Position numbers and translations under genes: made by a program
Part shown: piece by piece, positions 1-64,000 of the stretch
Layout: every line of letters starts with the position of its first letter
Position numbering within the stretch: the stretch's first letter is position 1
Source of the DNA: Polyangiaceae bacterium
GTDB lineage: Bacteria > Myxococcota_A > Polyangia > Polyangiales > Polyangiaceae
DNA length: 64,000 nucleotides
Direction: 5' to 3'
Assembly: GCA_033763455.1 (NCBI GenBank)
Contig: JANRKO010000033.1
Span: 160,001-224,000 of the forward strand
Notes under the pieces: model-generated
Database searches by the model: none
The model's input: only the letters and a program-made list of their open reading frames with translations
Told to the model about the DNA's origin: nothing

Positions 1-383
1 ACTTTGCACAGGTGAGGTCCTTTCCCCAGATTTGCGGAAGGCCTTGTTGTAGCAATCCCCCGCGCTCCGGGTAGCCAAGAATCAAACTTGGCGCCGCGAA
101 GTTGCACGCGAATTCGGTCACCAGCAAATCATTCCAATCTCAAAACACAGCTCACCGGATTTCGGACATGAGCTTATTGTTGAGCTCGACTCCACAACGC
201 ACAGATTCGAGCTGGGTGTGAATGATGAAGCGTGGCTATTCGAATGAGGATCGAGTGGTTTCCAACAGGAAACAGAAAGTTATGAGTCGCCAACCACTAA
301 CAATGGAGGCAAGGTGGCGGTGCCCGGCGTTGAGCCCGGACATCTCACAACCAAACCAAGCTAACGGATTACCGAGGTGCACC

Positions 384-1127
384 ATGGGTCGAAATGATTG
401 GCAGAAAGCCGCAAACGAGGAAAATTTCGTAGCCGTAAGTGGTGCTCCAAAAAAAGGCGGTGTTCTTCCCGTGCTCGGAAGCCTCTTGGCGCTCGGTGCA
501 CTCGGAGCACTCGTAAGCTACTACCTACCGCTCTATCGGGCTCACGAAACGCTGAACGGCGAATATGTGAAGCTTGCGATCCACAGCCGCGAACAGCAAG
601 AAAAGCTGAGCCAAGCCGGCACGGCATTAAGCCGTGTGGCGGCCGAACGCGACGCCTTGAAAGCCGAACGCGGAGGCAATCAGCAGGATGCGGAAACACG
701 CAAAGCCGCACTCCAAGCCCTTCAGAAAAGCTTAGAGGCAGCACTTGCTACGTCGACGGCCAAAAAGCTTATCGCGCTGAACGCTACGGAAACCGGAATC
801 GAAATTCAGTTCCAAAGCCCCAGCCTCTTCAAGAACGACGCCAGTGCGCCCACGCCCGCGGGCAAGGCGCTCCTCTGCAGCATCGCAAAGGCCGCGGGCA
901 AGGCCGTGCGTTTTGAAGTGGCAGGCTCCGCCGCCGCAAGCGAGGTTAAGAAGCCCGCCCTCAAGGCCTTCCCTTCTGCTTGGCACTTGGGTGTAGCGCG
1001 CGGCGCCAGCGCGGCTCAGGCGCTCGCTGAAACCTGCAAGCTTGCCGAAACTCAGTTGGTGGCTTCCGGCAAACCGGCAGGAGATGCCGCAAGTTCTGCT
1101 ATCCTCGCTCTCCGTCTCAGTCTGTAG
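384..1127 (+). CDS. OmpA/MotB-like membrane-anchored coiled-coil protein
   Basis: ATG at 384 with GAGGTG RBS. One TM helix (VLPVLGSLLALGALGALV), a coiled coil, then an OmpA/MotB-like C-domain (LF...TPAGKALL, FEVAGS, AWHLGVARG) with a degenerate peptidoglycan-binding motif. Confidence 0.6.
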   Translation: MGRNDWQKAANEENFVAVSGAPKKGGVLPVLGSLLALGALGALVSYYLPLYRAHETLNGEYVKLAIHSREQQEKLSQAGTALSRVAAERDALKAERGGNQQDAETRKAALQALQKSLEAALATSTAKKLIALNATETGIEIQFQSPSLFKNDASAPTPAGKALLCSIAKAAGKAVRFEVAGSAAASEVKKPALKAFPSAWHLGVARGASAAQALAETCKLAETQLVASGKPAGDAASSAILALRLSL

Positions 1128-1782
1128 TGGCAACCGGCTGAACAGCGCCGCGCCCGCGGGTGGCCGCTTGGGCACTTGTTCCCCACAGAGCCACCCTGCG
1201 CGTATCGTCCTTTAGGCGGGCCTTCTTTACACCCGAAATGCGGGGCTTCTCGGCGAGCTCACGCAGTTCCTTTTCCTCAGGCCAGTGAAACCCAGCCCCG
1301 CGCACACGCACCGTAAGAGGCGCCACAAGCGCCAAAGGCCGCTCGGTGAGCTCACTTTCTCGCAGTACGAGGCAGCTCTCCGAAACGCCAAAATGCTCGG
1401 CCAAGGGAGCACTCTTTTCGCCCACTACACTCTGCGCTCGAAAAAAACTTGTGCGGGGGATCAAAAGGCTCGCTGCGATACCTAAAGCGGCCTCGCTGGC
1501 TTCCTCAGGCTTGAGCGACGCTCGAGTAAGCCACCACTTCGCCAGCTCATAGGCTAGGGCCCAACGGCGCCGCACCGGAGGCAAGCTCGCACGCACGTAG
1601 ATGCGCGGAGCGCCGTTTACAGTGATGAGCCCACACTCGCGGTTGAGTGCTGGGGAGGTTACCAACACTGGCTTATGGCCGAGCAACTTGCACACGAGTG
1701 CCTCAGGCTGGACACGCTGGGCCCACTGTTGGCAGTGCTTCAGGAGAGCTTCGGAGATGCGTTCTTGTTCATTGAGCTTCAT
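1117..1782 (-). CDS. ImmA/IrrE-family (Peptidase M78-like) protein with degenerate zinc motif
   Basis: RIYVRASLPPVRRRWALAYELAKWWL aligns with the RxRFTLAHELGH consensus, followed by AASLLIP and LAEHFGVS (HTH-like). Start taken at MKLNEQ (1782). Confidence 0.7.
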   Translation of the reverse strand: MKLNEQERISEALLKHCQQWAQRVQPEALVCKLLGHKPVLVTSPALNRECGLITVNGAPRIYVRASLPPVRRRWALAYELAKWWLTRASLKPEEASEAALGIAASLLIPRTSFFRAQSVVGEKSAPLAEHFGVSESCLVLRESELTERPLALVAPLTVRVRGAGFHWPEEKELRELAEKPRISGVKKARLKDDTRRVALWGTSAQAATRGRGAVQPVATTD

Positions 1783-2063
1783 GCGCCGAAGAATTGCGCG
1801 ATCGCGCTGCCCCCGTCCATGTGATGTAGGACAAACAATGTCCCGCCGGCAGCTAAGGCCAGCCGCAACTAAGCGCTGCGTACGGAGGCTCTGTGCCGGT
1901 GTCGATCTAACGCGTGCGCTAAGCGCCAAGGGATTCGTGCCGGTGCTGTGGTTGGCTGTAAAGTGCGGCAAATAAACAAAACGCTCTGGCCGCAGCGCCA
2001 GGAGGTGCCCCGAAAAGCGGGAAATGGACACGGCTTGCCGGAAGGAATGATACAAGCCCTCGC

Positions 2064-3191
2064 GTGGAGAATAACGATGCCGAGCCAGGATTTGAGAGTC
2101 TTTCCGAGCTGGAGCTCACGCCCGAGATATTAAAAGGCTTTGAACAAGATCGCATCACTTCGCCCACCACCGTGCAACGGCTAGGGATCCCAGCAATTTT
2201 AGCTGGAAAAAACGTGGTATTGGCCTCCGGCACCGGCACCGGCAAGACGTTAGCTTACGCTCTCCCCATTCTCCAAAAGCTCCGCCATTCAACCGAAGGC
2301 CGCGCCCTCTGCATCACGCCCGCCACCGAGCTCGCCGTTCAGATCCAAAGGACGCTGGAGCGCTACAAAGATCCTGCTCTCAAGCTTGGAGCCTTGGTGG
2401 CTAGCGGGAACGTTAGAAAACAGCGCACTGACATTCAGAAAAGCACGCGCTTTATTGTGGGCACTACCGGCCGCGTGTTGGAGATGTACGCGGAAAGAAA
2501 GCTCAAGGGCGTGAACACGATTATCCTCGACGAGCCGGAGCCCGTGTTAGCCAGCAAAGGGGGCGAATTCTTGATGGAGGTGCTTTCGCGGCCTGAGCCG
2601 AAGCTGCAAATCATCCTCGCTGGCGCCACCATGGGCAGGCACGCCGAAGCCGTTATCGCTAAAGTGATGGGCAAAGACGTAGTGCGTCCGGAAATCGCTG
2701 AAAGCCCGCTGCACACCTTGATTCAACACTACTTCGTACCCGTGCGTGATCCTGCGCAGAAGGACCTCGCGATCGCGCGGTTCCTTCAGAACAATCGCTG
2801 CCGGCAGGTGATCTTATTCGTGAACCAACCCCATCTGATCCGGCATATTTTTCGCTTCCTCAAAGACTCCGGGGAATATCCCGTTACGGTGAGCCACGAT
2901 CGCTCGAAGGCCGACTGCAAGCAAGCCCTCATCGATTTTGCACAAGGCAACGTGAATGTGCTCATCACCACGGATCAAGCCGCCACGGGCCTCGACATTC
3001 CGGACATTGAATGGGTGCTGCACTACGAGCTACCAACATCGGCTCCAGGCTACCTGCATCGCGCCGGGCGCACTGGGCGTGCTGGCCGTTCTGGGTCTTC
3101 GGTGGTGTTTACCGTTGAAAGTGAGCGCGCGCTGATGCAGCGTTTCGGCCGTGAGTTGAAGCTGGAATTTCAGGCCTTCCCTCGGCACTAG
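2064..3191 (+). CDS. DEAD-box-like RNA helicase (motif II = DEPE)
   Basis: Q motif PTTVQ, Walker A SGTGTGKT, PATELAVQ, GTTGRV, DEPE, GAT, ATGLDI, motif VI HRAGRTGRAG. Confidence 0.9.
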   Translation: MENNDAEPGFESLSELELTPEILKGFEQDRITSPTTVQRLGIPAILAGKNVVLASGTGTGKTLAYALPILQKLRHSTEGRALCITPATELAVQIQRTLERYKDPALKLGALVASGNVRKQRTDIQKSTRFIVGTTGRVLEMYAERKLKGVNTIILDEPEPVLASKGGEFLMEVLSRPEPKLQIILAGATMGRHAEAVIAKVMGKDVVRPEIAESPLHTLIQHYFVPVRDPAQKDLAIARFLQNNRCRQVILFVNQPHLIRHIFRFLKDSGEYPVTVSHDRSKADCKQALIDFAQGNVNVLITTDQAATGLDIPDIEWVLHYELPTSAPGYLHRAGRTGRAGRSGSSVVFTVESERALMQRFGRELKLEFQAFPRH

Positions 3192-3214
3192 TACACACCA
3201 CCAAAGGGCGAAGG

Positions 3215-3517
3215 CTATTGCTGCCGGAGGTTCTGCATGTCGCGCTTGAGCTCGCGATCCAAGAAGAACGTTCCGCCTGGGATAAGCGAAAGCACGAATG
3301 CGCTGAGCCAGCGTCGCAACGGCCAATCCTGCGCAGTAGCTGCAGACACCAAGGCTCCGACGAATGCGATAAACAACGCCCCGTGCAACGCACCAACTAC
3401 TCGCACCGCGGCCGACTCGGCCCATATGTACTTGAGAGGCATTGCCACCAACAGCAAGACGAGGAAGGAGACGCCTTCGAGCAACGCAACCACCCGTAAG
3501 ACCATCAGGCCCCTCAC
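3215..3517 (-). CDS. DUF3817-family small membrane protein
   Basis: RVVALLEGVSFLVLLLVAMPLKY...GALHG...LSLIPGGTF. GTG start overlaps the GST stop (GTGA). Confidence 0.8.
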   Translation of the reverse strand: MRGLMVLRVVALLEGVSFLVLLLVAMPLKYIWAESAAVRVVGALHGALFIAFVGALVSAATAQDWPLRRWLSAFVLSLIPGGTFFLDRELKRDMQNLRQQ

Positions 3518-4152
3518 GAAGCCCTGGCCCCCGGGCGCGGCTGCCCCACAAAAGACTGAACACTTTTCCGCTCCCACGCACGATCAAAGTAACGCTCTAC
3601 CTCTTGGGGCAAGACATCACCGTTGAGCCGCAGCCGGCCAAGGGCCAGCGCCAGATCCGCATCGGCACAGCTGAACTCAGCAAAGAGCCAGGGCTCGTTT
3701 TGGATCAGCAACCGCTCCGTTAACCCAACCAGCTTCTCCGCATCCCGCAGGGCTTGCTCCGAAAGTGGCACGCTAGCGCGTTCGTAAAACATCGACTCCG
3801 TGGAGCGCTCTTTCCTGAGCTGAAATAGATCTGAACGTAAAAAGCCCATCACCTGCCGTGCCCGTGCGCGTTCACGAACCCCTCGCGGTAAACAAGGCGC
3901 GAAGGCTGGACTCGGAAAGCTTTCCTCCAGGTATTCCACGATGGCGAGAGATTCGCTGAGCCAGAAGCCCTCATGCTCGACCGTGGGCACGCGTGCCGTC
4001 AGCGAAGCGCCCGCAAATTCAGCACGCCTCTGATCTCCGCGCTCCAGATCTAAGACGGTGAACGTGAAGGGGACACCTTTTTCATTCAGAGCCACCCACA
4101 CCGTGAACACCCACGGGCTATCCCATTTGTGCTCAACGTAGAGGGTTACCAT
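3514..4152 (-). CDS. yfcF: Glutathione S-transferase (YfcF-like)
   Basis: SPWVFTVWVALNEKG, SLTARVP, LSESLAIVEYLEE, RARARQVM..LRSDL..L.KERST, FSCADADLA. Confidence 0.85.
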   Translation of the reverse strand: MVTLYVEHKWDSPWVFTVWVALNEKGVPFTFTVLDLERGDQRRAEFAGASLTARVPTVEHEGFWLSESLAIVEYLEESFPSPAFAPCLPRGVRERARARQVMGFLRSDLFQLRKERSTESMFYERASVPLSEQALRDAEKLVGLTERLLIQNEPWLFAEFSCADADLALALGRLRLNGDVLPQEVERYFDRAWERKSVQSFVGQPRPGARAS

Positions 4153-4189
4153 GCGAAGGCTCGTAACGAGGCAGAACGAACGCTAGCGA

Positions 4190-4873
4190 TTATTGGGTGT
4201 CTGCACCACCCGCACCACCCGCTGAGCCGCCCGGCAGACCGTTGATCCAATCTGCCACGCATTTGAGCTCCTCGCTGGTAAACGGAACCAACGGGGCGTC
4301 CTTCTTTTCAGGCTCCGGCATTTGCTGCCCGCACTCGGCGGGCGGAGTGCCCGCGAGCTTGATGTAGAGCAAGCTCGTTTCCGCGTCCCCTGGGACGACA
4401 ACGGTTCGAGTGGGGCAATTCAAGGTTGCCGTCTTCATTCCCATCTTGCCCACCCACCCTTCGAGCGAAGCCACGATATGAAAGCCATTGGGACCGAAGT
4501 GGCAATCATCGCAACGCCTCGCGTTGAATAACGCCGCCAGCGTTGCCGTATCGCAATTGGACAGATCGAGAACGGTACCCGCTCCACCGGTTACACCGGC
4601 GCCGCCCGTGCTCGTGCCACCACTCGCATTGCCTCCGCCCGTACCGCCCGCTGACGTGCCTCCCGACGACGCGCCCCCGCTCTTGGTGCCACCGCTGCCC
4701 CCAGAGCCCACTACAAGCATCCCGCCCGTTCCTGCTCCAGGCTTTCCTCCAGACGCTGCCCCTCCTGATCCAGAAGGTGTAACCACTGGGCTCCTACCGC
4801 CCGATTCATCGGAACAAGCTGCTGAGAGAGCCACCAAACCTACGAGCGCACAGATGGGAATGTTCAGGTTCAT
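4190..4873 (-). CDS. Lipoprotein with Gly-rich linker and c-type cytochrome domain
   Basis: Lipobox LSAAC, GGxxx linker, heme motif CDDCH, VVPGDAETSLLYIKL...QQMP...VADWI (planctomycete cytochrome C-like). Start at MNLNIP (4873). Confidence 0.75.
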   Translation of the reverse strand: MNLNIPICALVGLVALSAACSDESGGRSPVVTPSGSGGAASGGKPGAGTGGMLVVGSGGSGGTKSGGASSGGTSAGGTGGGNASGGTSTGGAGVTGGAGTVLDLSNCDTATLAALFNARRCDDCHFGPNGFHIVASLEGWVGKMGMKTATLNCPTRTVVVPGDAETSLLYIKLAGTPPAECGQQMPEPEKKDAPLVPFTSEELKCVADWINGLPGGSAGGAGGADTQ

Positions 4874-5133
4874 CGCGACGCGAAGCATGCCTGATCGTCC
4901 TCCGCCTTGCCACCAGATTTGCGACTGCATCGCACCTTGGGCGAAGACGCTGAACACTTCTCGAGTTTCCAGGAAAAACTGTCGCAAGCAGGCGGATTGC
5001 TTGGAATGGGCAGCTCGCACACCACCCGGATCCTTCAAGCTGGTGATTTTTCCGACATATTCCCACCCAAGTTTCGAATTGTCCTCCACTCCGTCAGCGC
5101 TAGATAGCCGGGAGGAACGGGAAGAAGTCGGCC

Positions 5134-6327
5134 ATGAACGTGCATCCACAAGCTACCTCGAAGCTAAACCGCGCCGTCGACTTGGCGCAGCTCCAAGCGC
5201 AAATTCGTACGCTGATAACGCTTGAGGAGACGGAAACGCCTGTAATCAGCTGCTACGTGCGCCGTGTGGTTCGCCCCGATGGTGGCGAAATTCCCGAATT
5301 TGCGCACCGCTTACAAGCGATTCGGAACGTGTTGCGCGGCAAGGAGCTCGAGCAATTCGAAGAAAGGTTCGCTCGGGTCCAGAGCTACCTCAGCTCAGAT
5401 CTGCTGCCAAAAACACAGGGAATTGCCATATTCGCGCGCGGCGGGCGGAGCCCGTTCTTTATGGCGCTGGAGTTTGAGGTGCCTCTTCCGAACCGGCTCT
5501 CGGTGAATTCAACCCCCGACGTTTACCACCTGGTGGAGCTGAAAGACACATATCACCGCTTCGTGGTCCTTATTTCCACAGAGCATAGCGCTCGCATCTT
5601 GGAGGTGAACCTAGGAACCATTTCGCGTCAGCTCTGGGCGGAACGGCCCGAGCTCCGAAGCCGCGTAGGGAAAGAATGGACGCACGATCACTACCAAAAT
5701 CATCGACGGGATCGTGGCGAGGAATTCATGCAAGAGAAGATTGCGCTGGTTGAAAGGTTGATGGCGGCGGAAGGCCACACTCACCTGATTTTGGCGGGTG
5801 TGCCACACCTTGCCCAGCGCGTACGCGAGCGGCTCCCTAAGCACATTCAGGACAAAATAATGGATGTTGTCCCTACGCCAGAGTACGCGGGCGTTGTGGA
5901 TGTGGTTGCGAGCACGTTGTCAGCTTTCATTCAAGGGATTCAGGCTCAGTCGCACAGTGCGGCGTGGAAACTCGAAGATGCACTCCGAACGGGAGGGTTA
6001 GCCGTATGCGGCACCGAAGCCACGTATGAGGCCCTCCGCCAAGGTCAAGTGGACGTGCTGGTGATGGCGCGCGAGTACGACGGCAGCATCGCCTGGCATT
6101 GCCCGAAGTGCGGGTGGGCGCAGACCGTGCATGTGCGTCCCCCCATATGCCCAGATTGCGAACACCAAGAGCTCCGCACGGTGAATCTGAAGGAAGAGAT
6201 GATCCGCACAGCGGAGCGGCAAGGGGTGAAGCTCGAATTGGTACAGCAAAGCGAAACGCTGCTGCGGCTTGGGGGCATTGGATGTCTGCTCCGCTGGGAA
6301 AGGAAACCAAACTGGTCTGATTCGTGA
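5134..6327 (+). CDS. aeRF1/baeRF-family release-factor-like protein with zinc ribbon (Balon-like)
   Basis: PVISCY N-domain, GIAIFA, RNaseH-like middle domain (FVVLISTEHSARILEV, LILAG), eRF1 domain 3 (GGLAVCGTEATYEALRQGQVDVLV...GGIGCLLRW), CPKC...CPDC insert. Confidence 0.8.
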   Translation: MNVHPQATSKLNRAVDLAQLQAQIRTLITLEETETPVISCYVRRVVRPDGGEIPEFAHRLQAIRNVLRGKELEQFEERFARVQSYLSSDLLPKTQGIAIFARGGRSPFFMALEFEVPLPNRLSVNSTPDVYHLVELKDTYHRFVVLISTEHSARILEVNLGTISRQLWAERPELRSRVGKEWTHDHYQNHRRDRGEEFMQEKIALVERLMAAEGHTHLILAGVPHLAQRVRERLPKHIQDKIMDVVPTPEYAGVVDVVASTLSAFIQGIQAQSHSAAWKLEDALRTGGLAVCGTEATYEALRQGQVDVLVMAREYDGSIAWHCPKCGWAQTVHVRPPICPDCEHQELRTVNLKEEMIRTAERQGVKLELVQQSETLLRLGGIGCLLRWERKPNWSDS

Positions 6328-7121
6328 ACATGCCCAAGTCCACTTTGCGCGGCCGCCTGCAATCGCTGGTCGAACACCCACGTTTCGATCAGATCGTGGT
6401 AGCAATCATCGTGGCTAACGCCATCATTTTGGGGCTAGAAACCTCCGCTGACCTCACCGCGCGTTTCGGGGGCTTGCTCCGAATACTAGACCACACGGCG
6501 CTCCTCTTCTTCGTGCTTGAGCTAATGCTTAGAATGTTCGTTTATCGCGGTCGATTCTTGCGAGATCCGTGGCGAGTGTTCGATCTATTGGTGGTCGGCA
6601 TTGCACTTTTCCCTGCAAGCGAAGTGTTTAGCGTCCTCCGAACGCTGAGAGTACTGCGCGTCTTGCGCTTGGTGTCTATAGTGCCATCTATGCGCCGTGT
6701 TGTGAGTGCGTTGCTCACGGCGCTACCAGGCATGGCGTCCATCATGGGGCTCATGTCGCTCTTGCTTTACGTTTCTGCAGTTGCGGCTACCAAGCTTTTT
6801 GGAGCCATCGCGCCTGAGTATTTTGGTGGATTTGGCGCCTCGCTCTTCACTCTTTTTCAGATAATGACGGTCGAAGGCTGGCCCGATATAGCGCGCACCG
6901 TAATGGAGAAGTCACCCTACGCATGGGTGTTCTTCGTGACATATCTTCTCATTGGGACGTTCATGGTGCTCAATCTCTTCATTGCTGTTGTGGTGAATGC
7001 CATGCAGGCAAAAGTGGCCGAAGATCTCAAGGACGAGGGGGACGCACACACCCAGCAAATCCTGAGCGAGTTGCGCAGCGTGCGTCAGGAGCTTGAGGCA
7101 CTGCGGAAGCACCAAAGCTAA
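6324..7121 (+). CDS. Voltage-gated cation channel (BacNav/AnclNav, 6TM ion transport protein)
   Basis: S4 LRTLRVLRVLRL, DPWRVFD, pore FTLFQIMTVEGWPD, S6 LNLFIAVVVNAM, C-terminal coiled coil. GTGA overlap with the upstream gene. Confidence 0.92.
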   Translation: MNMPKSTLRGRLQSLVEHPRFDQIVVAIIVANAIILGLETSADLTARFGGLLRILDHTALLFFVLELMLRMFVYRGRFLRDPWRVFDLLVVGIALFPASEVFSVLRTLRVLRVLRLVSIVPSMRRVVSALLTALPGMASIMGLMSLLLYVSAVAATKLFGAIAPEYFGGFGASLFTLFQIMTVEGWPDIARTVMEKSPYAWVFFVTYLLIGTFMVLNLFIAVVVNAMQAKVAEDLKDEGDAHTQQILSELRSVRQELEALRKHQS

Positions 7122-7189
7122 CCGGGGTGCAAAGTGGCGATTTTCTAGAAACGATGGCGGAGCTGAGCAAGACGTCCTAGATATCCTGC

Positions 7190-7702
7190 GTGGCAAACGA
7201 ACGTTCCAGTGAACTTTTTGCACCCACGGAGCCGCCCGTACCCCGGTGGGTTGAGCAATGGGTTAAGCTTTCGGAAACTGCCTGGGTTCTACCGGGGACG
7301 AACCTTCGCTTCGGGCTTGATTCGGTGCTGGGCTTCTTGCTGCCGGGCCTGGGAGACTGGATTTCATCAATGGCTGCGCTGGGAATGATCGGTGAAGCCG
7401 CGCGGCGGCAGGTCCCCGTGTCTGTGCTTGTTCGTATGCTAGTCAACGTGATGCTCGACACGGCGTTGGGCAGCATTCCTCTGCTCGGCGATGTTTATGA
7501 CTTTTTCTTTCGTTCCAACACAAAGAACCTAGAGCTCTTCCGCCGGCACTCGGGGCCCATTCTGCCAACTGGGGAAGCCACCCGTCGGCTTGTCTTGGCC
7601 CTGGGCCTCATCGTGGCCACAGCGGCCGTCCTTTTCTGGGTGAGCGTCATGGGCCTGGTATCGCTGGCACTTTGGGCATTCTTGCGCGAAAAGCTGAGCT
7701 GA
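7190..7702 (+). CDS. DUF4112-family membrane protein
   Basis: LPGTNLRFGLDSVLG.LLPGLGD, RMLVNV.LD.ALGSIPLLGDVYDFFFRSNTKN. Confidence 0.85.
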   Translation: MANERSSELFAPTEPPVPRWVEQWVKLSETAWVLPGTNLRFGLDSVLGFLLPGLGDWISSMAALGMIGEAARRQVPVSVLVRMLVNVMLDTALGSIPLLGDVYDFFFRSNTKNLELFRRHSGPILPTGEATRRLVLALGLIVATAAVLFWVSVMGLVSLALWAFLREKLS

Positions 7703-7706
7703 TCAT

Positions 7707-7739
7707 CTGTAGGTATTACCTACAGTTTAATTCTTTTTT
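7707..7739 (+). terminator. Palindrome followed by T-rich tract (intrinsic terminator or operator)
   Basis: CTGTAGGTA-T-TACCTACAG at 7707-7725, then TTTAATTCTTTTTT, starting 4 nt after the DUF4112 stop. Confidence 0.6.
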
Positions 7740-7793
7740 GTCCTCTTGTTCTACGTTCTCCAGGCCTCATGCTTAGAGTCAGAAGGGCCAGCC

Positions 7794-8930
7794 ATGCGTA
7801 ACTCTCTGCGAATCGGTTCAATGTTTGGAATTCCTGTATTGGTGCACGTTAGCTTCTCGCTGATCGTGCTCCTCGGGGCCGTCCAAGGCGGCGTCGCTCA
7901 CGGGTCAAGAGGCATCTTGTTCGGTGTGGCGAGCATGCTGATTATCTTTGCTTCCGTAGTGCTCCACGAGCTAGGGCATGCACTCATGGCTCGGCGCTTT
8001 GGCATTCAAACGGTCGACGTAACGCTCTATCCACTCGGCGGTATTGCCAGGATGAGCGGGGAGGCGAAGAGCCCATGGCAGGACGTAGCTATTTCAGTCG
8101 CCGGACCAGCGGTGAACCTGCTGCTCTTCATTGGCATCGCAGCTATTGGTCTTCAGATGGGCTTCATCTCAGCTGATATTCCGAAGTCTCTAGGTGCTAC
8201 GCCTCAGGGCTTGTTGCTGGTGGGCCTTACCGCCAATCTCATGTTGTTCCTGTTCAATTTGCTTCCCTTCTTTCCGCTTGATGGCGGCCGGATCTTGCGT
8301 TCTTTGCTGACGCTCAAAGTTGGGGCATCACGCGCCACACTCTGGGCGGCGCGCACTGGCCAAGCCGGCGCCGTTGCAATTGGACTTTTCGGAATACTCT
8401 CAGGCAACCTGCTAACGGCTCTGGTGGCGGGCTTCCTGTTTATCTCCGCATCTCAAGCGCTCGCTCAATCTCAGTTTGAAAGTGCCACGGCACACGTTAC
8501 TGTCGGTGAGGCCTATGAGCGTGGGAGTATTATCCTAGAGCCCGCCATGCAGTTGCATGCCGCGTTTGAGACACTGAGGCATTCGTCCCAGGTAGCCTTC
8601 CCGGTGGCTCTTGAAGGGCAGCTTCTTGGCGCGATTCACCGAGACGAGCTACTTGCCAAGCAATTGGCAAATGAGAGCCACGGGTACGTGTCGAGCATCA
8701 TGCATCGCAGCCTCCCTGAGTTCGCTTCAAACGCCCCACTCGGCGGCTTTCTGGAGCTCGCCAAAGAGAACCCGCGCGTAATTGCAGCGGTCAGAGAAGA
8801 AGGGGCACTCTTAGGGTTCCTGACGCTAGAGCATGTGCTCAAGAGCCGAATTTCGACGCCCCCAGCACCAGAGCCTGGGGGGAAGACTCCTGCGGGCACG
8901 CGTGGCGTGCTTGGTGAAGATCGCAGCTAA
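7794..8930 (+). CDS. Site-2 protease (peptidase M50) with CBS domains
   Basis: HELGH, AGPAVN, FNLLPFFPLDGGR, and a C-terminal CBS pair (FPVALEGQLLG; AVREEGALLGFLT). Confidence 0.9.
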   Translation: MRNSLRIGSMFGIPVLVHVSFSLIVLLGAVQGGVAHGSRGILFGVASMLIIFASVVLHELGHALMARRFGIQTVDVTLYPLGGIARMSGEAKSPWQDVAISVAGPAVNLLLFIGIAAIGLQMGFISADIPKSLGATPQGLLLVGLTANLMLFLFNLLPFFPLDGGRILRSLLTLKVGASRATLWAARTGQAGAVAIGLFGILSGNLLTALVAGFLFISASQALAQSQFESATAHVTVGEAYERGSIILEPAMQLHAAFETLRHSSQVAFPVALEGQLLGAIHRDELLAKQLANESHGYVSSIMHRSLPEFASNAPLGGFLELAKENPRVIAAVREEGALLGFLTLEHVLKSRISTPPAPEPGGKTPAGTRGVLGEDRS

Positions 8931-8948
8931 AGGACCGGAACAAGAAAA

Positions 8949-10151
8949 ATGTTAGACCTTCAACTACTCGCTCAAACCGCGGCCGTGGCGCCCGACCCCA
9001 AGCTGATTGCTCACGGCTTGTTTCTCTTGATGGTGGTGGCATTTCTTGCCCTTGACCTCGGCGTATTCCATCGCGATGCGCACGAGGTTTCAATGAAGGA
9101 GGCGCTCACCTGGTCTGTTATTTGGGTAACGTTGGGTCTTGCGTTTTCGCTAGTCGTCTATGCTGCCTATGAGGGTCAGTGGTTCAGCTTAGGCGCCAAC
9201 ACTGCGCTCTATAACCCCGCTGCCAACACGGACCCTGCGGCTCCGCTACTTATCACCGGCACCGTCAGTGGGTTTGAGGCCGCCAAGCAGTACCTCACGG
9301 GCTACGTGGTGGAAAAGTCCCTCGCGATGGACAACATCTTCGTAATCGCGATCCTCTTCGGGTATTTCGCCGTGCCGGCAAAGTACCAACACCGAGTGCT
9401 ATTCTGGGGTATTCTCGGGGCGCTCGTAATGCGCGGTGCGATGATCGCCGTCGGCGGTAGCTTGATTCTTCAGTACCAGTGGGTGCTCATTATCTTCGGC
9501 CTCTTCCTCTTGCTTACCGCAGTCAAGATGGTGTTCGCGGGTGAGGAGAAAGATCCCACCAACAATCCCGTTGTGCGGCTAATGAAGCGTATTTTTCCGG
9601 TCACCGAGTTTTACGACGGCCAACGTTTCATTACCAAGCGCACCCTCGCGCCCACTTACAGCCGCGATCCGAACACTGGCAAAGAAGTTCAAGACCCGCC
9701 TCCAGCTGGCACACTCAGAGCCCGCTGGGCCATCACGCCGCTGCTTTTGGTGCTTGTCTTGGTGGAGATCACCGACCTCGTCTTCGCGGTCGACAGCATT
9801 CCCGCCATCTTCGCGATAACTCCAGACCCGTTTATCGTCTTTACGAGCAACGTTTTCGCTATATTGGGCCTGCGTTCGCTCTATTTTTGCCTGGCGGCCT
9901 TGATTTCAAAGTTCCGCTTCTTGAAGCCTGCGCTCATCCTCATCTTGGCCTTCGTTGGCGTAAAGCTCCTGTTGCTTAGCGTCCCCCCATACCTCGACGA
10001 CATGGGTGCGATATTTGGAGTCGCCCTCGAAGCCGGTAGCGCCATCAAAGTGAGCACCACGCTGTCGCTCTCTGTTGTCCTAGGGTTGCTTGCGAGTGCC
10101 GTTATCGCTTCTATCCTTGCCCCATCACCCAAAGAGGCAAAGAGCAGCTAG
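8949..10151 (+). CDS. TerC/Alx-family metal homeostasis membrane protein
   Basis: LALDLG, GYVVEKSLAMDNIFV, QHRVLFWGILGAL, DLVFAVDSIPAIFAIT, FTSNVFAILGLRSLYF. Confidence 0.92.
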   Translation: MLDLQLLAQTAAVAPDPKLIAHGLFLLMVVAFLALDLGVFHRDAHEVSMKEALTWSVIWVTLGLAFSLVVYAAYEGQWFSLGANTALYNPAANTDPAAPLLITGTVSGFEAAKQYLTGYVVEKSLAMDNIFVIAILFGYFAVPAKYQHRVLFWGILGALVMRGAMIAVGGSLILQYQWVLIIFGLFLLLTAVKMVFAGEEKDPTNNPVVRLMKRIFPVTEFYDGQRFITKRTLAPTYSRDPNTGKEVQDPPPAGTLRARWAITPLLLVLVLVEITDLVFAVDSIPAIFAITPDPFIVFTSNVFAILGLRSLYFCLAALISKFRFLKPALILILAFVGVKLLLLSVPPYLDDMGAIFGVALEAGSAIKVSTTLSLSVVLGLLASAVIASILAPSPKEAKSS

Positions 10152-10190
10152 GCTGAAGGTCCCCACGTTGCGGCTAGCCGGGTTCCCCGG

Positions 10191-10397
10191 TTAGCCGGCT
10201 TCGCGGAAGTGGCACGGCTCACTTTTCCGAACTTGTTCCAATTCTTCGTCCAGAATTTCGGCGATGGTGCCCTCGCAGCCACCGCACCCGCCGCCCGCGC
10301 CACAGGTTCGTGTGACGCCCGCAGAAGTCCGTGCTCCCAACGATATGGCTCGTCGCACCTCACGATCATTCACGCCCAAGCAATGACAGACAATCAC
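10191..10397 (-). CDS. bfd: Bacterioferritin-associated [2Fe-2S] ferredoxin
   Basis: MIVCHCLGV...GAGGGCGGC (CxC...CxxC), 68 aa, divergent from bfr. Confidence 0.88.
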   Translation of the reverse strand: MIVCHCLGVNDREVRRAISLGARTSAGVTRTCGAGGGCGGCEGTIAEILDEELEQVRKSEPCHFREAG

Positions 10398-10416
10398 AGC
10401 GCTTGGAGTGTAGCTT

Positions 10417-10435
10417 ATTGAAAATGACTTTCAAT
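10417..10435. promoter_or_regulatory. Fur box (deltaproteobacterial type)
   Basis: ATTGAAAATGACTTTCAAT has perfect 7-bp arms and matches WTGAAAATNATTTTCAW. It lies 19 nt upstream of bfd, in the bfd/bfr divergent spacer. Confidence 0.8.
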
Positions 10436-10705
10436 ATCAATTTGTCGAGGCGAGTATAGATCGGATTTTACTGAATCATATTGAATGCTTAACCCATAGG
10501 GGAGCACCTCCCATGCCATGGTATCCAGGGGACGCAGGCCCACCAGCCTATTGGGCCTCCCCGCCGCCCTCCCCGCCTTCTGGGCTCGAGAACAGAGGAT
10601 CAGCAGCGTGAATCATTCGCGCTGCGCCCCACACAACTCCTACAAGAACGCGCGGTAACTTCTAGCTAGACTCGACTCCCACCTTTCAACCCGACGGACC
10701 ACCTC

Positions 10706-11176
10706 ATGCAAGGTAACGCCAAAGTCATCGAAACCCTGAACGAAGTTCTAACTTCCGAGTTAACGGCAATAAACCAATACTTCATTCACTTCAAGCTCTG
10801 TAAAAATTGGGGATATCCGCGCATCGCGCACAAGAAGCGAGAAGAATCCATCGAGGAGATGAAACACGCCGACGAAATCATCGAACGCATCCTATTTCTC
10901 GGTGGCATCCCCAACATGCAACGCATGAATCCCGTGCGCGTGGGTGAACGCCCAGATGAGCAACACCGGCTCGATCTTGCGCTTGAGGTGGAAGCGGTGG
11001 AGCGCCTCAATCGTGGCATCGAAGAAGCACGCTTGGCGGCGGACAACGGCACCCGAGCTCTCTTGGAAAAAATCCTCAGTAATGAAGAGGAATCTATTGA
11101 TTGGCTCGAAACACAGCTGCACTTGATCGGCGAGCTGGGCCTTGAACGCTACCTAGCGGAGCAAACGCACTCTTGA
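10706..11176 (+). CDS. bfr: Bacterioferritin
   Basis: ELTAINQY, EEMKHAD (heme Met52), RILFLGGIPN. E94 and E127 are present, but position 130 is Ser. Confidence 0.95.
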   Translation: MQGNAKVIETLNEVLTSELTAINQYFIHFKLCKNWGYPRIAHKKREESIEEMKHADEIIERILFLGGIPNMQRMNPVRVGERPDEQHRLDLALEVEAVERLNRGIEEARLAADNGTRALLEKILSNEEESIDWLETQLHLIGELGLERYLAEQTHS

Positions 11177-11210
11177 TTTCAAGGGCTAGGCCCGAAAGAG
11201 AGAGGTTCGC

Positions 11211-12515
11211 ATGAAGCTTCGGCGCAACGTCGTGGTGATTGGTGGGGGGTTCGGTGGCCTCGCATTGACGCGTGAGCTCGCCAAAATGCCCGTCCACGTA
11301 ACGCTTGTGGATCGGTCGAATCACCACCTCTTTCAGCCTCTGCTCTATCAGGTCGCAATGGCAGGCCTTTCTCCTGGGGAGATTGCAGTGCCCATTCGCT
11401 CGGTGCTGAGCAAGCAGGAGAACGCTCGTGTTCTTTTGGCCGAAGTCACCCACGTGGATCTGGAAGCGCGCCAGGTTCACACTCAACAAACCAAGCCGCT
11501 GCCGTACGACTATTTGGTAATAGCTACTGGGGCTCGCAATAGCTATTTTGGGAACGATACGTGGGCGCAGGCGGCACCCGGCCTGAAAGATCTGGATGAT
11601 GCCATAGAGATCAGGCGGCGTGTTCTCTTGGCTTTTGAGGCGGCCGAACTCGAAGCTGACCCCACGTTGCAGCAACGATACCTCACGTTTGTGGTGATCG
11701 GCGGTGGGCCCACAGGGGTGGAATTGGCGGGCGCAATAGCCGAGCTTGCTACGTTTGTTTTGGCCCGTGATTTTCGCTCCATTCATTCGGACAGAACTCG
11801 CGTGGTGCTTGTTGAAGGCGGCGAGCGCATATTGGGCAGCTTCGCCCCGGAGCTTTCGGTTCGCGCGCGGCAAAGTCTGGTCGACATGGGAGTGGAGGTG
11901 CGCTCAGGGCTGAGAGTCACAGCTATCGACGCGGGGGGTGTTTCATGTGGGGATGAGCGCATAGAAACTGCCACTGTGCTTTGGGCCGCAGGCGTTGCAG
12001 CCTCCCCCTTGTGTAAAAGCCTGGGGTTCGAAGTGGATCGCCAAGGAAGGGCCAAGGTTGAGCCTGATTGTTCGCTCCCTCAACTGTCCGAAGTCTTCGT
12101 GATTGGAGATGCCGCTTGCTTCATTCCGAAAGGCACCGCCATACCCCTACCCGGCGTAAGCCCCGTAGCTATGCAACAGGGCCGCTTCGTTGCACGGCAG
12201 ATCGCCCGCAGCTTAGAGGGAAAACCTCGCGAACAGTTCGAGTACCTGGATAAAGGCTCCATGGCCACCATCGGCCGTCGCCGCGCCGTCGCTCAACTCG
12301 GCAAGCTCAGGCTCTCAGGGTTTGTGGCCTGGCTTGCGTGGCTCTTCGTACACATCTTCTACCTCATCGACTTTCGCAATCGTCTCGTCGTGCTTTTGGA
12401 TTGGACATTCGCCTATTTTTCGTACCGACGCGGCTCGCGGCTGATAACTGGACGCCGATTGCAGGCCGGCGCACCTGAGGTCACCCACCCTAAGCCGGCC
12501 CCGTCGCACCTTTAG
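11211..12515 (+). CDS. ndh: Type II NADH dehydrogenase
   Basis: IGGGFGG, HLFQPLLYQVA, IGGGPTGVELAG, WAAGV, VFVIGD, DKGSMATIGR. Confidence 0.92.
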   Translation: MKLRRNVVVIGGGFGGLALTRELAKMPVHVTLVDRSNHHLFQPLLYQVAMAGLSPGEIAVPIRSVLSKQENARVLLAEVTHVDLEARQVHTQQTKPLPYDYLVIATGARNSYFGNDTWAQAAPGLKDLDDAIEIRRRVLLAFEAAELEADPTLQQRYLTFVVIGGGPTGVELAGAIAELATFVLARDFRSIHSDRTRVVLVEGGERILGSFAPELSVRARQSLVDMGVEVRSGLRVTAIDAGGVSCGDERIETATVLWAAGVAASPLCKSLGFEVDRQGRAKVEPDCSLPQLSEVFVIGDAACFIPKGTAIPLPGVSPVAMQQGRFVARQIARSLEGKPREQFEYLDKGSMATIGRRRAVAQLGKLRLSGFVAWLAWLFVHIFYLIDFRNRLVVLLDWTFAYFSYRRGSRLITGRRLQAGAPEVTHPKPAPSHL

Positions 12516-12547
12516 CCTTCTCGGCGCCCCCCCCGCCGATTGACGCC

Positions 12548-13861
12548 TCAGCGCTTCCCCACTTCGCGCTGAGCTTGATTCCAGGCGTCACGCTGCTTGG
12601 AGAGTGAATCCTTAAGTGAGCGCGCTTTCGCCTCTGCCTCCGCCGCCGCCGATACGTCGATGGAAAGCTCCCCGTTCCCAGCGAACTCGGACGTGACGTT
12701 CAAAGGAGTGGGGATCAGATCGAACTGGAGGAATGGACGCACCCGCGTTGCCGATCCATCAACAAGCACTAGCGTATCGGCGAGCACAGGCTCATCCGCT
12801 ACGCTCACGGGGCTTGAATCGCTGAGTGGTAAGACACGGTTGAAGAACCCAAAGGTGACCGGACCCGTCTCATCGGAGACAAGATAATAGTGAAGACTAC
12901 CGATGGTCACCCACGCGGGGCCGTGATTGGCAACTGTCATAGTCAAGCCCGAAGCGCTCGCGCACAGGTTTTTCGGAAGCACTTTGGTGCTCGCCTTCGC
13001 GGATGCAAGCGGCGTATCCATCTGCAATTCGACCTGCGCGAGAGAAGTAAACACATCGCCAACGACGGAAGTGATACCAAAAAAGTATCCCGTTTCGTTG
13101 GTCTGCAAACAGGTGGACGAATAAATCCCCGAAGTGCCTCCCACCGATCCCTCGACGTAGGTGACCGTTTCGGTGGCGAGAGCCACGCCGTTGCTGTTCT
13201 GTAGCGCGCTCGCCTTGGTGGAGTGAAAGCACGCTGTTCCGACTCCCGTGTACGTGATGGGAATGATCCACTGCACGTAGGTGCTGCCTACATAGGAACG
13301 AGTGGCATAACCTTGACCAAGCGTGTACGGCGGGAACGTGCCTGGGCTGAATTTGGCTGTAATTGGCTTGCGCAATTGGCTGTTGGGAGTTGTACCCGAC
13401 CCCAAGCTTAGCCCGCGAAATTCAGCCGAATTGCCGCCGAGCTCAACGGGAGGGCTGCCGGATACGCTGCCCACTACAGGCCCCTTGCAGTTGTACTCCG
13501 CGCCAAGATTCGGGATCGCCGGCGAATTCTGCACTCCGCCCGTGCCCACAGAACCACCGACATTCGAACCGCCCGGTCCGGAACCACCGCTCACCGAACC
13601 ACCAGCATTCGAACCGACTGCGGCCGAACCACCGCTCACCGAACCCCCAGCATTCGAGCCACCCGTTGAGACCGAGCCACCCGTCGTGGAATTGCCGGAA
13701 ACATTCGTAGCGGCGCCCCCGGAAGCCGCGCCGGCAGCCGCACTACCTGACCCCGTGGCGTGTTCCTTTCCCCCACATGCTGCAAGAAGAAGGGCAGCTG
13801 CAGTGAGTCCAACGAGCGACGAACGACGAGAATCAAGAGTTAAGCATTTTGAACGAGTCAT
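12548..13861 (-). CDS. Hypothetical lipoprotein with Gly/Ser-rich linker
   Basis: Lipobox LLAAC, GGSVSGGS repeats (45-bp period at about 13581/13626), beta-rich C-domain. Start uncertain. Confidence 0.65.
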   Translation of the reverse strand: MTRSKCLTLDSRRSSLVGLTAAALLLAACGGKEHATGSGSAAAGAASGGAATNVSGNSTTGGSVSTGGSNAGGSVSGGSAAVGSNAGGSVSGGSGPGGSNVGGSVGTGGVQNSPAIPNLGAEYNCKGPVVGSVSGSPPVELGGNSAEFRGLSLGSGTTPNSQLRKPITAKFSPGTFPPYTLGQGYATRSYVGSTYVQWIIPITYTGVGTACFHSTKASALQNSNGVALATETVTYVEGSVGGTSGIYSSTCLQTNETGYFFGITSVVGDVFTSLAQVELQMDTPLASAKASTKVLPKNLCASASGLTMTVANHGPAWVTIGSLHYYLVSDETGPVTFGFFNRVLPLSDSSPVSVADEPVLADTLVLVDGSATRVRPFLQFDLIPTPLNVTSEFAGNGELSIDVSAAAEAEAKARSLKDSLSKQRDAWNQAQREVGKR

Positions 13862-13967
13862 GCCGCGAGCAATAGCAAGGGCACACTGCGCACCACAATC
13901 AGGAGAAACCCTTGGTTTTGTCGAAATATCTAAAACCATGCACGCGCTTTCCCGCCTCAATGAAACT

Positions 13968-14639
13968 TCAGAAATACTTTTCCAAAAACACAGCCTCCTC
14001 CGTGGAGAGCGACGCCTCACCCGTGATCATCGCCACGGATGGCAAGAACCGCTGGTGCTCTCCGCTGAGCTCCCTAAACCCATGCCGCGCGTAGAACGCC
14101 GGATTCACCTCGCAAAAGAGCATAAAGCGAACGCTCTCCTCTTGAAAACGCAGGAGCTCCATTACCGCACGCACCAAGCGCGACGCGTGCCCGCAGCCAC
14201 GATGTTCAGGCGTCGTGGCAACCGATGCAATACCAACTAACCCCTGTCGAAAACGCAAAGTATTGAGCGAGGAAAGTGGAGTACCGTTCAAGTCTTCAAG
14301 TAAGTATCGAGTCCCACGCTGGTGATTCAAGCTCTGCTCGTAACTTGCAACAAACTCATCAAGGGTCCGCCCCTCGCTCCAGGCATCGTAACCAAAACGC
14401 AACACGGTGGCATTATCTTCTGGTTGGACGACACGCACATGCGCGATCGGCGCGAAACGTTCACCACCATCGTCCAACCGCCCCTCAAACATCGCCTGCG
14501 GGCGCACCCAATTGCCAGAGGGTGGGTCGCCGTACAAGCAGCGGTACACCACCAGCTGTGACGTATCTTCGGAGTGAACTGCGACGCCAAGTCGCAGGTA
14601 GTCTCGGCCCTTATAGTGGCGATACAGCGTCCAGCTCAT
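13968..14639 (-). CDS. DUF1653 - GNAT acetyltransferase fusion
   Basis: N-terminal YRHYKG.DY...AVHSE...VVYRCLY...WVRP..MF. C-terminal IASVATTPEHRGCGHAS and FYARHGF. Confidence 0.82.
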   Translation of the reverse strand: MSWTLYRHYKGRDYLRLGVAVHSEDTSQLVVYRCLYGDPPSGNWVRPQAMFEGRLDDGGERFAPIAHVRVVQPEDNATVLRFGYDAWSEGRTLDEFVASYEQSLNHQRGTRYLLEDLNGTPLSSLNTLRFRQGLVGIASVATTPEHRGCGHASRLVRAVMELLRFQEESVRFMLFCEVNPAFYARHGFRELSGEHQRFLPSVAMITGEASLSTEEAVFLEKYF

Positions 14640-14727
14640 GGGGCAATTAGGTCTCTGATTTCGCTTCGAAGGCAAGGGGCGGGGGAAATCGTTGACTTAG
14701 GGTCAGCCCGAGCCACACGCTCTCTGC

Positions 14728-15234
14728 ATGAGCGAACCACGCCGCCACCCAAACGTGATCAACCGGGATGAGGTCCCCGCAATGCCCCTCAACAAGGGCA
14801 AACATCAGATGAAGCTACAGCGGCTTGGTGCTGCGGCGGGCGGCTCAATGTTGGGCGCCAATCTCACCGAAGTTGCCCCCGGCGGCATCAGCTTTCCGTT
14901 CCATTACCACTGCGCCACCGAAGAAGCGCTGTACGTAATTCGAGGTTCAGGAACCGCGCGCATCGGCGCCGAACGAATCGCCGTGCGCGAAGGGGATTAC
15001 CTAGCTTTCCCGCCAGGTGCGGACCACCCCCACCAGATGATCAACGATGGGCAGGAATCGCTCGTCTATCTCTGTGTTTCGGCCTCAGTGCAGAAAGTCG
15101 ACGTTGTGGGCTACCCCGATTCTAAGAAGGTAGCCGCCACTGCCGGCGCGTTCGAAAAACCCATCCACCGCTTCATCGCTCGCCAAGGCGACACCCTGGA
15201 CTATTGGGAAGGCGAACCCGGCGCTACGGAGTGA
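14728..15234 (+). CDS. Cupin domain protein
   Basis: LGAAAG, PGG.SFPFHYHCATEEALYV, AFPPG..HPHQMIN, YPDSKK, DYWEGE. Confidence 0.88.
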   Translation: MSEPRRHPNVINRDEVPAMPLNKGKHQMKLQRLGAAAGGSMLGANLTEVAPGGISFPFHYHCATEEALYVIRGSGTARIGAERIAVREGDYLAFPPGADHPHQMINDGQESLVYLCVSASVQKVDVVGYPDSKKVAATAGAFEKPIHRFIARQGDTLDYWEGEPGATE

Positions 15235-15400
15235 GGCTCACCCCTTAACGCACAGCACTTGCTTGAGCGTGTGCACCACATCAACGAGATCACGATCACA
15301 CTGCCGACTGTGGCACGATTCGGCATGAATTACCCGTCCGGATCCCTGTCCCGGAAGCCTTAGGGTAGTTGGCGGGGAGCTGATTTGGTAGGGAGCCGCC

Positions 15401-16003
15401 ATGAAGGAAATGTTCCGAGCGCCACCCGAGCAACGGCGGCTTGTTGGCTTGTTGCTCGGCGCCCTTGCGCTTGGAAGCTGTACTCGCTTCGAGCAAGTAA
15501 GGGATGTCAATTGGTTGGGCGACGATGAGCGCGTGGTCGTGGGGGAACTCTTGATTGAGGGCACAGGCCCGGTGCGCGGCGCGCTCCTTTTCGCTAGCGA
15601 GGAGGATTACGAAACTGGAAAGTCGGCGTATCGCCTCAACGGCTTGGATCCCGCCGTGGTGCAGTATGGAGGGATCTTCAGTGTTCGAGCCGGTGGCGAA
15701 GCTTTCTACATGGTGGGGCTGGGTAGCGACCGAGCATCGCTGACTCGAGTGCCTAGGTCGGGGGGAGATCAAGGCTCGGTGAGTTTGCGTATCCCACCAG
15801 GCATCGGCTCTTGCGAGTACGTGGGCACGATTCGACTGAAGCAGTTGGCGGCGGTGATCAGCCCTACGACCCCGTACCAATCCGTAACACACTACGAAGT
15901 CGATCTAGTCGATAACTTCGAGTTTGGAAGCACTCGCATTCAGCGTGGCATCGCAAACTGCCACCTTGTTTCAAACGTTGGTTCCTTGGTGAAGAACCGA
16001 TGA
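15401..16003 (+). CDS. Hypothetical lipoprotein
   Basis: GGAG RBS, lipobox LALGSC, ATGA overlap with the next gene. Confidence 0.6.
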   Translation: MKEMFRAPPEQRRLVGLLLGALALGSCTRFEQVRDVNWLGDDERVVVGELLIEGTGPVRGALLFASEEDYETGKSAYRLNGLDPAVVQYGGIFSVRAGGEAFYMVGLGSDRASLTRVPRSGGDQGSVSLRIPPGIGSCEYVGTIRLKQLAAVISPTTPYQSVTHYEVDLVDNFEFGSTRIQRGIANCHLVSNVGSLVKNR

Positions 16004-16908
16004 GCAAAAGAACTTGGCGAGCACTGGCGTGTAGCGTGTTGGTCATTGCCCTGTGGGATCGGCGTGCCCGAGCCGAATCGGAAGCAGAACCCAGCACTTC
16101 CGCGAGCTCGCAGCCGAGCGAATCGACCCCACCCGTTCCCGTGCCGCCATTAGATGACACGGGGTGGGATGTGGGCTGGGAAAACATCCTAGGGGATGAA
16201 AAGCCCCAGAAGGCCAACCCCGACGCCAAGGATGAGTCGAGGCCCGAGAAGCCTAAAGAGGCGCGACAAGTTCAGGTCCGAGAGGCGCCAGAGGGTGGTG
16301 CAGTCAAGGCCCCCAATGACCTTGGCCCCATCCCCACCACGCTCACCCCCGTCGAGTATGTTCGCGGTCCACGAGCTCACGACGGTTTTTACCTAGGAGT
16401 AGGCTACGGCGTCGGTTTGTTCGATATGTCCGTCCAGGCGGGCAGGTTAAATGGCTTCTACCTATCGGGTGTAATGAAACCGTTGGAGTTGCGTATAGGA
16501 GCCACCACCCTGCCGGGATTGGTTATAGGCGCAAGTTACCTGCAGGGAAGCGTCGTCGAGCCAGAGAAACTCTCCTCCGAAGAGCGGACCCTACCTAGCC
16601 CAAAGGAGGTGAATCTCACAGGGTTTGGCTTCTTCTTGGACTTCTACCCCTGGGTAGATAAGGGGCTACACGTCAGCACCACGTTGCGTTACTGCGCGAC
16701 GGACGTGAAGGGAGATGAGGGGGATGCCGACGGTTGGGCCTATGGAGCGGGCGTTGGCTACTCGACGTGGGTCTCCAGCCAATGGAGCCTTGGTCTAGAG
16801 CTGCAAGGCGGGCGCGGCAGCTTCACGCGTACACGCGATAACTTGGACGACACAACGGAAGTAACAACGGCCCTATGGTCTCTAGCCGCCACCGCAAGCT
16901 ATCACTGA
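16000..16908 (+). CDS. Outer-membrane beta-barrel protein
   Basis: Signal peptide, Pro/Glu-rich spacer, HDGFYL, alternating beta strands, C-terminal ATASYH. Confidence 0.7.
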   Translation: MSKRTWRALACSVLVIALWDRRARAESEAEPSTSASSQPSESTPPVPVPPLDDTGWDVGWENILGDEKPQKANPDAKDESRPEKPKEARQVQVREAPEGGAVKAPNDLGPIPTTLTPVEYVRGPRAHDGFYLGVGYGVGLFDMSVQAGRLNGFYLSGVMKPLELRIGATTLPGLVIGASYLQGSVVEPEKLSSEERTLPSPKEVNLTGFGFFLDFYPWVDKGLHVSTTLRYCATDVKGDEGDADGWAYGAGVGYSTWVSSQWSLGLELQGGRGSFTRTRDNLDDTTEVTTALWSLAATASYH

Positions 16909-16920
16909 AAGAGCGTTCCC

Positions 16921-18363
16921 TTGCCACTGCTTCTATCACAACAAAAATTCCTGCGCTTCGCCCGAAGGGTTTTGCACCCTAGCTCACTGCTCTGTTGGCT
17001 GTTGCCACTAACGCTAAGTGCCTGCGGGGCGAGCTTGCAGGCTCAGGCGGCAAAAGACTTCGGTTGTACCGAGCGCGTGAGCACCCAAACTATCAATTCA
17101 CACGTCCAATTGGTCAAAGGCTGCGGGCGCGAAGTTTATTACCATTCCACCCAATGCGGCTTCCTTAGCTCTTGCCCTTGGCGGAGTGAACTTACACTCT
17201 TGGGGGACACGGCGCGACAGTTGCTCATGTGCAACGGCCTTCTCCGGATGAAGCCTCAATCGGATAGCCTGGTCGAAGTTTCGGGCTGCGGCAGAAAGCA
17301 AGTGGTGCGGCGGGTTATCACGACGCGTGGCCTCAGTTTCGATACAGACTTGAATGACGCCCAGCCTGAAGGGCCGCAGGCTAGAGTGGCCCGCAGCAAC
17401 GCCGTACTCAACCCGCAACAGATCTTCGCAAGGTCACTCGCGTCCATCGTCCGAATCTCGACTCCTTCTGGGCAGGGTTCAGGCTTTGTCGTGGGCGCAT
17501 CTGGCCTGGTTGTCACGAGCTTGCACGTCGTAGCGGGCGAATCCGAAGTGAAGGTGGAATCGATGAGGGGAGACGAATGGCCAGTGGTGAGAATTGAAGG
17601 TTACAACCGTGATGCCGATCTGGTCGTGATTCGAACGCACGGAGAGGCGCCGGCCCTGCCGATCTCTCAAGGGCCTTACCCACCTCAGGGATCCAACATC
17701 GTAGCGATTGGCCACCCGCTGGGCCTTCAGGCAACCTTGAGCAACGGACTGATAAGTGGCGTTCGATCTTGGAAGGATGAAGTGGATGTGCTTCAGATCT
17801 CCGCGCCGATCTCACCGGGCTCGTCTGGAGGTCCAATCTTCAACGATCGTGGGGAAGTGATTGGGCTCGCTACGTTTATCTTAAAGGGCGGAGAAGGCTT
17901 GGGCTTCGCCATCCCGATTCGCTACCTCCAAGCCCTGGCAACGCACCTGAATCCAATGCCACTCAAGCAATTTGCGGCTGAGACGGTGCGCGAAGCAGAT
18001 CCGGATGAAGTTCAGCTTCCCCCGACCGTATTGGACAAGTGCCCAGCAGAAGAGCTAGCCTCAGTGTTGAAGAAGGTGGAAGGGGCACTGTCGGCGGCCG
18101 ACCCCCTGCGGGACGATAGGAACTATCAAGCAGTATATTACGTGCTGCAAGGTGCCATCGAAGAGATCACCCAGAAGCACAGCACCAAGTGTACCGAGCT
18201 TGGCACTTTCCTTGCGCGCAAGAAGAAGCAAGCGGACGACCTAGACAGCCACCTCGAGAAGGCGCTGGTGCTCGGCGTCGCCATGGAAAGCCTGCAAAGC
18301 GATCTTCGGCGCCGCACGCACGAAAAAGAAGCCGACGGCAAAGACAAGCCTAAAGCACCGTAG
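16921..18363 (+). CDS. Trypsin-like (S1C) serine protease lipoprotein
   Basis: Lipobox LSAC, duplicated Cys module (..V.GCGR), GSGFVV, SLHVV, DL, ISPGSSGGP. Confidence 0.85.
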   Translation: MPLLLSQQKFLRFARRVLHPSSLLCWLLPLTLSACGASLQAQAAKDFGCTERVSTQTINSHVQLVKGCGREVYYHSTQCGFLSSCPWRSELTLLGDTARQLLMCNGLLRMKPQSDSLVEVSGCGRKQVVRRVITTRGLSFDTDLNDAQPEGPQARVARSNAVLNPQQIFARSLASIVRISTPSGQGSGFVVGASGLVVTSLHVVAGESEVKVESMRGDEWPVVRIEGYNRDADLVVIRTHGEAPALPISQGPYPPQGSNIVAIGHPLGLQATLSNGLISGVRSWKDEVDVLQISAPISPGSSGGPIFNDRGEVIGLATFILKGGEGLGFAIPIRYLQALATHLNPMPLKQFAAETVREADPDEVQLPPTVLDKCPAEELASVLKKVEGALSAADPLRDDRNYQAVYYVLQGAIEEITQKHSTKCTELGTFLARKKKQADDLDSHLEKALVLGVAMESLQSDLRRRTHEKEADGKDKPKAP

Positions 18364-19282
18364 CGCCCCACTCCCCCACCCGCACCACCTCGTGCGGCAC
18401 CTCTTCAAGCTGAAATTCCCGCAAAATTTCCCCTGGAGTCACAGGGCCTTCTGGCAAAAGCCCGCACGAGCTAGCTACCCACTGCACCACGCTGCGGGCA
18501 TCGGTGCCACGTTCTCGCAACGCCGAAAGCGAAAGAGCTCCGTGGCGTTTGGCTAAGCGTTGCCCGTTTTCGTCGACCACTAGCGGCAGGTGTACCCACT
18601 TGGGCGTATTGAGCTTCAAGGCGCTTTGCAGAAGCTGCTGCCGTGCAGCGCTCGGAAGGAGATCATCACCGCGCACTACCTCGGTCACGCCCGCTGCGGC
18701 GTCGTCCACCACCGTTGCTAGTTGGTAAGAAGCCGCGCCATCTTTGCGCAAAATCACAAAATCCCCCACCTCCGAACTCACATCGAAGGCGTGCTGGCCG
18801 GAGAAGCAATCCGTTACTTCTACGGGCCCTTCTTGCACCAAGAACCGCACGGCGGCGGCGCCCTTCTCGCGCTTGGCCGCTTCCCAAGAGCCAAAACGAC
18901 GGCGGCACGTGCCCGGGTAATGAAGCTCAGAATCTTCCGCATGGGGGGCGCTTTGTACACGTTCAATCTCTGAGCGCGAGCACACACATGGAAAAGCCAG
19001 GCCAGTTTCAGTGAGCTTCGAGGCCGCCTCAAGGTACCTTTCGCGGTTAGCGGATTGCCACTCTATGGGGCCCTCCCAAGTTAACCCAAGCCACTCCAGA
19101 TCTTGAAGTACGCGATCCGTCATGCCAGGACGCAAGCGCGTAGCGTCCAAATCATCGATGCGGAGCACCACTTTCCCACCGCGCGAGAGCGTGTACCACC
19201 AAGCGATCAAGAAGCTACGTGCGTGGCCCAGGTGCAATTCTCCCGTCGGGCTAGGAGCAAGGCGACCTACGGGCAAACTCAT
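18350..19282 (-). CDS. gluQ: Glutamyl-queuosine tRNA(Asp) synthetase
   Basis: RLAPSPTG.LHLGH, RIDDLD, CVCSR...YPGTC, YQLATVVDD, RGDDLL, RLAKR. No anticodon domain (310 aa). ATGA overlap with the upstream gene. Confidence 0.9.
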   Translation of the reverse strand: MSLPVGRLAPSPTGELHLGHARSFLIAWWYTLSRGGKVVLRIDDLDATRLRPGMTDRVLQDLEWLGLTWEGPIEWQSANRERYLEAASKLTETGLAFPCVCSRSEIERVQSAPHAEDSELHYPGTCRRRFGSWEAAKREKGAAAVRFLVQEGPVEVTDCFSGQHAFDVSSEVGDFVILRKDGAASYQLATVVDDAAAGVTEVVRGDDLLPSAARQQLLQSALKLNTPKWVHLPLVVDENGQRLAKRHGALSLSALRERGTDARSVVQWVASSCGLLPEGPVTPGEILREFQLEEVPHEVVRVGEWGATVL

Positions 19283-19872
19283 GGGCGTGAACAAGCACAC
19301 GTGGCTGCACGACCCTGGCTCCGACTCAAATCTTCGTGAGCACTCTGGCAGCGTTCACTCTGGGCGCCCAAGATACGGCAAATTCCGTTCGTGGCCCGCT
19401 CCATCGAGCCGAGAGCGCGGCATATACGCTCACAGCGTGACTGCTCTGAATCCGCCTTCTTTTCTCTCTGGGAGGCTTCATGCGAGGCTGCCACTGAAGC
19501 GCTTGCCCTGGGTGCGGCAGCTTTCGGAGCACTCGGAGCAGTCGCTTCACTCCTCATGGCGGCACTGCCCATCGCATCCGAAGAGGAAGGCGCCGCTGGC
19601 TCATCCCGCATCGCCAAAGTGAGCTCATCAAGCTCACGGCGAGCTAGGTCGAACGCTTCGGTGGCTTGAGCAATATCCTGGAACTCTTCGGCACCCGATC
19701 CCGGCTGCGCTTGAGATGCAGGCATTGCGTGAGGGGCGGCGGCAGGCGCCACCTCGGGCTCGCCTGCCCCCTTGCGTTCAGCAGCGCACGCAGTGAAACC
19801 AAGTGAAACGATGCCGGCTAAGAAGCCCAGACACCAACGCTCACTCTGCCTAGTACCCGACGTTTTGCGCAT
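19279..19872 (-). CDS. Hypothetical lipoprotein with C-terminal Cys motif
   Basis: GFTAC lipobox, Ala/Pro linker, CERICRALGSMERAT.GIC...C...CAC. Confidence 0.6.
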   Translation of the reverse strand: MRKTSGTRQSERWCLGFLAGIVSLGFTACAAERKGAGEPEVAPAAAPHAMPASQAQPGSGAEEFQDIAQATEAFDLARRELDELTLAMRDEPAAPSSSDAMGSAAMRSEATAPSAPKAAAPRASASVAASHEASQREKKADSEQSRCERICRALGSMERATNGICRILGAQSERCQSAHEDLSRSQGRAATCACSRP

Positions 19873-19918
19873 ACGCTCGGACAAAGCTTGCCGAAAACAC
19901 CCGGCTGAGACAAGCCGC

Positions 19919-20758
19919 TCAAGGCTCGGCAATGATGTACGCAAGCCAACCTGGCTGATTCTCTGCCACCTTGCGCGGCCGATAATCCTCAACGTCGTCG
20001 TTGTCGCTCACGTCCCAATACACGGTTACCTTCGAAAAACCGGCTTCAAGCAGGAGCTCCTGAAGCTCCGGAAGCGTCCAGTGGCGCCAGGTGTAGGAAA
20101 AGGCTTCGTTCAGGCGGGTGCCATCCGGGAACTCAAAATGGATGTGATTGACCGCGATGCCGTTGATGGGATCAAAGGAATCCTGATCCCAAATATACTT
20201 GAAACCTTTAACCGTGCGCATCTCACTCATGAGTTGGTTGGCCTCCCAACCACCAAAGGCATCGAGAATAAGGAGGCCATCTCGATTGAGGCCCGCGCGC
20301 GCTGTCTTGAAGTAGTTGCGTAGGCTTGGCCGATCCTGAAAAATCCAATAGCTGAAGTTAAAGCCGCAGATGATGTCGTGTTTGCGGCGCACCGCCTTCA
20401 TCACATTCTGCGCCAGAAGCTGAACGCGCTCGGCAGGCTCTCCGAGCGGAAGAATGTTGTGCTGCTTGCCCCACCCGAGCACCTCTTTATCGATGTCGAT
20501 ACCGGTGGCTGTGTTTTGAGGGTTTGCCTTCACCCACTCAGCACACAGGAGCGCAGTGCCACAGAAATCTTCCCGCAAAGAAAGCGGTGCACGCGCACGA
20601 TGTTTGCGGAACATACGCGTCAGCACCCGTACCTCTTCCTTCGGATCCTGCACCGACTGCTGATAGAGCGCATGGCGGTCCGCCGTTTTCGCTGTGAGGC
20701 GGGGTTTCTTCTTGGATTTCTTTTGCGCGCGAGGGGCGGTTTTTTTCTTGATTGCCAC
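19919..20758 (-). CDS. Class I SAM-dependent methyltransferase
   Basis: LYQQSVQDP, LREDFCGTA, GIDID, FNFSYW, YIWDQ. AAGGA RBS before the GTG start. Confidence 0.85.
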   Translation of the reverse strand: MAIKKKTAPRAQKKSKKKPRLTAKTADRHALYQQSVQDPKEEVRVLTRMFRKHRARAPLSLREDFCGTALLCAEWVKANPQNTATGIDIDKEVLGWGKQHNILPLGEPAERVQLLAQNVMKAVRRKHDIICGFNFSYWIFQDRPSLRNYFKTARAGLNRDGLLILDAFGGWEANQLMSEMRTVKGFKYIWDQDSFDPINGIAVNHIHFEFPDGTRLNEAFSYTWRHWTLPELQELLLEAGFSKVTVYWDVSDNDDVEDYRPRKVAENQPGWLAYIIAEP

Positions 20759-20880
20759 GAGGTTTCCTTAGCTAAACAGGCTGGTAGGTACTCGCCCACG
20801 CAGGGCTTGGCAATGGTTGGATGGCTCAGCCGCGAAGCGGGCATTGGCGAGCTTGTTTGCGCTGTGCTGGCTCTGCTCGC

Positions 20881-22146
20881 TTAACGCTGATGAAGCTTCG
20901 CAAGCGTTGCGCAATCGGCCAAAAGGGCCCATGTTTCGCGATCCGCCACATAAGAAAACAACACTTTCCCTGCGTTTTCAGCAAAAGAAACATTGGAAAA
21001 GACCCTGGCATTGGCGAGCGTGAAGGCGCCTCCGAGCTCGCTCCCATCGAAAGACCGCAATTGCAGCTGCTCCGGAGAACGCGGCGCATCATCCACCGGC
21101 AGCACCGTTAGCAGAAAATTTACTCCGCACACTTTGGCTACTGCAAAGGGCGCAGGATCTAACCCGTTAGCGTAGAGCGTCCAGGAGAGGGGCGTAGTCG
21201 TAGTGGGGGCATCACCGAGCGCCAAACGCGCCAACCCAAACGTCGAGCTATCTCGCTCAATGGGCACAAACGCAAACAGGCCTTTGGGGCTATTTCCAAG
21301 GTGCACCTCCGTCATTGGTTGAGCGGTACCGCTCACCCAAACCACCACATCGGGCCCGAGCTCCACCTTATTTCCAGCACCCGAAACCAAGCGGGCATGC
21401 AGCGGGCTCATACCCGTGCGAGATTCCAAATAGACCACCCACACGCGCTCGCCGCTCTCTGCAATACTCACAGTATTGGCGGTGCTGCCGTCAGGAGATA
21501 ATAACAGATTACCGCTCTTCTCCGTCCAAAGCCGGGCCACAAGGCCATCCGTCCCCGCAATTTTCCCTATGTAAGCAACCAAAAGCTGCCCACGGTAGCG
21601 AACCACTTGCACTCGAGTGCCATTCCGAGCGTCAGTCGCCAACACTTCCGGTGCGCTTCGGGAGGCCACACGCGCGCGCAGCAGCCTGCCGCTGGAAACC
21701 CAATAGGCCATTCCATCCACCACAGCAGGCCCACGCCCAATGGACACGAAGTTCTCCTTGGGCTCAGCTATCGACGAAAGCGTATTGCCCGTGAGTTTTG
21801 CCAACAGCACGCGCTCTTCGACTGTGACCATCACCACGCCTTCTTTGGCGGCAGTGGCAGGCCCCGCCGGCCCCACCTCAAACAGACGTGTCCCCTTCAA
21901 CGGCAGTTCGACGGCCCGTGATGGCTCGTCCACAGCTTCAAGCGGCGGGGGCAGCGCTTTCACCACTTCAGGCAGCTTTGGTTTTTTTGGCACCACTTGC
22001 GCCCCAGGGAGCGCACCGGTGTCCCGGGGCGGCGCTTGCGTGCTCGCGGATTCAGGAGCGCTTCGACACGCACCACTCGACACACCGCTCACAAGCGCGG
22101 GCAAAAGGCATATGAGCCGCGCATGTTTGCAATATCTGGCAGCCAC
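20881..22146 (-). CDS. Hypothetical secreted/lipoprotein (beta-rich)
   Basis: Long ORF with a hydrophobic N-terminus ending SGAC and a Pro-rich spacer. Confidence 0.6.
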   Translation of the reverse strand: MAARYCKHARLICLLPALVSGVSSGACRSAPESASTQAPPRDTGALPGAQVVPKKPKLPEVVKALPPPLEAVDEPSRAVELPLKGTRLFEVGPAGPATAAKEGVVMVTVEERVLLAKLTGNTLSSIAEPKENFVSIGRGPAVVDGMAYWVSSGRLLRARVASRSAPEVLATDARNGTRVQVVRYRGQLLVAYIGKIAGTDGLVARLWTEKSGNLLLSPDGSTANTVSIAESGERVWVVYLESRTGMSPLHARLVSGAGNKVELGPDVVVWVSGTAQPMTEVHLGNSPKGLFAFVPIERDSSTFGLARLALGDAPTTTTPLSWTLYANGLDPAPFAVAKVCGVNFLLTVLPVDDAPRSPEQLQLRSFDGSELGGAFTLANARVFSNVSFAENAGKVLFSYVADRETWALLADCATLAKLHQR

Positions 22147-22244
22147 CGAACAAGCACCCTGCGCCCAAGGCGCGGATACATCAAGATGGAATTTCCCGGT
22201 GGGGTGATCTGCGCGGGAAAGCCTTGGCTAAGGTCGCTCTACTT

Positions 22245-23744
22245 CTAGGCCCGGATTTCGGAAATTGCGCCCCTGCTAATCATCGGATCACCGAAGTTCG
22301 CATCGGGCAGGCCATACGCGTTCAAGATCGTGGTCAAAAGATCGTTGATGTAGCGCATGTTCGTTGGATCGAACTCTGGAATCGGATCAGTAGTTAGCGA
22401 ATTGCTATCGATGATCCTAATATGCCGGCCAGTCTTGAAGTACTTGTTGAGATTGCCAAGCAATACGAGCGGAATGTTGATGCTCGCGTGGCTGTTGCCC
22501 TGACCCATATTGGTGGTCCAAAGCAGGAGCGTGTTGTCGTAGACGGCATGCTGCTTGAGCTTCTCTTGCAGCTTGAATACCTGCCCGGCGTTCCACGCGC
22601 CAACGTTAATGAAATTCTGAACATCCTCCCACCAGCTCATGGAGCCAGGATCATTTGGGTCCATCTCGTAAGGCACCTGCCCAGGAGTGAGCCAAATGTG
22701 CGAGAGATCGTGCCAACGTGCTCGTTGCCCTGGGATCCAGGTGAACACTAGGTTGTTCCCTTCTTCGTTCATTTGAAACGTGATTATGCGTGTGAGGTCG
22801 CAGGCAAAAGCCATTGCGCCCAGGTCCATCATTACGTCGGCAATTTGGGGCTGCAAGGCTAAGTATTGCTCGTTGATCTCGCCGTTAGTTGGAAAAAGAT
22901 CCGCCGGGTAAGCCGGGGTCATGCACGAAACCGTGGGTTGGGAAACAATATCGATGCGTTGTTCTACACTGCGAAAAGCCTCAAGGTACTGGTCGAGCTT
23001 CTGCCGATCCAAGGTGCTGAGCGATGGTCTCAACGTTTCTGCGTGTTGAATCGCCGCGTCCAAAACTGACTTCTGACGCGCGCGCAGCATGTCGGCCGAA
23101 AAGGTGGGTGCCGTCGCTGCGGGCGCCACTACTTGGGAGCTCGGAAAAAGCTTGTTGAAAACGTTGCGCGGGTTCTCCATTGCGGGAACAGACTGGCCTT
23201 TGTCAATCCACGACACGGCACTCTTGGTTCCCGCTGCCGTAACGATCACGCCAAGCTGGAGGTTCGGAAATCGCATGGTCTTGTCGTGGCCAAGTTGTTT
23301 CGCGAGGTAGTGATCGAGCGAAATGCCTCCGCCGGTAACTTCGGTGTCGCTGATCTCGAGCGGCTCGTACCCATTCAAAATGCTGCAGTAACCGTCGTGG
23401 TTAGAGCCAGCGTTCTGCAACCCCTCCAGAATGAGCATTTCACTCCGCACCGACTCGAGTGGCTTGAGGGTCTCGGTGAATTCGAAGTTAGGGTTGTCGA
23501 GGGGGCCAACACCAGATCGCGGATACAGGTCGATCGTACCCGACCGCTTGTCGTATTGGGACTTACCAGGTTCCGGTGGCCAGAAGGCATCCCCAAACAT
23601 CGAGAAAGGCTGGTGATAGGTGATAAAGCGCGGTGGCGACACTGCCTGAGCACTCGCCACTCGCATACCCTCGAGCAATGGCAGGGCTATCATGCAGCCT
23701 GCACCGCCTTGAAGTAAGGTTCGTCTCGATATTTTTCGACGCAT
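22245..23744 (-). CDS. DUF1552 (HXXSHH)-family Tat-exported protein
   Basis: SRRTLLQG Tat motif, ALPLLE.M, SLDHYLA, PRNVFNKLF, SVLD, D..KLDQYL, AFACDLTR, WHDLSH, NSHAS. Confidence 0.88.
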   Translation of the reverse strand: MRRKISRRTLLQGGAGCMIALPLLEGMRVASAQAVSPPRFITYHQPFSMFGDAFWPPEPGKSQYDKRSGTIDLYPRSGVGPLDNPNFEFTETLKPLESVRSEMLILEGLQNAGSNHDGYCSILNGYEPLEISDTEVTGGGISLDHYLAKQLGHDKTMRFPNLQLGVIVTAAGTKSAVSWIDKGQSVPAMENPRNVFNKLFPSSQVVAPAATAPTFSADMLRARQKSVLDAAIQHAETLRPSLSTLDRQKLDQYLEAFRSVEQRIDIVSQPTVSCMTPAYPADLFPTNGEINEQYLALQPQIADVMMDLGAMAFACDLTRIITFQMNEEGNNLVFTWIPGQRARWHDLSHIWLTPGQVPYEMDPNDPGSMSWWEDVQNFINVGAWNAGQVFKLQEKLKQHAVYDNTLLLWTTNMGQGNSHASINIPLVLLGNLNKYFKTGRHIRIIDSNSLTTDPIPEFDPTNMRYINDLLTTILNAYGLPDANFGDPMISRGAISEIRA

Positions 23745-24379
23745 GACAACTCCTGAACCTGCGATTCGGCGCTTGCACGAAGCGCCGCTAGAGAACAAGG
23801 ATGCCGGAAACTGGCCTCTTTGCTAGTCCCAAGTGTGCAACTTGTGTCAGCCTTCAGCCTGAACGCAACATGCGTGCGGCGCTGCAATTCAAGCAGTCGC
23901 GGGCTGCCATGCCCCCAGGTGCGGCACAACTTTGTACCAGTGCACTGCGTTGAGATTCGAACGCTCATGCTCTCGCGCGGCCCACAAGGTCGGCGCTGCG
24001 TCAACGCTGACCATGGGAGACACCCAATGCCGCATTCAATCACCGTCGCAACGCCGTGGGCCAAGCGCTCGTCTCCAAGAACCGAATCGCCCGGATCCCC
24101 ATAGGTTTCAAGCGCTGCTTCGCGGGTTCGGGCAGCAGCACGGATGTTTGCTTCAACGACAGGAAGGATCTCCACGTCGCCCACTGTTGATCAAGCTTTC
24201 CACCGGCACGCGAAGCCTGCCACGCGCCACTTGGGTCGGAGGCTCTTGCCGGTTTCACCGTTGTCCTGGTGATATGGCCACGCGAAAACGCCATTGCCAC
24301 GCGGTGTATGTTAGCATCTAGGTCGCGAGCTCGCGGCTCTTGCTCCAGCCCGAGAGATCTCGTGATAAGAGGCAACGCA

Positions 24380-25075
24380 ATGACTCCCTGGTGCCACTGT
24401 GCCGCCCTAGGCCTGCTCTTGGTCTGCACTCTCCCAAGTTGCGCCCGAAGCTCTCCTCCCCAGGCGGGACCAAAGACATTCATTTCCAAGAGCGAGAGCG
24501 GGAGCCCGTCGCTTCAAGCTAGCCTTCCGCGAGCTATGAGCGCCACTCCTGCGCCTTCAGCCCCTGCGGACTCCGCGGCTGCCTCAGCACGCACGCAGCT
24601 CAACACCACACCAGCCACGCCTCCGTCAGCTCCAGGCACCACACCGTCCACTAGCCCGGCAGCCTCGACACCTTCCTCAACCTCGAACCCTGGTGAGAAC
24701 ACCGCACCAGTCCCTGCGCGAGCGTTGCCCAAGCTCGAACTCAAAGCCGTAGGCCTACATGTTGGAGGTGGGCCGAATGATGCGGCCACGCATCACGCCT
24801 TCGGAGCGCCCATAGCCCTGCAATTTTCGGAATTCATGCGATGTTATCGTTCGGTAGAGAACCCCAAGGCCTTAGCAATATTTGGCGTTGACCTGCTGGT
24901 GCCTTCCGATGAAGGGCGTGCGAGTGTCAGAAAAATTAGAACATCACTTAGGGGCAAGGAGTTTCAAGTTTGCATGCAAGGTGCGCTCGAATTGGTCCGA
25001 TTCAAAAACCCCTTAAAGAAGCCAACAACCGTGAGCTATTCCGTTCGTTTCGCGCTCCTCGGGCTAGAACGCTGA
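24380..25075 (+). CDS. Lipoprotein with AgmX/PglI/TonB-C-like C-terminal domain
   Basis: LPSC lipobox, S/T/P/A linker, F.RCY...C..GALE.V.F..P...TVSYSVRF. Confidence 0.55.
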   Translation: MTPWCHCAALGLLLVCTLPSCARSSPPQAGPKTFISKSESGSPSLQASLPRAMSATPAPSAPADSAAASARTQLNTTPATPPSAPGTTPSTSPAASTPSSTSNPGENTAPVPARALPKLELKAVGLHVGGGPNDAATHHAFGAPIALQFSEFMRCYRSVENPKALAIFGVDLLVPSDEGRASVRKIRTSLRGKEFQVCMQGALELVRFKNPLKKPTTVSYSVRFALLGLER

Positions 25076-25120
25076 GTCGCCCAGCGACGAACACGCCCCA
25101 AGCTTTGCTTGCCACTCGCT

Positions 25121-26533
25121 TCAGCGTCTGTCAGGCAAAGTGGGGAGCAGATCCGGAAGGCCTTGAAGCCACTTCAGGTCTTTGGTCGTTGGCAAGCGAA
25201 GGCCCTCGGCACCCTTCATGAGCTCACTTCCCGGGTCGAGACCGGCCGGTGCCTTCAGCCCGCAACCGATGCCCACGGTAAGGCGTGGAGATTGGGAGCT
25301 GAGCGCTGAGAGCTTGCTCTCTAACGACAGCTCGATCTGAACGCTGCCGTTAACCCATCGACTCGCAGGCTTGGACACCATGTTGCCGAACCAAGCGCCA
25401 AGCTCAGAGCGCAGGATCGCTTGAGTCAGCTCCTGGCAAGAGAGTGAACCTCGCAGGCGCCCAATCAACTGGGCTTCCTCCCCGGAGCCCGAAGAATTCG
25501 CCGTTCCCCCTGAAAGATGCTGAACCGTGGCCGTGCCAGCCAGAAGAAGAGGCCCCGCGTTCACTGAAATTCGACTCAAATGGAGCGTTTCGTAGTTCGC
25601 ATCGAGCGCCCAGGGCGAGCGGACAGAGACGGTGCTTCCCAAGGACCCCAATCCGAAAGTTCCGGGAAGGTTGGTTCGTATCCCATCCACTACCAACTCC
25701 AAATCACCGATTGGGGTACTGCCCGAGCCGCGCAGTTGCTTGGCATGCAGCGACCCTTTCAAGTTCACGCCTGAGCTCGCACCACCGAATAAAAATGCTT
25801 CCGATACCTGCGAGAACTGCACATCCGCGGTCACCTCCTCAGGCGTTACATTCACGGCAACATCGAAGGCACCCACATTTCGGTCCCGGACGCGTTGAAG
25901 ACGCCACTCGGATTCAGTGGCCGTGGCCGTAAAGGATCCGCGATTTACACCCCACAACCACACTTCCGGCAGGTTTAGCACCGTGGCAGTGGCTTGCCGC
26001 TCGAACGAGAAATCCCGAAGCAAGAGCCAAGGCCGTTCGCTGGTGGGTTCGGCCAGGCTGATGGTTATGTGCTCGCCTTCCATCAGCACATCCTGCTTGG
26101 GCCCCGGATCGCCGCCACCTGCAGGCTGGTCGAAACGGGCGCGCAGATCTCCGCGGCTGAAGCGCCCCGAAGCCTCGACGTGCTCCAAACGAATCTTCTG
26201 CAGCTGCAAGCCTTCAAACTCGAATCGCAGCCTCCCAATCGTACCATCCACCCTTACCGGACCCAGCGTCCTGAACCTGGTATGTTCCAAGGCAAGGTAG
26301 AAGAAGCCAGCCTTGAGCTCACCCGGCCACAACTCAACGCCTCGCTCGGCCGCCCGGGTTTGGAGCTCGTTGAGAATATAGGTTCGTGCGGTAAAGAGTC
26401 CCAGGCCCACGAGCCCCGCCAGCAACGCCATGCCCAACACAACGCGCACGAGCGTGCGAGGCTTGGCAGCATCCGGTCCCCTGGCGGCAGGAAGCGACTT
26501 CTGGTCGGCGTCGCCCTTAGGACTCTCTTTCAT
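25121..26533 (-). CDS. Hypothetical membrane-anchored protein (AsmA-like, beta-rich)
   Basis: Single N-terminal TM helix followed by a long amphipathic beta-strand region. Confidence 0.55.
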   Translation of the reverse strand: MKESPKGDADQKSLPAARGPDAAKPRTLVRVVLGMALLAGLVGLGLFTARTYILNELQTRAAERGVELWPGELKAGFFYLALEHTRFRTLGPVRVDGTIGRLRFEFEGLQLQKIRLEHVEASGRFSRGDLRARFDQPAGGGDPGPKQDVLMEGEHITISLAEPTSERPWLLLRDFSFERQATATVLNLPEVWLWGVNRGSFTATATESEWRLQRVRDRNVGAFDVAVNVTPEEVTADVQFSQVSEAFLFGGASSGVNLKGSLHAKQLRGSGSTPIGDLELVVDGIRTNLPGTFGLGSLGSTVSVRSPWALDANYETLHLSRISVNAGPLLLAGTATVQHLSGGTANSSGSGEEAQLIGRLRGSLSCQELTQAILRSELGAWFGNMVSKPASRWVNGSVQIELSLESKLSALSSQSPRLTVGIGCGLKAPAGLDPGSELMKGAEGLRLPTTKDLKWLQGLPDLLPTLPDRR

Positions 26534-26615
26534 GGTGCGACCCTCATCCAAAAGTTCTAGCCCCTCCCCAGCTCACGCTCAACAAGGGGCACTTTCCGGT
26601 GCTATAGGCCAAACT

Positions 26616-27086
26616 ATGCCTCCTACGTATCTCACCCCCGATGGCGCGAAGACTCTTTCCGCCGAGCTCAAGCAATTGCTCTACGTCGACCGAGCAAAGG
26701 TAGTGCAAGAGGTGTCGGATGCCGCAGCCATGGGCGATCGCTCGGAGAACGCGGAGTATATCTATGGGAAGAAGCGCTTGCGCGAGATCGACCGCCGCAT
26801 TCGTTTCATTACCAAGCGCTTAGAGAATGCCGTCGTGGTGAACCAAGAGGAGCGCCGCACCGATATCGTGGCGTTTGGCGCCAAGGTGCGCGTGCGGGAT
26901 GAGAACGGCAAAGAGAGCAGCTACCAAATTGTCGGGCCCGATGAGGCCAACCCCACGGAGCGCCGCATCAGCTTTCATGCCCCCCTCGGCAAAGCTCTCA
27001 TGAAAAAGAAGGTGGGCGAATTTGTAACGGTGATGCGCCCGGTGGGGGAGATCGAACTCGAGATCTTGGCGATCGAGTATTCTTAG
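26616..27086 (+). CDS. greB: Transcription elongation factor GreB
   Basis: YLTPDG, AAAMGDRSENAEYIYGKKRLREIDRRIRF, IVGPDE, IS..APLGKAL. Confidence 0.92.
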   Translation: MPPTYLTPDGAKTLSAELKQLLYVDRAKVVQEVSDAAAMGDRSENAEYIYGKKRLREIDRRIRFITKRLENAVVVNQEERRTDIVAFGAKVRVRDENGKESSYQIVGPDEANPTERRISFHAPLGKALMKKKVGEFVTVMRPVGEIELEILAIEYS

Positions 27087-27122
27087 CAACCCACGGCCGA
27101 TGGCCACCCCAGGCGCGCCAGC

Positions 27123-28484
27123 TTAGCCGAGATTCAGGGGCCCCGTGATCGACGCCGGGTCACCGAAGGTTGTGAGCGGCACACCCATCAGGTTGGCAAG
27201 ATTGAGCAAGAGGTCGGAGCGGGCCCTGCCATTGGCGTTAAAGGTGCGTCCCGTTCTAAGTTGGCCCCCCGCCTTGCCCGCTAGCAACACCGGCACGGGG
27301 CGGTTAAGGTGTATTGATCCATCGCCCATTTCAGAGGTCAAAAGCACCAAGCAGTTATCAAGCATGCTGCCGCCGCCTTCGGGCGTGTCCTTGAGGCGCT
27401 TCACAACCACGGCGAGCTGCGCAAGGAGCCAGTTCTGCGCGGCCACGAAATCTGGCCCCGGCGAGTGCTGCATGGGATGATGCCCTAGGTTATTCAAACC
27501 GATCCAGCTGAACAACAGCTCGGCACCGGTGTTGAACATCTGCATGGTAGCCACGCGAGTGGCATCGCAATTGATGGATTGGTAAAGGAGTTCGTTCATG
27601 GCGGCCGTCACCGCCGGGACATCAGTACCTGATCCCAGCGTGGGAGCGCCGCAGGAAGCGCCCGGTGCGGACACAACCCCTCCACCGGTGCCACCGGGAG
27701 CGTTCATGATCTGCTTCTCAAGCTCGCGCAGCGTATTCAAGTGCTCATCCAGCCTCAGCTTCTCGGCGGACCCGACGAGGCCCTGAATGCTGGTCACCTG
27801 ACCCTTCAGGAGATCTAAGATGCTCTGACGCTGGGCGTTGAGCGCCTGCAGCTTGGCCGTAGCGGCCGGATCCGTAGGAGCAGGGCCCACGGGCGCATTA
27901 CCGAAGAGCCGCGTAAACATCGTCGCCGGGTCCATCACTGGCGGGAGGACGGCGCCATTGGAGTATGTGATCGCTCCGGTATGCCTGCCGTTGCAATCCG
28001 CAGTATCCGAGTAGACGCCGAATTGGAGCGAGGAAAATCGAGTATTGGCTCCAACGCTCTGGGCGATAGCCTGATCGATCGAGGCCATGCCTTGGGGAAT
28101 GAATCCACCCTCCTCCATCATGCCTCGACCGTCCCCGGTGAGCATGGTGCGCTCGCCACCGTGCCCGGGATCACTACCATCCGGTAAGGCTGCATCAATG
28201 ATGTTATTGAATAGTAAGATATCTGAACTCAGCGGTGCCAGTGGCGCCAGCATCTTGTCGTAGGTCCACATCCCCTCGGTGCCGTTGGTCATCATCGCGC
28301 CACCAGGGAAGTAAAGAACGATGAAACGCAGGGGGGCCGCTTGAGCCTCTGCCAACGTCGCTCGGAACACTGGGGCGGCAAGGAAGCTGGCTCCACCCAG
28401 ACCCTTGAGGAGTGATCGGCGCTTAATGAGGGCTTTCGACATAGATCCGGCTCTTCTGGATAAGGTGACAGGTTGGTTGCTCAT
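27123..28484 (-). CDS. DUF1552 (HXXSHH)-family Tat-exported protein
   Basis: KRRSLLKG, RFIVLYFPGG, SIDQAIA, SLQFGV, SILD, LDEHL, CDATRVA, HHPMQH, GSMLDN, SEMGDG.H. ATGA overlap with the DUF1592 gene. Confidence 0.9.
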   Translation of the reverse strand: MSNQPVTLSRRAGSMSKALIKRRSLLKGLGGASFLAAPVFRATLAEAQAAPLRFIVLYFPGGAMMTNGTEGMWTYDKMLAPLAPLSSDILLFNNIIDAALPDGSDPGHGGERTMLTGDGRGMMEEGGFIPQGMASIDQAIAQSVGANTRFSSLQFGVYSDTADCNGRHTGAITYSNGAVLPPVMDPATMFTRLFGNAPVGPAPTDPAATAKLQALNAQRQSILDLLKGQVTSIQGLVGSAEKLRLDEHLNTLRELEKQIMNAPGGTGGGVVSAPGASCGAPTLGSGTDVPAVTAAMNELLYQSINCDATRVATMQMFNTGAELLFSWIGLNNLGHHPMQHSPGPDFVAAQNWLLAQLAVVVKRLKDTPEGGGSMLDNCLVLLTSEMGDGSIHLNRPVPVLLAGKAGGQLRTGRTFNANGRARSDLLLNLANLMGVPLTTFGDPASITGPLNLG

Positions 28485-30232
28485 GGCACGAAGGTCCTCG
28501 TCGTAAAGCTCGCCGATTGGGTGAGTGCAACCAGCAGCTCCCGCACATCCATCCCCGACACTCCAAGTTTCATGTCGAGCGTTGCGGCAAGCTGTGTATC
28601 TGTTGCTATTTCCTTTCGCCCGTAGGCAAAGCGCGCCGCATTGATCGCTGCGCACTGCCGGACGGATGCGCTCATGGCAAGGCGGCTGGCCAACTCAACG
28701 CCACCCGTGAACTTCCCGTCGACGTCCGTGCCGGTCAAATCACCACTCGCATCTACCGCGAGACCATTCTCCGAAGTTCGGTAGGCACCTATCCCGTCGT
28801 ACACTTCCAGCCCAAACCCGATGGGATCCATCAGGCTGTGGCAACCCGAGCAGGCTGCGTCCGCGGAATGCGCGGCGAAGCGTTCACGCGTCGTCAGGTT
28901 TGGATTCGACGGGGGAGGATCGATCTTTACGTTCGGGGGCGGTGGAGGCAGCGCCTGGCAAAACATCCGCGTACGGACAAACTTGCCACGACCTACTGGG
29001 TCAGACTCATTCTCCTTGGCTTGCACCGCTAAAAGCGAGGGCAGGGTGAGCATGCCGCTTCGCCCCATGGCACTCACGTCCACCTGAACCAAAGTGTCCC
29101 CCTGACCTGGATCCGGAACTCCGTACACTGACGCTAAGCTGCTGTTCACGAAGGCAAAGGGCGCCGATAGCAGCGTCTTTACCGTGCCGTCCCCCTCCCA
29201 CACCACTGACTCTATGAAGCGGTCTGTAGACGCCCCCATCGCTGCTTTCTGGGTTTTCTCGAAGTCGGGAAACAGCCCCGGATCCTTCACCAGCTGCGGC
29301 AGAGTAGACACCATGAACCACTGCTCTAGAAACTTTCCAACGCTTTGCCGCGCACGCGGTAAACCAAGCAAGCGCCGCGCCTGGGCTTCTATTTGCGCTG
29401 GAGTACTCAATGAATTGGTGTCGGCTGCCTCCATCAGCGCCGCATCCGGCATGGAGCCTAGAAATAGGTAAGAGAGCTCGGATGCAACTTCGTACGGGGT
29501 GAGCGTGCGCTCTGCCGCACCAGCGCCATATTCCATGCGATAGAGGAGCGCCGGTGATTGGAGCATCGCCTCCAACAAGCGCCGAATTCCAATCTCATAC
29601 GTATCCGTGGTGCGCGTAAGATCGTACACCACTCGATAAGCAGCGTGTTCTTGGGCCGTGACCGGCTGGCGGTGCACCTGCTTGCCGAATCGGTCGATAA
29701 AAGCATCGGCGCACTCAGCCTCCATGGCGGGAGCAGCGCAGGGAGCCAACGCTGAGATGTCAGCTTCCGCTGCTAACCGAACCGCCATCGTGGCATATTG
29801 CGAACCCAGAACCGGCGGAACCGTGAGCACCTCGCTAAAGTTCTCGTAGCCGAGCTGGCGAGACTCCGGGATCAAGGGGTCCGCAGGCGGCGCGGCTAGC
29901 CCCAGTAGATCCTGGACCGTCGCCCGATATTCGTCGTTCGACAGGCGGCGCAACGCTGTCGGCCCAGGTGAACCCGCCGGGATGATGACGGCTGGCTGCG
30001 CACCAGTGCCAGGAGTAGCTCCACCTGTGTTCCCCGCTCCACCTGTGCCGAGAGCTCCAGAGCCACCCGAACCGGGGGTACCATTGGTACCATCCGGTGT
30101 CATGCTGCTGTTCGTCGGCGGCCGTCGTGAGTTAGGCGAGCCTGCTTCGGCAGTGCAGGCGAGGCAAAGGCCAAGCGAAAACAACGTACGGGTTGCCAAT
30201 AGAGAGCACGCACGAACACGCGGCATATTCAT
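28481..30232 (-). CDS. DUF1587/1595/1592/1588/1585 multi-domain lipoprotein with heme c motif
   Basis: LRRLSNDEY.ATVQDLLG, LLEAMLQSPALLYR.E, YEVASELSY, PD..L..AA, PVGRGKFVR, TTRERF..H...ACSGCH..MDPIGFGLE.YD.IG. Confidence 0.9.
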   Translation of the reverse strand: MNMPRVRACSLLATRTLFSLGLCLACTAEAGSPNSRRPPTNSSMTPDGTNGTPGSGGSGALGTGGAGNTGGATPGTGAQPAVIIPAGSPGPTALRRLSNDEYRATVQDLLGLAAPPADPLIPESRQLGYENFSEVLTVPPVLGSQYATMAVRLAAEADISALAPCAAPAMEAECADAFIDRFGKQVHRQPVTAQEHAAYRVVYDLTRTTDTYEIGIRRLLEAMLQSPALLYRMEYGAGAAERTLTPYEVASELSYLFLGSMPDAALMEAADTNSLSTPAQIEAQARRLLGLPRARQSVGKFLEQWFMVSTLPQLVKDPGLFPDFEKTQKAAMGASTDRFIESVVWEGDGTVKTLLSAPFAFVNSSLASVYGVPDPGQGDTLVQVDVSAMGRSGMLTLPSLLAVQAKENESDPVGRGKFVRTRMFCQALPPPPPNVKIDPPPSNPNLTTRERFAAHSADAACSGCHSLMDPIGFGLEVYDGIGAYRTSENGLAVDASGDLTGTDVDGKFTGGVELASRLAMSASVRQCAAINAARFAYGRKEIATDTQLAATLDMKLGVSGMDVRELLVALTQSASFTTRTFVP

Positions 30233-30499
30233 TGCCGAAGAATAGCTGTCACCAACTGGACTGGGGCGTCAAATGGATCAGAATTCTAGCACCAAATCCC
30301 CGCAAACCGATGCACCCACTGAAAACTCACAGTGTGTTCGCAATAGCACAACCACGACGCTCCCCAAGCCACATACTCAGGCTCTCGCTTTCCGGATCAC
30401 ACCCCGACGATTTGGCGCTCGCCAGGCCAAGCGGGGGCCGGGATACCGCTACGTTCGTTGCGATTCTCCGAAGCAGCAGAGTACGCCCCACCGAAAGCA

Positions 30500-31642
30500 C
30501 TAGCTATTTTTGGCTTTGAACAGCTCACGGTGGGTTTCCAGCAAGAGCTCAGCGAGGGGCACATTTTCCGGAACTTTGGATAAATCTAGCTTGGCGACGT
30601 TTTCGGGAGTGGCAAAGGCGCCACCGAACCAGTCGTTGTTGCTGAACATGTTGTAGCGGTACTCACCGAAGGCGCGCATATCGTAACACTTGAGGAGGCG
30701 CCGAAAGCGCAGCACCTCTTGGATGTTAATGCCAGAGGGATCGCCATCGAGTTCGTAGCCCAGGTAGCGCGAATAGGGGTCCACATCTAGGCGTGCATCA
30801 AGGCGGCTCAGTATCTGGGAATCTTGCGGAGAAAGCGGAGTTTGCACAGGAAAGATGCCTAACATTTCCTCGAAGTGTTGCGGCTTATGCATCCCGAAGC
30901 TCAAGGTATGTACAAGCGGTGATTGCAGGCAAAACCTAGCATTAAATTGTATCGGGGTGAGCGGCGCCGTGAGTTGGCTCAAGAGTGCAGAAGGGTTAAA
31001 AAGGTTCCCACCCTTATCATTCGGAGAAATGATGAAGACGCCCATATCGCGCGCGGCCGCGAGCTGAATGGCACCCCAATTGCGCTGCCAAAAATAGTAC
31101 CAATGCAGGTTTACGAAGTCGAAGAGATCCGTAGATATCGCATCGCAAATGGTCTTGTAGTCCCCATGCGTGCTGAACCCTACACTGCCAATGACTCCGT
31201 CTTCTTGGTAGCGCTTGAGCACATCAATGGGGCCACCTTTCACCAGGATGTCGCGGAGGGTGCCGGGCGAATTGATCCCGTGCCAACCGTAGAGGTCGAT
31301 ATGGTCCATTTGGAGCCCAGCTAGTTGCTCTTCAATGGCGCGCTTGGTGTCCTCGCCTGTACGCGGGCCACCTTTGGTCATGAAAAAATAGCTAGAGCGT
31401 GGGATCTTGAGTTCTTGGTTCAGAGCTCGCCCGTAGCAGTGCTCACTCTTTCCGTATCCTTGCGCCGTTTCGATATGATTGATGCCGGCGGCGAACGCGC
31501 GCTGGATAGAATCGCAGCATTCCTCCAACATATCCGCGGGCACTTCATTGCGCGGTTGTTCCCAGCCGTGCGGGAACCGCATGCCCCCCAGTGTGATCAC
31601 ACTCAGGGCAAGATTGGTTCGACCAAAACGTCGATATTGCAT
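30500..31642 (-). CDS. Aldo/keto reductase
   Basis: MQYRRFGRTNL, GGMRF, GINHIETAQGYGKSE, TK, GFSTHG, FVNLHWY, IISPNDKGG. Confidence 0.9.
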   Translation of the reverse strand: MQYRRFGRTNLALSVITLGGMRFPHGWEQPRNEVPADMLEECCDSIQRAFAAGINHIETAQGYGKSEHCYGRALNQELKIPRSSYFFMTKGGPRTGEDTKRAIEEQLAGLQMDHIDLYGWHGINSPGTLRDILVKGGPIDVLKRYQEDGVIGSVGFSTHGDYKTICDAISTDLFDFVNLHWYYFWQRNWGAIQLAAARDMGVFIISPNDKGGNLFNPSALLSQLTAPLTPIQFNARFCLQSPLVHTLSFGMHKPQHFEEMLGIFPVQTPLSPQDSQILSRLDARLDVDPYSRYLGYELDGDPSGINIQEVLRFRRLLKCYDMRAFGEYRYNMFSNNDWFGGAFATPENVAKLDLSKVPENVPLAELLLETHRELFKAKNS

Positions 31643-31895
31643 GGGGGCACGCTCCCCACGCCTTAATACGGAAGCACTCGAAGCGATGGACATCGCAGAA
31701 AGAGTGCACGCCCCTTCCTTCCACCGCAAGCCACACGCCCAAGGCTCAGACGCATATTCGCATGCTACACGCCCGGGCACATGTTGCCCACGCCCTTGCC
31801 TTGGTGTTAGCGCTTGCGTTCGCGTACTCGTGGTAGGCCTCGACGCCATACGCACACGATGGAGGCCTACTGCACCGAAGATGTGGAGGGTGCGG

Positions 31896-31963
31896 AGGCA
31901 CACGCGGGCGGACAGGCGCACGCAGGCGGACAGGCACACGCGGGCGGACAGGCGCACGCAGGC
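31896..31963. repeat. 18-bp tandem repeat, about 3.8 units alternating A-B-A-B (36-bp period)
   Basis: AGGCACACGCGGGCGGAC / AGGCGCACGCAGGCGGAC / AGGCACACGCGGGCGGAC / AGGCGCACGCAGGC. Confidence 0.9.
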
Positions 31964-32089
31964 AGGCGAGAAACGAAGCCATTTCGCAGAGCGATGAGAT
32001 ACTTAGCATGACAAGTACCTCTCGCTCAGGGAAAACCCCCACCCGGCAGCGCTGGCTTCACGGCCCACGCTACTTGGGGTAGCTAAGGC

Positions 32090-32509
32090 TTAGAGGAGCT
32101 CGGAGCCCGGGAAGAAGTAGGCGCCTTCGATGCGACCGTTCTCTTCAGAGTCCGAACCGTGGACGGCGTTTTCGCCGACGTTCGCGCCGTAGAGCTTGCG
32201 GATGGTGCCTTCTGCGGCTTTGGCCGGATCGGTTGCGCCAATGACGTCGCGATAATGTTGCACCGCGTTCTCGCGCTCAAGAGCAACTACGACGACCGGA
32301 CCACGTGTCATGAATTGAACGAGTTCGCCAAAGAAGCCGCGTTCACGATGAACCGCGTAAAAGCCTTCGGCCTGCGCTCGGCTCATTTGAAGCTGGCGCA
32401 TCGCGACGATGCGAAACCCCTCGTCGAGCAAGCGCTGAATGATGGCGCCCTGTTTTCGCTTTTCGACGGCGTCGGGTTTGATGATGCAAAGAGTTCTTTG
32501 AAGTGCCAT
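32090..32509 (-). CDS. ndk: Nucleoside diphosphate kinase
   Basis: RTLCIIKPDAV, FYAVHRERGFF, GATDP, GTIR, NAVHGSDS. Confidence 0.96.
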   Translation of the reverse strand: MALQRTLCIIKPDAVEKRKQGAIIQRLLDEGFRIVAMRQLQMSRAQAEGFYAVHRERGFFGELVQFMTRGPVVVVALERENAVQHYRDVIGATDPAKAAEGTIRKLYGANVGENAVHGSDSEENGRIEGAYFFPGSELL

Positions 32510-32594
32510 GGAGTTCTCCGTTCGAGCGCCCCTCGACGCGCGGCGCACTTTTTAGGCGAAACACATGCTTGGAAACAAGCCCGAAGAGAGTCTT

Positions 32595-32661
32595 TTGCCC
32601 CTCCCATGGCTCCGAATGGAGACATTAGGGAGGGGCAAGCTGCCGGCCTCTGGCCGGCAGC
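32595..32661. other. Two adjacent strong hairpins in the sucD-ndk spacer
   Basis: TTGCCCCTCCC...GGGAGGGGCAA (32595-32638, inner CTCC-GAAT-GGAG) and GCTGCCGGCC-TCT-GGCCGGCAGC (32639-32661). Confidence 0.75.
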
Positions 32662-32674
32662 GGGGCGTGGGCAC

Positions 32675-33568
32675 CTAAAGCATGCTCTTCAGAGTGACGC
32701 CCATCTCCGACGGCGAGGGCGACATGCGAACGCCCGCCGCTTCGAGCGCCGCGATCTTGTCTTTGGCCGTACCTTTGCCACCGGAAATAATGGCACCGGC
32801 GTGGCCCATGCGCTTGCCAGGAGGTGCTGTGGCTCCAGCAATAAAGCCTGCGACGGGCTTCTTCATGTACTGCTTGATATAAGCCGCCGCCTTCTCCTCT
32901 GCGTTGCCGCCAATTTCGCCGATCATCATGACGCCTTCGGTGTCCGGATCGTCGTTGTAGAGCTTCAGTGCATCAATGAAGTCCATACCGGCGACCGGAT
33001 CGCCTCCGATACCGATGCAGGTAGATTGACCCATGCCGAGCGCCGTGAGCTGCCCGACAGCCTCGTAGGTGAGTGTCCCGGAGCGCGAAACCACGCCGTA
33101 CTTGCCAGGCCGGTGAATGTGGCCAGGCATGATTCCGATCTTACAGGCACCCGGCGTGATCACACCCGGGCAGTTGGGACCGATGAGTGTCACAGGTTTG
33201 CCTTCTAGCGAACGCCGCACACGGATCATGTCCATCACGGGTACGCCTTCGGTGATGCAAACCACCAGACGACAACCGGCATCGACCGCTTCCAAAATCG
33301 CATCCGCCGCACCAGGTGCCGGCACGAAGATGCAAGACGTGTCCGCTCCCGTCTGCTTGACGGCTTCGGCTACCGTATCAAACACCGGAACTTTCACGGC
33401 TTTGCCGTCCGCTCCTACGCCTTCAAATACTTCGCCTCCGCGATGTGGCGTACAACCCGCCACGATCTTCGTGCCATAAGCAAGGCATTGCTTGGCGTGA
33501 AAAGAACCTGCGGAACCCGTGATGCCCTGCACCACGACCTTTGTCTGTGCTGAAACTAAAACTGCCAT
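32675..33568 (-). CDS. sucD: Succinyl-CoA synthetase alpha subunit
   Basis: [35 protein letters not shown]. Confidence 0.97.
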
Positions 33569-33606
33569 ACTCTGTTCTCACCTTCTCCGTATTATCGGGA
33601 GCCTTT

Positions 33607-34806
33607 TCAGGCAGCAGCTACAGCCGCAACAATTTTCTTGGCGCCATCGGCCATGGTGTCAGCAGCCTGGATCTTGAGGCCGCTCTCGTTCAGGATCTTC
33701 TTACCCTCTTCAACGTTGGTGCCAGCTAGGCGCACAACGAGTGGCACCGTGAGCCCCAGCTCTTTGCTGGCTGCTACAACGCCTTCGGCGATCACATCGC
33801 AGCGCATGATGCCGCCAAAGATGTTCACGAAGATGCCGCGCACCTTATTGCTCGTGAGGATCATCTTGAAGGCGTGCGTTACCTGCTCTTTGGTGGCGCC
33901 GCCGCCCACATCCAGGAAGTTGGCAGGAGTGCCGCCGTGCGTTTGGATGATGTCCATAGTGGCCATCGCCAAACCGGCGCCGTTCACCAAGCAACCGATG
34001 TTGCCATCGAGCGATACGTAGCTTAGGCCCGTGTCTTTGGCTTCGAGCTCCACGGGATCTTCCTCGTCTTTATCGAGGAGATCCGCCCATTCCTTGTGCC
34101 TAAACTGCGCGTTATCGTCGAAGGTGACTTTGCCGTCGAGCGCCACAATGTCGCCCGATTTGGTGACGATGAGCGGATTGATTTCGCAGAGCGAGCAATC
34201 TTCCTTCTCGAACAGCGTGGCAAGCTTGGTGAGGAGTGCCACAAAGCTCTGAGTCGTTTTCTTCGCATCCGGCACGCCCTCGCCGAGCTTGAGCGCAAAC
34301 GCGAGCTTTCGCGCCTGGTAGCCGGAGAGGCCCACTACTGGATCGATGTGGACCGTCATGATCTTCTCAGGTGACTCCTCGGCCACCTTTTCGATCTCCA
34401 TGCCACCTTCGGTGGAGGCCATAATGGCGATCTGACGTTGTTCGCGATCCACAACGAGCCCCAAGTACAGCTCCCGCGCAATATCAAGCCCCTGCTCGAT
34501 GTACAGCCGGCGCACCTTCTGACCTTCGGGACCCGTTTGATGCGTAATGAGCTGCATGCCGAGGATCTTGCTGGCTGCTTCGCGGATCTCCGAAGCGCCC
34601 CCTTTGACCACCTTCACGCCGCCACCTTTGCCGCGACCGCCCGCGTGGATCTGCGCTTTAACGACGACCACCGGGATCTTCGTCTCCGCCATCAGCTTCT
34701 CGCCAGCGGCAACGGCTTCATCCACCGTAGTGCACGCGTAGCCTTTGGGTACGGCCAGGCCGTAGCGAGCGAAGATCTGTTTGGCCTGATATTCGTGGAT
34801 CTTCAT
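33607..34806 (-). CDS. sucC: Succinyl-CoA synthetase beta subunit
   Basis: [61 protein letters not shown]. Confidence 0.97.
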
Positions 34807-35741
34807 GCTTTTGCCTTTACGATATCAACAACCTTTTGCACGCTGTCGGCGCTCTGCTTGAGCATGGCTTTTTCCTCGGCAGTGAGGCTCAATTCGACGA
34901 TCTTTTCGACGCCGCCTTTACCAATCACGGTGGGCACGCCCATGTAGAGATCCGAGTAGCCGTATTCGCCCGTAAGGTAAGCCGCACACGGCAATAGGCG
35001 CTTCTGATCGAGAAGGTAAGCCTCTGCCATGGCTACAGCGCTCGCGGCCGGTGCGTAGAAAGCGCTCGTGCCCATCAGGCCCACGATTTCGCCGCCACCT
35101 TTACGCGTGCGATCGACGATCGCATCGAGCTTTGACTTCTCAATTAACGATTGCACGGGCACGCCGCTGACCGTGCAGTGGCTCAACACCGGCACCATAT
35201 CGTCCCCATGCCCACCGAGCACCATGGCACGAATATCCTTGATGCTCACGCCGGCTTCCTGAGCCAGGAATAGCGAGAACCTGGAGCTATCCAGCACACC
35301 CGCCATACCCACCACCTTCTCGCGCGGCATCCCGGTGCGGCGCTTGAATTCGTAAACCATGGCATCGAGAGGATTCGAGATAACAATCACGAACGCATTC
35401 GGGCAGTGCTTCTTGGCGTTATCAGCCACATCTTGAATGATGGGCAGGTTGGTACCCACGAGGTCATCCCGAGATTGACCCGGCTTTCTTGGAATACCCG
35501 CCGTGATGATGAGCACATCTGCCCCCGCGCAATCTTCCCACTTGGCCGTGCCCGTAACGCGAGCATCCGCACCGCTCACCGAAGTTGCTTGCTCAAGATC
35601 CAGCGCTTTGCCTTTGGCAAAGTTCTCTTTGGGCGCAATATCAAACAAAACAACATCGCCGAGCTGACGCGTGACCAACATGTTGGCGAGCTCGCCACCG
35701 ATATTGCCTGCTCCAATTAGCGCGATCTTCTTTCTTGCCAT
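34803..35741 (-). CDS. mdh: Malate dehydrogenase (LDH-like)
   Basis: [53 protein letters not shown]. Confidence 0.96.
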
Positions 35742-35831
35742 GATGCTACTTGCTCCTAAAAGGTTTCTATTTTGGGAATGCTTGGGTGCGAAATGCGCGG
35801 GGCCAGGCCGAGCCTCTGGCCCCTATATTGT

Positions 35832-37223
<1,392 letters not shown>

Positions 37224-37519
37224 GTAAGACGTCTCGCTCCTTCAAGATTCGGCCAAGAATCGGCGCTTCGGGAGGCGCCGGGCCAGCTGCCGGTTAGACC
37301 AATAGGCCGAGAGGGGCAAGCCAGATGTGGGGAGCGAAGGAAGCGAGGCTTGTTTCCTAGCCGAAACATTTTGGACACGCGGGAGCCTGTAACCCAGCTG
37401 TAGCCCATTGGAGTTGGAACCGGACACTCGCCCCCGCTAGAAGAATTGGCGCGGACGCCCTCTGGTGAGTCGGACGCGGTGGTGGAGCTCGGCCGCGTTA
37501 ATTGGGATCGGGATCGCGC

Positions 37520-38005
37520 TTAGGAGGGTGGCTTCGATGGTGACGACGCCGCAGCGCCAGGCTTTATCAGCCTTCGCTCAAAACGACCCACAACGATCAA
37601 TACGAAGAGCGTAAGAGCTAGGCTCAGCCCAGCCAGATAATAGGCTCCTATGCCACACGCGGCGCCGAGAGAACCCGACATCCAAAGACCGGCGGCAGTA
37701 GTAACGCCGCGCACGTGTCCTCGACTCTCAATAATGCTCCCGGCGCCCAAGAAACCAATTCCGCCTACGACGCCTTGTAACACGCGCATCGGATCCACCG
37801 CCCCGCCCGCGGAGGAGGTGGATCCAAGTTCGAAGCCCAGAATGCAGAAGGAGGCGGAGCCCAACGTGACCAGCATGTGAGTTCTCAGCCCCGCTGGCTT
37901 ATTCTTGCGTTCGCGATCCCAGCCTACCAGAGCGCCGGCCACGCACGCGGCCACAAGGCGCTGAATCATCTCCAGGATAGGTAGGCCATACTCCGCCTCG
38001 TACAC
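37520..38005 (-). CDS. MgtC/SapB-family membrane protein
   Basis: GWDRE..NKPAGLRTH.LV.LGS, DPMR..QGVVGGIGFLGAG, GVTTAA.LW. Confidence 0.9.
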   Translation of the reverse strand: MYEAEYGLPILEMIQRLVAACVAGALVGWDRERKNKPAGLRTHMLVTLGSASFCILGFELGSTSSAGGAVDPMRVLQGVVGGIGFLGAGSIIESRGHVRGVTTAAGLWMSGSLGAACGIGAYYLAGLSLALTLFVLIVVGRFERRLIKPGAAASSPSKPPS

Positions 38006-38008
38006 GCC

Positions 38009-38608
38009 CTAATCCTTCTTTATTTTACTTGGGATTTGTTCCAGCTCTGCCAAGGCGGCGTTCATTTTTCGTGTGAGATCAGCTTGGAATTCCTGGATAT
38101 TCTGGACGGTTTTTGATTCGAAGGCCCGCACGTCCCCGCGCAACTTAGCTGTCGTTGCGGCGATGGTAGCAAGCTTGGATTCGGCTTGAGCGCGCGCCTC
38201 AGCGGATTGATCTTTCAGGTTCTCGCGAGCGCGCTTAACTCGGTCGTCCAGATCGTTCAGATCCTTCTCTACCGCAAGCCTCGAAGCTTCGCCGGCCTTT
38301 CGCAAGGCCTCCCTCGCCTCCTTTGCCGCTACCTCAGCATCTGCTTGGGCGCCCTCAATAGCCTTGTTGCCATCGTGAACCGCTTCGCCCACGCGTTCCC
38401 GAGCATCTTCTTGGATCTTTGCAATATCCTTGGCGGCTTCCTGCCGCACCTGCTGCACCTCTTGTTGCGTCTGAGTGGTAGCCGCCCGTACCTCCTGTTT
38501 AGCCTCAAGGGCGGCTTGCTGTGCCTCTCGTTGCTCCTCACCCACACTCTTTTCGCAGCCCACGAGCAGAAACAGGACCACACACTTGCTGAACTTCGCC
38601 ATATTCAC
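38009..38608 (-). CDS. Coiled-coil lipoprotein
   Basis: LLVGC lipobox and an A/E/Q/K-rich helical body. GTG 38608 or ATG 38602 follows a GAGG RBS. Confidence 0.7.
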   Translation of the reverse strand: MNMAKFSKCVVLFLLVGCEKSVGEEQREAQQAALEAKQEVRAATTQTQQEVQQVRQEAAKDIAKIQEDARERVGEAVHDGNKAIEGAQADAEVAAKEAREALRKAGEASRLAVEKDLNDLDDRVKRARENLKDQSAEARAQAESKLATIAATTAKLRGDVRAFESKTVQNIQEFQADLTRKMNAALAELEQIPSKIKKD

Positions 38609-39003
38609 TTTGCCTCTTGGTTGATAGGGAAGGCCGACGCTGGTGCCGCGGCCGAAGAGCCAGTGGCGCCCAGTTGGGCACGCGACCCCAGTGCACGACC
38701 CGTGCCGTGGTGGTACTCAACACCCGTGCGCACAGCGTGCTCACTGCCCCCCTGCCTTCAACACGTTGTGAGCTCGGCGTTGCACGCTCCGACGCGAGGG
38801 GTCGACGCAGTGCCGCTTGGCGCCGATCGTCGCAGGCCCCGGGCGGAGCGTCTTTGAGAATGTACCAATGTGCCACACTGTTGCGCGCGCTGTGGCAAGG
38901 AGGCGCCCGTGAGGAACGCTCACCCCGAGCATGGAGTACAAGCCCCGTTCGCGTTCGTTCCGCTTTGGGGAAGTGCGGAGGCACGGTGCCCACCGAACAG
39001 CTG

Positions 39004-39032
39004 GGTATGTTGCTTGCGGCATGCTGCTTGCA
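39004..39032 (+). promoter_or_regulatory. Tandem sigma54-like (-24/-12) promoter elements
   Basis: GG-TATGTTGCTT-GC (39004-39017) directly followed by GG-CATGCTGCTT-GCA (39018-39032). Both are GG-N10-GC with TTGC. Confidence 0.55.
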
Positions 39033-39069
39033 GTTTAGCTGTGGCCCCAAACAGGAGGACGAAGACATC

Positions 39070-39297
39070 ATGCAAGCGTGCGCAAGCTGCGGAAACAACT
39101 ACGATAAGTCATTTACGGTGCGAATGAATGGAGCAGAGCACACGTTTGATAGTTTCGAGTGTGCTATCGCCAAGTTGGCGCCACCCTGTCAGCACTGTAA
39201 AACTAAGATTATTGGTCACGGAGTGACCTCCCAGGGAACCTTGTTTTGCTGCGCCCATTGCGCGCGAGCTCATGGTGCGCAAGCAGATACAGATTAA
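39070..39297 (+). CDS. Small Cys-rich metal-binding protein (prokaryotic metallothionein-like)
   Basis: GGAGG RBS; CASCGNNYDKSF...HTFDSFECAI..LAP.CQHC..KIIGHG......FCCAHCA; 75 aa. Confidence 0.85.
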   Translation: MQACASCGNNYDKSFTVRMNGAEHTFDSFECAIAKLAPPCQHCKTKIIGHGVTSQGTLFCCAHCARAHGAQADTD

Positions 39298-39384
39298 CCG
39301 CACCTAAGTATACACCTGCACCGAGCGGTGATTCGACAACAGGCATGGCCCGCATTGCATCGCGAGCAAGCCGAAATGTGTTCT

Positions 39385-39548
39385 CCTCTTATCCGCGCGC
39401 ATCTCACTCAGATCGCCGCTCCAGAGCCCAGAACGGTCAGCTTCAGTATTTCGCGAGCCTTATGGCGCTGCACAAACTCTGCGAGCGCCCGATCCACCGT
39501 CTTTGAGTACGTCTTTTCCCCAGAAAGACGGGTGGCTTCTTCAAGCAC
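39385..39548 (-). pseudogene. Frameshifted, 5'-truncated VapB-type antitoxin remnant
   Basis: Minus strand reads VLEEATRLSGEKTYSKTVDRALAEFVQRHKAREILKLT, shifts frame at about 39434, then SGLWSGDLSEMRAD. No N-terminus and no adjacent toxin. Confidence 0.72.
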
Positions 39549-39573
39549 AATTGCCGCGTTGGAGCCACGCCGG

Positions 39574-41058
39574 TCAGGCGTGAGCCCAATGCGTAGAGGG
39601 CGAAGCCACTACCCGGGGGTCAACAAGGGCACTGAGGCATGGTCGCACTACGGATTCGAGCACCCGCGTTCGAATTTCGCGGCTCAGCTCCGGGCTTGCG
39701 AGACCATAAGCGTGCAGTTCTTGTGCGGAGATGCCGGCGCGTTCTTCTTCGTCGGATCCTTCGCACGGTGGGTCTTCAGCCAACACACGCCGGCCGAGAG
39801 CCGCCGCTGCCTCACGCAATTCCGGATGCACCCCAAGCAACCACCGCACAGCACGGTAGGCAAGCTCCGCATGTCGAGCTTCATCGTCGCTCACTTTACG
39901 GAGCAGATCACGCACGTACGGATCCTCGGCGCGCAGGGAAAGTTCGAGCGCCTCCACGGCAGCGACAGTTTCCCCTACACAACCCTCCAAGAGCGTTGTG
40001 GTGAGAATGGCTTCGGGTGAGGAATCATTCAGAGCTCCCTCAATCGATAGAGCGCCCGGGCCAATTGCGCCCTCTGCATAGCGGCTCGCCAGGCCAAAGG
40101 CCTCGCGCGCATGGCGAAGCTCGTCGGAGGCGGCGCGCTGGGTGGCTTCGAGCAGATCGCTCGGCGCTCCGAGCGACAAAAGTTGGAGGGAGAAACGCGA
40201 AAACGCAGCCACAGAGGCGTGCTCCATGAGAGCGATGCGCGTCCAGCCGAGCACTACGGCATCGCGCAATGGCCGGCAAAGATTATCCGCGGCATCGATC
40301 GTGGGCTCAGCAATCCAATCGGGCGAGTTGCTGAGCGCCGCGAGCCTTTCGCTGCCATTGATCAAGAAGGGGCGCCCGATGACGCAGTTACCTGGTGAGC
40401 AGATCCTGATCCCGTTTTCCACCGTGCACACTGCGCCGGCCATACCGCGCGCGGCGCAATCTGCGTCCACAGCGCACTGATCGGCGGATGTTTGGCAAGC
40501 AAGAGCCGGCCCCCCACAAAAAGGCATCGAGACATAACCCGCGCAGAGTTGGCCGGTGGGGCAAGCTTGGTCATTCGCGCAGGTACTCGGAACACACTGT
40601 CCGGAAGCTTCTCCGCATTGGCAAACTGAACCCGCGTCGCAGTCGGCATCCGATGCGCACCCATAGGTGCAGTAGCATCCCACCTGCCCAACTCCACACT
40701 GGCCGTAAGGCTTCGCCTTGCAATCCGCATTGGTGGCACACTGCTGGTTTGAGCCCGGAGGCAGCATCACCTGGCTGCAAATCTCGGGAAGCGACGCTGC
40801 TACGGGGCACTTCCCAATGGTCGGCCGGTGGAGAAGCCCGTTTTCGCAGGTCGAAAACCCTGTATCTATGCCGTTGACCAGGAGAGGCATCGACTTGCCA
40901 CATGCAAACATCGAAGGCTGTCCGCCAACACCGCTCGGAGCGCCTCCCGTACCGCCCGAGCCGTTCACGTCCACGGAGGAGCCACCGCACCCGGGCAGAA
41001 GCCCGAGCGCCGCAGCAAAGGTTGTGCACCACATATCGACGGATACCCGAAGCTTCAT
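39574..41058 (-). CDS. Cys-rich lipoprotein with C-terminal ferritin-like domain
   Basis: LPGC lipobox, repeated C..DADC modules, GRPF, EHASVAAF, DELRH, EGCVGET, DEARH. Confidence 0.85.
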   Translation of the reverse strand: MKLRVSVDMWCTTFAAALGLLPGCGGSSVDVNGSGGTGGAPSGVGGQPSMFACGKSMPLLVNGIDTGFSTCENGLLHRPTIGKCPVAASLPEICSQVMLPPGSNQQCATNADCKAKPYGQCGVGQVGCYCTYGCASDADCDAGSVCQCGEASGQCVPSTCANDQACPTGQLCAGYVSMPFCGGPALACQTSADQCAVDADCAARGMAGAVCTVENGIRICSPGNCVIGRPFLINGSERLAALSNSPDWIAEPTIDAADNLCRPLRDAVVLGWTRIALMEHASVAAFSRFSLQLLSLGAPSDLLEATQRAASDELRHAREAFGLASRYAEGAIGPGALSIEGALNDSSPEAILTTTLLEGCVGETVAAVEALELSLRAEDPYVRDLLRKVSDDEARHAELAYRAVRWLLGVHPELREAAAALGRRVLAEDPPCEGSDEEERAGISAQELHAYGLASPELSREIRTRVLESVVRPCLSALVDPRVVASPSTHWAHA

Positions 41059-41308
41059 GCTATCTTTCTGAGCAAACCTCGTGCCATCTGCTACCTCCAC
41101 CGCGCTCGCCCAGACTTATATGGCGCAAATCCGCAAGAACGTGCGCGAGGCGCATCGCGCAGGGCTTACACTGAACATCGGCCCGGCTGATCCGGCGTGC
41201 CAATGTTGGCACACCTGGCGCTTCAAGCCGCAAGGAGTGCGCTCGCCCCCACATCCTTCTCAGCCCTTTCCCGGAACCTTGACGATCAGCTAGCGTCGCC
41301 CACCTCGC

Positions 41309-42232
41309 ATGCCGGCCGGTAGCCTTCTCACCCTTCTCGACGACATTGCCACCGTGCTGGATGACATTGCGGTCCTCACGAAGGTGGCCGCGAAGAAGAC
41401 GGCTGGGGTGCTCGGCGACGATCTCGCACTCAACGCCCAGCAGGTCGCAGGCGTGCGCGCCGACCGCGAGTTACCAGTGGTGTGGGCGGTAGCGCGCGGC
41501 TCGGTGGTGAATAAGGCCATCCTGGTGCCAGCCGCCTTGGTCATCAGCGGCTTGATCCCTTGGGCCGTGACGCCCCTCTTGATGCTCGGCGGAGCATTCC
41601 TGTGTTACGAGGGCTGTGAGAAAATTGTCCATAAGTTGCTGCATCGAACCGAAGATGCTGCTCATCAACAGGAACTGAAAGCCGCCGTGATCGATCCGGA
41701 GGCAAACTTCGTCGCGATCGAAAAGGAGAAAATCAAGGGCGCCATTCGCACCGACTTCATACTATCCGCCGAGATCATCACCATCGCTCTCGGAACGATC
41801 GCGGAGGCACCGTTTGGAACGCGAGTGGGGGTCTTGATTGGGGTCGCGATAGTGATGACGCTGGGCGTGTACGGCTTGGTGGCAGCCATCGTGAAGCTGG
41901 ATGATTTTGGTCTATATTTGCATACCAAACCCGGAGAAGCTGCTGGCGTTCGCATTCAGCGACGCTTGGGCATGGGCATCATCAAGTCGGCGCCGTACCT
42001 GATGAAAGGCCTGGGTATCGCTGGTACTTTGGCCATGTTCCTGGTGGGAGGGGGCATTCTGACCCACGGCTTTCACGCTCTCGATGTTTGGATCCAAAAT
42101 GCCGCCAAGACGGCGGGAGCATGGGGCGTCATTTTACCCACGGTGCTCAATGGTCTCGCTGGGCTTATCGCCGGTGCGTTGATAGTCGCTCTTGTAGCTG
42201 GCGTGAAGCGCCTGCTACCGGTTCCTCGTTGA
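41309..42232 (+). CDS. DUF808 (YedI-like) inner membrane protein
   Basis: [52 protein letters not shown]. Confidence 0.92.
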
Positions 42233-42318
42233 CAGGCTTACTGACTCGGCGGTTCGTGTTGGGCGGTGAGCTTGGATTCGCAATAGCTGCCGGAGGACAA
42301 AGGCAATCCGCTGTGTTG

Positions 42319-43578
42319 CTACGGCACCTCGCTTGCTAAGAACCGCCGAAAAGCCTTCGGATCACTCATCAACGCCAGGCGCAGGTTTTCCAGCACAGTA
42401 TCCTGATGGCCCTCACCTCGATGAGCCATCACCAGATCGGCGACTCCCAGCGCCTCGAGCACGTCAGCCTTCGCCACCTCTTTGCGTCCATGTCCGACTG
42501 CACTCGCGCGTGCGAAACGCGAAACCACGCAAAGGGTCAGCCCCAAGTCGACGATGACTCGCGTGAGGTACGTCTGGCGGGCGAAGAGCTGGCCGCGCGC
42601 GATGACCTCGCCTAGGTATTCCGCCACGAGGGGAGCCAATTCTCCGGCCAAAAAAGGCGGGACGCGGTCGATCTGCGCCATGGCGACGGGCGAAGGTACG
42701 TAGAGTAAATCCACTTTTCCCACCTGAAGCAGCCATGAAAGCTTGTTGCCCCAAGCTCCTACCCGCTGGGAAAAGGACGACCTCCGGGCTGCAAATTCGG
42801 GCAGCACGCGTGCTGGATAGCTGAGGCTGCCAAGAACATGAGCATAGAAGACGCGCGCCTGCCAGGTGGGGCGAGTGCGCCGCTCTTGGCTCGCCAGCAC
42901 GGTGCGTTCCCTAGCCACTTCGATGGCTTGCTGTACCTCGAGATCTTTCGGTTCCGCCCCGCGTGGCAGCACGTCGTCGAATTCGTCCGTGAGCGCGTAG
43001 CTCTGCAGGGCACCTCGTAGCGGCGAACCCGCTGCGAGGATTTCGCGCCATGCGCCCACCACCATGAGATACTGCTTTAGCGCGAGTGTGCGCCCCGAAC
43101 GCAAGCCCATACGCGAAGCCAGGGGGCGAGCACCGCCAGCCTGCTCCAGCTTGCTGGCAATTTGACCGGACAATAGTTCGCCGTAGTTGTCGCGGATCGA
43201 GGGGCAGTGCCGCGATAGCAACGCGACTGGCTCGCCCTGCTCGTTCTTCATGAATCCGAACGGATAAGCCTGACACGCCTGAGGAATGCCGGAGTGCCCG
43301 AAGCGCTTCTGCAGCCCACAGAGCAGATCGTCGTCGAGGAAAACACACTGCAACTGGCGATCTCGTTCCACCATGGGCAACGTGCCACCGGCTAGAATGG
43401 CCGGAGCACGCCCCACGAGTCGCTCGCGAAGCCCGCTGTCCGAAAGCGCGGCATGCGCAACCTCCGGCGACACCGGAATGCCCCACGGCGTCCGACAGCA
43501 GCGCGCGGGGCAATCCCGACAGGCGTAGCGCTGCTCCTCAGGGTAGTGGATACGAAGAGCCTTTTTCTTCGACGCCAT
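42319..43578 (-). CDS. YkgJ/FliB-family cysteine-cluster protein
   Basis: CRDCPARCC..PW, CVFLDDDLLC.L, P.ACQAYPF, S.HCP. Confidence 0.8.
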   Translation of the reverse strand: MASKKKALRIHYPEEQRYACRDCPARCCRTPWGIPVSPEVAHAALSDSGLRERLVGRAPAILAGGTLPMVERDRQLQCVFLDDDLLCGLQKRFGHSGIPQACQAYPFGFMKNEQGEPVALLSRHCPSIRDNYGELLSGQIASKLEQAGGARPLASRMGLRSGRTLALKQYLMVVGAWREILAAGSPLRGALQSYALTDEFDDVLPRGAEPKDLEVQQAIEVARERTVLASQERRTRPTWQARVFYAHVLGSLSYPARVLPEFAARRSSFSQRVGAWGNKLSWLLQVGKVDLLYVPSPVAMAQIDRVPPFLAGELAPLVAEYLGEVIARGQLFARQTYLTRVIVDLGLTLCVVSRFARASAVGHGRKEVAKADVLEALGVADLVMAHRGEGHQDTVLENLRLALMSDPKAFRRFLASEVP

Positions 43579-43811
43579 GTGACCGCGACTCTATACGCCG
43601 CCAGCATCAATGAGGCCACAGTGCTCCGTCCTCGACGCTGGATTCTGGGGCGGTCAGCGGCGAAAGGAATCAACAATTGATGGGGGAGCGGATGGCGAAC
43701 GCGTGGTGGTCCATGCTCGGCAGGTAAGGTGGGGATCGTCGCCACTTTTTCCTATTGAGCAGCCAGGCTGAGAGCTCATAGGGTTGCGTTCGGCTTTCAC
43801 CGCCTGCCACC

Positions 43812-46800
43812 ATGCCGAGCGAAAACCGGGGATTCAGTCTGATCGTAGCCGCGCTTCTGGTGGTGCTTGGCATTGGGCAGGTGCGTGGGGCCAGTGAGTC
43901 AACACAAGCCAAGGCGACCACTACGCCATCGCCAACGCCTGTGACTGCGTCAACGCCTTCGTCCAGCGGCTCCAGCGAGGTGCCACTGGTGGCAGCCAAG
44001 GTAAAAGCGCCGGCTACCTGCACGGAGGCGTTGGACGTGCTGGAGAGCTACCGCACGCTCTACCGTCAGCCCGGAGCGAAGGGTGTCTTTCAGTTTCTCG
44101 TGGTGCTCGCGCCCGATCCCGAAGACTCGGGCCACACGGACTACTTTGATGCCGTGATGGAAGGAGTCGAAGAAGCTGCAGCGGCTGGAACGCTTGGCCA
44201 CAAAGACGGTCGCAAGTACTCGCGCCGCTTCGTCAAAGATCACCATTATTTTCCGTGGCCGGGAAGTAGTGCCAGCAAACGCAGCCAGCGTTGCTGGGAG
44301 AAGACGCCCGGTGTGGTGCTCTACCGTCCGGTTAACGATCCCCAGAGTGAACAAGCGCTCGCGCTCCTGGTGGTGGGAGAAACGCCAACCTGGGGTGTGC
44401 AGGCGCAGCAGCTCAGTACCGCGTTTTCGTGGATTGACGAGGATTCACCCCTAACTGAATACCGAATCCTCGGCCCTACTTTTTCTGGAAGTGCCGATTC
44501 CCTGGCGGCCATGATCCGGCAGCAAGCCGCAGCGCGTCGCGCCCAGGCTACCCCGCCGTTGCCAAACCTCAATTTCCATATCGCCTCGGGCACCGCGACA
44601 GGCATTAACGTTAAGCAGACGTTGGATTCTCTGAGCCAGGCCAATCTCGGCTTCACGATCGAATACCGCACCTCGGTTCCCAGTTACGACATCCTCCTGG
44701 TCGAGATGTTGCGATTTCTCGCGAGCACCAACGGAGGCTTGGCAAACGGGCCGAACGACACCGCACTCTTAACGGAAAGCATGACAGCCTACGGCGAGAA
44801 TGTTCGGCGTAGCAACGCGCATCCGCTCCGGAACATCCCGCAGTTCGGGTTCCCGCCCAATCTCGAATCTTTGCGCCGCGCCTACAGCGGGATCGACCAA
44901 ACGGCGACTCCCGCTATCCGCGCACCCTCTTCCGCACGAACAACGCCTGAGGAGCAGAGAGGGGAGCTCTCAGATCAGACACCCATCAGCCATGATTTGG
45001 CGCTCGCAGAGCTCTTAGGAAAGCTAAAGCAAAATCAGGTTCGCAACGTTGGCATCGTGGCCACGGGCGCTCGAGATGTCGTCTTTATGGCTGAACGCAT
45101 CAAGCGTCAGCTTCCCGATGTTCGCCTCTTCACCATCGGTTTAGACATTCGCTACCTCCACCCGGACCATGCCGATGTTCTCAACGGCATGGTGGTCGCT
45201 CATGCAGCCCCCGAAGTAAGCGGACATAACTCAGCCGCGCAATCCACCGTTCTTGAGAATCCCATGAGCCGGGGTGTCGCCGGCGCCGCCCGACACCTGC
45301 TTGCCCAACAGCCGCTCTCGCGCAAGGTGCAGCTCTCGCTCTTGAGCAACGGAACCCAATTTTCGCTCACCCCGGGACTCAAGGTACCCGCCATCCCTCG
45401 TACTTTTCGCGCCGTCTATTGGCTATCTTTGGTGGTGTTTGGGTTGATTTCGTTGGCCGTCACAGTGCCGGCGTTGCTGCTTAAACTCACGCGGCTCAAG
45501 GAGCGAATAGCATGCCTAGAAGGCGTAATGCGAAGCAGCTTCGTGCGCCAACGCAGCAACTTCTGGTCCACTCTGGGAAACTGCGACCACCTGGACCTCG
45601 CAGCAGATCACGCTTTCGCTACAGCCACATTGCTCACGACAGCTCTCGCTGTTCCAGCGCTCATGGCGGCTGCAACGCTGCGAGTAACCTTCACACTTGC
45701 CAACGCGATGATATTCGGCACCATCGTCGCTATCACGCTTGGCCTAGCCTGGTGGAAGACGCGGGGCTATTGGTCGCGTAAGAACTGGCAGGCGTGGACT
45801 TTGGGCGCGGGTGCTGGTTCCGCTGCTTGCCTTGGGACAAGCTTGGGCTGTGCTCCGCCCCGCGAGGCGACCTTCCATCTTCTGAGTGGCGGCTCGCCGT
45901 TGCTGGCCGCACTGCTTGGCCTAGCCATGCTACTGGTGACAGCTTGGTGCTGGCGCGCACGACTCCGGTTGCTCGATACCTTTCGCTTCGGTGCCTTGTC
46001 GGGAGCTCGTTTCTTCAAGCACATGCCGCTTCCCTTGAGCCAGATCCTCGGCAAAGCTGAGCAGAGCGAACTCGGTCAGCATGAACGGCGACTGCTGAGG
46101 TTGTTGCAGAGCCCCTGGTCTGCCCCGGCGGTCCCGTTCATCGTGAACGTGCTCCTCATCGCCTGCATGGGGCTCGTAGTGTGCACAAAACCGGTTTTGA
46201 CGTTCGAAGAGGGTTTTCGGCACTGGATCTTGGTTGGGTTCGTGTGCATCTGCATCCTCCCGATTGCGACCAGCTTTGCGCGCATCCTGATAGCCTCTCA
46301 AGCGCTCACACGAGTCCTCGGGGCTGCAGCCTGTGCCCCGATCCTGAAGGCGCTTCGCGACCTTCCTCCCAAGCTCGCACGCCGTCTGGAATCTCAGCTC
46401 GCCGAAGGCGGCCGCGAGGTGGGCGAGCTGCGTTACGCAGTGGAAACGCTGGCAAAAATCGGGAGAGCCTCAACAGCCTTTGCCAGCGTGGCCAAAGAAT
46501 GCCGCGAATTGCTGGAGGCCGAGCTCGCCTACGAAGCTGGCGCAGATCCCTCGGACAAAAATCCGCTAGAGAGCGCCCGTGCCCCAGCTAGGCTCGCCGA
46601 TCGCCTGCTGCTCACGGCACAAGAGCTCGCAAGCTCTCCAAGCTCTGGTCCGCTGCGCAATCTGGTCGTAGAGTACCAGGCGCGGCTCGTAGCGATCTTT
46701 GTCGCACGCTACGTACGCCAGCTGAGGCTCTTAATCCCCCCAGTGCTCGTCGGAAGCGTGCTGGCGGTGCTGATGACATCCCTATATTTCGTGCAGCCAC

Positions 46801-47066
46801 GACACATGATCTCAAGCATTTGCTTCATCTGGGTTACCGCGATGGTTCTCGGAATTATAGCCGTCTACCTCGGGTTGGCGCGCGATCCAGTCATCAGCGC
46901 TATTGGGCGCACCACCGCGGGTTCAGTCACTCCCAGCTGGACGCTCGCTGTGCGTGTTCTGGGCGTCACCCTTGTCCCATTGGCGAGCCTACTTGCAAGC
47001 CAGTACCCCGAGTTTGCATTCCACGTGAGCTCGCTGTTGGGCGCGGTTGGTCGAGTGTTTCAGTAG
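43812..47066 (+). CDS. Large hypothetical membrane protein (extracytoplasmic domain plus multi-TM region)
   Basis: 1084 aa with an N-terminal signal/anchor, a soluble domain of about 500 aa (PDP..., PGVVLYR, VGETPT.G, ILGPTFSGS) and about 10-11 hydrophobic helices. Confidence 0.8.
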   Translation: MPSENRGFSLIVAALLVVLGIGQVRGASESTQAKATTTPSPTPVTASTPSSSGSSEVPLVAAKVKAPATCTEALDVLESYRTLYRQPGAKGVFQFLVVLAPDPEDSGHTDYFDAVMEGVEEAAAAGTLGHKDGRKYSRRFVKDHHYFPWPGSSASKRSQRCWEKTPGVVLYRPVNDPQSEQALALLVVGETPTWGVQAQQLSTAFSWIDEDSPLTEYRILGPTFSGSADSLAAMIRQQAAARRAQATPPLPNLNFHIASGTATGINVKQTLDSLSQANLGFTIEYRTSVPSYDILLVEMLRFLASTNGGLANGPNDTALLTESMTAYGENVRRSNAHPLRNIPQFGFPPNLESLRRAYSGIDQTATPAIRAPSSARTTPEEQRGELSDQTPISHDLALAELLGKLKQNQVRNVGIVATGARDVVFMAERIKRQLPDVRLFTIGLDIRYLHPDHADVLNGMVVAHAAPEVSGHNSAAQSTVLENPMSRGVAGAARHLLAQQPLSRKVQLSLLSNGTQFSLTPGLKVPAIPRTFRAVYWLSLVVFGLISLAVTVPALLLKLTRLKERIACLEGVMRSSFVRQRSNFWSTLGNCDHLDLAADHAFATATLLTTALAVPALMAAATLRVTFTLANAMIFGTIVAITLGLAWWKTRGYWSRKNWQAWTLGAGAGSAACLGTSLGCAPPREATFHLLSGGSPLLAALLGLAMLLVTAWCWRARLRLLDTFRFGALSGARFFKHMPLPLSQILGKAEQSELGQHERRLLRLLQSPWSAPAVPFIVNVLLIACMGLVVCTKPVLTFEEGFRHWILVGFVCICILPIATSFARILIASQALTRVLGAAACAPILKALRDLPPKLARRLESQLAEGGREVGELRYAVETLAKIGRASTAFASVAKECRELLEAELAYEAGADPSDKNPLESARAPARLADRLLLTAQELASSPSSGPLRNLVVEYQARLVAIFVARYVRQLRLLIPPVLVGSVLAVLMTSLYFVQPRHMISSICFIWVTAMVLGIIAVYLGLARDPVISAIGRTTAGSVTPSWTLAVRVLGVTLVPLASLLASQYPEFAFHVSSLLGAVGRVFQ

Positions 47067-47077
47067 TGAGCGCTAGC

Positions 47078-48448
47078 TCAAGAGTCGTCCCCTCGCAAGG
47101 CCCGGATCCGCACGATCGTGGTGCCTGGCTTGGGTACGATGGTAAGCTGCGGTTGCACCTCGATCTTCCTGGGCTCGACAGCCTCCAGCTGAAATTTGCG
47201 GAGAACTGCCGCCACCACCACCTTCAGCTCCTCTTGTGCTAACGACTGCCCGGTACACACGCGGGGACCTGTGCTAAACGGGAGGTAGGCGCGAGCGCGC
47301 GAATTCAGACCTCCAGAAACGCCCCAGCGTTCGGGGCAAAAGGCCTCTGGATCTGGAAAAACCTTGGGGTCCCTATGGAACACCCACAAAGGCACGAGAA
47401 GTTCGTCACCCTTGCGCACCAGGTGACGGCCGAGCATGACGTCGCGCACCGCCATGCGGGCTATCATGTGGACGGCCGGGTAGAGCCGGAGCGTTTCCTT
47501 GAGTGACCGGTCCAAAGTCTCGCTCGCGCCGCTCGCCGCAAGCTCACTGCGGATCATGGACTGCAGGTCCGGACGGTAGGAGAGCTCGTACAGAGCGAAA
47601 GCCATGGAAGTCGCGGTAGTGTCGTGACCGGCGAGGAAAAGGGTCACGACCTGATCTCGGATCTGGCGGTCCGTCATCAGGGCGCGACCCCGGGCGTCAC
47701 GAGCCTGAAGCATCGCGCTGAGAAGCCCACGGTCGTTCCTCCCCTGCTTGCGTTCCTCGCGTATGAGAGCAAAGACGGCCCGGTCGAGAGCCCAGTTCGC
47801 GCTTCGAGACCGCAGGTTCGCGAGGGTCGGAAGATAGTGCGGGTAGGGTAAGCATCGGATCTCCACGGCTCGGTGCCAGCGTTGCACTGCGGTGGCCGCA
47901 CGTCGGATCGAGGGGCGAAGCATCGCTGAGCCCACCCCGAACAGAGCCTGGCAGGCGACTTCAAGGCTCACCTCGATCATCTCTTCGTAGAGCTCAGGCG
48001 TGTCGCCGTCCTGCAAAGCATCTAGCCGCTTTGCAATCGTCGACTCCATCAGGCCGCGATAGCTGGCGGCGGCCTTGGGGGTCATCGTTGGACTCACGAG
48101 CCGTCGCTGCTGCCGCCATGCCTCGCCTTCGGAGGTGACCAACCCGTTGCCGAACGTCGGCCGAGAGAACTGAAGCGCCCGCGACTTGCGGAAAGCATCC
48201 GCCTCGACGGTAAGGATCTGAGTCACGAGTTCGGGGTCTGTAACGATATGAAAGCCCACCGAGTAAAGCCGCAAGCGCACGTGCCCGCCAACCTCGGCAC
48301 AGCGCTGAAACAGGCCGAGCTTGTCCCGGCTGAGATCGCGAACGTGACCGGAAAGCCACGAACTCACCGGTAGAGTCGGGATGCTTGGACGCGCGGAGGT
48401 GAACTCCGACGAGAGCGACGCTGAGCCAGAGATCGACGGGACTCGCAC
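47078..48448 (-). CDS. Cytochrome P450
   Basis: FGNGLVTSEG..W..QRR, LAGHDTT, KETLRLYP, F.PERW, PFSTGPRVCTG. Start uncertain (GTG 48448 chosen). Confidence 0.93.
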   Translation of the reverse strand: MRVPSISGSASLSSEFTSARPSIPTLPVSSWLSGHVRDLSRDKLGLFQRCAEVGGHVRLRLYSVGFHIVTDPELVTQILTVEADAFRKSRALQFSRPTFGNGLVTSEGEAWRQQRRLVSPTMTPKAAASYRGLMESTIAKRLDALQDGDTPELYEEMIEVSLEVACQALFGVGSAMLRPSIRRAATAVQRWHRAVEIRCLPYPHYLPTLANLRSRSANWALDRAVFALIREERKQGRNDRGLLSAMLQARDARGRALMTDRQIRDQVVTLFLAGHDTTATSMAFALYELSYRPDLQSMIRSELAASGASETLDRSLKETLRLYPAVHMIARMAVRDVMLGRHLVRKGDELLVPLWVFHRDPKVFPDPEAFCPERWGVSGGLNSRARAYLPFSTGPRVCTGQSLAQEELKVVVAAVLRKFQLEAVEPRKIEVQPQLTIVPKPGTTIVRIRALRGDDS

Positions 48449-48564
48449 GGGCGGCAGCGTACAGCATGGAGCCAGAGCAGTCAGCCGAAAGTCCGGGGAG
48501 GGTTCGCCGAGCATTGGGGATCACCACCGGTGACCTCGCCGCCGTGGTACACGGCTACCCAGTG

Positions 48565-49422
48565 ATGACCAAGCGCGACGCGGGGAATGTTTGTGTCAAA
48601 GGTGTGAACACCACCTTTTCGCAGCGGGGTCCTGCTGACGATCCCGAAGCGGTGGTCTTTGTTCATGGTAACCCAGGGGAGCGTCACGACTGGGCGCCAA
48701 TGATGGAGGCGCTCGATCCCACGATCAGAGCCGTTGCCCTCGATATGCCGGGCTTTGGTGGTGCCGATCGACCGCGTCGCTTCGACTACAGTCTGCAAGG
48801 GTATGGGCGGCACCTTTCCGGGTTCCTTGATGCACTCGGGATAAAGCGGGCGCATGTCGTTGCCCACGATCTCGGAGGGCCGTGGTGTTTCGCGTGGGCC
48901 CGAACTCGGCGTCAGAGTCTGGCGAGCCTCGTGCTCATCAACTCCGGCATCTTGCTCGGTTTTCAATGGCATGCGGTGGCGCGGCTTTGGCAAACACCTT
49001 TTCTCGCCGAGATCAGCATGGCTCTTCTCAACCGCTGGACCTTCGATCGACTGCTCGATGCCGGTAATCCGCGAGCGTTACCGAAGGCCTTTTTGGAACG
49101 GATCTACGGCACCATTGATGCCGGCAACAAGCGGGCGGTCCGGGCCTTGTATCGATCGATGCGTCCGATCGGCGAGATCTTTCAAGGCATGGCTGATGAT
49201 CTCGGTGGGCTTCCGATCCCCGTATTGGTGATCTGGGGGACCGAAGATCCGTACCTTCCTGTGCACTATGCCACGCGCCAGGCCGCAATTTTTCCCAACG
49301 CCAGTGTCCACCTGCTCGCGGGCTGCGGTCACTGGCCCTTCATCGACGATCCGGAGCGCGTCATTGACCTCGTGGTCCCCTTCGTGCACGCCCAGAAAGA
49401 CTCAGGCTCTCGGAGCGCCTAG
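48565..49422 (+). CDS. Alpha/beta hydrolase (epoxide hydrolase/dehalogenase-like, Asp nucleophile)
   Basis: VHGNP, DMPGFG, AHDLGG, WGTEDPY, CGHW. Start uncertain. Confidence 0.88.
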   Translation: MTKRDAGNVCVKGVNTTFSQRGPADDPEAVVFVHGNPGERHDWAPMMEALDPTIRAVALDMPGFGGADRPRRFDYSLQGYGRHLSGFLDALGIKRAHVVAHDLGGPWCFAWARTRRQSLASLVLINSGILLGFQWHAVARLWQTPFLAEISMALLNRWTFDRLLDAGNPRALPKAFLERIYGTIDAGNKRAVRALYRSMRPIGEIFQGMADDLGGLPIPVLVIWGTEDPYLPVHYATRQAAIFPNASVHLLAGCGHWPFIDDPERVIDLVVPFVHAQKDSGSRSA

Positions 49423-49571
49423 CACACCACAGCGCTCACCTGCATGGTCGTTGGGATCACCGTGTTGGCAGGCTTCAGGCCTCCAATATCGGCATCGGTG
49501 AAACCGGTCTCGAGATCGAGCGGATTGATCGTAACTGCAGCTGCGTTTGAGCCGTTTGCCCTCGGATATTC

Positions 49572-51512
49572 CTAGGGGTTTTGGAGCAACTTCACCAGGA
49601 AGGCCGAGCCATTCGCAGGATTGAGATGGGTGCCCAACATATCGATTCCAAGATTCTCAGTCGAGCCAACAATATACAAGGAATAGTTAGTGTCCACCGC
49701 CAGCCCTTGGATCGTACTCGGGCCGCCGTCGTAAACCTGCGACCAACGGTGTGCCCCGCTGGAGGTAAGGCTCACCAAGAATAGCCCGTCAGCGATGCTC
49801 AGATTACCTCCGCCATAGTTGATGGTGCCTGTCTGATCCCCAGCGAGATACACATTGCCGTCCTTATCAACGGCGATCGCATTTCCCTGATCTGCACCGT
49901 TCGAGCCGAATCCAAGCGACCAGCGGTGAGCTAGTGTGTTGGTGAAGCTGGCGACGAAGATGTCGGTATTACCTTTGGTGGTGAGCGTCGCCCCGCCGAA
50001 ATTGATCGAGTTTCTGAAGTAGCCGGTGATATAGATGTTGCCTGAAGGGTCCTGGGCTGCGTCCGTGATAGCGTCGTCGCCTCCTGCACCGAATGTAGCA
50101 ACCGTGGAGTAAACACCTCCCAGTGTGTAGGTGGCGATTGCGGCGTTGAAAGGTGCATTGTACGTACGTCCGAACGCGTACGTTGCCGCGGAGCTCTCGA
50201 TCGCCTGAAACCAGTGGTAATTGGGACGAGTGCTGGCAGCGAGCAAGGTGCCACTGCTGTTGAACACGGCCAAGTAACCCGAGCCGCCGCTGGCGTTGAG
50301 GACGGTGCCATCCACATTAAGGTTAGATTCATGGGCGCCGAACATGAAGACATTCCCCGACGTGCCCACCGCAACCCCTTCGGTGTTGGCATCGGCGAGC
50401 GAGTACGTACTGAGCAGAGCGCGCTTCATCCAGACCGCTTGTCCATTGGTGTCCATGACACCGACGGCGGCACCACCAGTGGTGCCCGTGGCTACTTGAA
50501 GCCCATTCAGCGTCAATGTTCCTTGATCGATGCTAATCGCGAATGCAGTGCCCGCTCCTGTGCTCGCTAGCCCCATGGTGGCATCAGCGCGCGCAAGCGT
50601 AGGATGGGTAGACCAGCGGTGGGTACCGGCTGAATTGTAGCTCGCAAAGAATCCGTCGGTGCCCTGGTTGCCGGACACGAGGTTGCCACCCCCAAAATTG
50701 GCGGTTCCGTCAAAGACACCGCCGATCTGCACGTTGTTGCTGGCGTCAACACACACGGAGGTCGTGTAGTCATCACTCGCGCCGCTGCCGCTAATCTGCT
50801 GACTAGCGGCAACTGACGAGGGCGCATTTGCGGGCGCTCCACCGGTTCCAGCTCCGCCAGTTCCAGCTCCACCGGTTCCAGCTCCGCCAGTCCCAGCCCC
50901 ACCAGTTCCAGCTCCACCAGTTCCGGCTCCACCAGTTCCGGCTCCACCAGTTCCGGCTCCGCCAGTCCCAGCTCCACCAGTTCCAGCTCCACCAGTTCCG
51001 GCTCCACCAGTGCCAGCTCCACCAGTTCCAGCTCCACCGGTTCCGGCTCCACCGGTTTCAGCTCCACCAGTGCCAGCTCCACCAGTTCCAGCTCCACCGC
51101 TCGAGCTCCCACCCGTTGCGGTCCCGCCACTGGCTTCGGTGCTACCGCCGCCCGTGCCACCATTCGAGGGTGTCCCTCCGGCAAAGGCCATTGTCCCGCC
51201 GGCCCCACTTCCGGGCACGCCACCCGCAGCGTTGGGAGTACCACCTGCCCCCCCAACCCCAGAGGCGGCCTCTACGGGAGCGACGCCACCAGTTTGACCG
51301 TTGCTCCCGCCAAGCGATCCACTTGAGGTTTGAACCATGCCCGCATTGCCCCCCGTTGAAGCTCCCGGCATGCCAGCGACTATCCCGCCAAGATCGGTCG
51401 TTTCGTCGAAAGGCAGTGAGTCGTAACCAAACGCGCACATTGTAAGCAGCGCTGGCAACGCACCCATAGCCAGCTTCTCTGCAACCCGATGCGTACGTAG
51501 AATCTGAGACAC
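49572..51512 (-). CDS. Secreted SBBP-repeat beta-propeller protein with GGAGT linker
   Basis: AGGA RBS and GTG start, hydrophobic N-terminus, repeats such as DPSGNIYITGYF, DKDGNVYLAG, SG.HRWS. Confidence 0.82.
   Translation of the reverse strand: MSQILRTHRVAEKLAMGALPALLTMCAFGYDSLPFDETTDLGGIVAGMPGASTGGNAGMVQTSSGSLGGSNGQTGGVAPVEAASGVGGAGGTPNAAGGVPGSGAGGTMAFAGGTPSNGGTGGGSTEASGGTATGGSSSGGAGTGGAGTGGAETGGAGTGGAGTGGAGTGGAGTGGAGTGGAGTGGAGTGGAGTGGAGTGGAGTGGAGTGGAGTGGAGTGGAGTGGAPANAPSSVAASQQISGSGASDDYTTSVCVDASNNVQIGGVFDGTANFGGGNLVSGNQGTDGFFASYNSAGTHRWSTHPTLARADATMGLASTGAGTAFAISIDQGTLTLNGLQVATGTTGGAAVGVMDTNGQAVWMKRALLSTYSLADANTEGVAVGTSGNVFMFGAHESNLNVDGTVLNASGGSGYLAVFNSSGTLLAASTRPNYHWFQAIESSAATYAFGRTYNAPFNAAIATYTLGGVYSTVATFGAGGDDAITDAAQDPSGNIYITGYFRNSINFGGATLTTKGNTDIFVASFTNTLAHRWSLGFGSNGADQGNAIAVDKDGNVYLAGDQTGTINYGGGNLSIADGLFLVSLTSSGAHRWSQVYDGGPSTIQGLAVDTNYSLYIVGSTENLGIDMLGTHLNPANGSAFLVKLLQNP
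50836..51098. repeat. 15-bp coding tandem repeat, 17 units (GGAGT)
   Basis: GCTCCACC(A/G)GTTCC(A/G)-type units from 50836 to 51090 plus a partial unit. Variation is mostly synonymous; one unit reads GGAET. Confidence 0.95.
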
Positions 51513-51933
51513 TCCTGACGTCGATGAACGGCACGCACCCCATAGTGTTTAGTGGGAACTTCGCAGCAGCCCTAGCCAACAATGTAGCCGCGTGCCGGTT
51601 CTGCTCGTGTGAGGGCCGACACTTCCACACTATTCAGCGACTTTCGGCTGGCGTCCGCCATGCGATCACAGCTATCTACAGGAAGTCCCAATCACCTAAT
51701 CGTGCCGTGGTTATGGTGAATGAATCCACCAACGTGGAGCCTTCTACGCGCTTGCAGCTCCTCCGCTTGGAGCTCTTGTTCCCTGCGCGGAACGACAACG
51801 GCAAGCCTGCCTGGTGTACGATTTGGCACACTCTGATACAGCAGCGATCCCACCTCGCCCAAAGCCCGCAGCATGGGCCGAAGGAAGCTGAACGCCCAGC
51901 GTTCAGTGCTTTTCTGTAGTGCGACGAACCAAG

Positions 51934-52218
51934 TCATCGATCGCTAGCAATTACGGCGGATTGCCATGGGTTACCTGCGGATTCGTGGCGACAATGCCCG
52001 CCCAGGCCATGCACCGCAATCTCGAGCACACCGAGCCGATACCTGTGCACAAGCACGGCATGACCCATCTCGTGGATGCAGATGAGCAAGACATACGAGA
52101 ACCAAGAACCAGGTGCGAGCCGGAACCCACTGAATGCCAGCGCCCCGATAAGCACGGACCAGTGCAAGCGAATGGGTGCGCCGTGCCACGCCGCAATCTG
52201 CCACCATCCGCCGCGCAT
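51934..52218 (-). pseudogene. 3'-truncated site-2 protease (M50) remnant
   Basis: PIRLHWS...IHEMGHA...HGLGG.C...AVIA then SDR-stop at 94 aa. The NxxPxxxLDG half is missing. Confidence 0.7.
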
Positions 52219-52436
52219 ACGTCCACACATAACACAACGCTCTTTCGGAAACGCAAGGTACTTGCCATGACAAGCACCCTTTCGTCGCCGTGAAGGGGCC
52301 TGCCGCGCTCCATGAGTGGGCCGACGTTTCCCAGCAGTAGCCGCCTGAAAACCGGCCGCCTGCGAGGAATAGCCGCTCCGCATGCCCACCGTTGCTGGGG
52401 AGCGACAACTCCCCAAAGACGCGCTAGAGAGCGCCC

Positions 52437-54170
52437 ATGCTGGATCCGGCCGCGCTCCTTTCACAACGACTCACCGACGCTATTTGCAAAGCACTGGGCG
52501 ACGAATTCCGTGACACGGATCCCCTGCTACGCTCTTCTCAGCATTCGGACTTCCAGGCGAATGTGGCCATGCCGCTCGCAAAGCGCCTGGGACAGAAGCC
52601 GCGCGATATTGCTGCCAAGATCGTTGAAAATCTCGAGGTGAGTGATCTCTGCGCGAAGGTGGAGCTGGCGGGGCCGGGCTTCATCAATCTCAGCTTGAAA
52701 GCTGAAACCGTGGCTCAGGCGCTGATGACAGCGCTTACGTCAAGTACTTGGGCACCCCCCACCACCCAAAAGCAAACCGTTGTTATCGACTACTCAGGTC
52801 CGAACGTGGCCAAGGAAATGCACGTTGGCCACCTCCGCAGCACCATTATTGGCGATGCTTTTGCTCGCATTTTCACCGCCCTTGGGCACCAGGTGATCCG
52901 GCAAAATCACATTGGGGATTGGGGCACGCCGTTTGGCATGCTGATCGAGCTCCTACTTGAGCTTGGGGAGCGACAAGGCACTGAGCTACTTTCGATGGGA
53001 GAGCTCAATCAGTTCTATAAGATCGCGCGAATGAAGTTCGATTCCGATCAAGCTTTTGCTGATCGCGCGCGTGAACGCGTGGTGAAGCTGCAAGCGCTTG
53101 ACACAGAGACCCTGAAGTTTTGGAAGCTTTTGGTGGACAAATCTGCCGAGTATTTTTCGCGTGTGTACCAAGAGCTTGGCATTTTGCTCACTCCTTTGGA
53201 TATTCGGGGTGAAAGTTTCTACAACCCTTACTTAGACGGCACGGTAAAGGAGCTCTTGGAGCTCGGAATAGCGCGCGTCGATCAAGAAGCGGTGTGCGTT
53301 TTCCCGACTGGCTTTGTGGGCCGAGAAGGCGAGCCTTTGCCGCTCATTATTCAAAAAAGAGAAGGCGGTTATGGCTACGCGAGTACGGATCTTGCGGCGC
53401 TCCGCTACCGGGTGCGCGACCTTTCTGCCAACCGCATTCTTTACGTGGTGGGCAGCCCGCAACAGCAACACTTCGCAATGGTGTTCAAAACCGCTGAAAT
53501 GGCTGGCTGGCTCACTTCTGGAGTGAGAGCGGAGCACGTAGGGTTCGGTTCGATTTTGGGCGCCGATAAGAAGATGTTCAAGACGCGTGCGGGGGATACC
53601 GTGCGCTTGATCGATCTGATTGAGGAGGCCATCACGCGTGCACGCACGGTCGTCTCCGAGAAGAACCCAGAGCTCGGAGAGGAAACCACGGAAGAGGTGG
53701 CACGCCAAATCGGCATTGGCGCGCTCAAATACGCCGATCTTTCAAGCGATCGCGTGAAAGATTACGTATTCGACTACGACCGCATGCTCTCTTTCGAAGG
53801 CAATACGGGGCCATACCTGCAATATGCCCACGCTCGCATTTGCTCCATCTTCCGCCGTGCCGAGCTCGATCCGAGTGCAGCCAGTGGCCCCATCTTGATC
53901 GAAGCCCCCCAAGAGCGCGCCCTGGCGCTCCATTTGCTCAGCTTTGGCAATATTGTCAGCAACGTTGCCGAGAGCCTAGAGCTGCAACGGCTCTGTACGT
54001 ATCTTTACGAGCTTGCCACCCTTTTCATGAGTTTCTACGAACATTGCCCGGTGCTGAAAGCCGAAACGGAAACGCTGCGCACTTCGCGCCTGGCTATTGC
54101 TCGGGCCTCCGCGCTCACGCTCAAGCGGGGGCTTGGGCTCTTGGGTATCGACGCGCCGGAACGCATGTAG
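52437..54170 (+). CDS. argS: Arginyl-tRNA synthetase
   Basis: DFQAN, AGPGFIN, DYSGPNVAKEMHVGHLRSTIIGD, HIGDWGTPFGM, FKTRAG, GNTGPYLQYAHAR, APERM. Confidence 0.97.
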   Translation: MLDPAALLSQRLTDAICKALGDEFRDTDPLLRSSQHSDFQANVAMPLAKRLGQKPRDIAAKIVENLEVSDLCAKVELAGPGFINLSLKAETVAQALMTALTSSTWAPPTTQKQTVVIDYSGPNVAKEMHVGHLRSTIIGDAFARIFTALGHQVIRQNHIGDWGTPFGMLIELLLELGERQGTELLSMGELNQFYKIARMKFDSDQAFADRARERVVKLQALDTETLKFWKLLVDKSAEYFSRVYQELGILLTPLDIRGESFYNPYLDGTVKELLELGIARVDQEAVCVFPTGFVGREGEPLPLIIQKREGGYGYASTDLAALRYRVRDLSANRILYVVGSPQQQHFAMVFKTAEMAGWLTSGVRAEHVGFGSILGADKKMFKTRAGDTVRLIDLIEEAITRARTVVSEKNPELGEETTEEVARQIGIGALKYADLSSDRVKDYVFDYDRMLSFEGNTGPYLQYAHARICSIFRRAELDPSAASGPILIEAPQERALALHLLSFGNIVSNVAESLELQRLCTYLYELATLFMSFYEHCPVLKAETETLRTSRLAIARASALTLKRGLGLLGIDAPERM

Positions 54171-54251
54171 CGGGGACCGTTCTTCAGCCCCGACCTCAAT
54201 GCGAATGCCGGGGCGGGCCTTGGCCCTCCTTACCCCCCTTACTGAAGCCCC

Positions 54252-54283
54252 TGGCAATTCTAAAGTAAGCTTTGGAATTGCCA
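54252..54283. other. 14-bp-stem hairpin downstream of argS
   Basis: TGGCAATTCTAAAG-TAAG-CTTTGGAATTGCCA, with 13 of 14 Watson-Crick pairs plus one U-G. Confidence 0.7.
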
Positions 54284-54409
54284 AACCTATGCATGCTTGT
54301 CCGGGTGCGATGCCTTGAACTATCGCGTGATATCCAAAAGGTACTGAACGTGCAGACGTGCAATTCGACATTGCCGGCGCGAATGGCAGGCTGGATAATT
54401 TCACGCCCC

Positions 54410-55123
54410 ATGCCACGCTCTCTCTTCTTACTCCTCGCGTTTCCCTCCTTGCTTGCTGCGTGTTCCAGCGAAAGCACTGCGCCTGGTTCGCCAGCGAGCT
54501 CAAACGGCCCCGGCCCAATGGCAACCAAGGCTCCACCCGTGGCCACCACGCCAGCAACGGTGCCAAACGGAAATTGCCCAACACTCAAGACTACGAAGAG
54601 CGGAACTTACGTAGATTCTTTCTTCGGCGCCGGCATTTATGCGCCTCTGGCTAACATCAATGATGCTGGCTACGAAGACGCAATCGGCATTCGCCTCAAA
54701 ACGGGCTACGGCTACCTCGATAATATCACTCCGTACGAGCAGATGCCCGGCACCTTCAGCCTTACCGATCCAATCGATCAAGACGGGCGCACCTGCCGCC
54801 ACTGCGTGTACGTAGTCTCTGATGTAAGCGGGGATCATATCCAGATCCCGTACATTGCAGTATCGGGCTCGCTCGTACTTGAGTCCGTCAATCAGGACAC
54901 TGGCGAAGCCAAAGGTGAGCTCAAAGACGTGGTGTTCGCTGAAATTTCAGAGATCGAATATTACACGTGGGCGGGGCCCCTTCCGAACGGGCGTTGCTTG
55001 AAGCTCAGCAGTTTTCCCTTCGATACGCGGGCCGTGCCCGGCGGAAGCTGCAACAACGATCCCGAGGATTGCCCCAACGCCCAGCTGCAAGTGTGTACAG
55101 GCGGCAAATGCGTGAATAAGTAG
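54410..55123 (+). CDS. Hypothetical Cys-containing lipoprotein
   Basis: LLAAC lipobox, TCRHCV, C-terminal C.....DC......C....C. Confidence 0.65.
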   Translation: MPRSLFLLLAFPSLLAACSSESTAPGSPASSNGPGPMATKAPPVATTPATVPNGNCPTLKTTKSGTYVDSFFGAGIYAPLANINDAGYEDAIGIRLKTGYGYLDNITPYEQMPGTFSLTDPIDQDGRTCRHCVYVVSDVSGDHIQIPYIAVSGSLVLESVNQDTGEAKGELKDVVFAEISEIEYYTWAGPLPNGRCLKLSSFPFDTRAVPGGSCNNDPEDCPNAQLQVCTGGKCVNK

Positions 55124-55209
55124 CCTAAAAAGGCTGCGCGGTGAGCCGGCTCAGCGACGTCCACCTCTCCGCTTGGCTCTTTTCGGCCTAGCGGCTAAAA
55201 GCCCGGGCC

Positions 55210-55950
55210 ATGCAATTCACTTTGGGTGCGGGAAAATCGTTGGCAGTAATCCTAGCGTTGGCGGCGGCCTCTATCGTGTCAGGCTGCACGCCGCCCTCGC
55301 TGAAATATCCTACGCGTTCCGTATCCCCTCAAGTGTTTCGCGATCGCGTAACAACTCTAGCTTACTCCCCCCTCTTCACCACGAAAGATGCTCAAACTGA
55401 TCAGTTCGTGAACGCGGTGGGAGGTCAATTAGGTCGAAGGCTTCAATCGATAGGCGTTACGTTGCTGCGCCCCGAGCCTTGGAATGAATGCTGGCTTCCA
55501 GCGGTTGAAGAAGCAGGGGGCCTCTACAATGCCCGCACGGGGGAGTTCGACGAACAAAAGGAAGCGCGTGTGCGCTGGAAGTGCGAGCAAGATCTGGGAC
55601 AGCGCTTACGCATCGACGGTTTTCTCGAGGTAGACATAATCGCAGTAAGCGCTCCGCTCTCCCAAGATGTGGTTCGGTGGCACGGCGTTGAAGAAGATAC
55701 TCGCTCATTCGGAGATCGCTTCTGGTCCGGCAGCACCTACAGCGGCAACCTCCCGGCACTTTCACTGCTTGTGCGAATTCAAGATAAAGACGGCCACGGG
55801 CTGTTCGACAATGCGGGCGGTCTTGAGGTTGTTGGCAAGATCGAAGACGGGCAGGTGGAAAAGAAGTCCGGCCTCCTGCACAACCATGAGACGATTGCTC
55901 GCGCGGTACAGGTAGCTCTTAGGCCGTTACTTTCAGAGGAAAACGACTAA
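55210..55950 (+). CDS. Hypothetical lipoprotein
   Basis: IVSGC lipobox, 246-aa ORF. Confidence 0.65.
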   Translation: MQFTLGAGKSLAVILALAAASIVSGCTPPSLKYPTRSVSPQVFRDRVTTLAYSPLFTTKDAQTDQFVNAVGGQLGRRLQSIGVTLLRPEPWNECWLPAVEEAGGLYNARTGEFDEQKEARVRWKCEQDLGQRLRIDGFLEVDIIAVSAPLSQDVVRWHGVEEDTRSFGDRFWSGSTYSGNLPALSLLVRIQDKDGHGLFDNAGGLEVVGKIEDGQVEKKSGLLHNHETIARAVQVALRPLLSEEND

Positions 55951-56584
55951 CCCCGGAACGTAGTGCTTGTAGCGCGTAGAAAGCCCCTTTTGGACCAGCT
56001 GTGCGCGGAGCTTGAAGAAGAGTTCAAGATCCAGGCGCGTGCCATCAAGTGTGATCTGGGAGCCGCCGAGAGCCTGAGTCGGCTCTTGCAAGAAGTTTCC
56101 ATGCTGAAGCTTGATTACTTGGTTAACAACGCGGGCTTCGGGTCAGCGGGCGCCTTTATCGAGTTGGATGCGGCTCGCGAATTGGAGATGATCGCTATAA
56201 ATGTAACCTCGCTCGTGCAGCTCACTCAGGCTACGCTTCCGGGAATGCTCGCGAGAAAACGCGGCAAAATCCTCAATATTGGCTCCACGGCAGGCTTTCA
56301 ACCTGGGCCGTTCATGGCCACGTATTACGCAACGAAAGCTTTCGTGAATAGTTGGAGCGAAGCGCTTGGCTTTGAGCTTAAGGGCACAGGCGTTAGCGTT
56401 ACCGTGAGTTGCCCGGGGTCCACCAACACTGAATTTGGGCATATGCCTTAAACTCCGTGTCGCCAGCTCCGAGAGCGTGGCGTTGCGCGTAGCGCCACGC
56501 AGTGCGGTGCGTGCAGTCGTGGCAGCCCTCAACCGACCCGTGCCGTCCGCCCCGGGGATACCCAAGCTAACGGGCAAAAGCTAA
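55951..56584 (+). pseudogene. Short-chain dehydrogenase (SDR) pseudogene with multiple deletions
   Basis: Begins at RNVVLVARR with no TGxxxGxG. Keeps NNAGFG, S, YYATK and CPG.T.TEF, then stops. A shifted frame from 56447 reads LKLRVASSESVA|LRVAPRSAVRAVVAALNR, which look like C-terminal remnants. Confidence 0.8.
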
Positions 56585-57142
56585 GCGCGCGCGCATGCCC
56601 CAACGCGTGCTCATCCCCACCGTCTTGCTCGTAATTTTGCCTGTATCGCTCAGGAAATAGTTCGTGGGAAATGCACGAACCGCGTAATTGGAAACGACTC
56701 GATCCGAAGCCAGAAGCACCGGGTAATGAATGTCGTGTTCTTTGGCGAATTGCCGAAGCCGTTCAACATCGTCCGCATCTGACACCACGCTGAGCACAAC
56801 CGCATCCGGGCCCGCCTGAGCCGCCACATCGTTCAGGGCACCAAATTCGCGGCGACACACGCCACACCACGTTGCCCAAAAGTGAAGCAGCACCCGCTTG
56901 CCCCGAAAGGACTCAAGGGACACAGGCTTTCCGTCAAGATCGCTCAGTACGAAACCTGGCGCCGTTCCGGCAATCAGATCCCGTTCGTTGTAGGCACTGA
57001 CCCCAAAGTACACAACCACAAGAAGCAGTACCTGCCCAAGCCAACTCAACCACTTGCGACGAGGGGCAGCGGGCTTGCGCACCGACTCGGCGGGAACAGC
57101 CGGAGTGGGATCCGCGGGTGGCGTTGATGCTGAGTCGCTCAT
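56567..57142 (-). CDS. TlpA/redoxin-family thiol-disulfide oxidoreductase
   Basis: TM anchor, LSDLDG, LHFWATWCGVC, V.AFPT. Confidence 0.9.
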   Translation of the reverse strand: MSDSASTPPADPTPAVPAESVRKPAAPRRKWLSWLGQVLLLVVVYFGVSAYNERDLIAGTAPGFVLSDLDGKPVSLESFRGKRVLLHFWATWCGVCRREFGALNDVAAQAGPDAVVLSVVSDADDVERLRQFAKEHDIHYPVLLASDRVVSNYAVRAFPTNYFLSDTGKITSKTVGMSTRWGMRARLAFAR

Positions 57143-57383
57143 ACAGGTGGGGTCGAAGTTGGGCGATGAGGCGGGTTCGGCCGTGCTGGCTCTCTAACTC
57201 CGGCCGCACGCTGTAGCACAATACCAAGGCGCACGTTCCCGAGCCACGTTACGGTAGCCGGACTCGGCCCTCCGAGAACCACCCCAGGCCACTAAGCGAT
57301 GCGTTTCCGTCGCTCGGCAGGGCGCTCCCAGTATAGGATGCGCCCCCGAAATCCCCCTTTCAGGACTTTAAGGAACCACACGC

Positions 57384-58544
57384 ATGGCAACCACACTTCG
57401 CAGAAAACTTCGACTCGGAATGATTGGCGGCGGCAAGGGTGCGTTTATCGGTGCCGTTCATCGCATCGCCGCACGCTTGGATAATCGCTACGAGCTCGTT
57501 GCAGGCGCGCTTTCGTCGGATCCCACGCGTGCGCGCGAGTCAGCAATTGAACTTGGGATTGCGGAAGGCCGCGCCTACGGCTCGTACGCCGAGATGATCG
57601 AAAAAGAAAAGCGCCGTGCCGACGGCGTAGATGTGGTTTCAATTGTAACCCCCAATCACATGCACTTCGGTCCCGCCAAGGCGTGCCTGGAGGCTGGCAT
57701 TCACGTGATCTGCGACAAGCCACTCACCACCACGGTGAGCGACGCCGAAGAATTAGTGGCACTCGTGGAGAAGACAGGGCTCGTGTTCGGCGTGACGCAC
57801 AACTACACCGGTTATCCGATGATTCGCCAGGCGCGAGAAATGGTGAGAAGCGGAGAGCTTGGCGCCATTCGCGTGGTTCAGGCAGAATACCCGCAAGGCT
57901 GGCTCGCCACGAATCTCGAAGGAACTGGCCAAAAACAGGCCGCTTGGCGCACCGATCCTACACAGAGCGGTCAGGGTGGTTGCCTCGGCGATATTGGTAC
58001 CCACGCCTTTAACCTGGCAGCATTTGTGAGTGGGCTACGCGTGAGCGAGCTTGCGGCGGATCTTGGAACCTTCGTTCCTGGGCGCCAGGTGGACGACAAC
58101 GTGCACGTACTCTTGCGTTACGCCAATGGCGCCAAAGGCATGTTGTGGTCGAGCCAAGTGGCCGTGGGCCACGAAAACAGCCTCAAGCTCCGCGTCTACG
58201 GCGAGAGAGGCAGCTTGCTCTGGGAACAAGAGCACCCGAATCACCTCACCCACCTGCGTCTGAACGACACACCCAGGCTGCTCACGCGTGGTGGCGCGGG
58301 GCTTGGTGCGGCAGCGGGGCACGCCACCCGAATCCCTTCGGGACACCCGGAAGGCTACCTGGAAGGTTTCGCCCAGCTGTACGCGGATCTCGCCGAGCAG
58401 ATCTCTGCGGCCATCGAGAAGAGAAAGCCCAACGAGGCGGCATTGCTAGTGCCCACGGTGAAAGATGGCCTCGATGCCATGCGTTTCATCCAGAAGACCG
58501 TGGAATCCAGCCAGAAAAACACCAGCTGGGTGAAGCTCGCCTAG
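57384..58544 (+). CDS. Gfo/Idh/MocA-family oxidoreductase
   Basis: GMIGGG.GAFIGAVH, TPNHMH, CDKP, GDIGTH, P.GHPEGY.E.FA. Confidence 0.93.
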   Translation: MATTLRRKLRLGMIGGGKGAFIGAVHRIAARLDNRYELVAGALSSDPTRARESAIELGIAEGRAYGSYAEMIEKEKRRADGVDVVSIVTPNHMHFGPAKACLEAGIHVICDKPLTTTVSDAEELVALVEKTGLVFGVTHNYTGYPMIRQAREMVRSGELGAIRVVQAEYPQGWLATNLEGTGQKQAAWRTDPTQSGQGGCLGDIGTHAFNLAAFVSGLRVSELAADLGTFVPGRQVDDNVHVLLRYANGAKGMLWSSQVAVGHENSLKLRVYGERGSLLWEQEHPNHLTHLRLNDTPRLLTRGGAGLGAAAGHATRIPSGHPEGYLEGFAQLYADLAEQISAAIEKRKPNEAALLVPTVKDGLDAMRFIQKTVESSQKNTSWVKLA

Positions 58545-58546
58545 GA

Positions 58547-58585
58547 CGCCGCTCGTAGTTTCTAGGCTAAAGCGGCGGTATTTTT
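58547..58585 (+). terminator. Possible intrinsic terminator
   Basis: CGCCGCT...AGCGGCG stem followed by GTATTTTT immediately after the Gfo stop. Confidence 0.45.
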
Positions 58586-58604
58586 GTAGGCGGAGGCTTA
58601 AGAT

Positions 58605-58663
58605 TCGGACTGACAAGTCCGATTGAAACGACTAGGGTCTGAACCCCAAACGATTCTGTTCAG
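58605..58663. promoter_or_regulatory. Candidate TetR operator palindromes
   Basis: TCGGACT-GACA-AGTCCGA (58605-58622) and CTGAAC-N13-GTTCAG (58639-58663) upstream of the TetR gene. Confidence 0.45.
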
Positions 58664-58689
58664 TGTTCTTCGCTTCAATCTAGGTCCCC

Positions 58690-59331
58690 ATGACAACCTC
58701 CGAAATCGAACGCCGGCAAGCCATTCTTGGCGCGGCTGAGCGCCTTTTCTGCCACTACGGCTCCGGCAAGACGACGATCGGCGACATCGCCAAAGAAGTG
58801 GGTATCGGCGTCGGCAGCGTTTACCTGGAATTTGATTCGAAGGACGACATCGTTACCGAGCTCACCCGGCAGCGTCACCGGGACGTGCTAGAGGCCATGC
58901 GGCAAGCAGCGCGAGAAGGCACTTTCGCCGAACGCCTCACCCGAATGATGGTGGCGCGAACACAGGCTCTCTTTAAGTTCTCTGAGCTCGGCACCCACGC
59001 CTGTGAGCTCATTCAGTGTGACGGCCAAGCACCGAAGCATTGGGGCGCCACTACTTCTGACGAAGAGGTCACCCTGCTGGCGGCATTGATTGAGCGCGGC
59101 GGGCGGGAGAGTGAATTCGCGATGCACAACCCGCGCGCGATTGCCGAGCTCATTTTGCGCGCTTTTGCCACCTTAACCCCGCCTTTTATCTTCCAGCTTT
59201 CGGAGCGCGAAGCGCTGCGCGCAGTGCAAGAGCTTGCCGGCCTGCTGTTGAACGGCATCGTCGCGCGCCCAAGAACTTCCGCAACGGCTGCCGCAAGTTC
59301 ACCGCGACGCCAACGGTTTGGAAGTCGCTAG
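58690..59331 (+). CDS. TetR/AcrR-family transcriptional regulator
   Basis: ILGAAERLF..YG..KTTIGDIAKEVGIGVGSVYLEFDSKDDI. Confidence 0.92.
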   Translation: MTTSEIERRQAILGAAERLFCHYGSGKTTIGDIAKEVGIGVGSVYLEFDSKDDIVTELTRQRHRDVLEAMRQAAREGTFAERLTRMMVARTQALFKFSELGTHACELIQCDGQAPKHWGATTSDEEVTLLAALIERGGRESEFAMHNPRAIAELILRAFATLTPPFIFQLSEREALRAVQELAGLLLNGIVARPRTSATAAASSPRRQRFGSR

Positions 59332-59336
59332 TTCTC

Positions 59337-60890
59337 TCAACGGCTCTTCTTGCCTAAAAGCTTGTTCCAAAGCGCAGTTTCCGCGGCAGCTGCGCCCTTG
59401 CCCACGCTCGGAGAGCCGGCTTTTCGAATCTCGGCATACGCTACCTCGTTCGCCTCCGCCACCAACTCAAAACTTACAAAGCCCTCCACGGCGAGAACCC
59501 TGAAAACTTGCATTTCAGGCGCTGCATGCTGACGCAACAGCCGCTCCTCTACGGGTGAAAGCTCTTGCGGCCTCCCCATCTGTACCCACGTCTCCCACGC
59601 GCTCCCGGCGCCCGCTCGGATCCGCTCAACCACCACGAGGTGCTCCCCGGGGCCGTGAGCCGGCACACTCACCCTCTCTCGAAGCTCAGGTTGCTCCAAC
59701 ACTTCTAGAGGCTTGTGGTTACTCGCAATCACGTGAGTTGCCGTAGCATCTCGCGTCGCGCACAGCACGTGTTCAGGGTGCCTCGATGATCCCGACGCAA
59801 GCCGTAAGCGGGGCCCACGCAGCCGACTCATCAAGAGGAAAGCGTTAAACGATGCTTTGGGGATCCCATGAACCGTAAGGAGCCCGTAGGTGCAAGAATA
59901 GGGACTCAAAGGGAAGCCTACTTCTTCGAAGATATCGCTCACTACCCAGAAGAAGAAGGAATCTGCGGCACTATCAAGGGCAAGGCAATTTTCAACGATA
60001 AAGGAGGCCGCAAATAAATTATCGTTCGTCGGGTTCTCCACGCAGCTCACCGACATGCCGGCATCCGCAGACATGGCGTTCCACTCGGTCCAATGCAGCT
60101 CAAGCTCTGGGTAGGCAGAAGCCTTGATTTTGGCCTGTGCTTCGAGCGCCGTGGTCCGAAAAAAAGTTCCGGGAGAGTAGGGGCTCGTGCCAGGCTCGCT
60201 GAACTCCACGTATTCATCTTGCGGGTAGAGGTGTGTGGAAACAAAGTCGAGCGGCACCTCGTTCTTGGCGCAGTAGTCGATAAATTCCGTGATCCAGCGA
60301 GCTTGGCTCGAAGCTGGGCCACCCACTCGCAGCTGAGAATCGGCGCGCCGCAAGCCGTGCGCTGACGCGCGGTACAACTCAAAGTACTCAGCTTGGCTGC
60401 CCGACCAAAAGCAGTCCAAGTTGGGCTCATTCCACACCTCAAAATACCAACTACGCACCTCCTCGACCCCGTAGCGGCCCATGCAGTGCAGGGCGAAAGC
60501 GTACGCCAGCTCCTCCCACTCTCTATAATCCTTCGGAGGTGTGACGTTCATCTGATAGAAGAACATCTTCTGCTCACCCGAAGCGAGCGCGCTCGGCATA
60601 GGGTTCAGCTCTACAAATGGCTTTAGCCCCATGCTCAACAGCGCATCAAACACTTTGTCCACATGCTGCCACTGATAGACAACCTGGCCCGCCGCCGTTC
60701 GCTGGACCACCGCCATATCATCGTGGAAAATCCCATGAAATCGACAGTATTTGAACCCAATCTCTGCCTGTGCGCGGCGCAAATGGGAAAGTAGATCTTC
60801 CCTCAGAAGTTCGTAAGCGCGCCCCACGGCAATGCCCTTCTTCCATGGCATTCGGAGCGGTAAACCTGTGGCGTCGATTTCAAAGCGCAT
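59337..60890 (-). CDS. Glycoside hydrolase family 39 (beta-xylosidase-like)
   Basis: RFHGIFHDDM, FEVWNEPN (acid/base), VGGPA, DFVSTH.YP, TEWN (nucleophile). Start set at ATG 60890 with an AAGGAG RBS. Confidence 0.9.
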   Translation of the reverse strand: MRFEIDATGLPLRMPWKKGIAVGRAYELLREDLLSHLRRAQAEIGFKYCRFHGIFHDDMAVVQRTAAGQVVYQWQHVDKVFDALLSMGLKPFVELNPMPSALASGEQKMFFYQMNVTPPKDYREWEELAYAFALHCMGRYGVEEVRSWYFEVWNEPNLDCFWSGSQAEYFELYRASAHGLRRADSQLRVGGPASSQARWITEFIDYCAKNEVPLDFVSTHLYPQDEYVEFSEPGTSPYSPGTFFRTTALEAQAKIKASAYPELELHWTEWNAMSADAGMSVSCVENPTNDNLFAASFIVENCLALDSAADSFFFWVVSDIFEEVGFPLSPYSCTYGLLTVHGIPKASFNAFLLMSRLRGPRLRLASGSSRHPEHVLCATRDATATHVIASNHKPLEVLEQPELRERVSVPAHGPGEHLVVVERIRAGAGSAWETWVQMGRPQELSPVEERLLRQHAAPEMQVFRVLAVEGFVSFELVAEANEVAYAEIRKAGSPSVGKGAAAAETALWNKLLGKKSR

Positions 60891-61063
60891 GGGGGAGACT
60901 CCTTGCATGTAGTGGCACGGCGCAGGTGACTCTAGAATGTCAGGCTCCTCGGGCCACGCAGAGTTCCGCCAATCGCGTTCATATTTACGTCGATCCCAAG
61001 CGACTGTTGGGGTCGGGGCCCTGATGGCTTTGAAGGGCCCTTGAAAGAGTGGCCGAAAGCTCA

Positions 61064-61283
61064 GAGGGCCATTCTGAAATAAACCCGGCACATCTTCTTC
61101 AGGGATTATTTGTGTAGCCACCCCCTGCTTGCCACCGAGTACCAGAGCCTAAAGGAAGACCTGCAAGTCAAATTCGATGGAGACCGCCACAAGTATCAGA
61201 ACGGGAAGTCTGCCTTCTGCGATAGAATCCTAGCTCATCTAAGGATGGATTTCTCGAACCCCAGCGAAGAGGATGTGGTGTAG
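61064..61283 (+). pseudogene. GrpB/UPF0157-family C-terminal remnant
   Basis: The frame from 61083 reads TRHIFFRDYLCSHPLLATEYQSLKEDLQVKFDGDRHKYQNGKSAFCDRIL. It is preceded by EGHSEI in another frame (1-nt shift at about 61080). No start codon or N-terminus. Confidence 0.78.
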
Positions 61284-61517
61284 GAGCCTCGCTGTCACCC
61301 CACACATCAACCCCGACGGTTAGGAACAATGGGGGAGAGTTCGCCGTTCCGGGTGTGGCTGCCGCTCCCGGAGTCCTCCGGCCAAGATGCCCTAACGTCA
61401 GATCGCCCCCTTGACGGTTGCTTGAAGCGATTTAGGTTTCGTTCAACGTTCAGTCACCAGTTTCTTTGAACCGCGCTTCGGACTCCCTTGGCCCGAACGG
61501 TTAACGAAAGGCTCTTA

Positions 61518-63911
61518 ATGTCCACTCTCCGTGATGGCGCACCCCTCCCCCAAAATCCCTTCCCCGTCATCGCACTACGCTCCGGCGTTGTATTCCCGGG
61601 CACCACGTTGACGCTCACAGTGGGGCGCCCAAGCTCCATCGCGCTCATTCGGCGCCTGCATATTGGGGACGTGATCGGCGTCGCCACGCAGCACTCGGCC
61701 AATACCGTGGAGCCACACGCGAGCGATCTTTACCAAACGGGAAGCTTCGCCAAAGTGGTCCAAATTGTTCGCCAGAGCGACACGCGATTTCAAGTTGCGT
61801 TGGAGGGCCTCGGGCGCGCCTCGTTTTCCGAGTTCGTGGAAGATGGGCCATTCTTGCGCGCCAATGGTGAGCTCTTACCAGAAGTGCACGGTGACACCCC
61901 GGAGGCTGAGCTTTGGGCTGAGCAGTTGCGCGAGAAGGTCGGGCAAACGCTGAACCACGCGGGCGGTGCGTTGGAGGAGCATAATCTGAAGGCTTTGAGC
62001 CCTTCGGAAGCCGCTGATCGTGTGGCTTCGGTGCTACCCATCGAGACCGAGCAAACGGTAGCCGTGCTGGCGGAGGCACGCGTGCCGGAACGCGTGCAGA
62101 AGGTGCTTTCGCTGCTCAACGAGGCGCAGGTGCGCTCCGAGCTCAAGGCCAAGATCGAAAAGGATGTGCGCGAGCAGTTTGGCAAACATCAGCGCGATGC
62201 CGTGCTGCGAGAGCAACTCAAGGCGATCAAAAAGGAACTCGGAGAAAAAGAGGGCGATGACGTAGAAGCCCTGCGCCAGAAGTTTGAAGCCAAAAACCCT
62301 CCCGCCGAGATCAAGGAGGCTTTCGAGAAAGAGCTCGGCCGTTTGGACTCTGCACAGGGGCCAGAAGCCGGAGTGATCCGCAACTATCTGGATTGGCTTT
62401 CGGAGCTCCCTTGGAACGTGCGCGCTGAGACCCAAGACGATTTGGATGCTCTCTCAGCGCAGCTGGATCGAGATCACACGGGCCTCGAAGATGTGAAGAA
62501 GCGCATCTTGGAGCACATGGCTGTGCTGAAGCTCTCTGGCAACAAGAAGGGAACTATCTTGTGCCTGGTGGGGCCCCCAGGTGTCGGCAAAACGTCGCTT
62601 GGTGAGTCTATTGCCGAGGCGACTGGTAGGCCTTTTGCACGAGTGGCGTTGGGGGGCGTGCGGGATGAAGCAGAGATCCGCGGGCACCGCCGCACGTATG
62701 TGGGCGCATTGCCAGGCCGCTTGATCCACGCGCTGCGTAAGGTGAAAGCGAAAAATCCTGTAATCTTGCTCGATGAGATCGACAAGCTTTCCGCGGGCTA
62801 CTCGGGCTCACCCGAAGCTGCGTTGCTGGAGGTTCTCGACCCCGAGCAGAACCACACGTTCTCCGATCACTACGTGGAGCTACCGTTTGATCTGAGTGAG
62901 GTGCTATTTGTCTGCACCGCGAACACCTTGGAAACCATCGCGGCGCCCCTTCGAGATCGCTTGGAGATTGTGGAGCTGAATGGCTACACGCCCGAAGAAA
63001 AGCGGCAAATCGCCCGCAAGCATTTGATTTCGAAGCGCATCACGGAAAGTGGCGTACCCGAAAACACTCTGCTCATTACTGACGGTGCGTTGGATGCAAT
63101 CATCACTCGGTACACGCGTGAGGCTGGTGTGCGCCAATTGAGCCGGGAGCTGATGCGGTTGATCCGTTCGGTGGCCTTGCAGGTTGCGCGTCACCACGGT
63201 GACGAGCCGCTCAAGCTCACGGTGGATGCCGATCAAGTGAAGGAATATCTCGGCAAAGCGCGTTTCGAAACGGAGCTCTCCGAAGGCCCACAAACGCCCG
63301 GTATCGCTACCGGCCTAGCCTGGACCCCCTTTGGCGGCGACATTCTGTTCATTGAAACTTCAAAAATGCCTGGCAAAGGGCGCGTAGAAATCACGGGCCA
63401 GCTGGGCGATGTGATGAAAGAGTCGGCGCGCGCGGCACTGAGCTTTGTGAAGAGCCACACGGATTCTCTGGGAATTTCAGCGGACGCCGTGGATCAGTTC
63501 GACCTGCATATTCACGTGCCCGCCGGAGGCGTTCCCAAAGATGGCCCATCTGCAGGCGTCACCATCTTCACGGCGCTCGTTTCCCTGCTCACCGATCGTT
63601 TGGTTCGCTCCGATACGGCAATGACCGGCGAGTGTACTTTAAGGGGTCGTGTGTTGCCGGTAGGCGGCATCAAGGCGAAGGTCCTGGCGGCGCACCGTTC
63701 GGGCTTGCGAAGAGTTATTCTGCCGAAGAAAAATGCTCGTGACCTCGAGGATCTGCCTCCCACTATTCTGGCCGAAATGGAGGTCATCTTGGCTGAAGAC
63801 ATGACGGAGGTGCTCGCGGCAGCGCTCGAGGCAACTCCACATTCGGGCAAGCCCCTGCGCGCGCCCGAAGCCGCGCCACCGGAAACACCGATGGCGGACA
63901 TTGGAGCCTAA
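61518..63911 (+). CDS. lon: ATP-dependent Lon protease
   Basis: LON N-domain, GPPGVGKT, RGHRRTYVGA, LLDEIDK, GLAWT, HIHVPAG.VPKDGPSAG, GGIKAK. Confidence 0.97.
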   Translation: MSTLRDGAPLPQNPFPVIALRSGVVFPGTTLTLTVGRPSSIALIRRLHIGDVIGVATQHSANTVEPHASDLYQTGSFAKVVQIVRQSDTRFQVALEGLGRASFSEFVEDGPFLRANGELLPEVHGDTPEAELWAEQLREKVGQTLNHAGGALEEHNLKALSPSEAADRVASVLPIETEQTVAVLAEARVPERVQKVLSLLNEAQVRSELKAKIEKDVREQFGKHQRDAVLREQLKAIKKELGEKEGDDVEALRQKFEAKNPPAEIKEAFEKELGRLDSAQGPEAGVIRNYLDWLSELPWNVRAETQDDLDALSAQLDRDHTGLEDVKKRILEHMAVLKLSGNKKGTILCLVGPPGVGKTSLGESIAEATGRPFARVALGGVRDEAEIRGHRRTYVGALPGRLIHALRKVKAKNPVILLDEIDKLSAGYSGSPEAALLEVLDPEQNHTFSDHYVELPFDLSEVLFVCTANTLETIAAPLRDRLEIVELNGYTPEEKRQIARKHLISKRITESGVPENTLLITDGALDAIITRYTREAGVRQLSRELMRLIRSVALQVARHHGDEPLKLTVDADQVKEYLGKARFETELSEGPQTPGIATGLAWTPFGGDILFIETSKMPGKGRVEITGQLGDVMKESARAALSFVKSHTDSLGISADAVDQFDLHIHVPAGGVPKDGPSAGVTIFTALVSLLTDRLVRSDTAMTGECTLRGRVLPVGGIKAKVLAAHRSGLRRVILPKKNARDLEDLPPTILAEMEVILAEDMTEVLAAALEATPHSGKPLRAPEAAPPETPMADIGA

Positions 63912-64000
63912 GCAGGCGCTGCGCGCGGAATGACCGAAAAGTACTATAGGCGGCACCTTCTTGGCCTAAGAGCACCAAACTATCTTCATAGCTGGGCGAT

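Follow-up and report, generated by a model that had tools for sequence, protein, structure and literature searches.

A baeRF family-10 gene overlapping a voltage-gated channel gene in a Polyangiaceae genome, and the association of its family with cation-homeostasis genes

Analysis of a 64,000-nucleotide stretch of a Polyangiaceae genome (hereafter the window) revealed two adjacent units on the same strand. The first comprises genes for a release factor-like protein of baeRF family 10 (baeRF10), a voltage-gated cation channel and a DUF4112 membrane protein, and is closed by a hairpin; the second comprises genes for an M50/CBS protease and a TerC/Alx protein. The link between family-10 genes and ion-transport genes is real and extends across many phyla. 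With moderate confidence, baeRF10 is interpreted as a stress-induced factor of the ribosomal A site, co-expressed with a set of membrane proteins of the cation and alkali stress response.

Organisation of the locus

All features of the locus lie on the + strand. The baeRF10 gene (5134..6327) starts at ATG 5134, ends with TGA at 6325-6327 and encodes 397 amino acids assigned to Pfam PF18854. Direct reading of the sequence confirmed the overlap described in the first-pass annotation, the four bases GTGA (6324..6327) containing both the stop of the baeRF10 gene and the GTG start of the channel gene (6324..7121, 265 aa). The two closest relatives, L001 and L002, have a 4-nt start/stop overlap at the same junction, which there reads TTGA. 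An alternative in-frame start of the channel gene is possible at ATG 6330 in the window, and is absent from L001 and L002. The DUF4112 gene (7190..7702, GTG start at 7190, 170 aa; Pfam PF13430, E 9.1e-27) follows the channel stop at 7121 after the 68 nt that had been noted.

The same annotation had described a palindrome with a T-tract as the end of a three-gene unit, and this reading holds. The terminator-like hairpin with its T-rich tail occupies 7707..7740; the palindrome itself (7707-7725) has an 8-bp stem and a 3-nt loop, and is followed by TTTAATTCTTTTTT. Its folding energy is -10.1 kcal/mol (z = -3.3), an equally good fold being found in 1 of 200 shuffled sequences. L001 has a hairpin at the same place with a different stem (-9.9 kcal/mol, z = -3.2), and L002 has none at the corresponding place (z = -0.08). 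A quick consensus scan of positions 4000-11000 gave 13 terminator-like sites against 6.6 +/- 2.6 in shuffled sequences, so a match in such a scan is by itself weak evidence of a terminator.

In the three-way alignment of L001, L002 and the window, the sequence is almost invariant from about 7734 up to ATG 7794. This intergenic stretch (7734..7793) may be the promoter or leader of the second unit, and GAAGGG at 7782-7787 resembles a ribosome-binding site. The next gene (7794..8930) encodes an M50 membrane metalloprotease with CBS domains (Pfam Peptidase_M50, E 1.7e-22, and a CBS match); its reading frame is open from TTG 7746, and ATG 7794 is the conserved start. The gene of the TerC/Alx-family metal-homeostasis membrane protein (8949..10151; Pfam TerC, E 1.2e-52; NCBIfam TIGR03718, 388 bits against a cut-off of 246.4) begins 18 nt after the M50 stop. 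An Rfam scan of positions 1-14000 at E <= 1 found no RNA element, and thus no yybP-ykoY or other riboswitch preceding the TerC gene. The PADLOC models matched neither the five genes nor the upstream open reading frame, by which a known defence system was ruled out.

The baeRF10 protein and related ribosome-associated factors

The baeRF10 protein scored 63.4 bits against the baeRF_family10 profile (PF18854; gathering cut-off 27.1, E 3.5e-17) and gave a weak match to eRF1_3, which establishes the proposed membership in the aeRF1/baeRF superfamily. PF18854 was present in 120 of 120 family homologues among the matches listed. A search for longer or fused forms of the factor (696-2000 aa), which carries little evidential weight, returned none at E <= 1e-10. 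An AF2 model of the protein (pLDDT 74) matched aRF1, eRF1, Balon and Pelota structures in Foldseek at E 2.5e-20 to about 1e-8, the best being archaeal aRF1 4af1 (E 2.5e-20) and Balon 8v9j_z (E 6.2e-18). Together with the profile matches, these comparisons reveal the three-domain architecture of aeRF1, with an N domain, an RNase-H-like middle domain and a Pelota-like C domain.

The first-pass annotation called the protein Balon-like, which is correct in part. By sequence, its closest solved relative is the Balon protein Msmeg1130 (E 1.2e-5), and it shares with Balon, Msmeg1130 and Rv2629 (PMC10901736) the superfamily, the three-domain fold and the lack of NIKS and GGQ motifs. At the level of families, both are found in stress operons and adjoining HPF/RaiA genes. 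However, the scores against the three Balon models of NCBIfam lie far below their cut-offs (NF052287, 17.3 of 330 bits; NF052288, 48.6 of 480; NF052289, 33.9 of 320), by which measure baeRF10 is no Balon equivalog. In Balon, a beta-hairpin of the C domain that contacts EF-Tu replaces the zinc ribbon (PMC10901736), whereas baeRF10 retains the ribbon and does not have the Balon-type hairpin; Cys is absent from the corresponding part of Msmeg1130. Balon-type factors are further characterised by an HP motif, a lasso loop and a bL27 trap, and by mRNA-independent binding to the ribosomal A site. The ribbon, noted earlier as a CPKC/CPDC pair, is present in the translation (C323, C326, C339 and C342). 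Its four Cys are invariant in 46 aligned sequences, and CxxC...CxxC was found in 64 of 80 relatives' loci.

Archaeal aRF1 (4af1, 3ir9) provides a second comparison, 4af1 being the top structural match and the C-domain profile alignment reaching E 1.2e-12. The zinc ribbon of baeRF10 occupies the same insertion site as in aRF1, where 3ir9 has CxxC...CxxC. In contrast, the family-10 profile is variable where the NIKS motif of 4af1 aligns to it, although this alignment is weak (domain i-Evalue 6.1), and GGQ of aRF1 is putatively replaced by HY[Q/R]xH in family 10. The hosts also differ, aRF1 being archaeal and baeRF10 bacterial; bacteria with baeRF proteins retain the classical RF1/RF2 (PMC6514570).

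The loop RSRVGKEWTHDHYQNH quoted in the first-pass annotation is likewise present in the translation; the window protein has no GGQ, and HDHYQNH is read there. The conserved loop covers residues 165-194, with the consensus W..P.LR.RVG..W...HY[Q/R].HRR, and is highly conserved in family 10, in contrast to the poor conservation of this middle-domain region in the broadly distributed baeRF families (PMC6514570). Its length is fixed, with no indels in 81 family-10 sequences. P172 and W182 are each kept in 80 of these, R177 in 79 and Y187 in 77, but position 188 is Gln in 64 (including the window), Arg in 13 and His, Glu or Ala in 4. This pattern of conserved P, W, R and Y in an indel-free loop with a variable Q188 fits RNA contact better than catalysis. 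The loop was modelled at pLDDT below 50 and the profile alignments begin after it, so its equivalence with the GGQ position is putative.

The absence of GGQ had been taken in the first-pass annotation as a sign of a hibernation factor. This step is unsafe, since family 10 has been singled out as possibly catalytic owing to its conserved Gln (PMC6514570). An active peptidyl-tRNA hydrolase could rescue ribosomes that stall, for instance on the mRNAs of membrane proteins, during ionic or membrane stress, acting alongside membrane quality-control proteases. The same source notes a well-conserved Gln and names a constrained loop length as a mark of active families (PMC6514570); the loop is free of indels here and has the Gln in 64 of 81 sequences, and proteases do occur near family-10 genes, with M48/HtpX-like genes in 9 of 80 loci, M50 genes in 6 and the single FtsH, SPFH/Band 7 and flotillin-like cases. 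This explanation is nevertheless unlikely, because the Gln stands in HYQ with no Gly-Gly ahead of it and is exchanged in the sequences counted above, no NIKS-like decoding motif was recognised in the weak alignment, and the linkage of family-10 genes to HPF (18 of 80 loci) suggests silencing rather than release.

The channel and the neighbourhood of family-10 genes

The identification of the second gene as a six-transmembrane voltage-gated channel was confirmed by a match to Ion_trans (E 2.4e-42, profile positions 2-235 of 241) and by the alignment of residues 10-261 with NavAb-type chains (E about 1e-64), which place this single-domain channel in the BacNav family. Like CavMr/AnclNav and NavAb (PMC7041947), it combines a 6TM Ion_trans domain with an arginine ladder in S4 (RTLRVLRVLR). 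Its selectivity filter, TVEGWPD, has the T-x-E-x-W form, with Gly at position 4 and Pro at position 6. According to the same source, the filter of CavMr is TLEGWVD, Gly at position 4 is decisive for Ca2+ selectivity, and Val6 is also required, as selectivity was lost in the V6T mutant. The two channels therefore share Gly4 and Asp7 of the T-x-E-G-W-x-D form and differ in Val2 and Pro6 against Leu2 and Val6. The earlier designation as a putative Ca2+ channel is thus favoured by Gly4 but weakened at position 6.

Neighbouring genes were surveyed in 80 relatives' family-10 loci, all from metagenome-assembled genomes, within 6 kb unless stated and with simple ORF calls. Of the 80 loci, 51 contain one or more cation pumps, antiporters or channels, including Na+/H+ and Mrp antiporters and Ca2+-type P-type ATPases, so that the ion-transport link that the first-pass annotation proposed to look for across phyla is widespread. 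Direct adjacency of a channel is rare, being limited to two loci, both of close Polyangiales relatives about 80% identical. An NhaR-like LysR regulator is present in 33 loci; in 27 it lies upstream and is encoded on the opposite strand. Among the NCBIfam models, 32 of these 33 regulators scored highest against NhaR (NF008284), and 19 of them reach the curated cut-off. TerC occurs in 25 loci (20 of these downstream on the same strand), tandem Usp genes also in 25, and several of the HPF genes overlap the factor gene or lie within 75 nt of it. FtsH, SPFH/Band 7 and flotillin-like neighbours were observed once each.

At least one recurrent neighbour category was found in 69 of the 80 loci, and 11 have none. 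A genome normally has only one or a few genes of each of these kinds, and on this ground the raw counts would indicate enrichment. The dominant context is the NhaR-like (Na+/alkali) regulator, HPF, Usp and TerC, rather than Ca2+ signalling as such. A homologue of DUF4112 was found only in L002, and this gene is therefore lineage-specific and no conserved partner. The 64-kb window itself has no NhaR-like gene at E <= 1e-4 with an HMM built from the regulators of these loci, and no HPF or Usp gene, so for the window the regulon reading is borrowed from relatives.

A BacNav-type channel on the same strand within 3 kb was found in seven loci, two adjacent and five looser, where downstream sequence of at least 3 kb was available in 60 of the 80. 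The linked channels are 34-86% identical to the window channel and fall into three divergent lineages, and Gly4 occurs in six of eight aligned channels, namely that of the window and five of the seven linked ones. Channel linkage changed at least five times on the family-10 tree, and TerC is present in all seven channel-holding loci as well as in the window.

The first-pass annotation suggested a stress module linking membrane depolarisation or Ca2+ influx to translational shutdown. In a dedicated signalling version of it, the channel would open on depolarisation, and the entering Ca2+ (or Na+) would directly switch on the factor and stop translation. The 4-nt overlap kept in the window, L001 and L002, the Gly4 shared with Ca2+-selective CavMr and the recurrence of channel linkage at five or more places on the tree agree with such a module, and the conserved loop residues E181, E/D185, H186 and H190, standing at helical spacing, might speculatively bind a cation. 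It is nevertheless improbable: few loci have a channel, HPF fills the slot directly after the factor, in the channel's place, in the nearest sister loci, domain searches found no EF-hand or other known Ca2+-binding domain in the factor, and position 6 of the filter is Pro, where CavMr depends on Val. Genes may be expressed together without any signalling between their products, and control of the factor by the channel is unsupported. Still less probable is a lineage-specific accident of gene order with factor and channel acting independently, for although direct adjacency is confined to two close relatives, DUF4112 to one locus, and the regulators seen elsewhere are absent from the window, same-strand linkage to the factor involves three divergent channel lineages from distant phyla, TerC is present in all seven of these loci and in the window, and the shuffled gene order among the channel loci argues against simple inheritance of one arrangement.

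Proposed role and significance

According to the favoured interpretation as a stress-induced A-site factor, baeRF10 would, by homology, dock in the ribosomal A site, where the most likely function of its conserved basic and aromatic loop is to hold rRNA close to the peptidyl-transferase centre and not to catalyse release. It would thereby silence or protect ribosomes in ionic stress caused by Na+, alkaline pH or divalent cations, a role suggested by the NhaR-like, HPF, Usp, TerC, antiporter, P-type ATPase and channel genes that adjoin the family in other phyla. In the lineage of the window, the genes of the first unit would be co-transcribed, and the 4-nt overlap would make synthesis of the channel depend on translation of the factor, both being made together.

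A connection of this kind has a parallel in E. coli, where deletion of nhaR changed the levels of RMF and 100S ribosomes, and NhaR and Na+ affect rmf (PMC10003395). An NhaR-like regulator adjoins family-10 genes as well, but the E. coli factor is RMF and not of the aeRF1 type, and the link in family 10 is one of gene order only, with no such regulator in the window. Nav channels of alkaliphiles supply cation/proton antiporters (PMC4225499). Linkage of baeRF genes to HPF has already been reported (PMC6514570), and the text of the Balon paper (PMC10901736) mentions no TerC or ion-channel neighbour, in contrast to the cation-homeostasis genes around family 10. The pairing was regarded as undescribed in the first-pass annotation, and the literature searched indeed contained no description of a baeRF or Balon-type gene beside a channel, TerC or NhaR gene, although the supplementary tables of PMC6514570 may list some; the available parts of the channel papers do not mention a release factor-like neighbour.

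Balon-type factors have been known only since 2024, and family 10 is a branch for which the literature searched reported no experiment. Its zinc ribbon and conserved loop set it apart from Balon, so that its contacts with the ribosome or EF-Tu may be of another kind. Starvation or cold is the usual setting of hibernation factors. For family 10, the recurrent neighbours suggest Na+, alkaline pH or cation imbalance as the trigger, acting via the NhaR-like regulator. The physiological role of bacterial voltage-gated channels is little known outside alkaliphiles, and their conserved gene neighbours, TerC throughout and baeRF10 here, offer a handle on it. In a more far-reaching and rather improbable scenario, family 10 would be a cation-responsive A-site factor and the translation arm of a widespread response to Na+, alkali and divalent-cation stress, its invariant, His/Glu/Trp/Arg-rich loop sensing pH or the ionic state at the peptidyl-transferase centre; certain lineages would have wired it directly to a CavMr-like voltage-gated channel and TerC, cation entry and ribosome silencing forming one unit. 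If this were true, membrane excitability and translation would be connected in bacteria through family 10.

The three-gene unit and its surroundings

The first gene of the unit, reading on the forward strand from ATG at 5134 to TGA at 6325-6327, encodes a 397-amino acid protein (the factor) that matches the Pfam model baeRF_family10 with 63.4 bits versus a cut-off of 27.1. The second gene, starting with GTG at 6324 and extending to 7121 on the same strand, encodes a 265-amino acid channel with an Ion_trans domain (E = 2.4e-42), and at the junction the four bases GTGA contain both the channel start and the factor stop. A gap of 68 nt separates it from a DUF4112 gene for a protein of 170 amino acids (7190-7702, same strand; Pfam E = 9.1e-27), followed at 7707-7725 by a perfect 8-bp hairpin and a T-rich tail (folding energy -10.1 kcal/mol, z = -3.3). 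The ORF list, raw sequence and folding confirmed this overlap, gap and palindrome with T-tract, all described in the first-pass annotation. The next same-strand gene codes for an M50 metalloprotease with CBS domains, and a TerC gene lies 18 nt past it on the same strand, its product scoring 388 bits against 246.4 in the TerC/Alx subfamily of NCBIfam.

The closest relatives of the window are two loci on Polyangiales/Polyangiaceae MAG contigs, L001 and L002, with about 80% protein identity. A hairpin with another stem (-9.9 kcal/mol, z = -3.2) is also present in L001, which has no DUF4112 gene, and none was found at the corresponding place in L002. Downstream of the hairpin, a stretch (7734-7793) that runs up to an ATG at 7794 shows almost no variation between the window and the relatives L001 and L002, and could serve as a promoter or leader. 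Since this ATG is conserved in three relatives, the M50 gene likely starts there and not at TTG 7746. Recurrence of the hairpin in L001, together with the near-invariant stretch up to the ATG, suggests with low certainty two adjacent units, not one five-gene operon.

Genes for a bacterioferritin (TIGR00754, 193 bits) and an NDH-2 type oxidoreductase directly follow TerC on the same strand (10706-12515). A divergent ORF at 4190-5149 on the reverse strand, whose product combines an extended region rich in Gly, Ser and Thr with a signal resembling that of lipoproteins (...LVALSAAC), matched nothing in Pfam, NCBIfam or PADLOC; as annotated, its start overlaps that of the factor gene, the real one probably being near 4873-4888. 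A single further cation-related gene, of the MgtC family (37520-38005, reverse strand), was noticed elsewhere in the window. Also on the reverse strand, at 22245-23798 and 28481-30232, are genes for a DUF1552 (HXXSHH) protein and a PSD/PSCyt-domain protein carrying DUF1592, DUF1588, DUF1587, DUF1595 and DUF1585, domains named after Planctomycetes in a myxobacterial host. The remaining content of the window is ordinary chromosomal genes.

Fold and conserved features of the factor

An AlphaFold2 model of the factor, built with an alignment of 46 homologues, had a mean pLDDT of 74, with residues 160-194 below 50. In a Foldseek search against the PDB, archaeal aRF1 (4af1) ranked first (E = 2.5e-20) and the Balon protein Msmeg1130 second (E = 6.2e-18), followed by eukaryotic eRF1 and Pelota; TM-scores were only about 0.4, probably because the domain orientations differ in this three-domain protein. 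By sequence, only three solved proteins were found at E < 0.1, namely Msmeg1130 (1.2e-5), aRF1 (0.024) and rubrerythrin, the latter matching the zinc ribbon part. Balon is an example of what such proteins can do. Three Balon-type equivalog models of NCBIfam gave 48.6, 33.9 and 17.3 bits versus cut-offs of 480, 320 and 330, which rules out equivalog identity and makes the factor a distant cousin of Balon outside those families; the likeness to Balon suggested earlier therefore holds for the aeRF1 fold but not for membership. Family 10 has already been described computationally (Pfam PF18854; PMC6514570). It accounted for 1,084 matches at E <= 0.001 among 8,000 candidates scored in a 90%-clustered set, and among 1.84 billion 50%-identity representatives 1,809 matched at E <= 1e-3, 811 at <= 1e-10 and 178 at <= 1e-30.

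Four cysteines of the factor are invariant in the 46-sequence alignment and match in position the ribbon (CxxC...CxxC) of aRF1 from Methanosarcina (3ir9), whereas Msmeg1130 has no cysteines in the matching stretch; in Balon, the C-terminal domain has a beta-hairpin insertion touching EF-Tu (PMC10901736). No ribbon motif occurs in 16 of the 80 loci from relatives, of which L055 and L066 look broken or frameshifted; the others are L021, L026, L029, L038, L045, L050, L053, L061, L067, L068 and L070-L073. Ribbon-less proteins are about 345-395 amino acids long, and the existence of this subset indicates that the ribbon was lost within the family.

The middle-domain loop was aligned for the window and the 80 loci, and in these 81 sequences it follows the pattern W-x3-P-x-L-R-x-R-V-G-x-x-W-x3-H-Y-[Q/R]-x-H-R-R with no indels. 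Conservation is highest at P172 and W182 (80 sequences each), R177 (79) and Y187 (77), while the loop glutamine is present in only 64, being replaced by Arg in 13 and by His, Glu or Ala in four. Family 10 had been singled out for this glutamine as well conserved and potentially catalytic (PMC6514570), as would suit a catalytic rescue factor. The loop counts weaken the catalytic reading, since the strictest constraint falls on aromatic and basic residues and Gln/Arg exchange is tolerated, although a catalytic role in rescue keeps some probability, if a low one. The aromatic and basic constraint is as would be expected for contact with rRNA.

The channel and the neighbourhood of family-10 genes

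Over its whole length the channel can be aligned with bacterial channels of the NavAb type (E about 1e-64), and T-type Ca2+ channels also align with it, domain by domain. Its filter is TVEGWPD, and that of the natively Ca2+-selective CavMr is TLEGWVD, where Gly4 is the key determinant of selectivity, Val6 contributes and Asp7 is dispensable (PMC7041947). Gly4 and Asp7 are common to both, but position 6 of the window channel is Pro; the first-pass label of a putative Ca2+ channel is thus a fair guess from the filter, Ca2+ selectivity being a possibility. The Ca2+-triggered translational switch proposed along with that label, by which the channel would act directly on ribosomes, is a hypothesis, and it now appears improbable.

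A search through the genomes of 185,579 species, using the family alignment as a query, found 226 relatives, of which the best 80 loci were retained with up to 6 kb per side; all are MAG contigs, from many phyla, and in 60 the sequence downstream is 3 kb or longer. Among these best 80 of 226, seven have a homologue of the window channel downstream on the same strand. It directly adjoins the factor gene, with a TTGA overlap, in L001 and L002, and lies 1.4-2.8 kb away in L004, L006, L012, L016 and L027 (MAG labels Myxococcales, Thermoanaerobaculia, Cytophagia, 'bacterium' and Acidobacteriota). With the window's own, the aligned channels number eight and form three divergent groups (34-86% identity to the window's); five have the filter TVEGWPD or TAEGWPE, one has TLEGWVE and two have TFDNWSS. 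The channel trait, scored in eight rows, needs at least five changes on a maximum-likelihood tree built quickly from 79 factor sequences (L064 and L065, being too short, were omitted). The pairing recurs as linkage, but direct adjacency is limited to L001 and L002; that the adjacency is meaningless is improbable. TerC is present in all seven channel-holding loci and the window, and DUF4112 recurs in L002 alone among the best 80 of 226. In another locus, the family-10 gene is followed downstream, after about 1 kb, by a reverse-transcriptase (RVT_1) ORF (L013:8072-8827).

Neighbours from three genes upstream to four downstream (493 ORFs) were clustered, cluster representatives were named with Pfam, 261 residual representatives of at least 110 amino acids being scanned too, and HMMs from the 15 largest clusters were run against all ORFs of at least 60 amino acids in the 80 loci (E <= 1e-8). 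The most frequent neighbour was an NhaR-like LysR regulator (33 loci, in 27 upstream on the opposite strand), followed by TerC (25, in 20 downstream on the same strand), a tandem universal stress protein, Usp (25), HPF and a sigma-54 response regulator (18 each), a histidine kinase (14), a type-II P-type ATPase (12; the one checked scored best as a Ca2+ pump), an M48 protease (9), the channel (7), the Mrp antiporter, M50-CBS protease and CNNM/CorC (6 each), and a Na+/H+ exchanger, a Na+/Ca2+ exchanger and DUF302 (5 each). NhaA, TMEM175, a CDF transporter, MpsC, BON, SPFH/flotillin and FtsH occurred as single cases. At least one inorganic-cation transporter or channel was present in 51 of the 80 loci and at least one recurrent category in 69, with none in 11. 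NhaR was the top NCBIfam match for 32 of the 33 LysR proteins: 19 reach the curated cut-off of 219 bits, nine are full-length at 200-217 bits and four are fragments still best as NhaR, one 90-amino acid fragment having no match.

HPF genes frequently abut the factor gene or overlap with it; a baeRF-HPF linkage had already been reported (PMC6514570). They overlap its stop codon by about 10 nt in L003 and, in locus coordinates, at L004:7173-7529 and L075:7190-7555; these loci are the closest sisters of the window's clade, and the slot is the one taken by the channel in the window, L001 and L002. L075 also carries a second, different baeRF paralogue (3769-4647, best Pfam matches families 7, 6 and 3); the distance to the family-10 gene downstream of it is about 1.3 kb, and the NhaR-like gene lies in that interval. 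No NhaR-like, HPF or Usp gene was found in the window's 64 kb. NhaR, HPF, TerC and BacNav genes normally have one or few copies per genome, so chance placement within 6 kb would be expected in well under 1% of loci; it is against this copy-number expectation that they are judged to be enriched near family-10 genes.

Proposed role of the family

The window thus combines a family-10 protein of aeRF1 fold, a CavMr-like channel gene across its stop codon, and a unit of three genes bounded by a hairpin, with M50-CBS and TerC genes after it, and across phyla the neighbourhood is one of regulators of the Na+/alkali type, proteins of hibernation and stress, and cation transporters. The factor would sit in the ribosomal A site, like both solved relatives, and would silence or protect ribosomes when ion homeostasis fails, being co-expressed with membrane proteins that restore the ion balance. 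In E. coli, rmf and 100S ribosomes are influenced by NhaR and Na+ (PMC10003395), and in alkaliphiles Na+ for cation/proton antiporters is supplied by Nav channels (PMC4225499).

No description of the NhaR/TerC/Usp/cation-transport context of family 10, or of its recurrent link to a voltage-gated channel, was found in the literature searched, a result on which the supplementary neighbourhood tables of PMC6514570 may bear; term look-ups for these contexts in PMC10901736 and preprint 10.1101/2025.11.04.686544 returned nothing. The factor family represents an uncharacterised branch of Balon/aeRF1 proteins, set apart by its structural features and placed in a specific stress context that can be tested.
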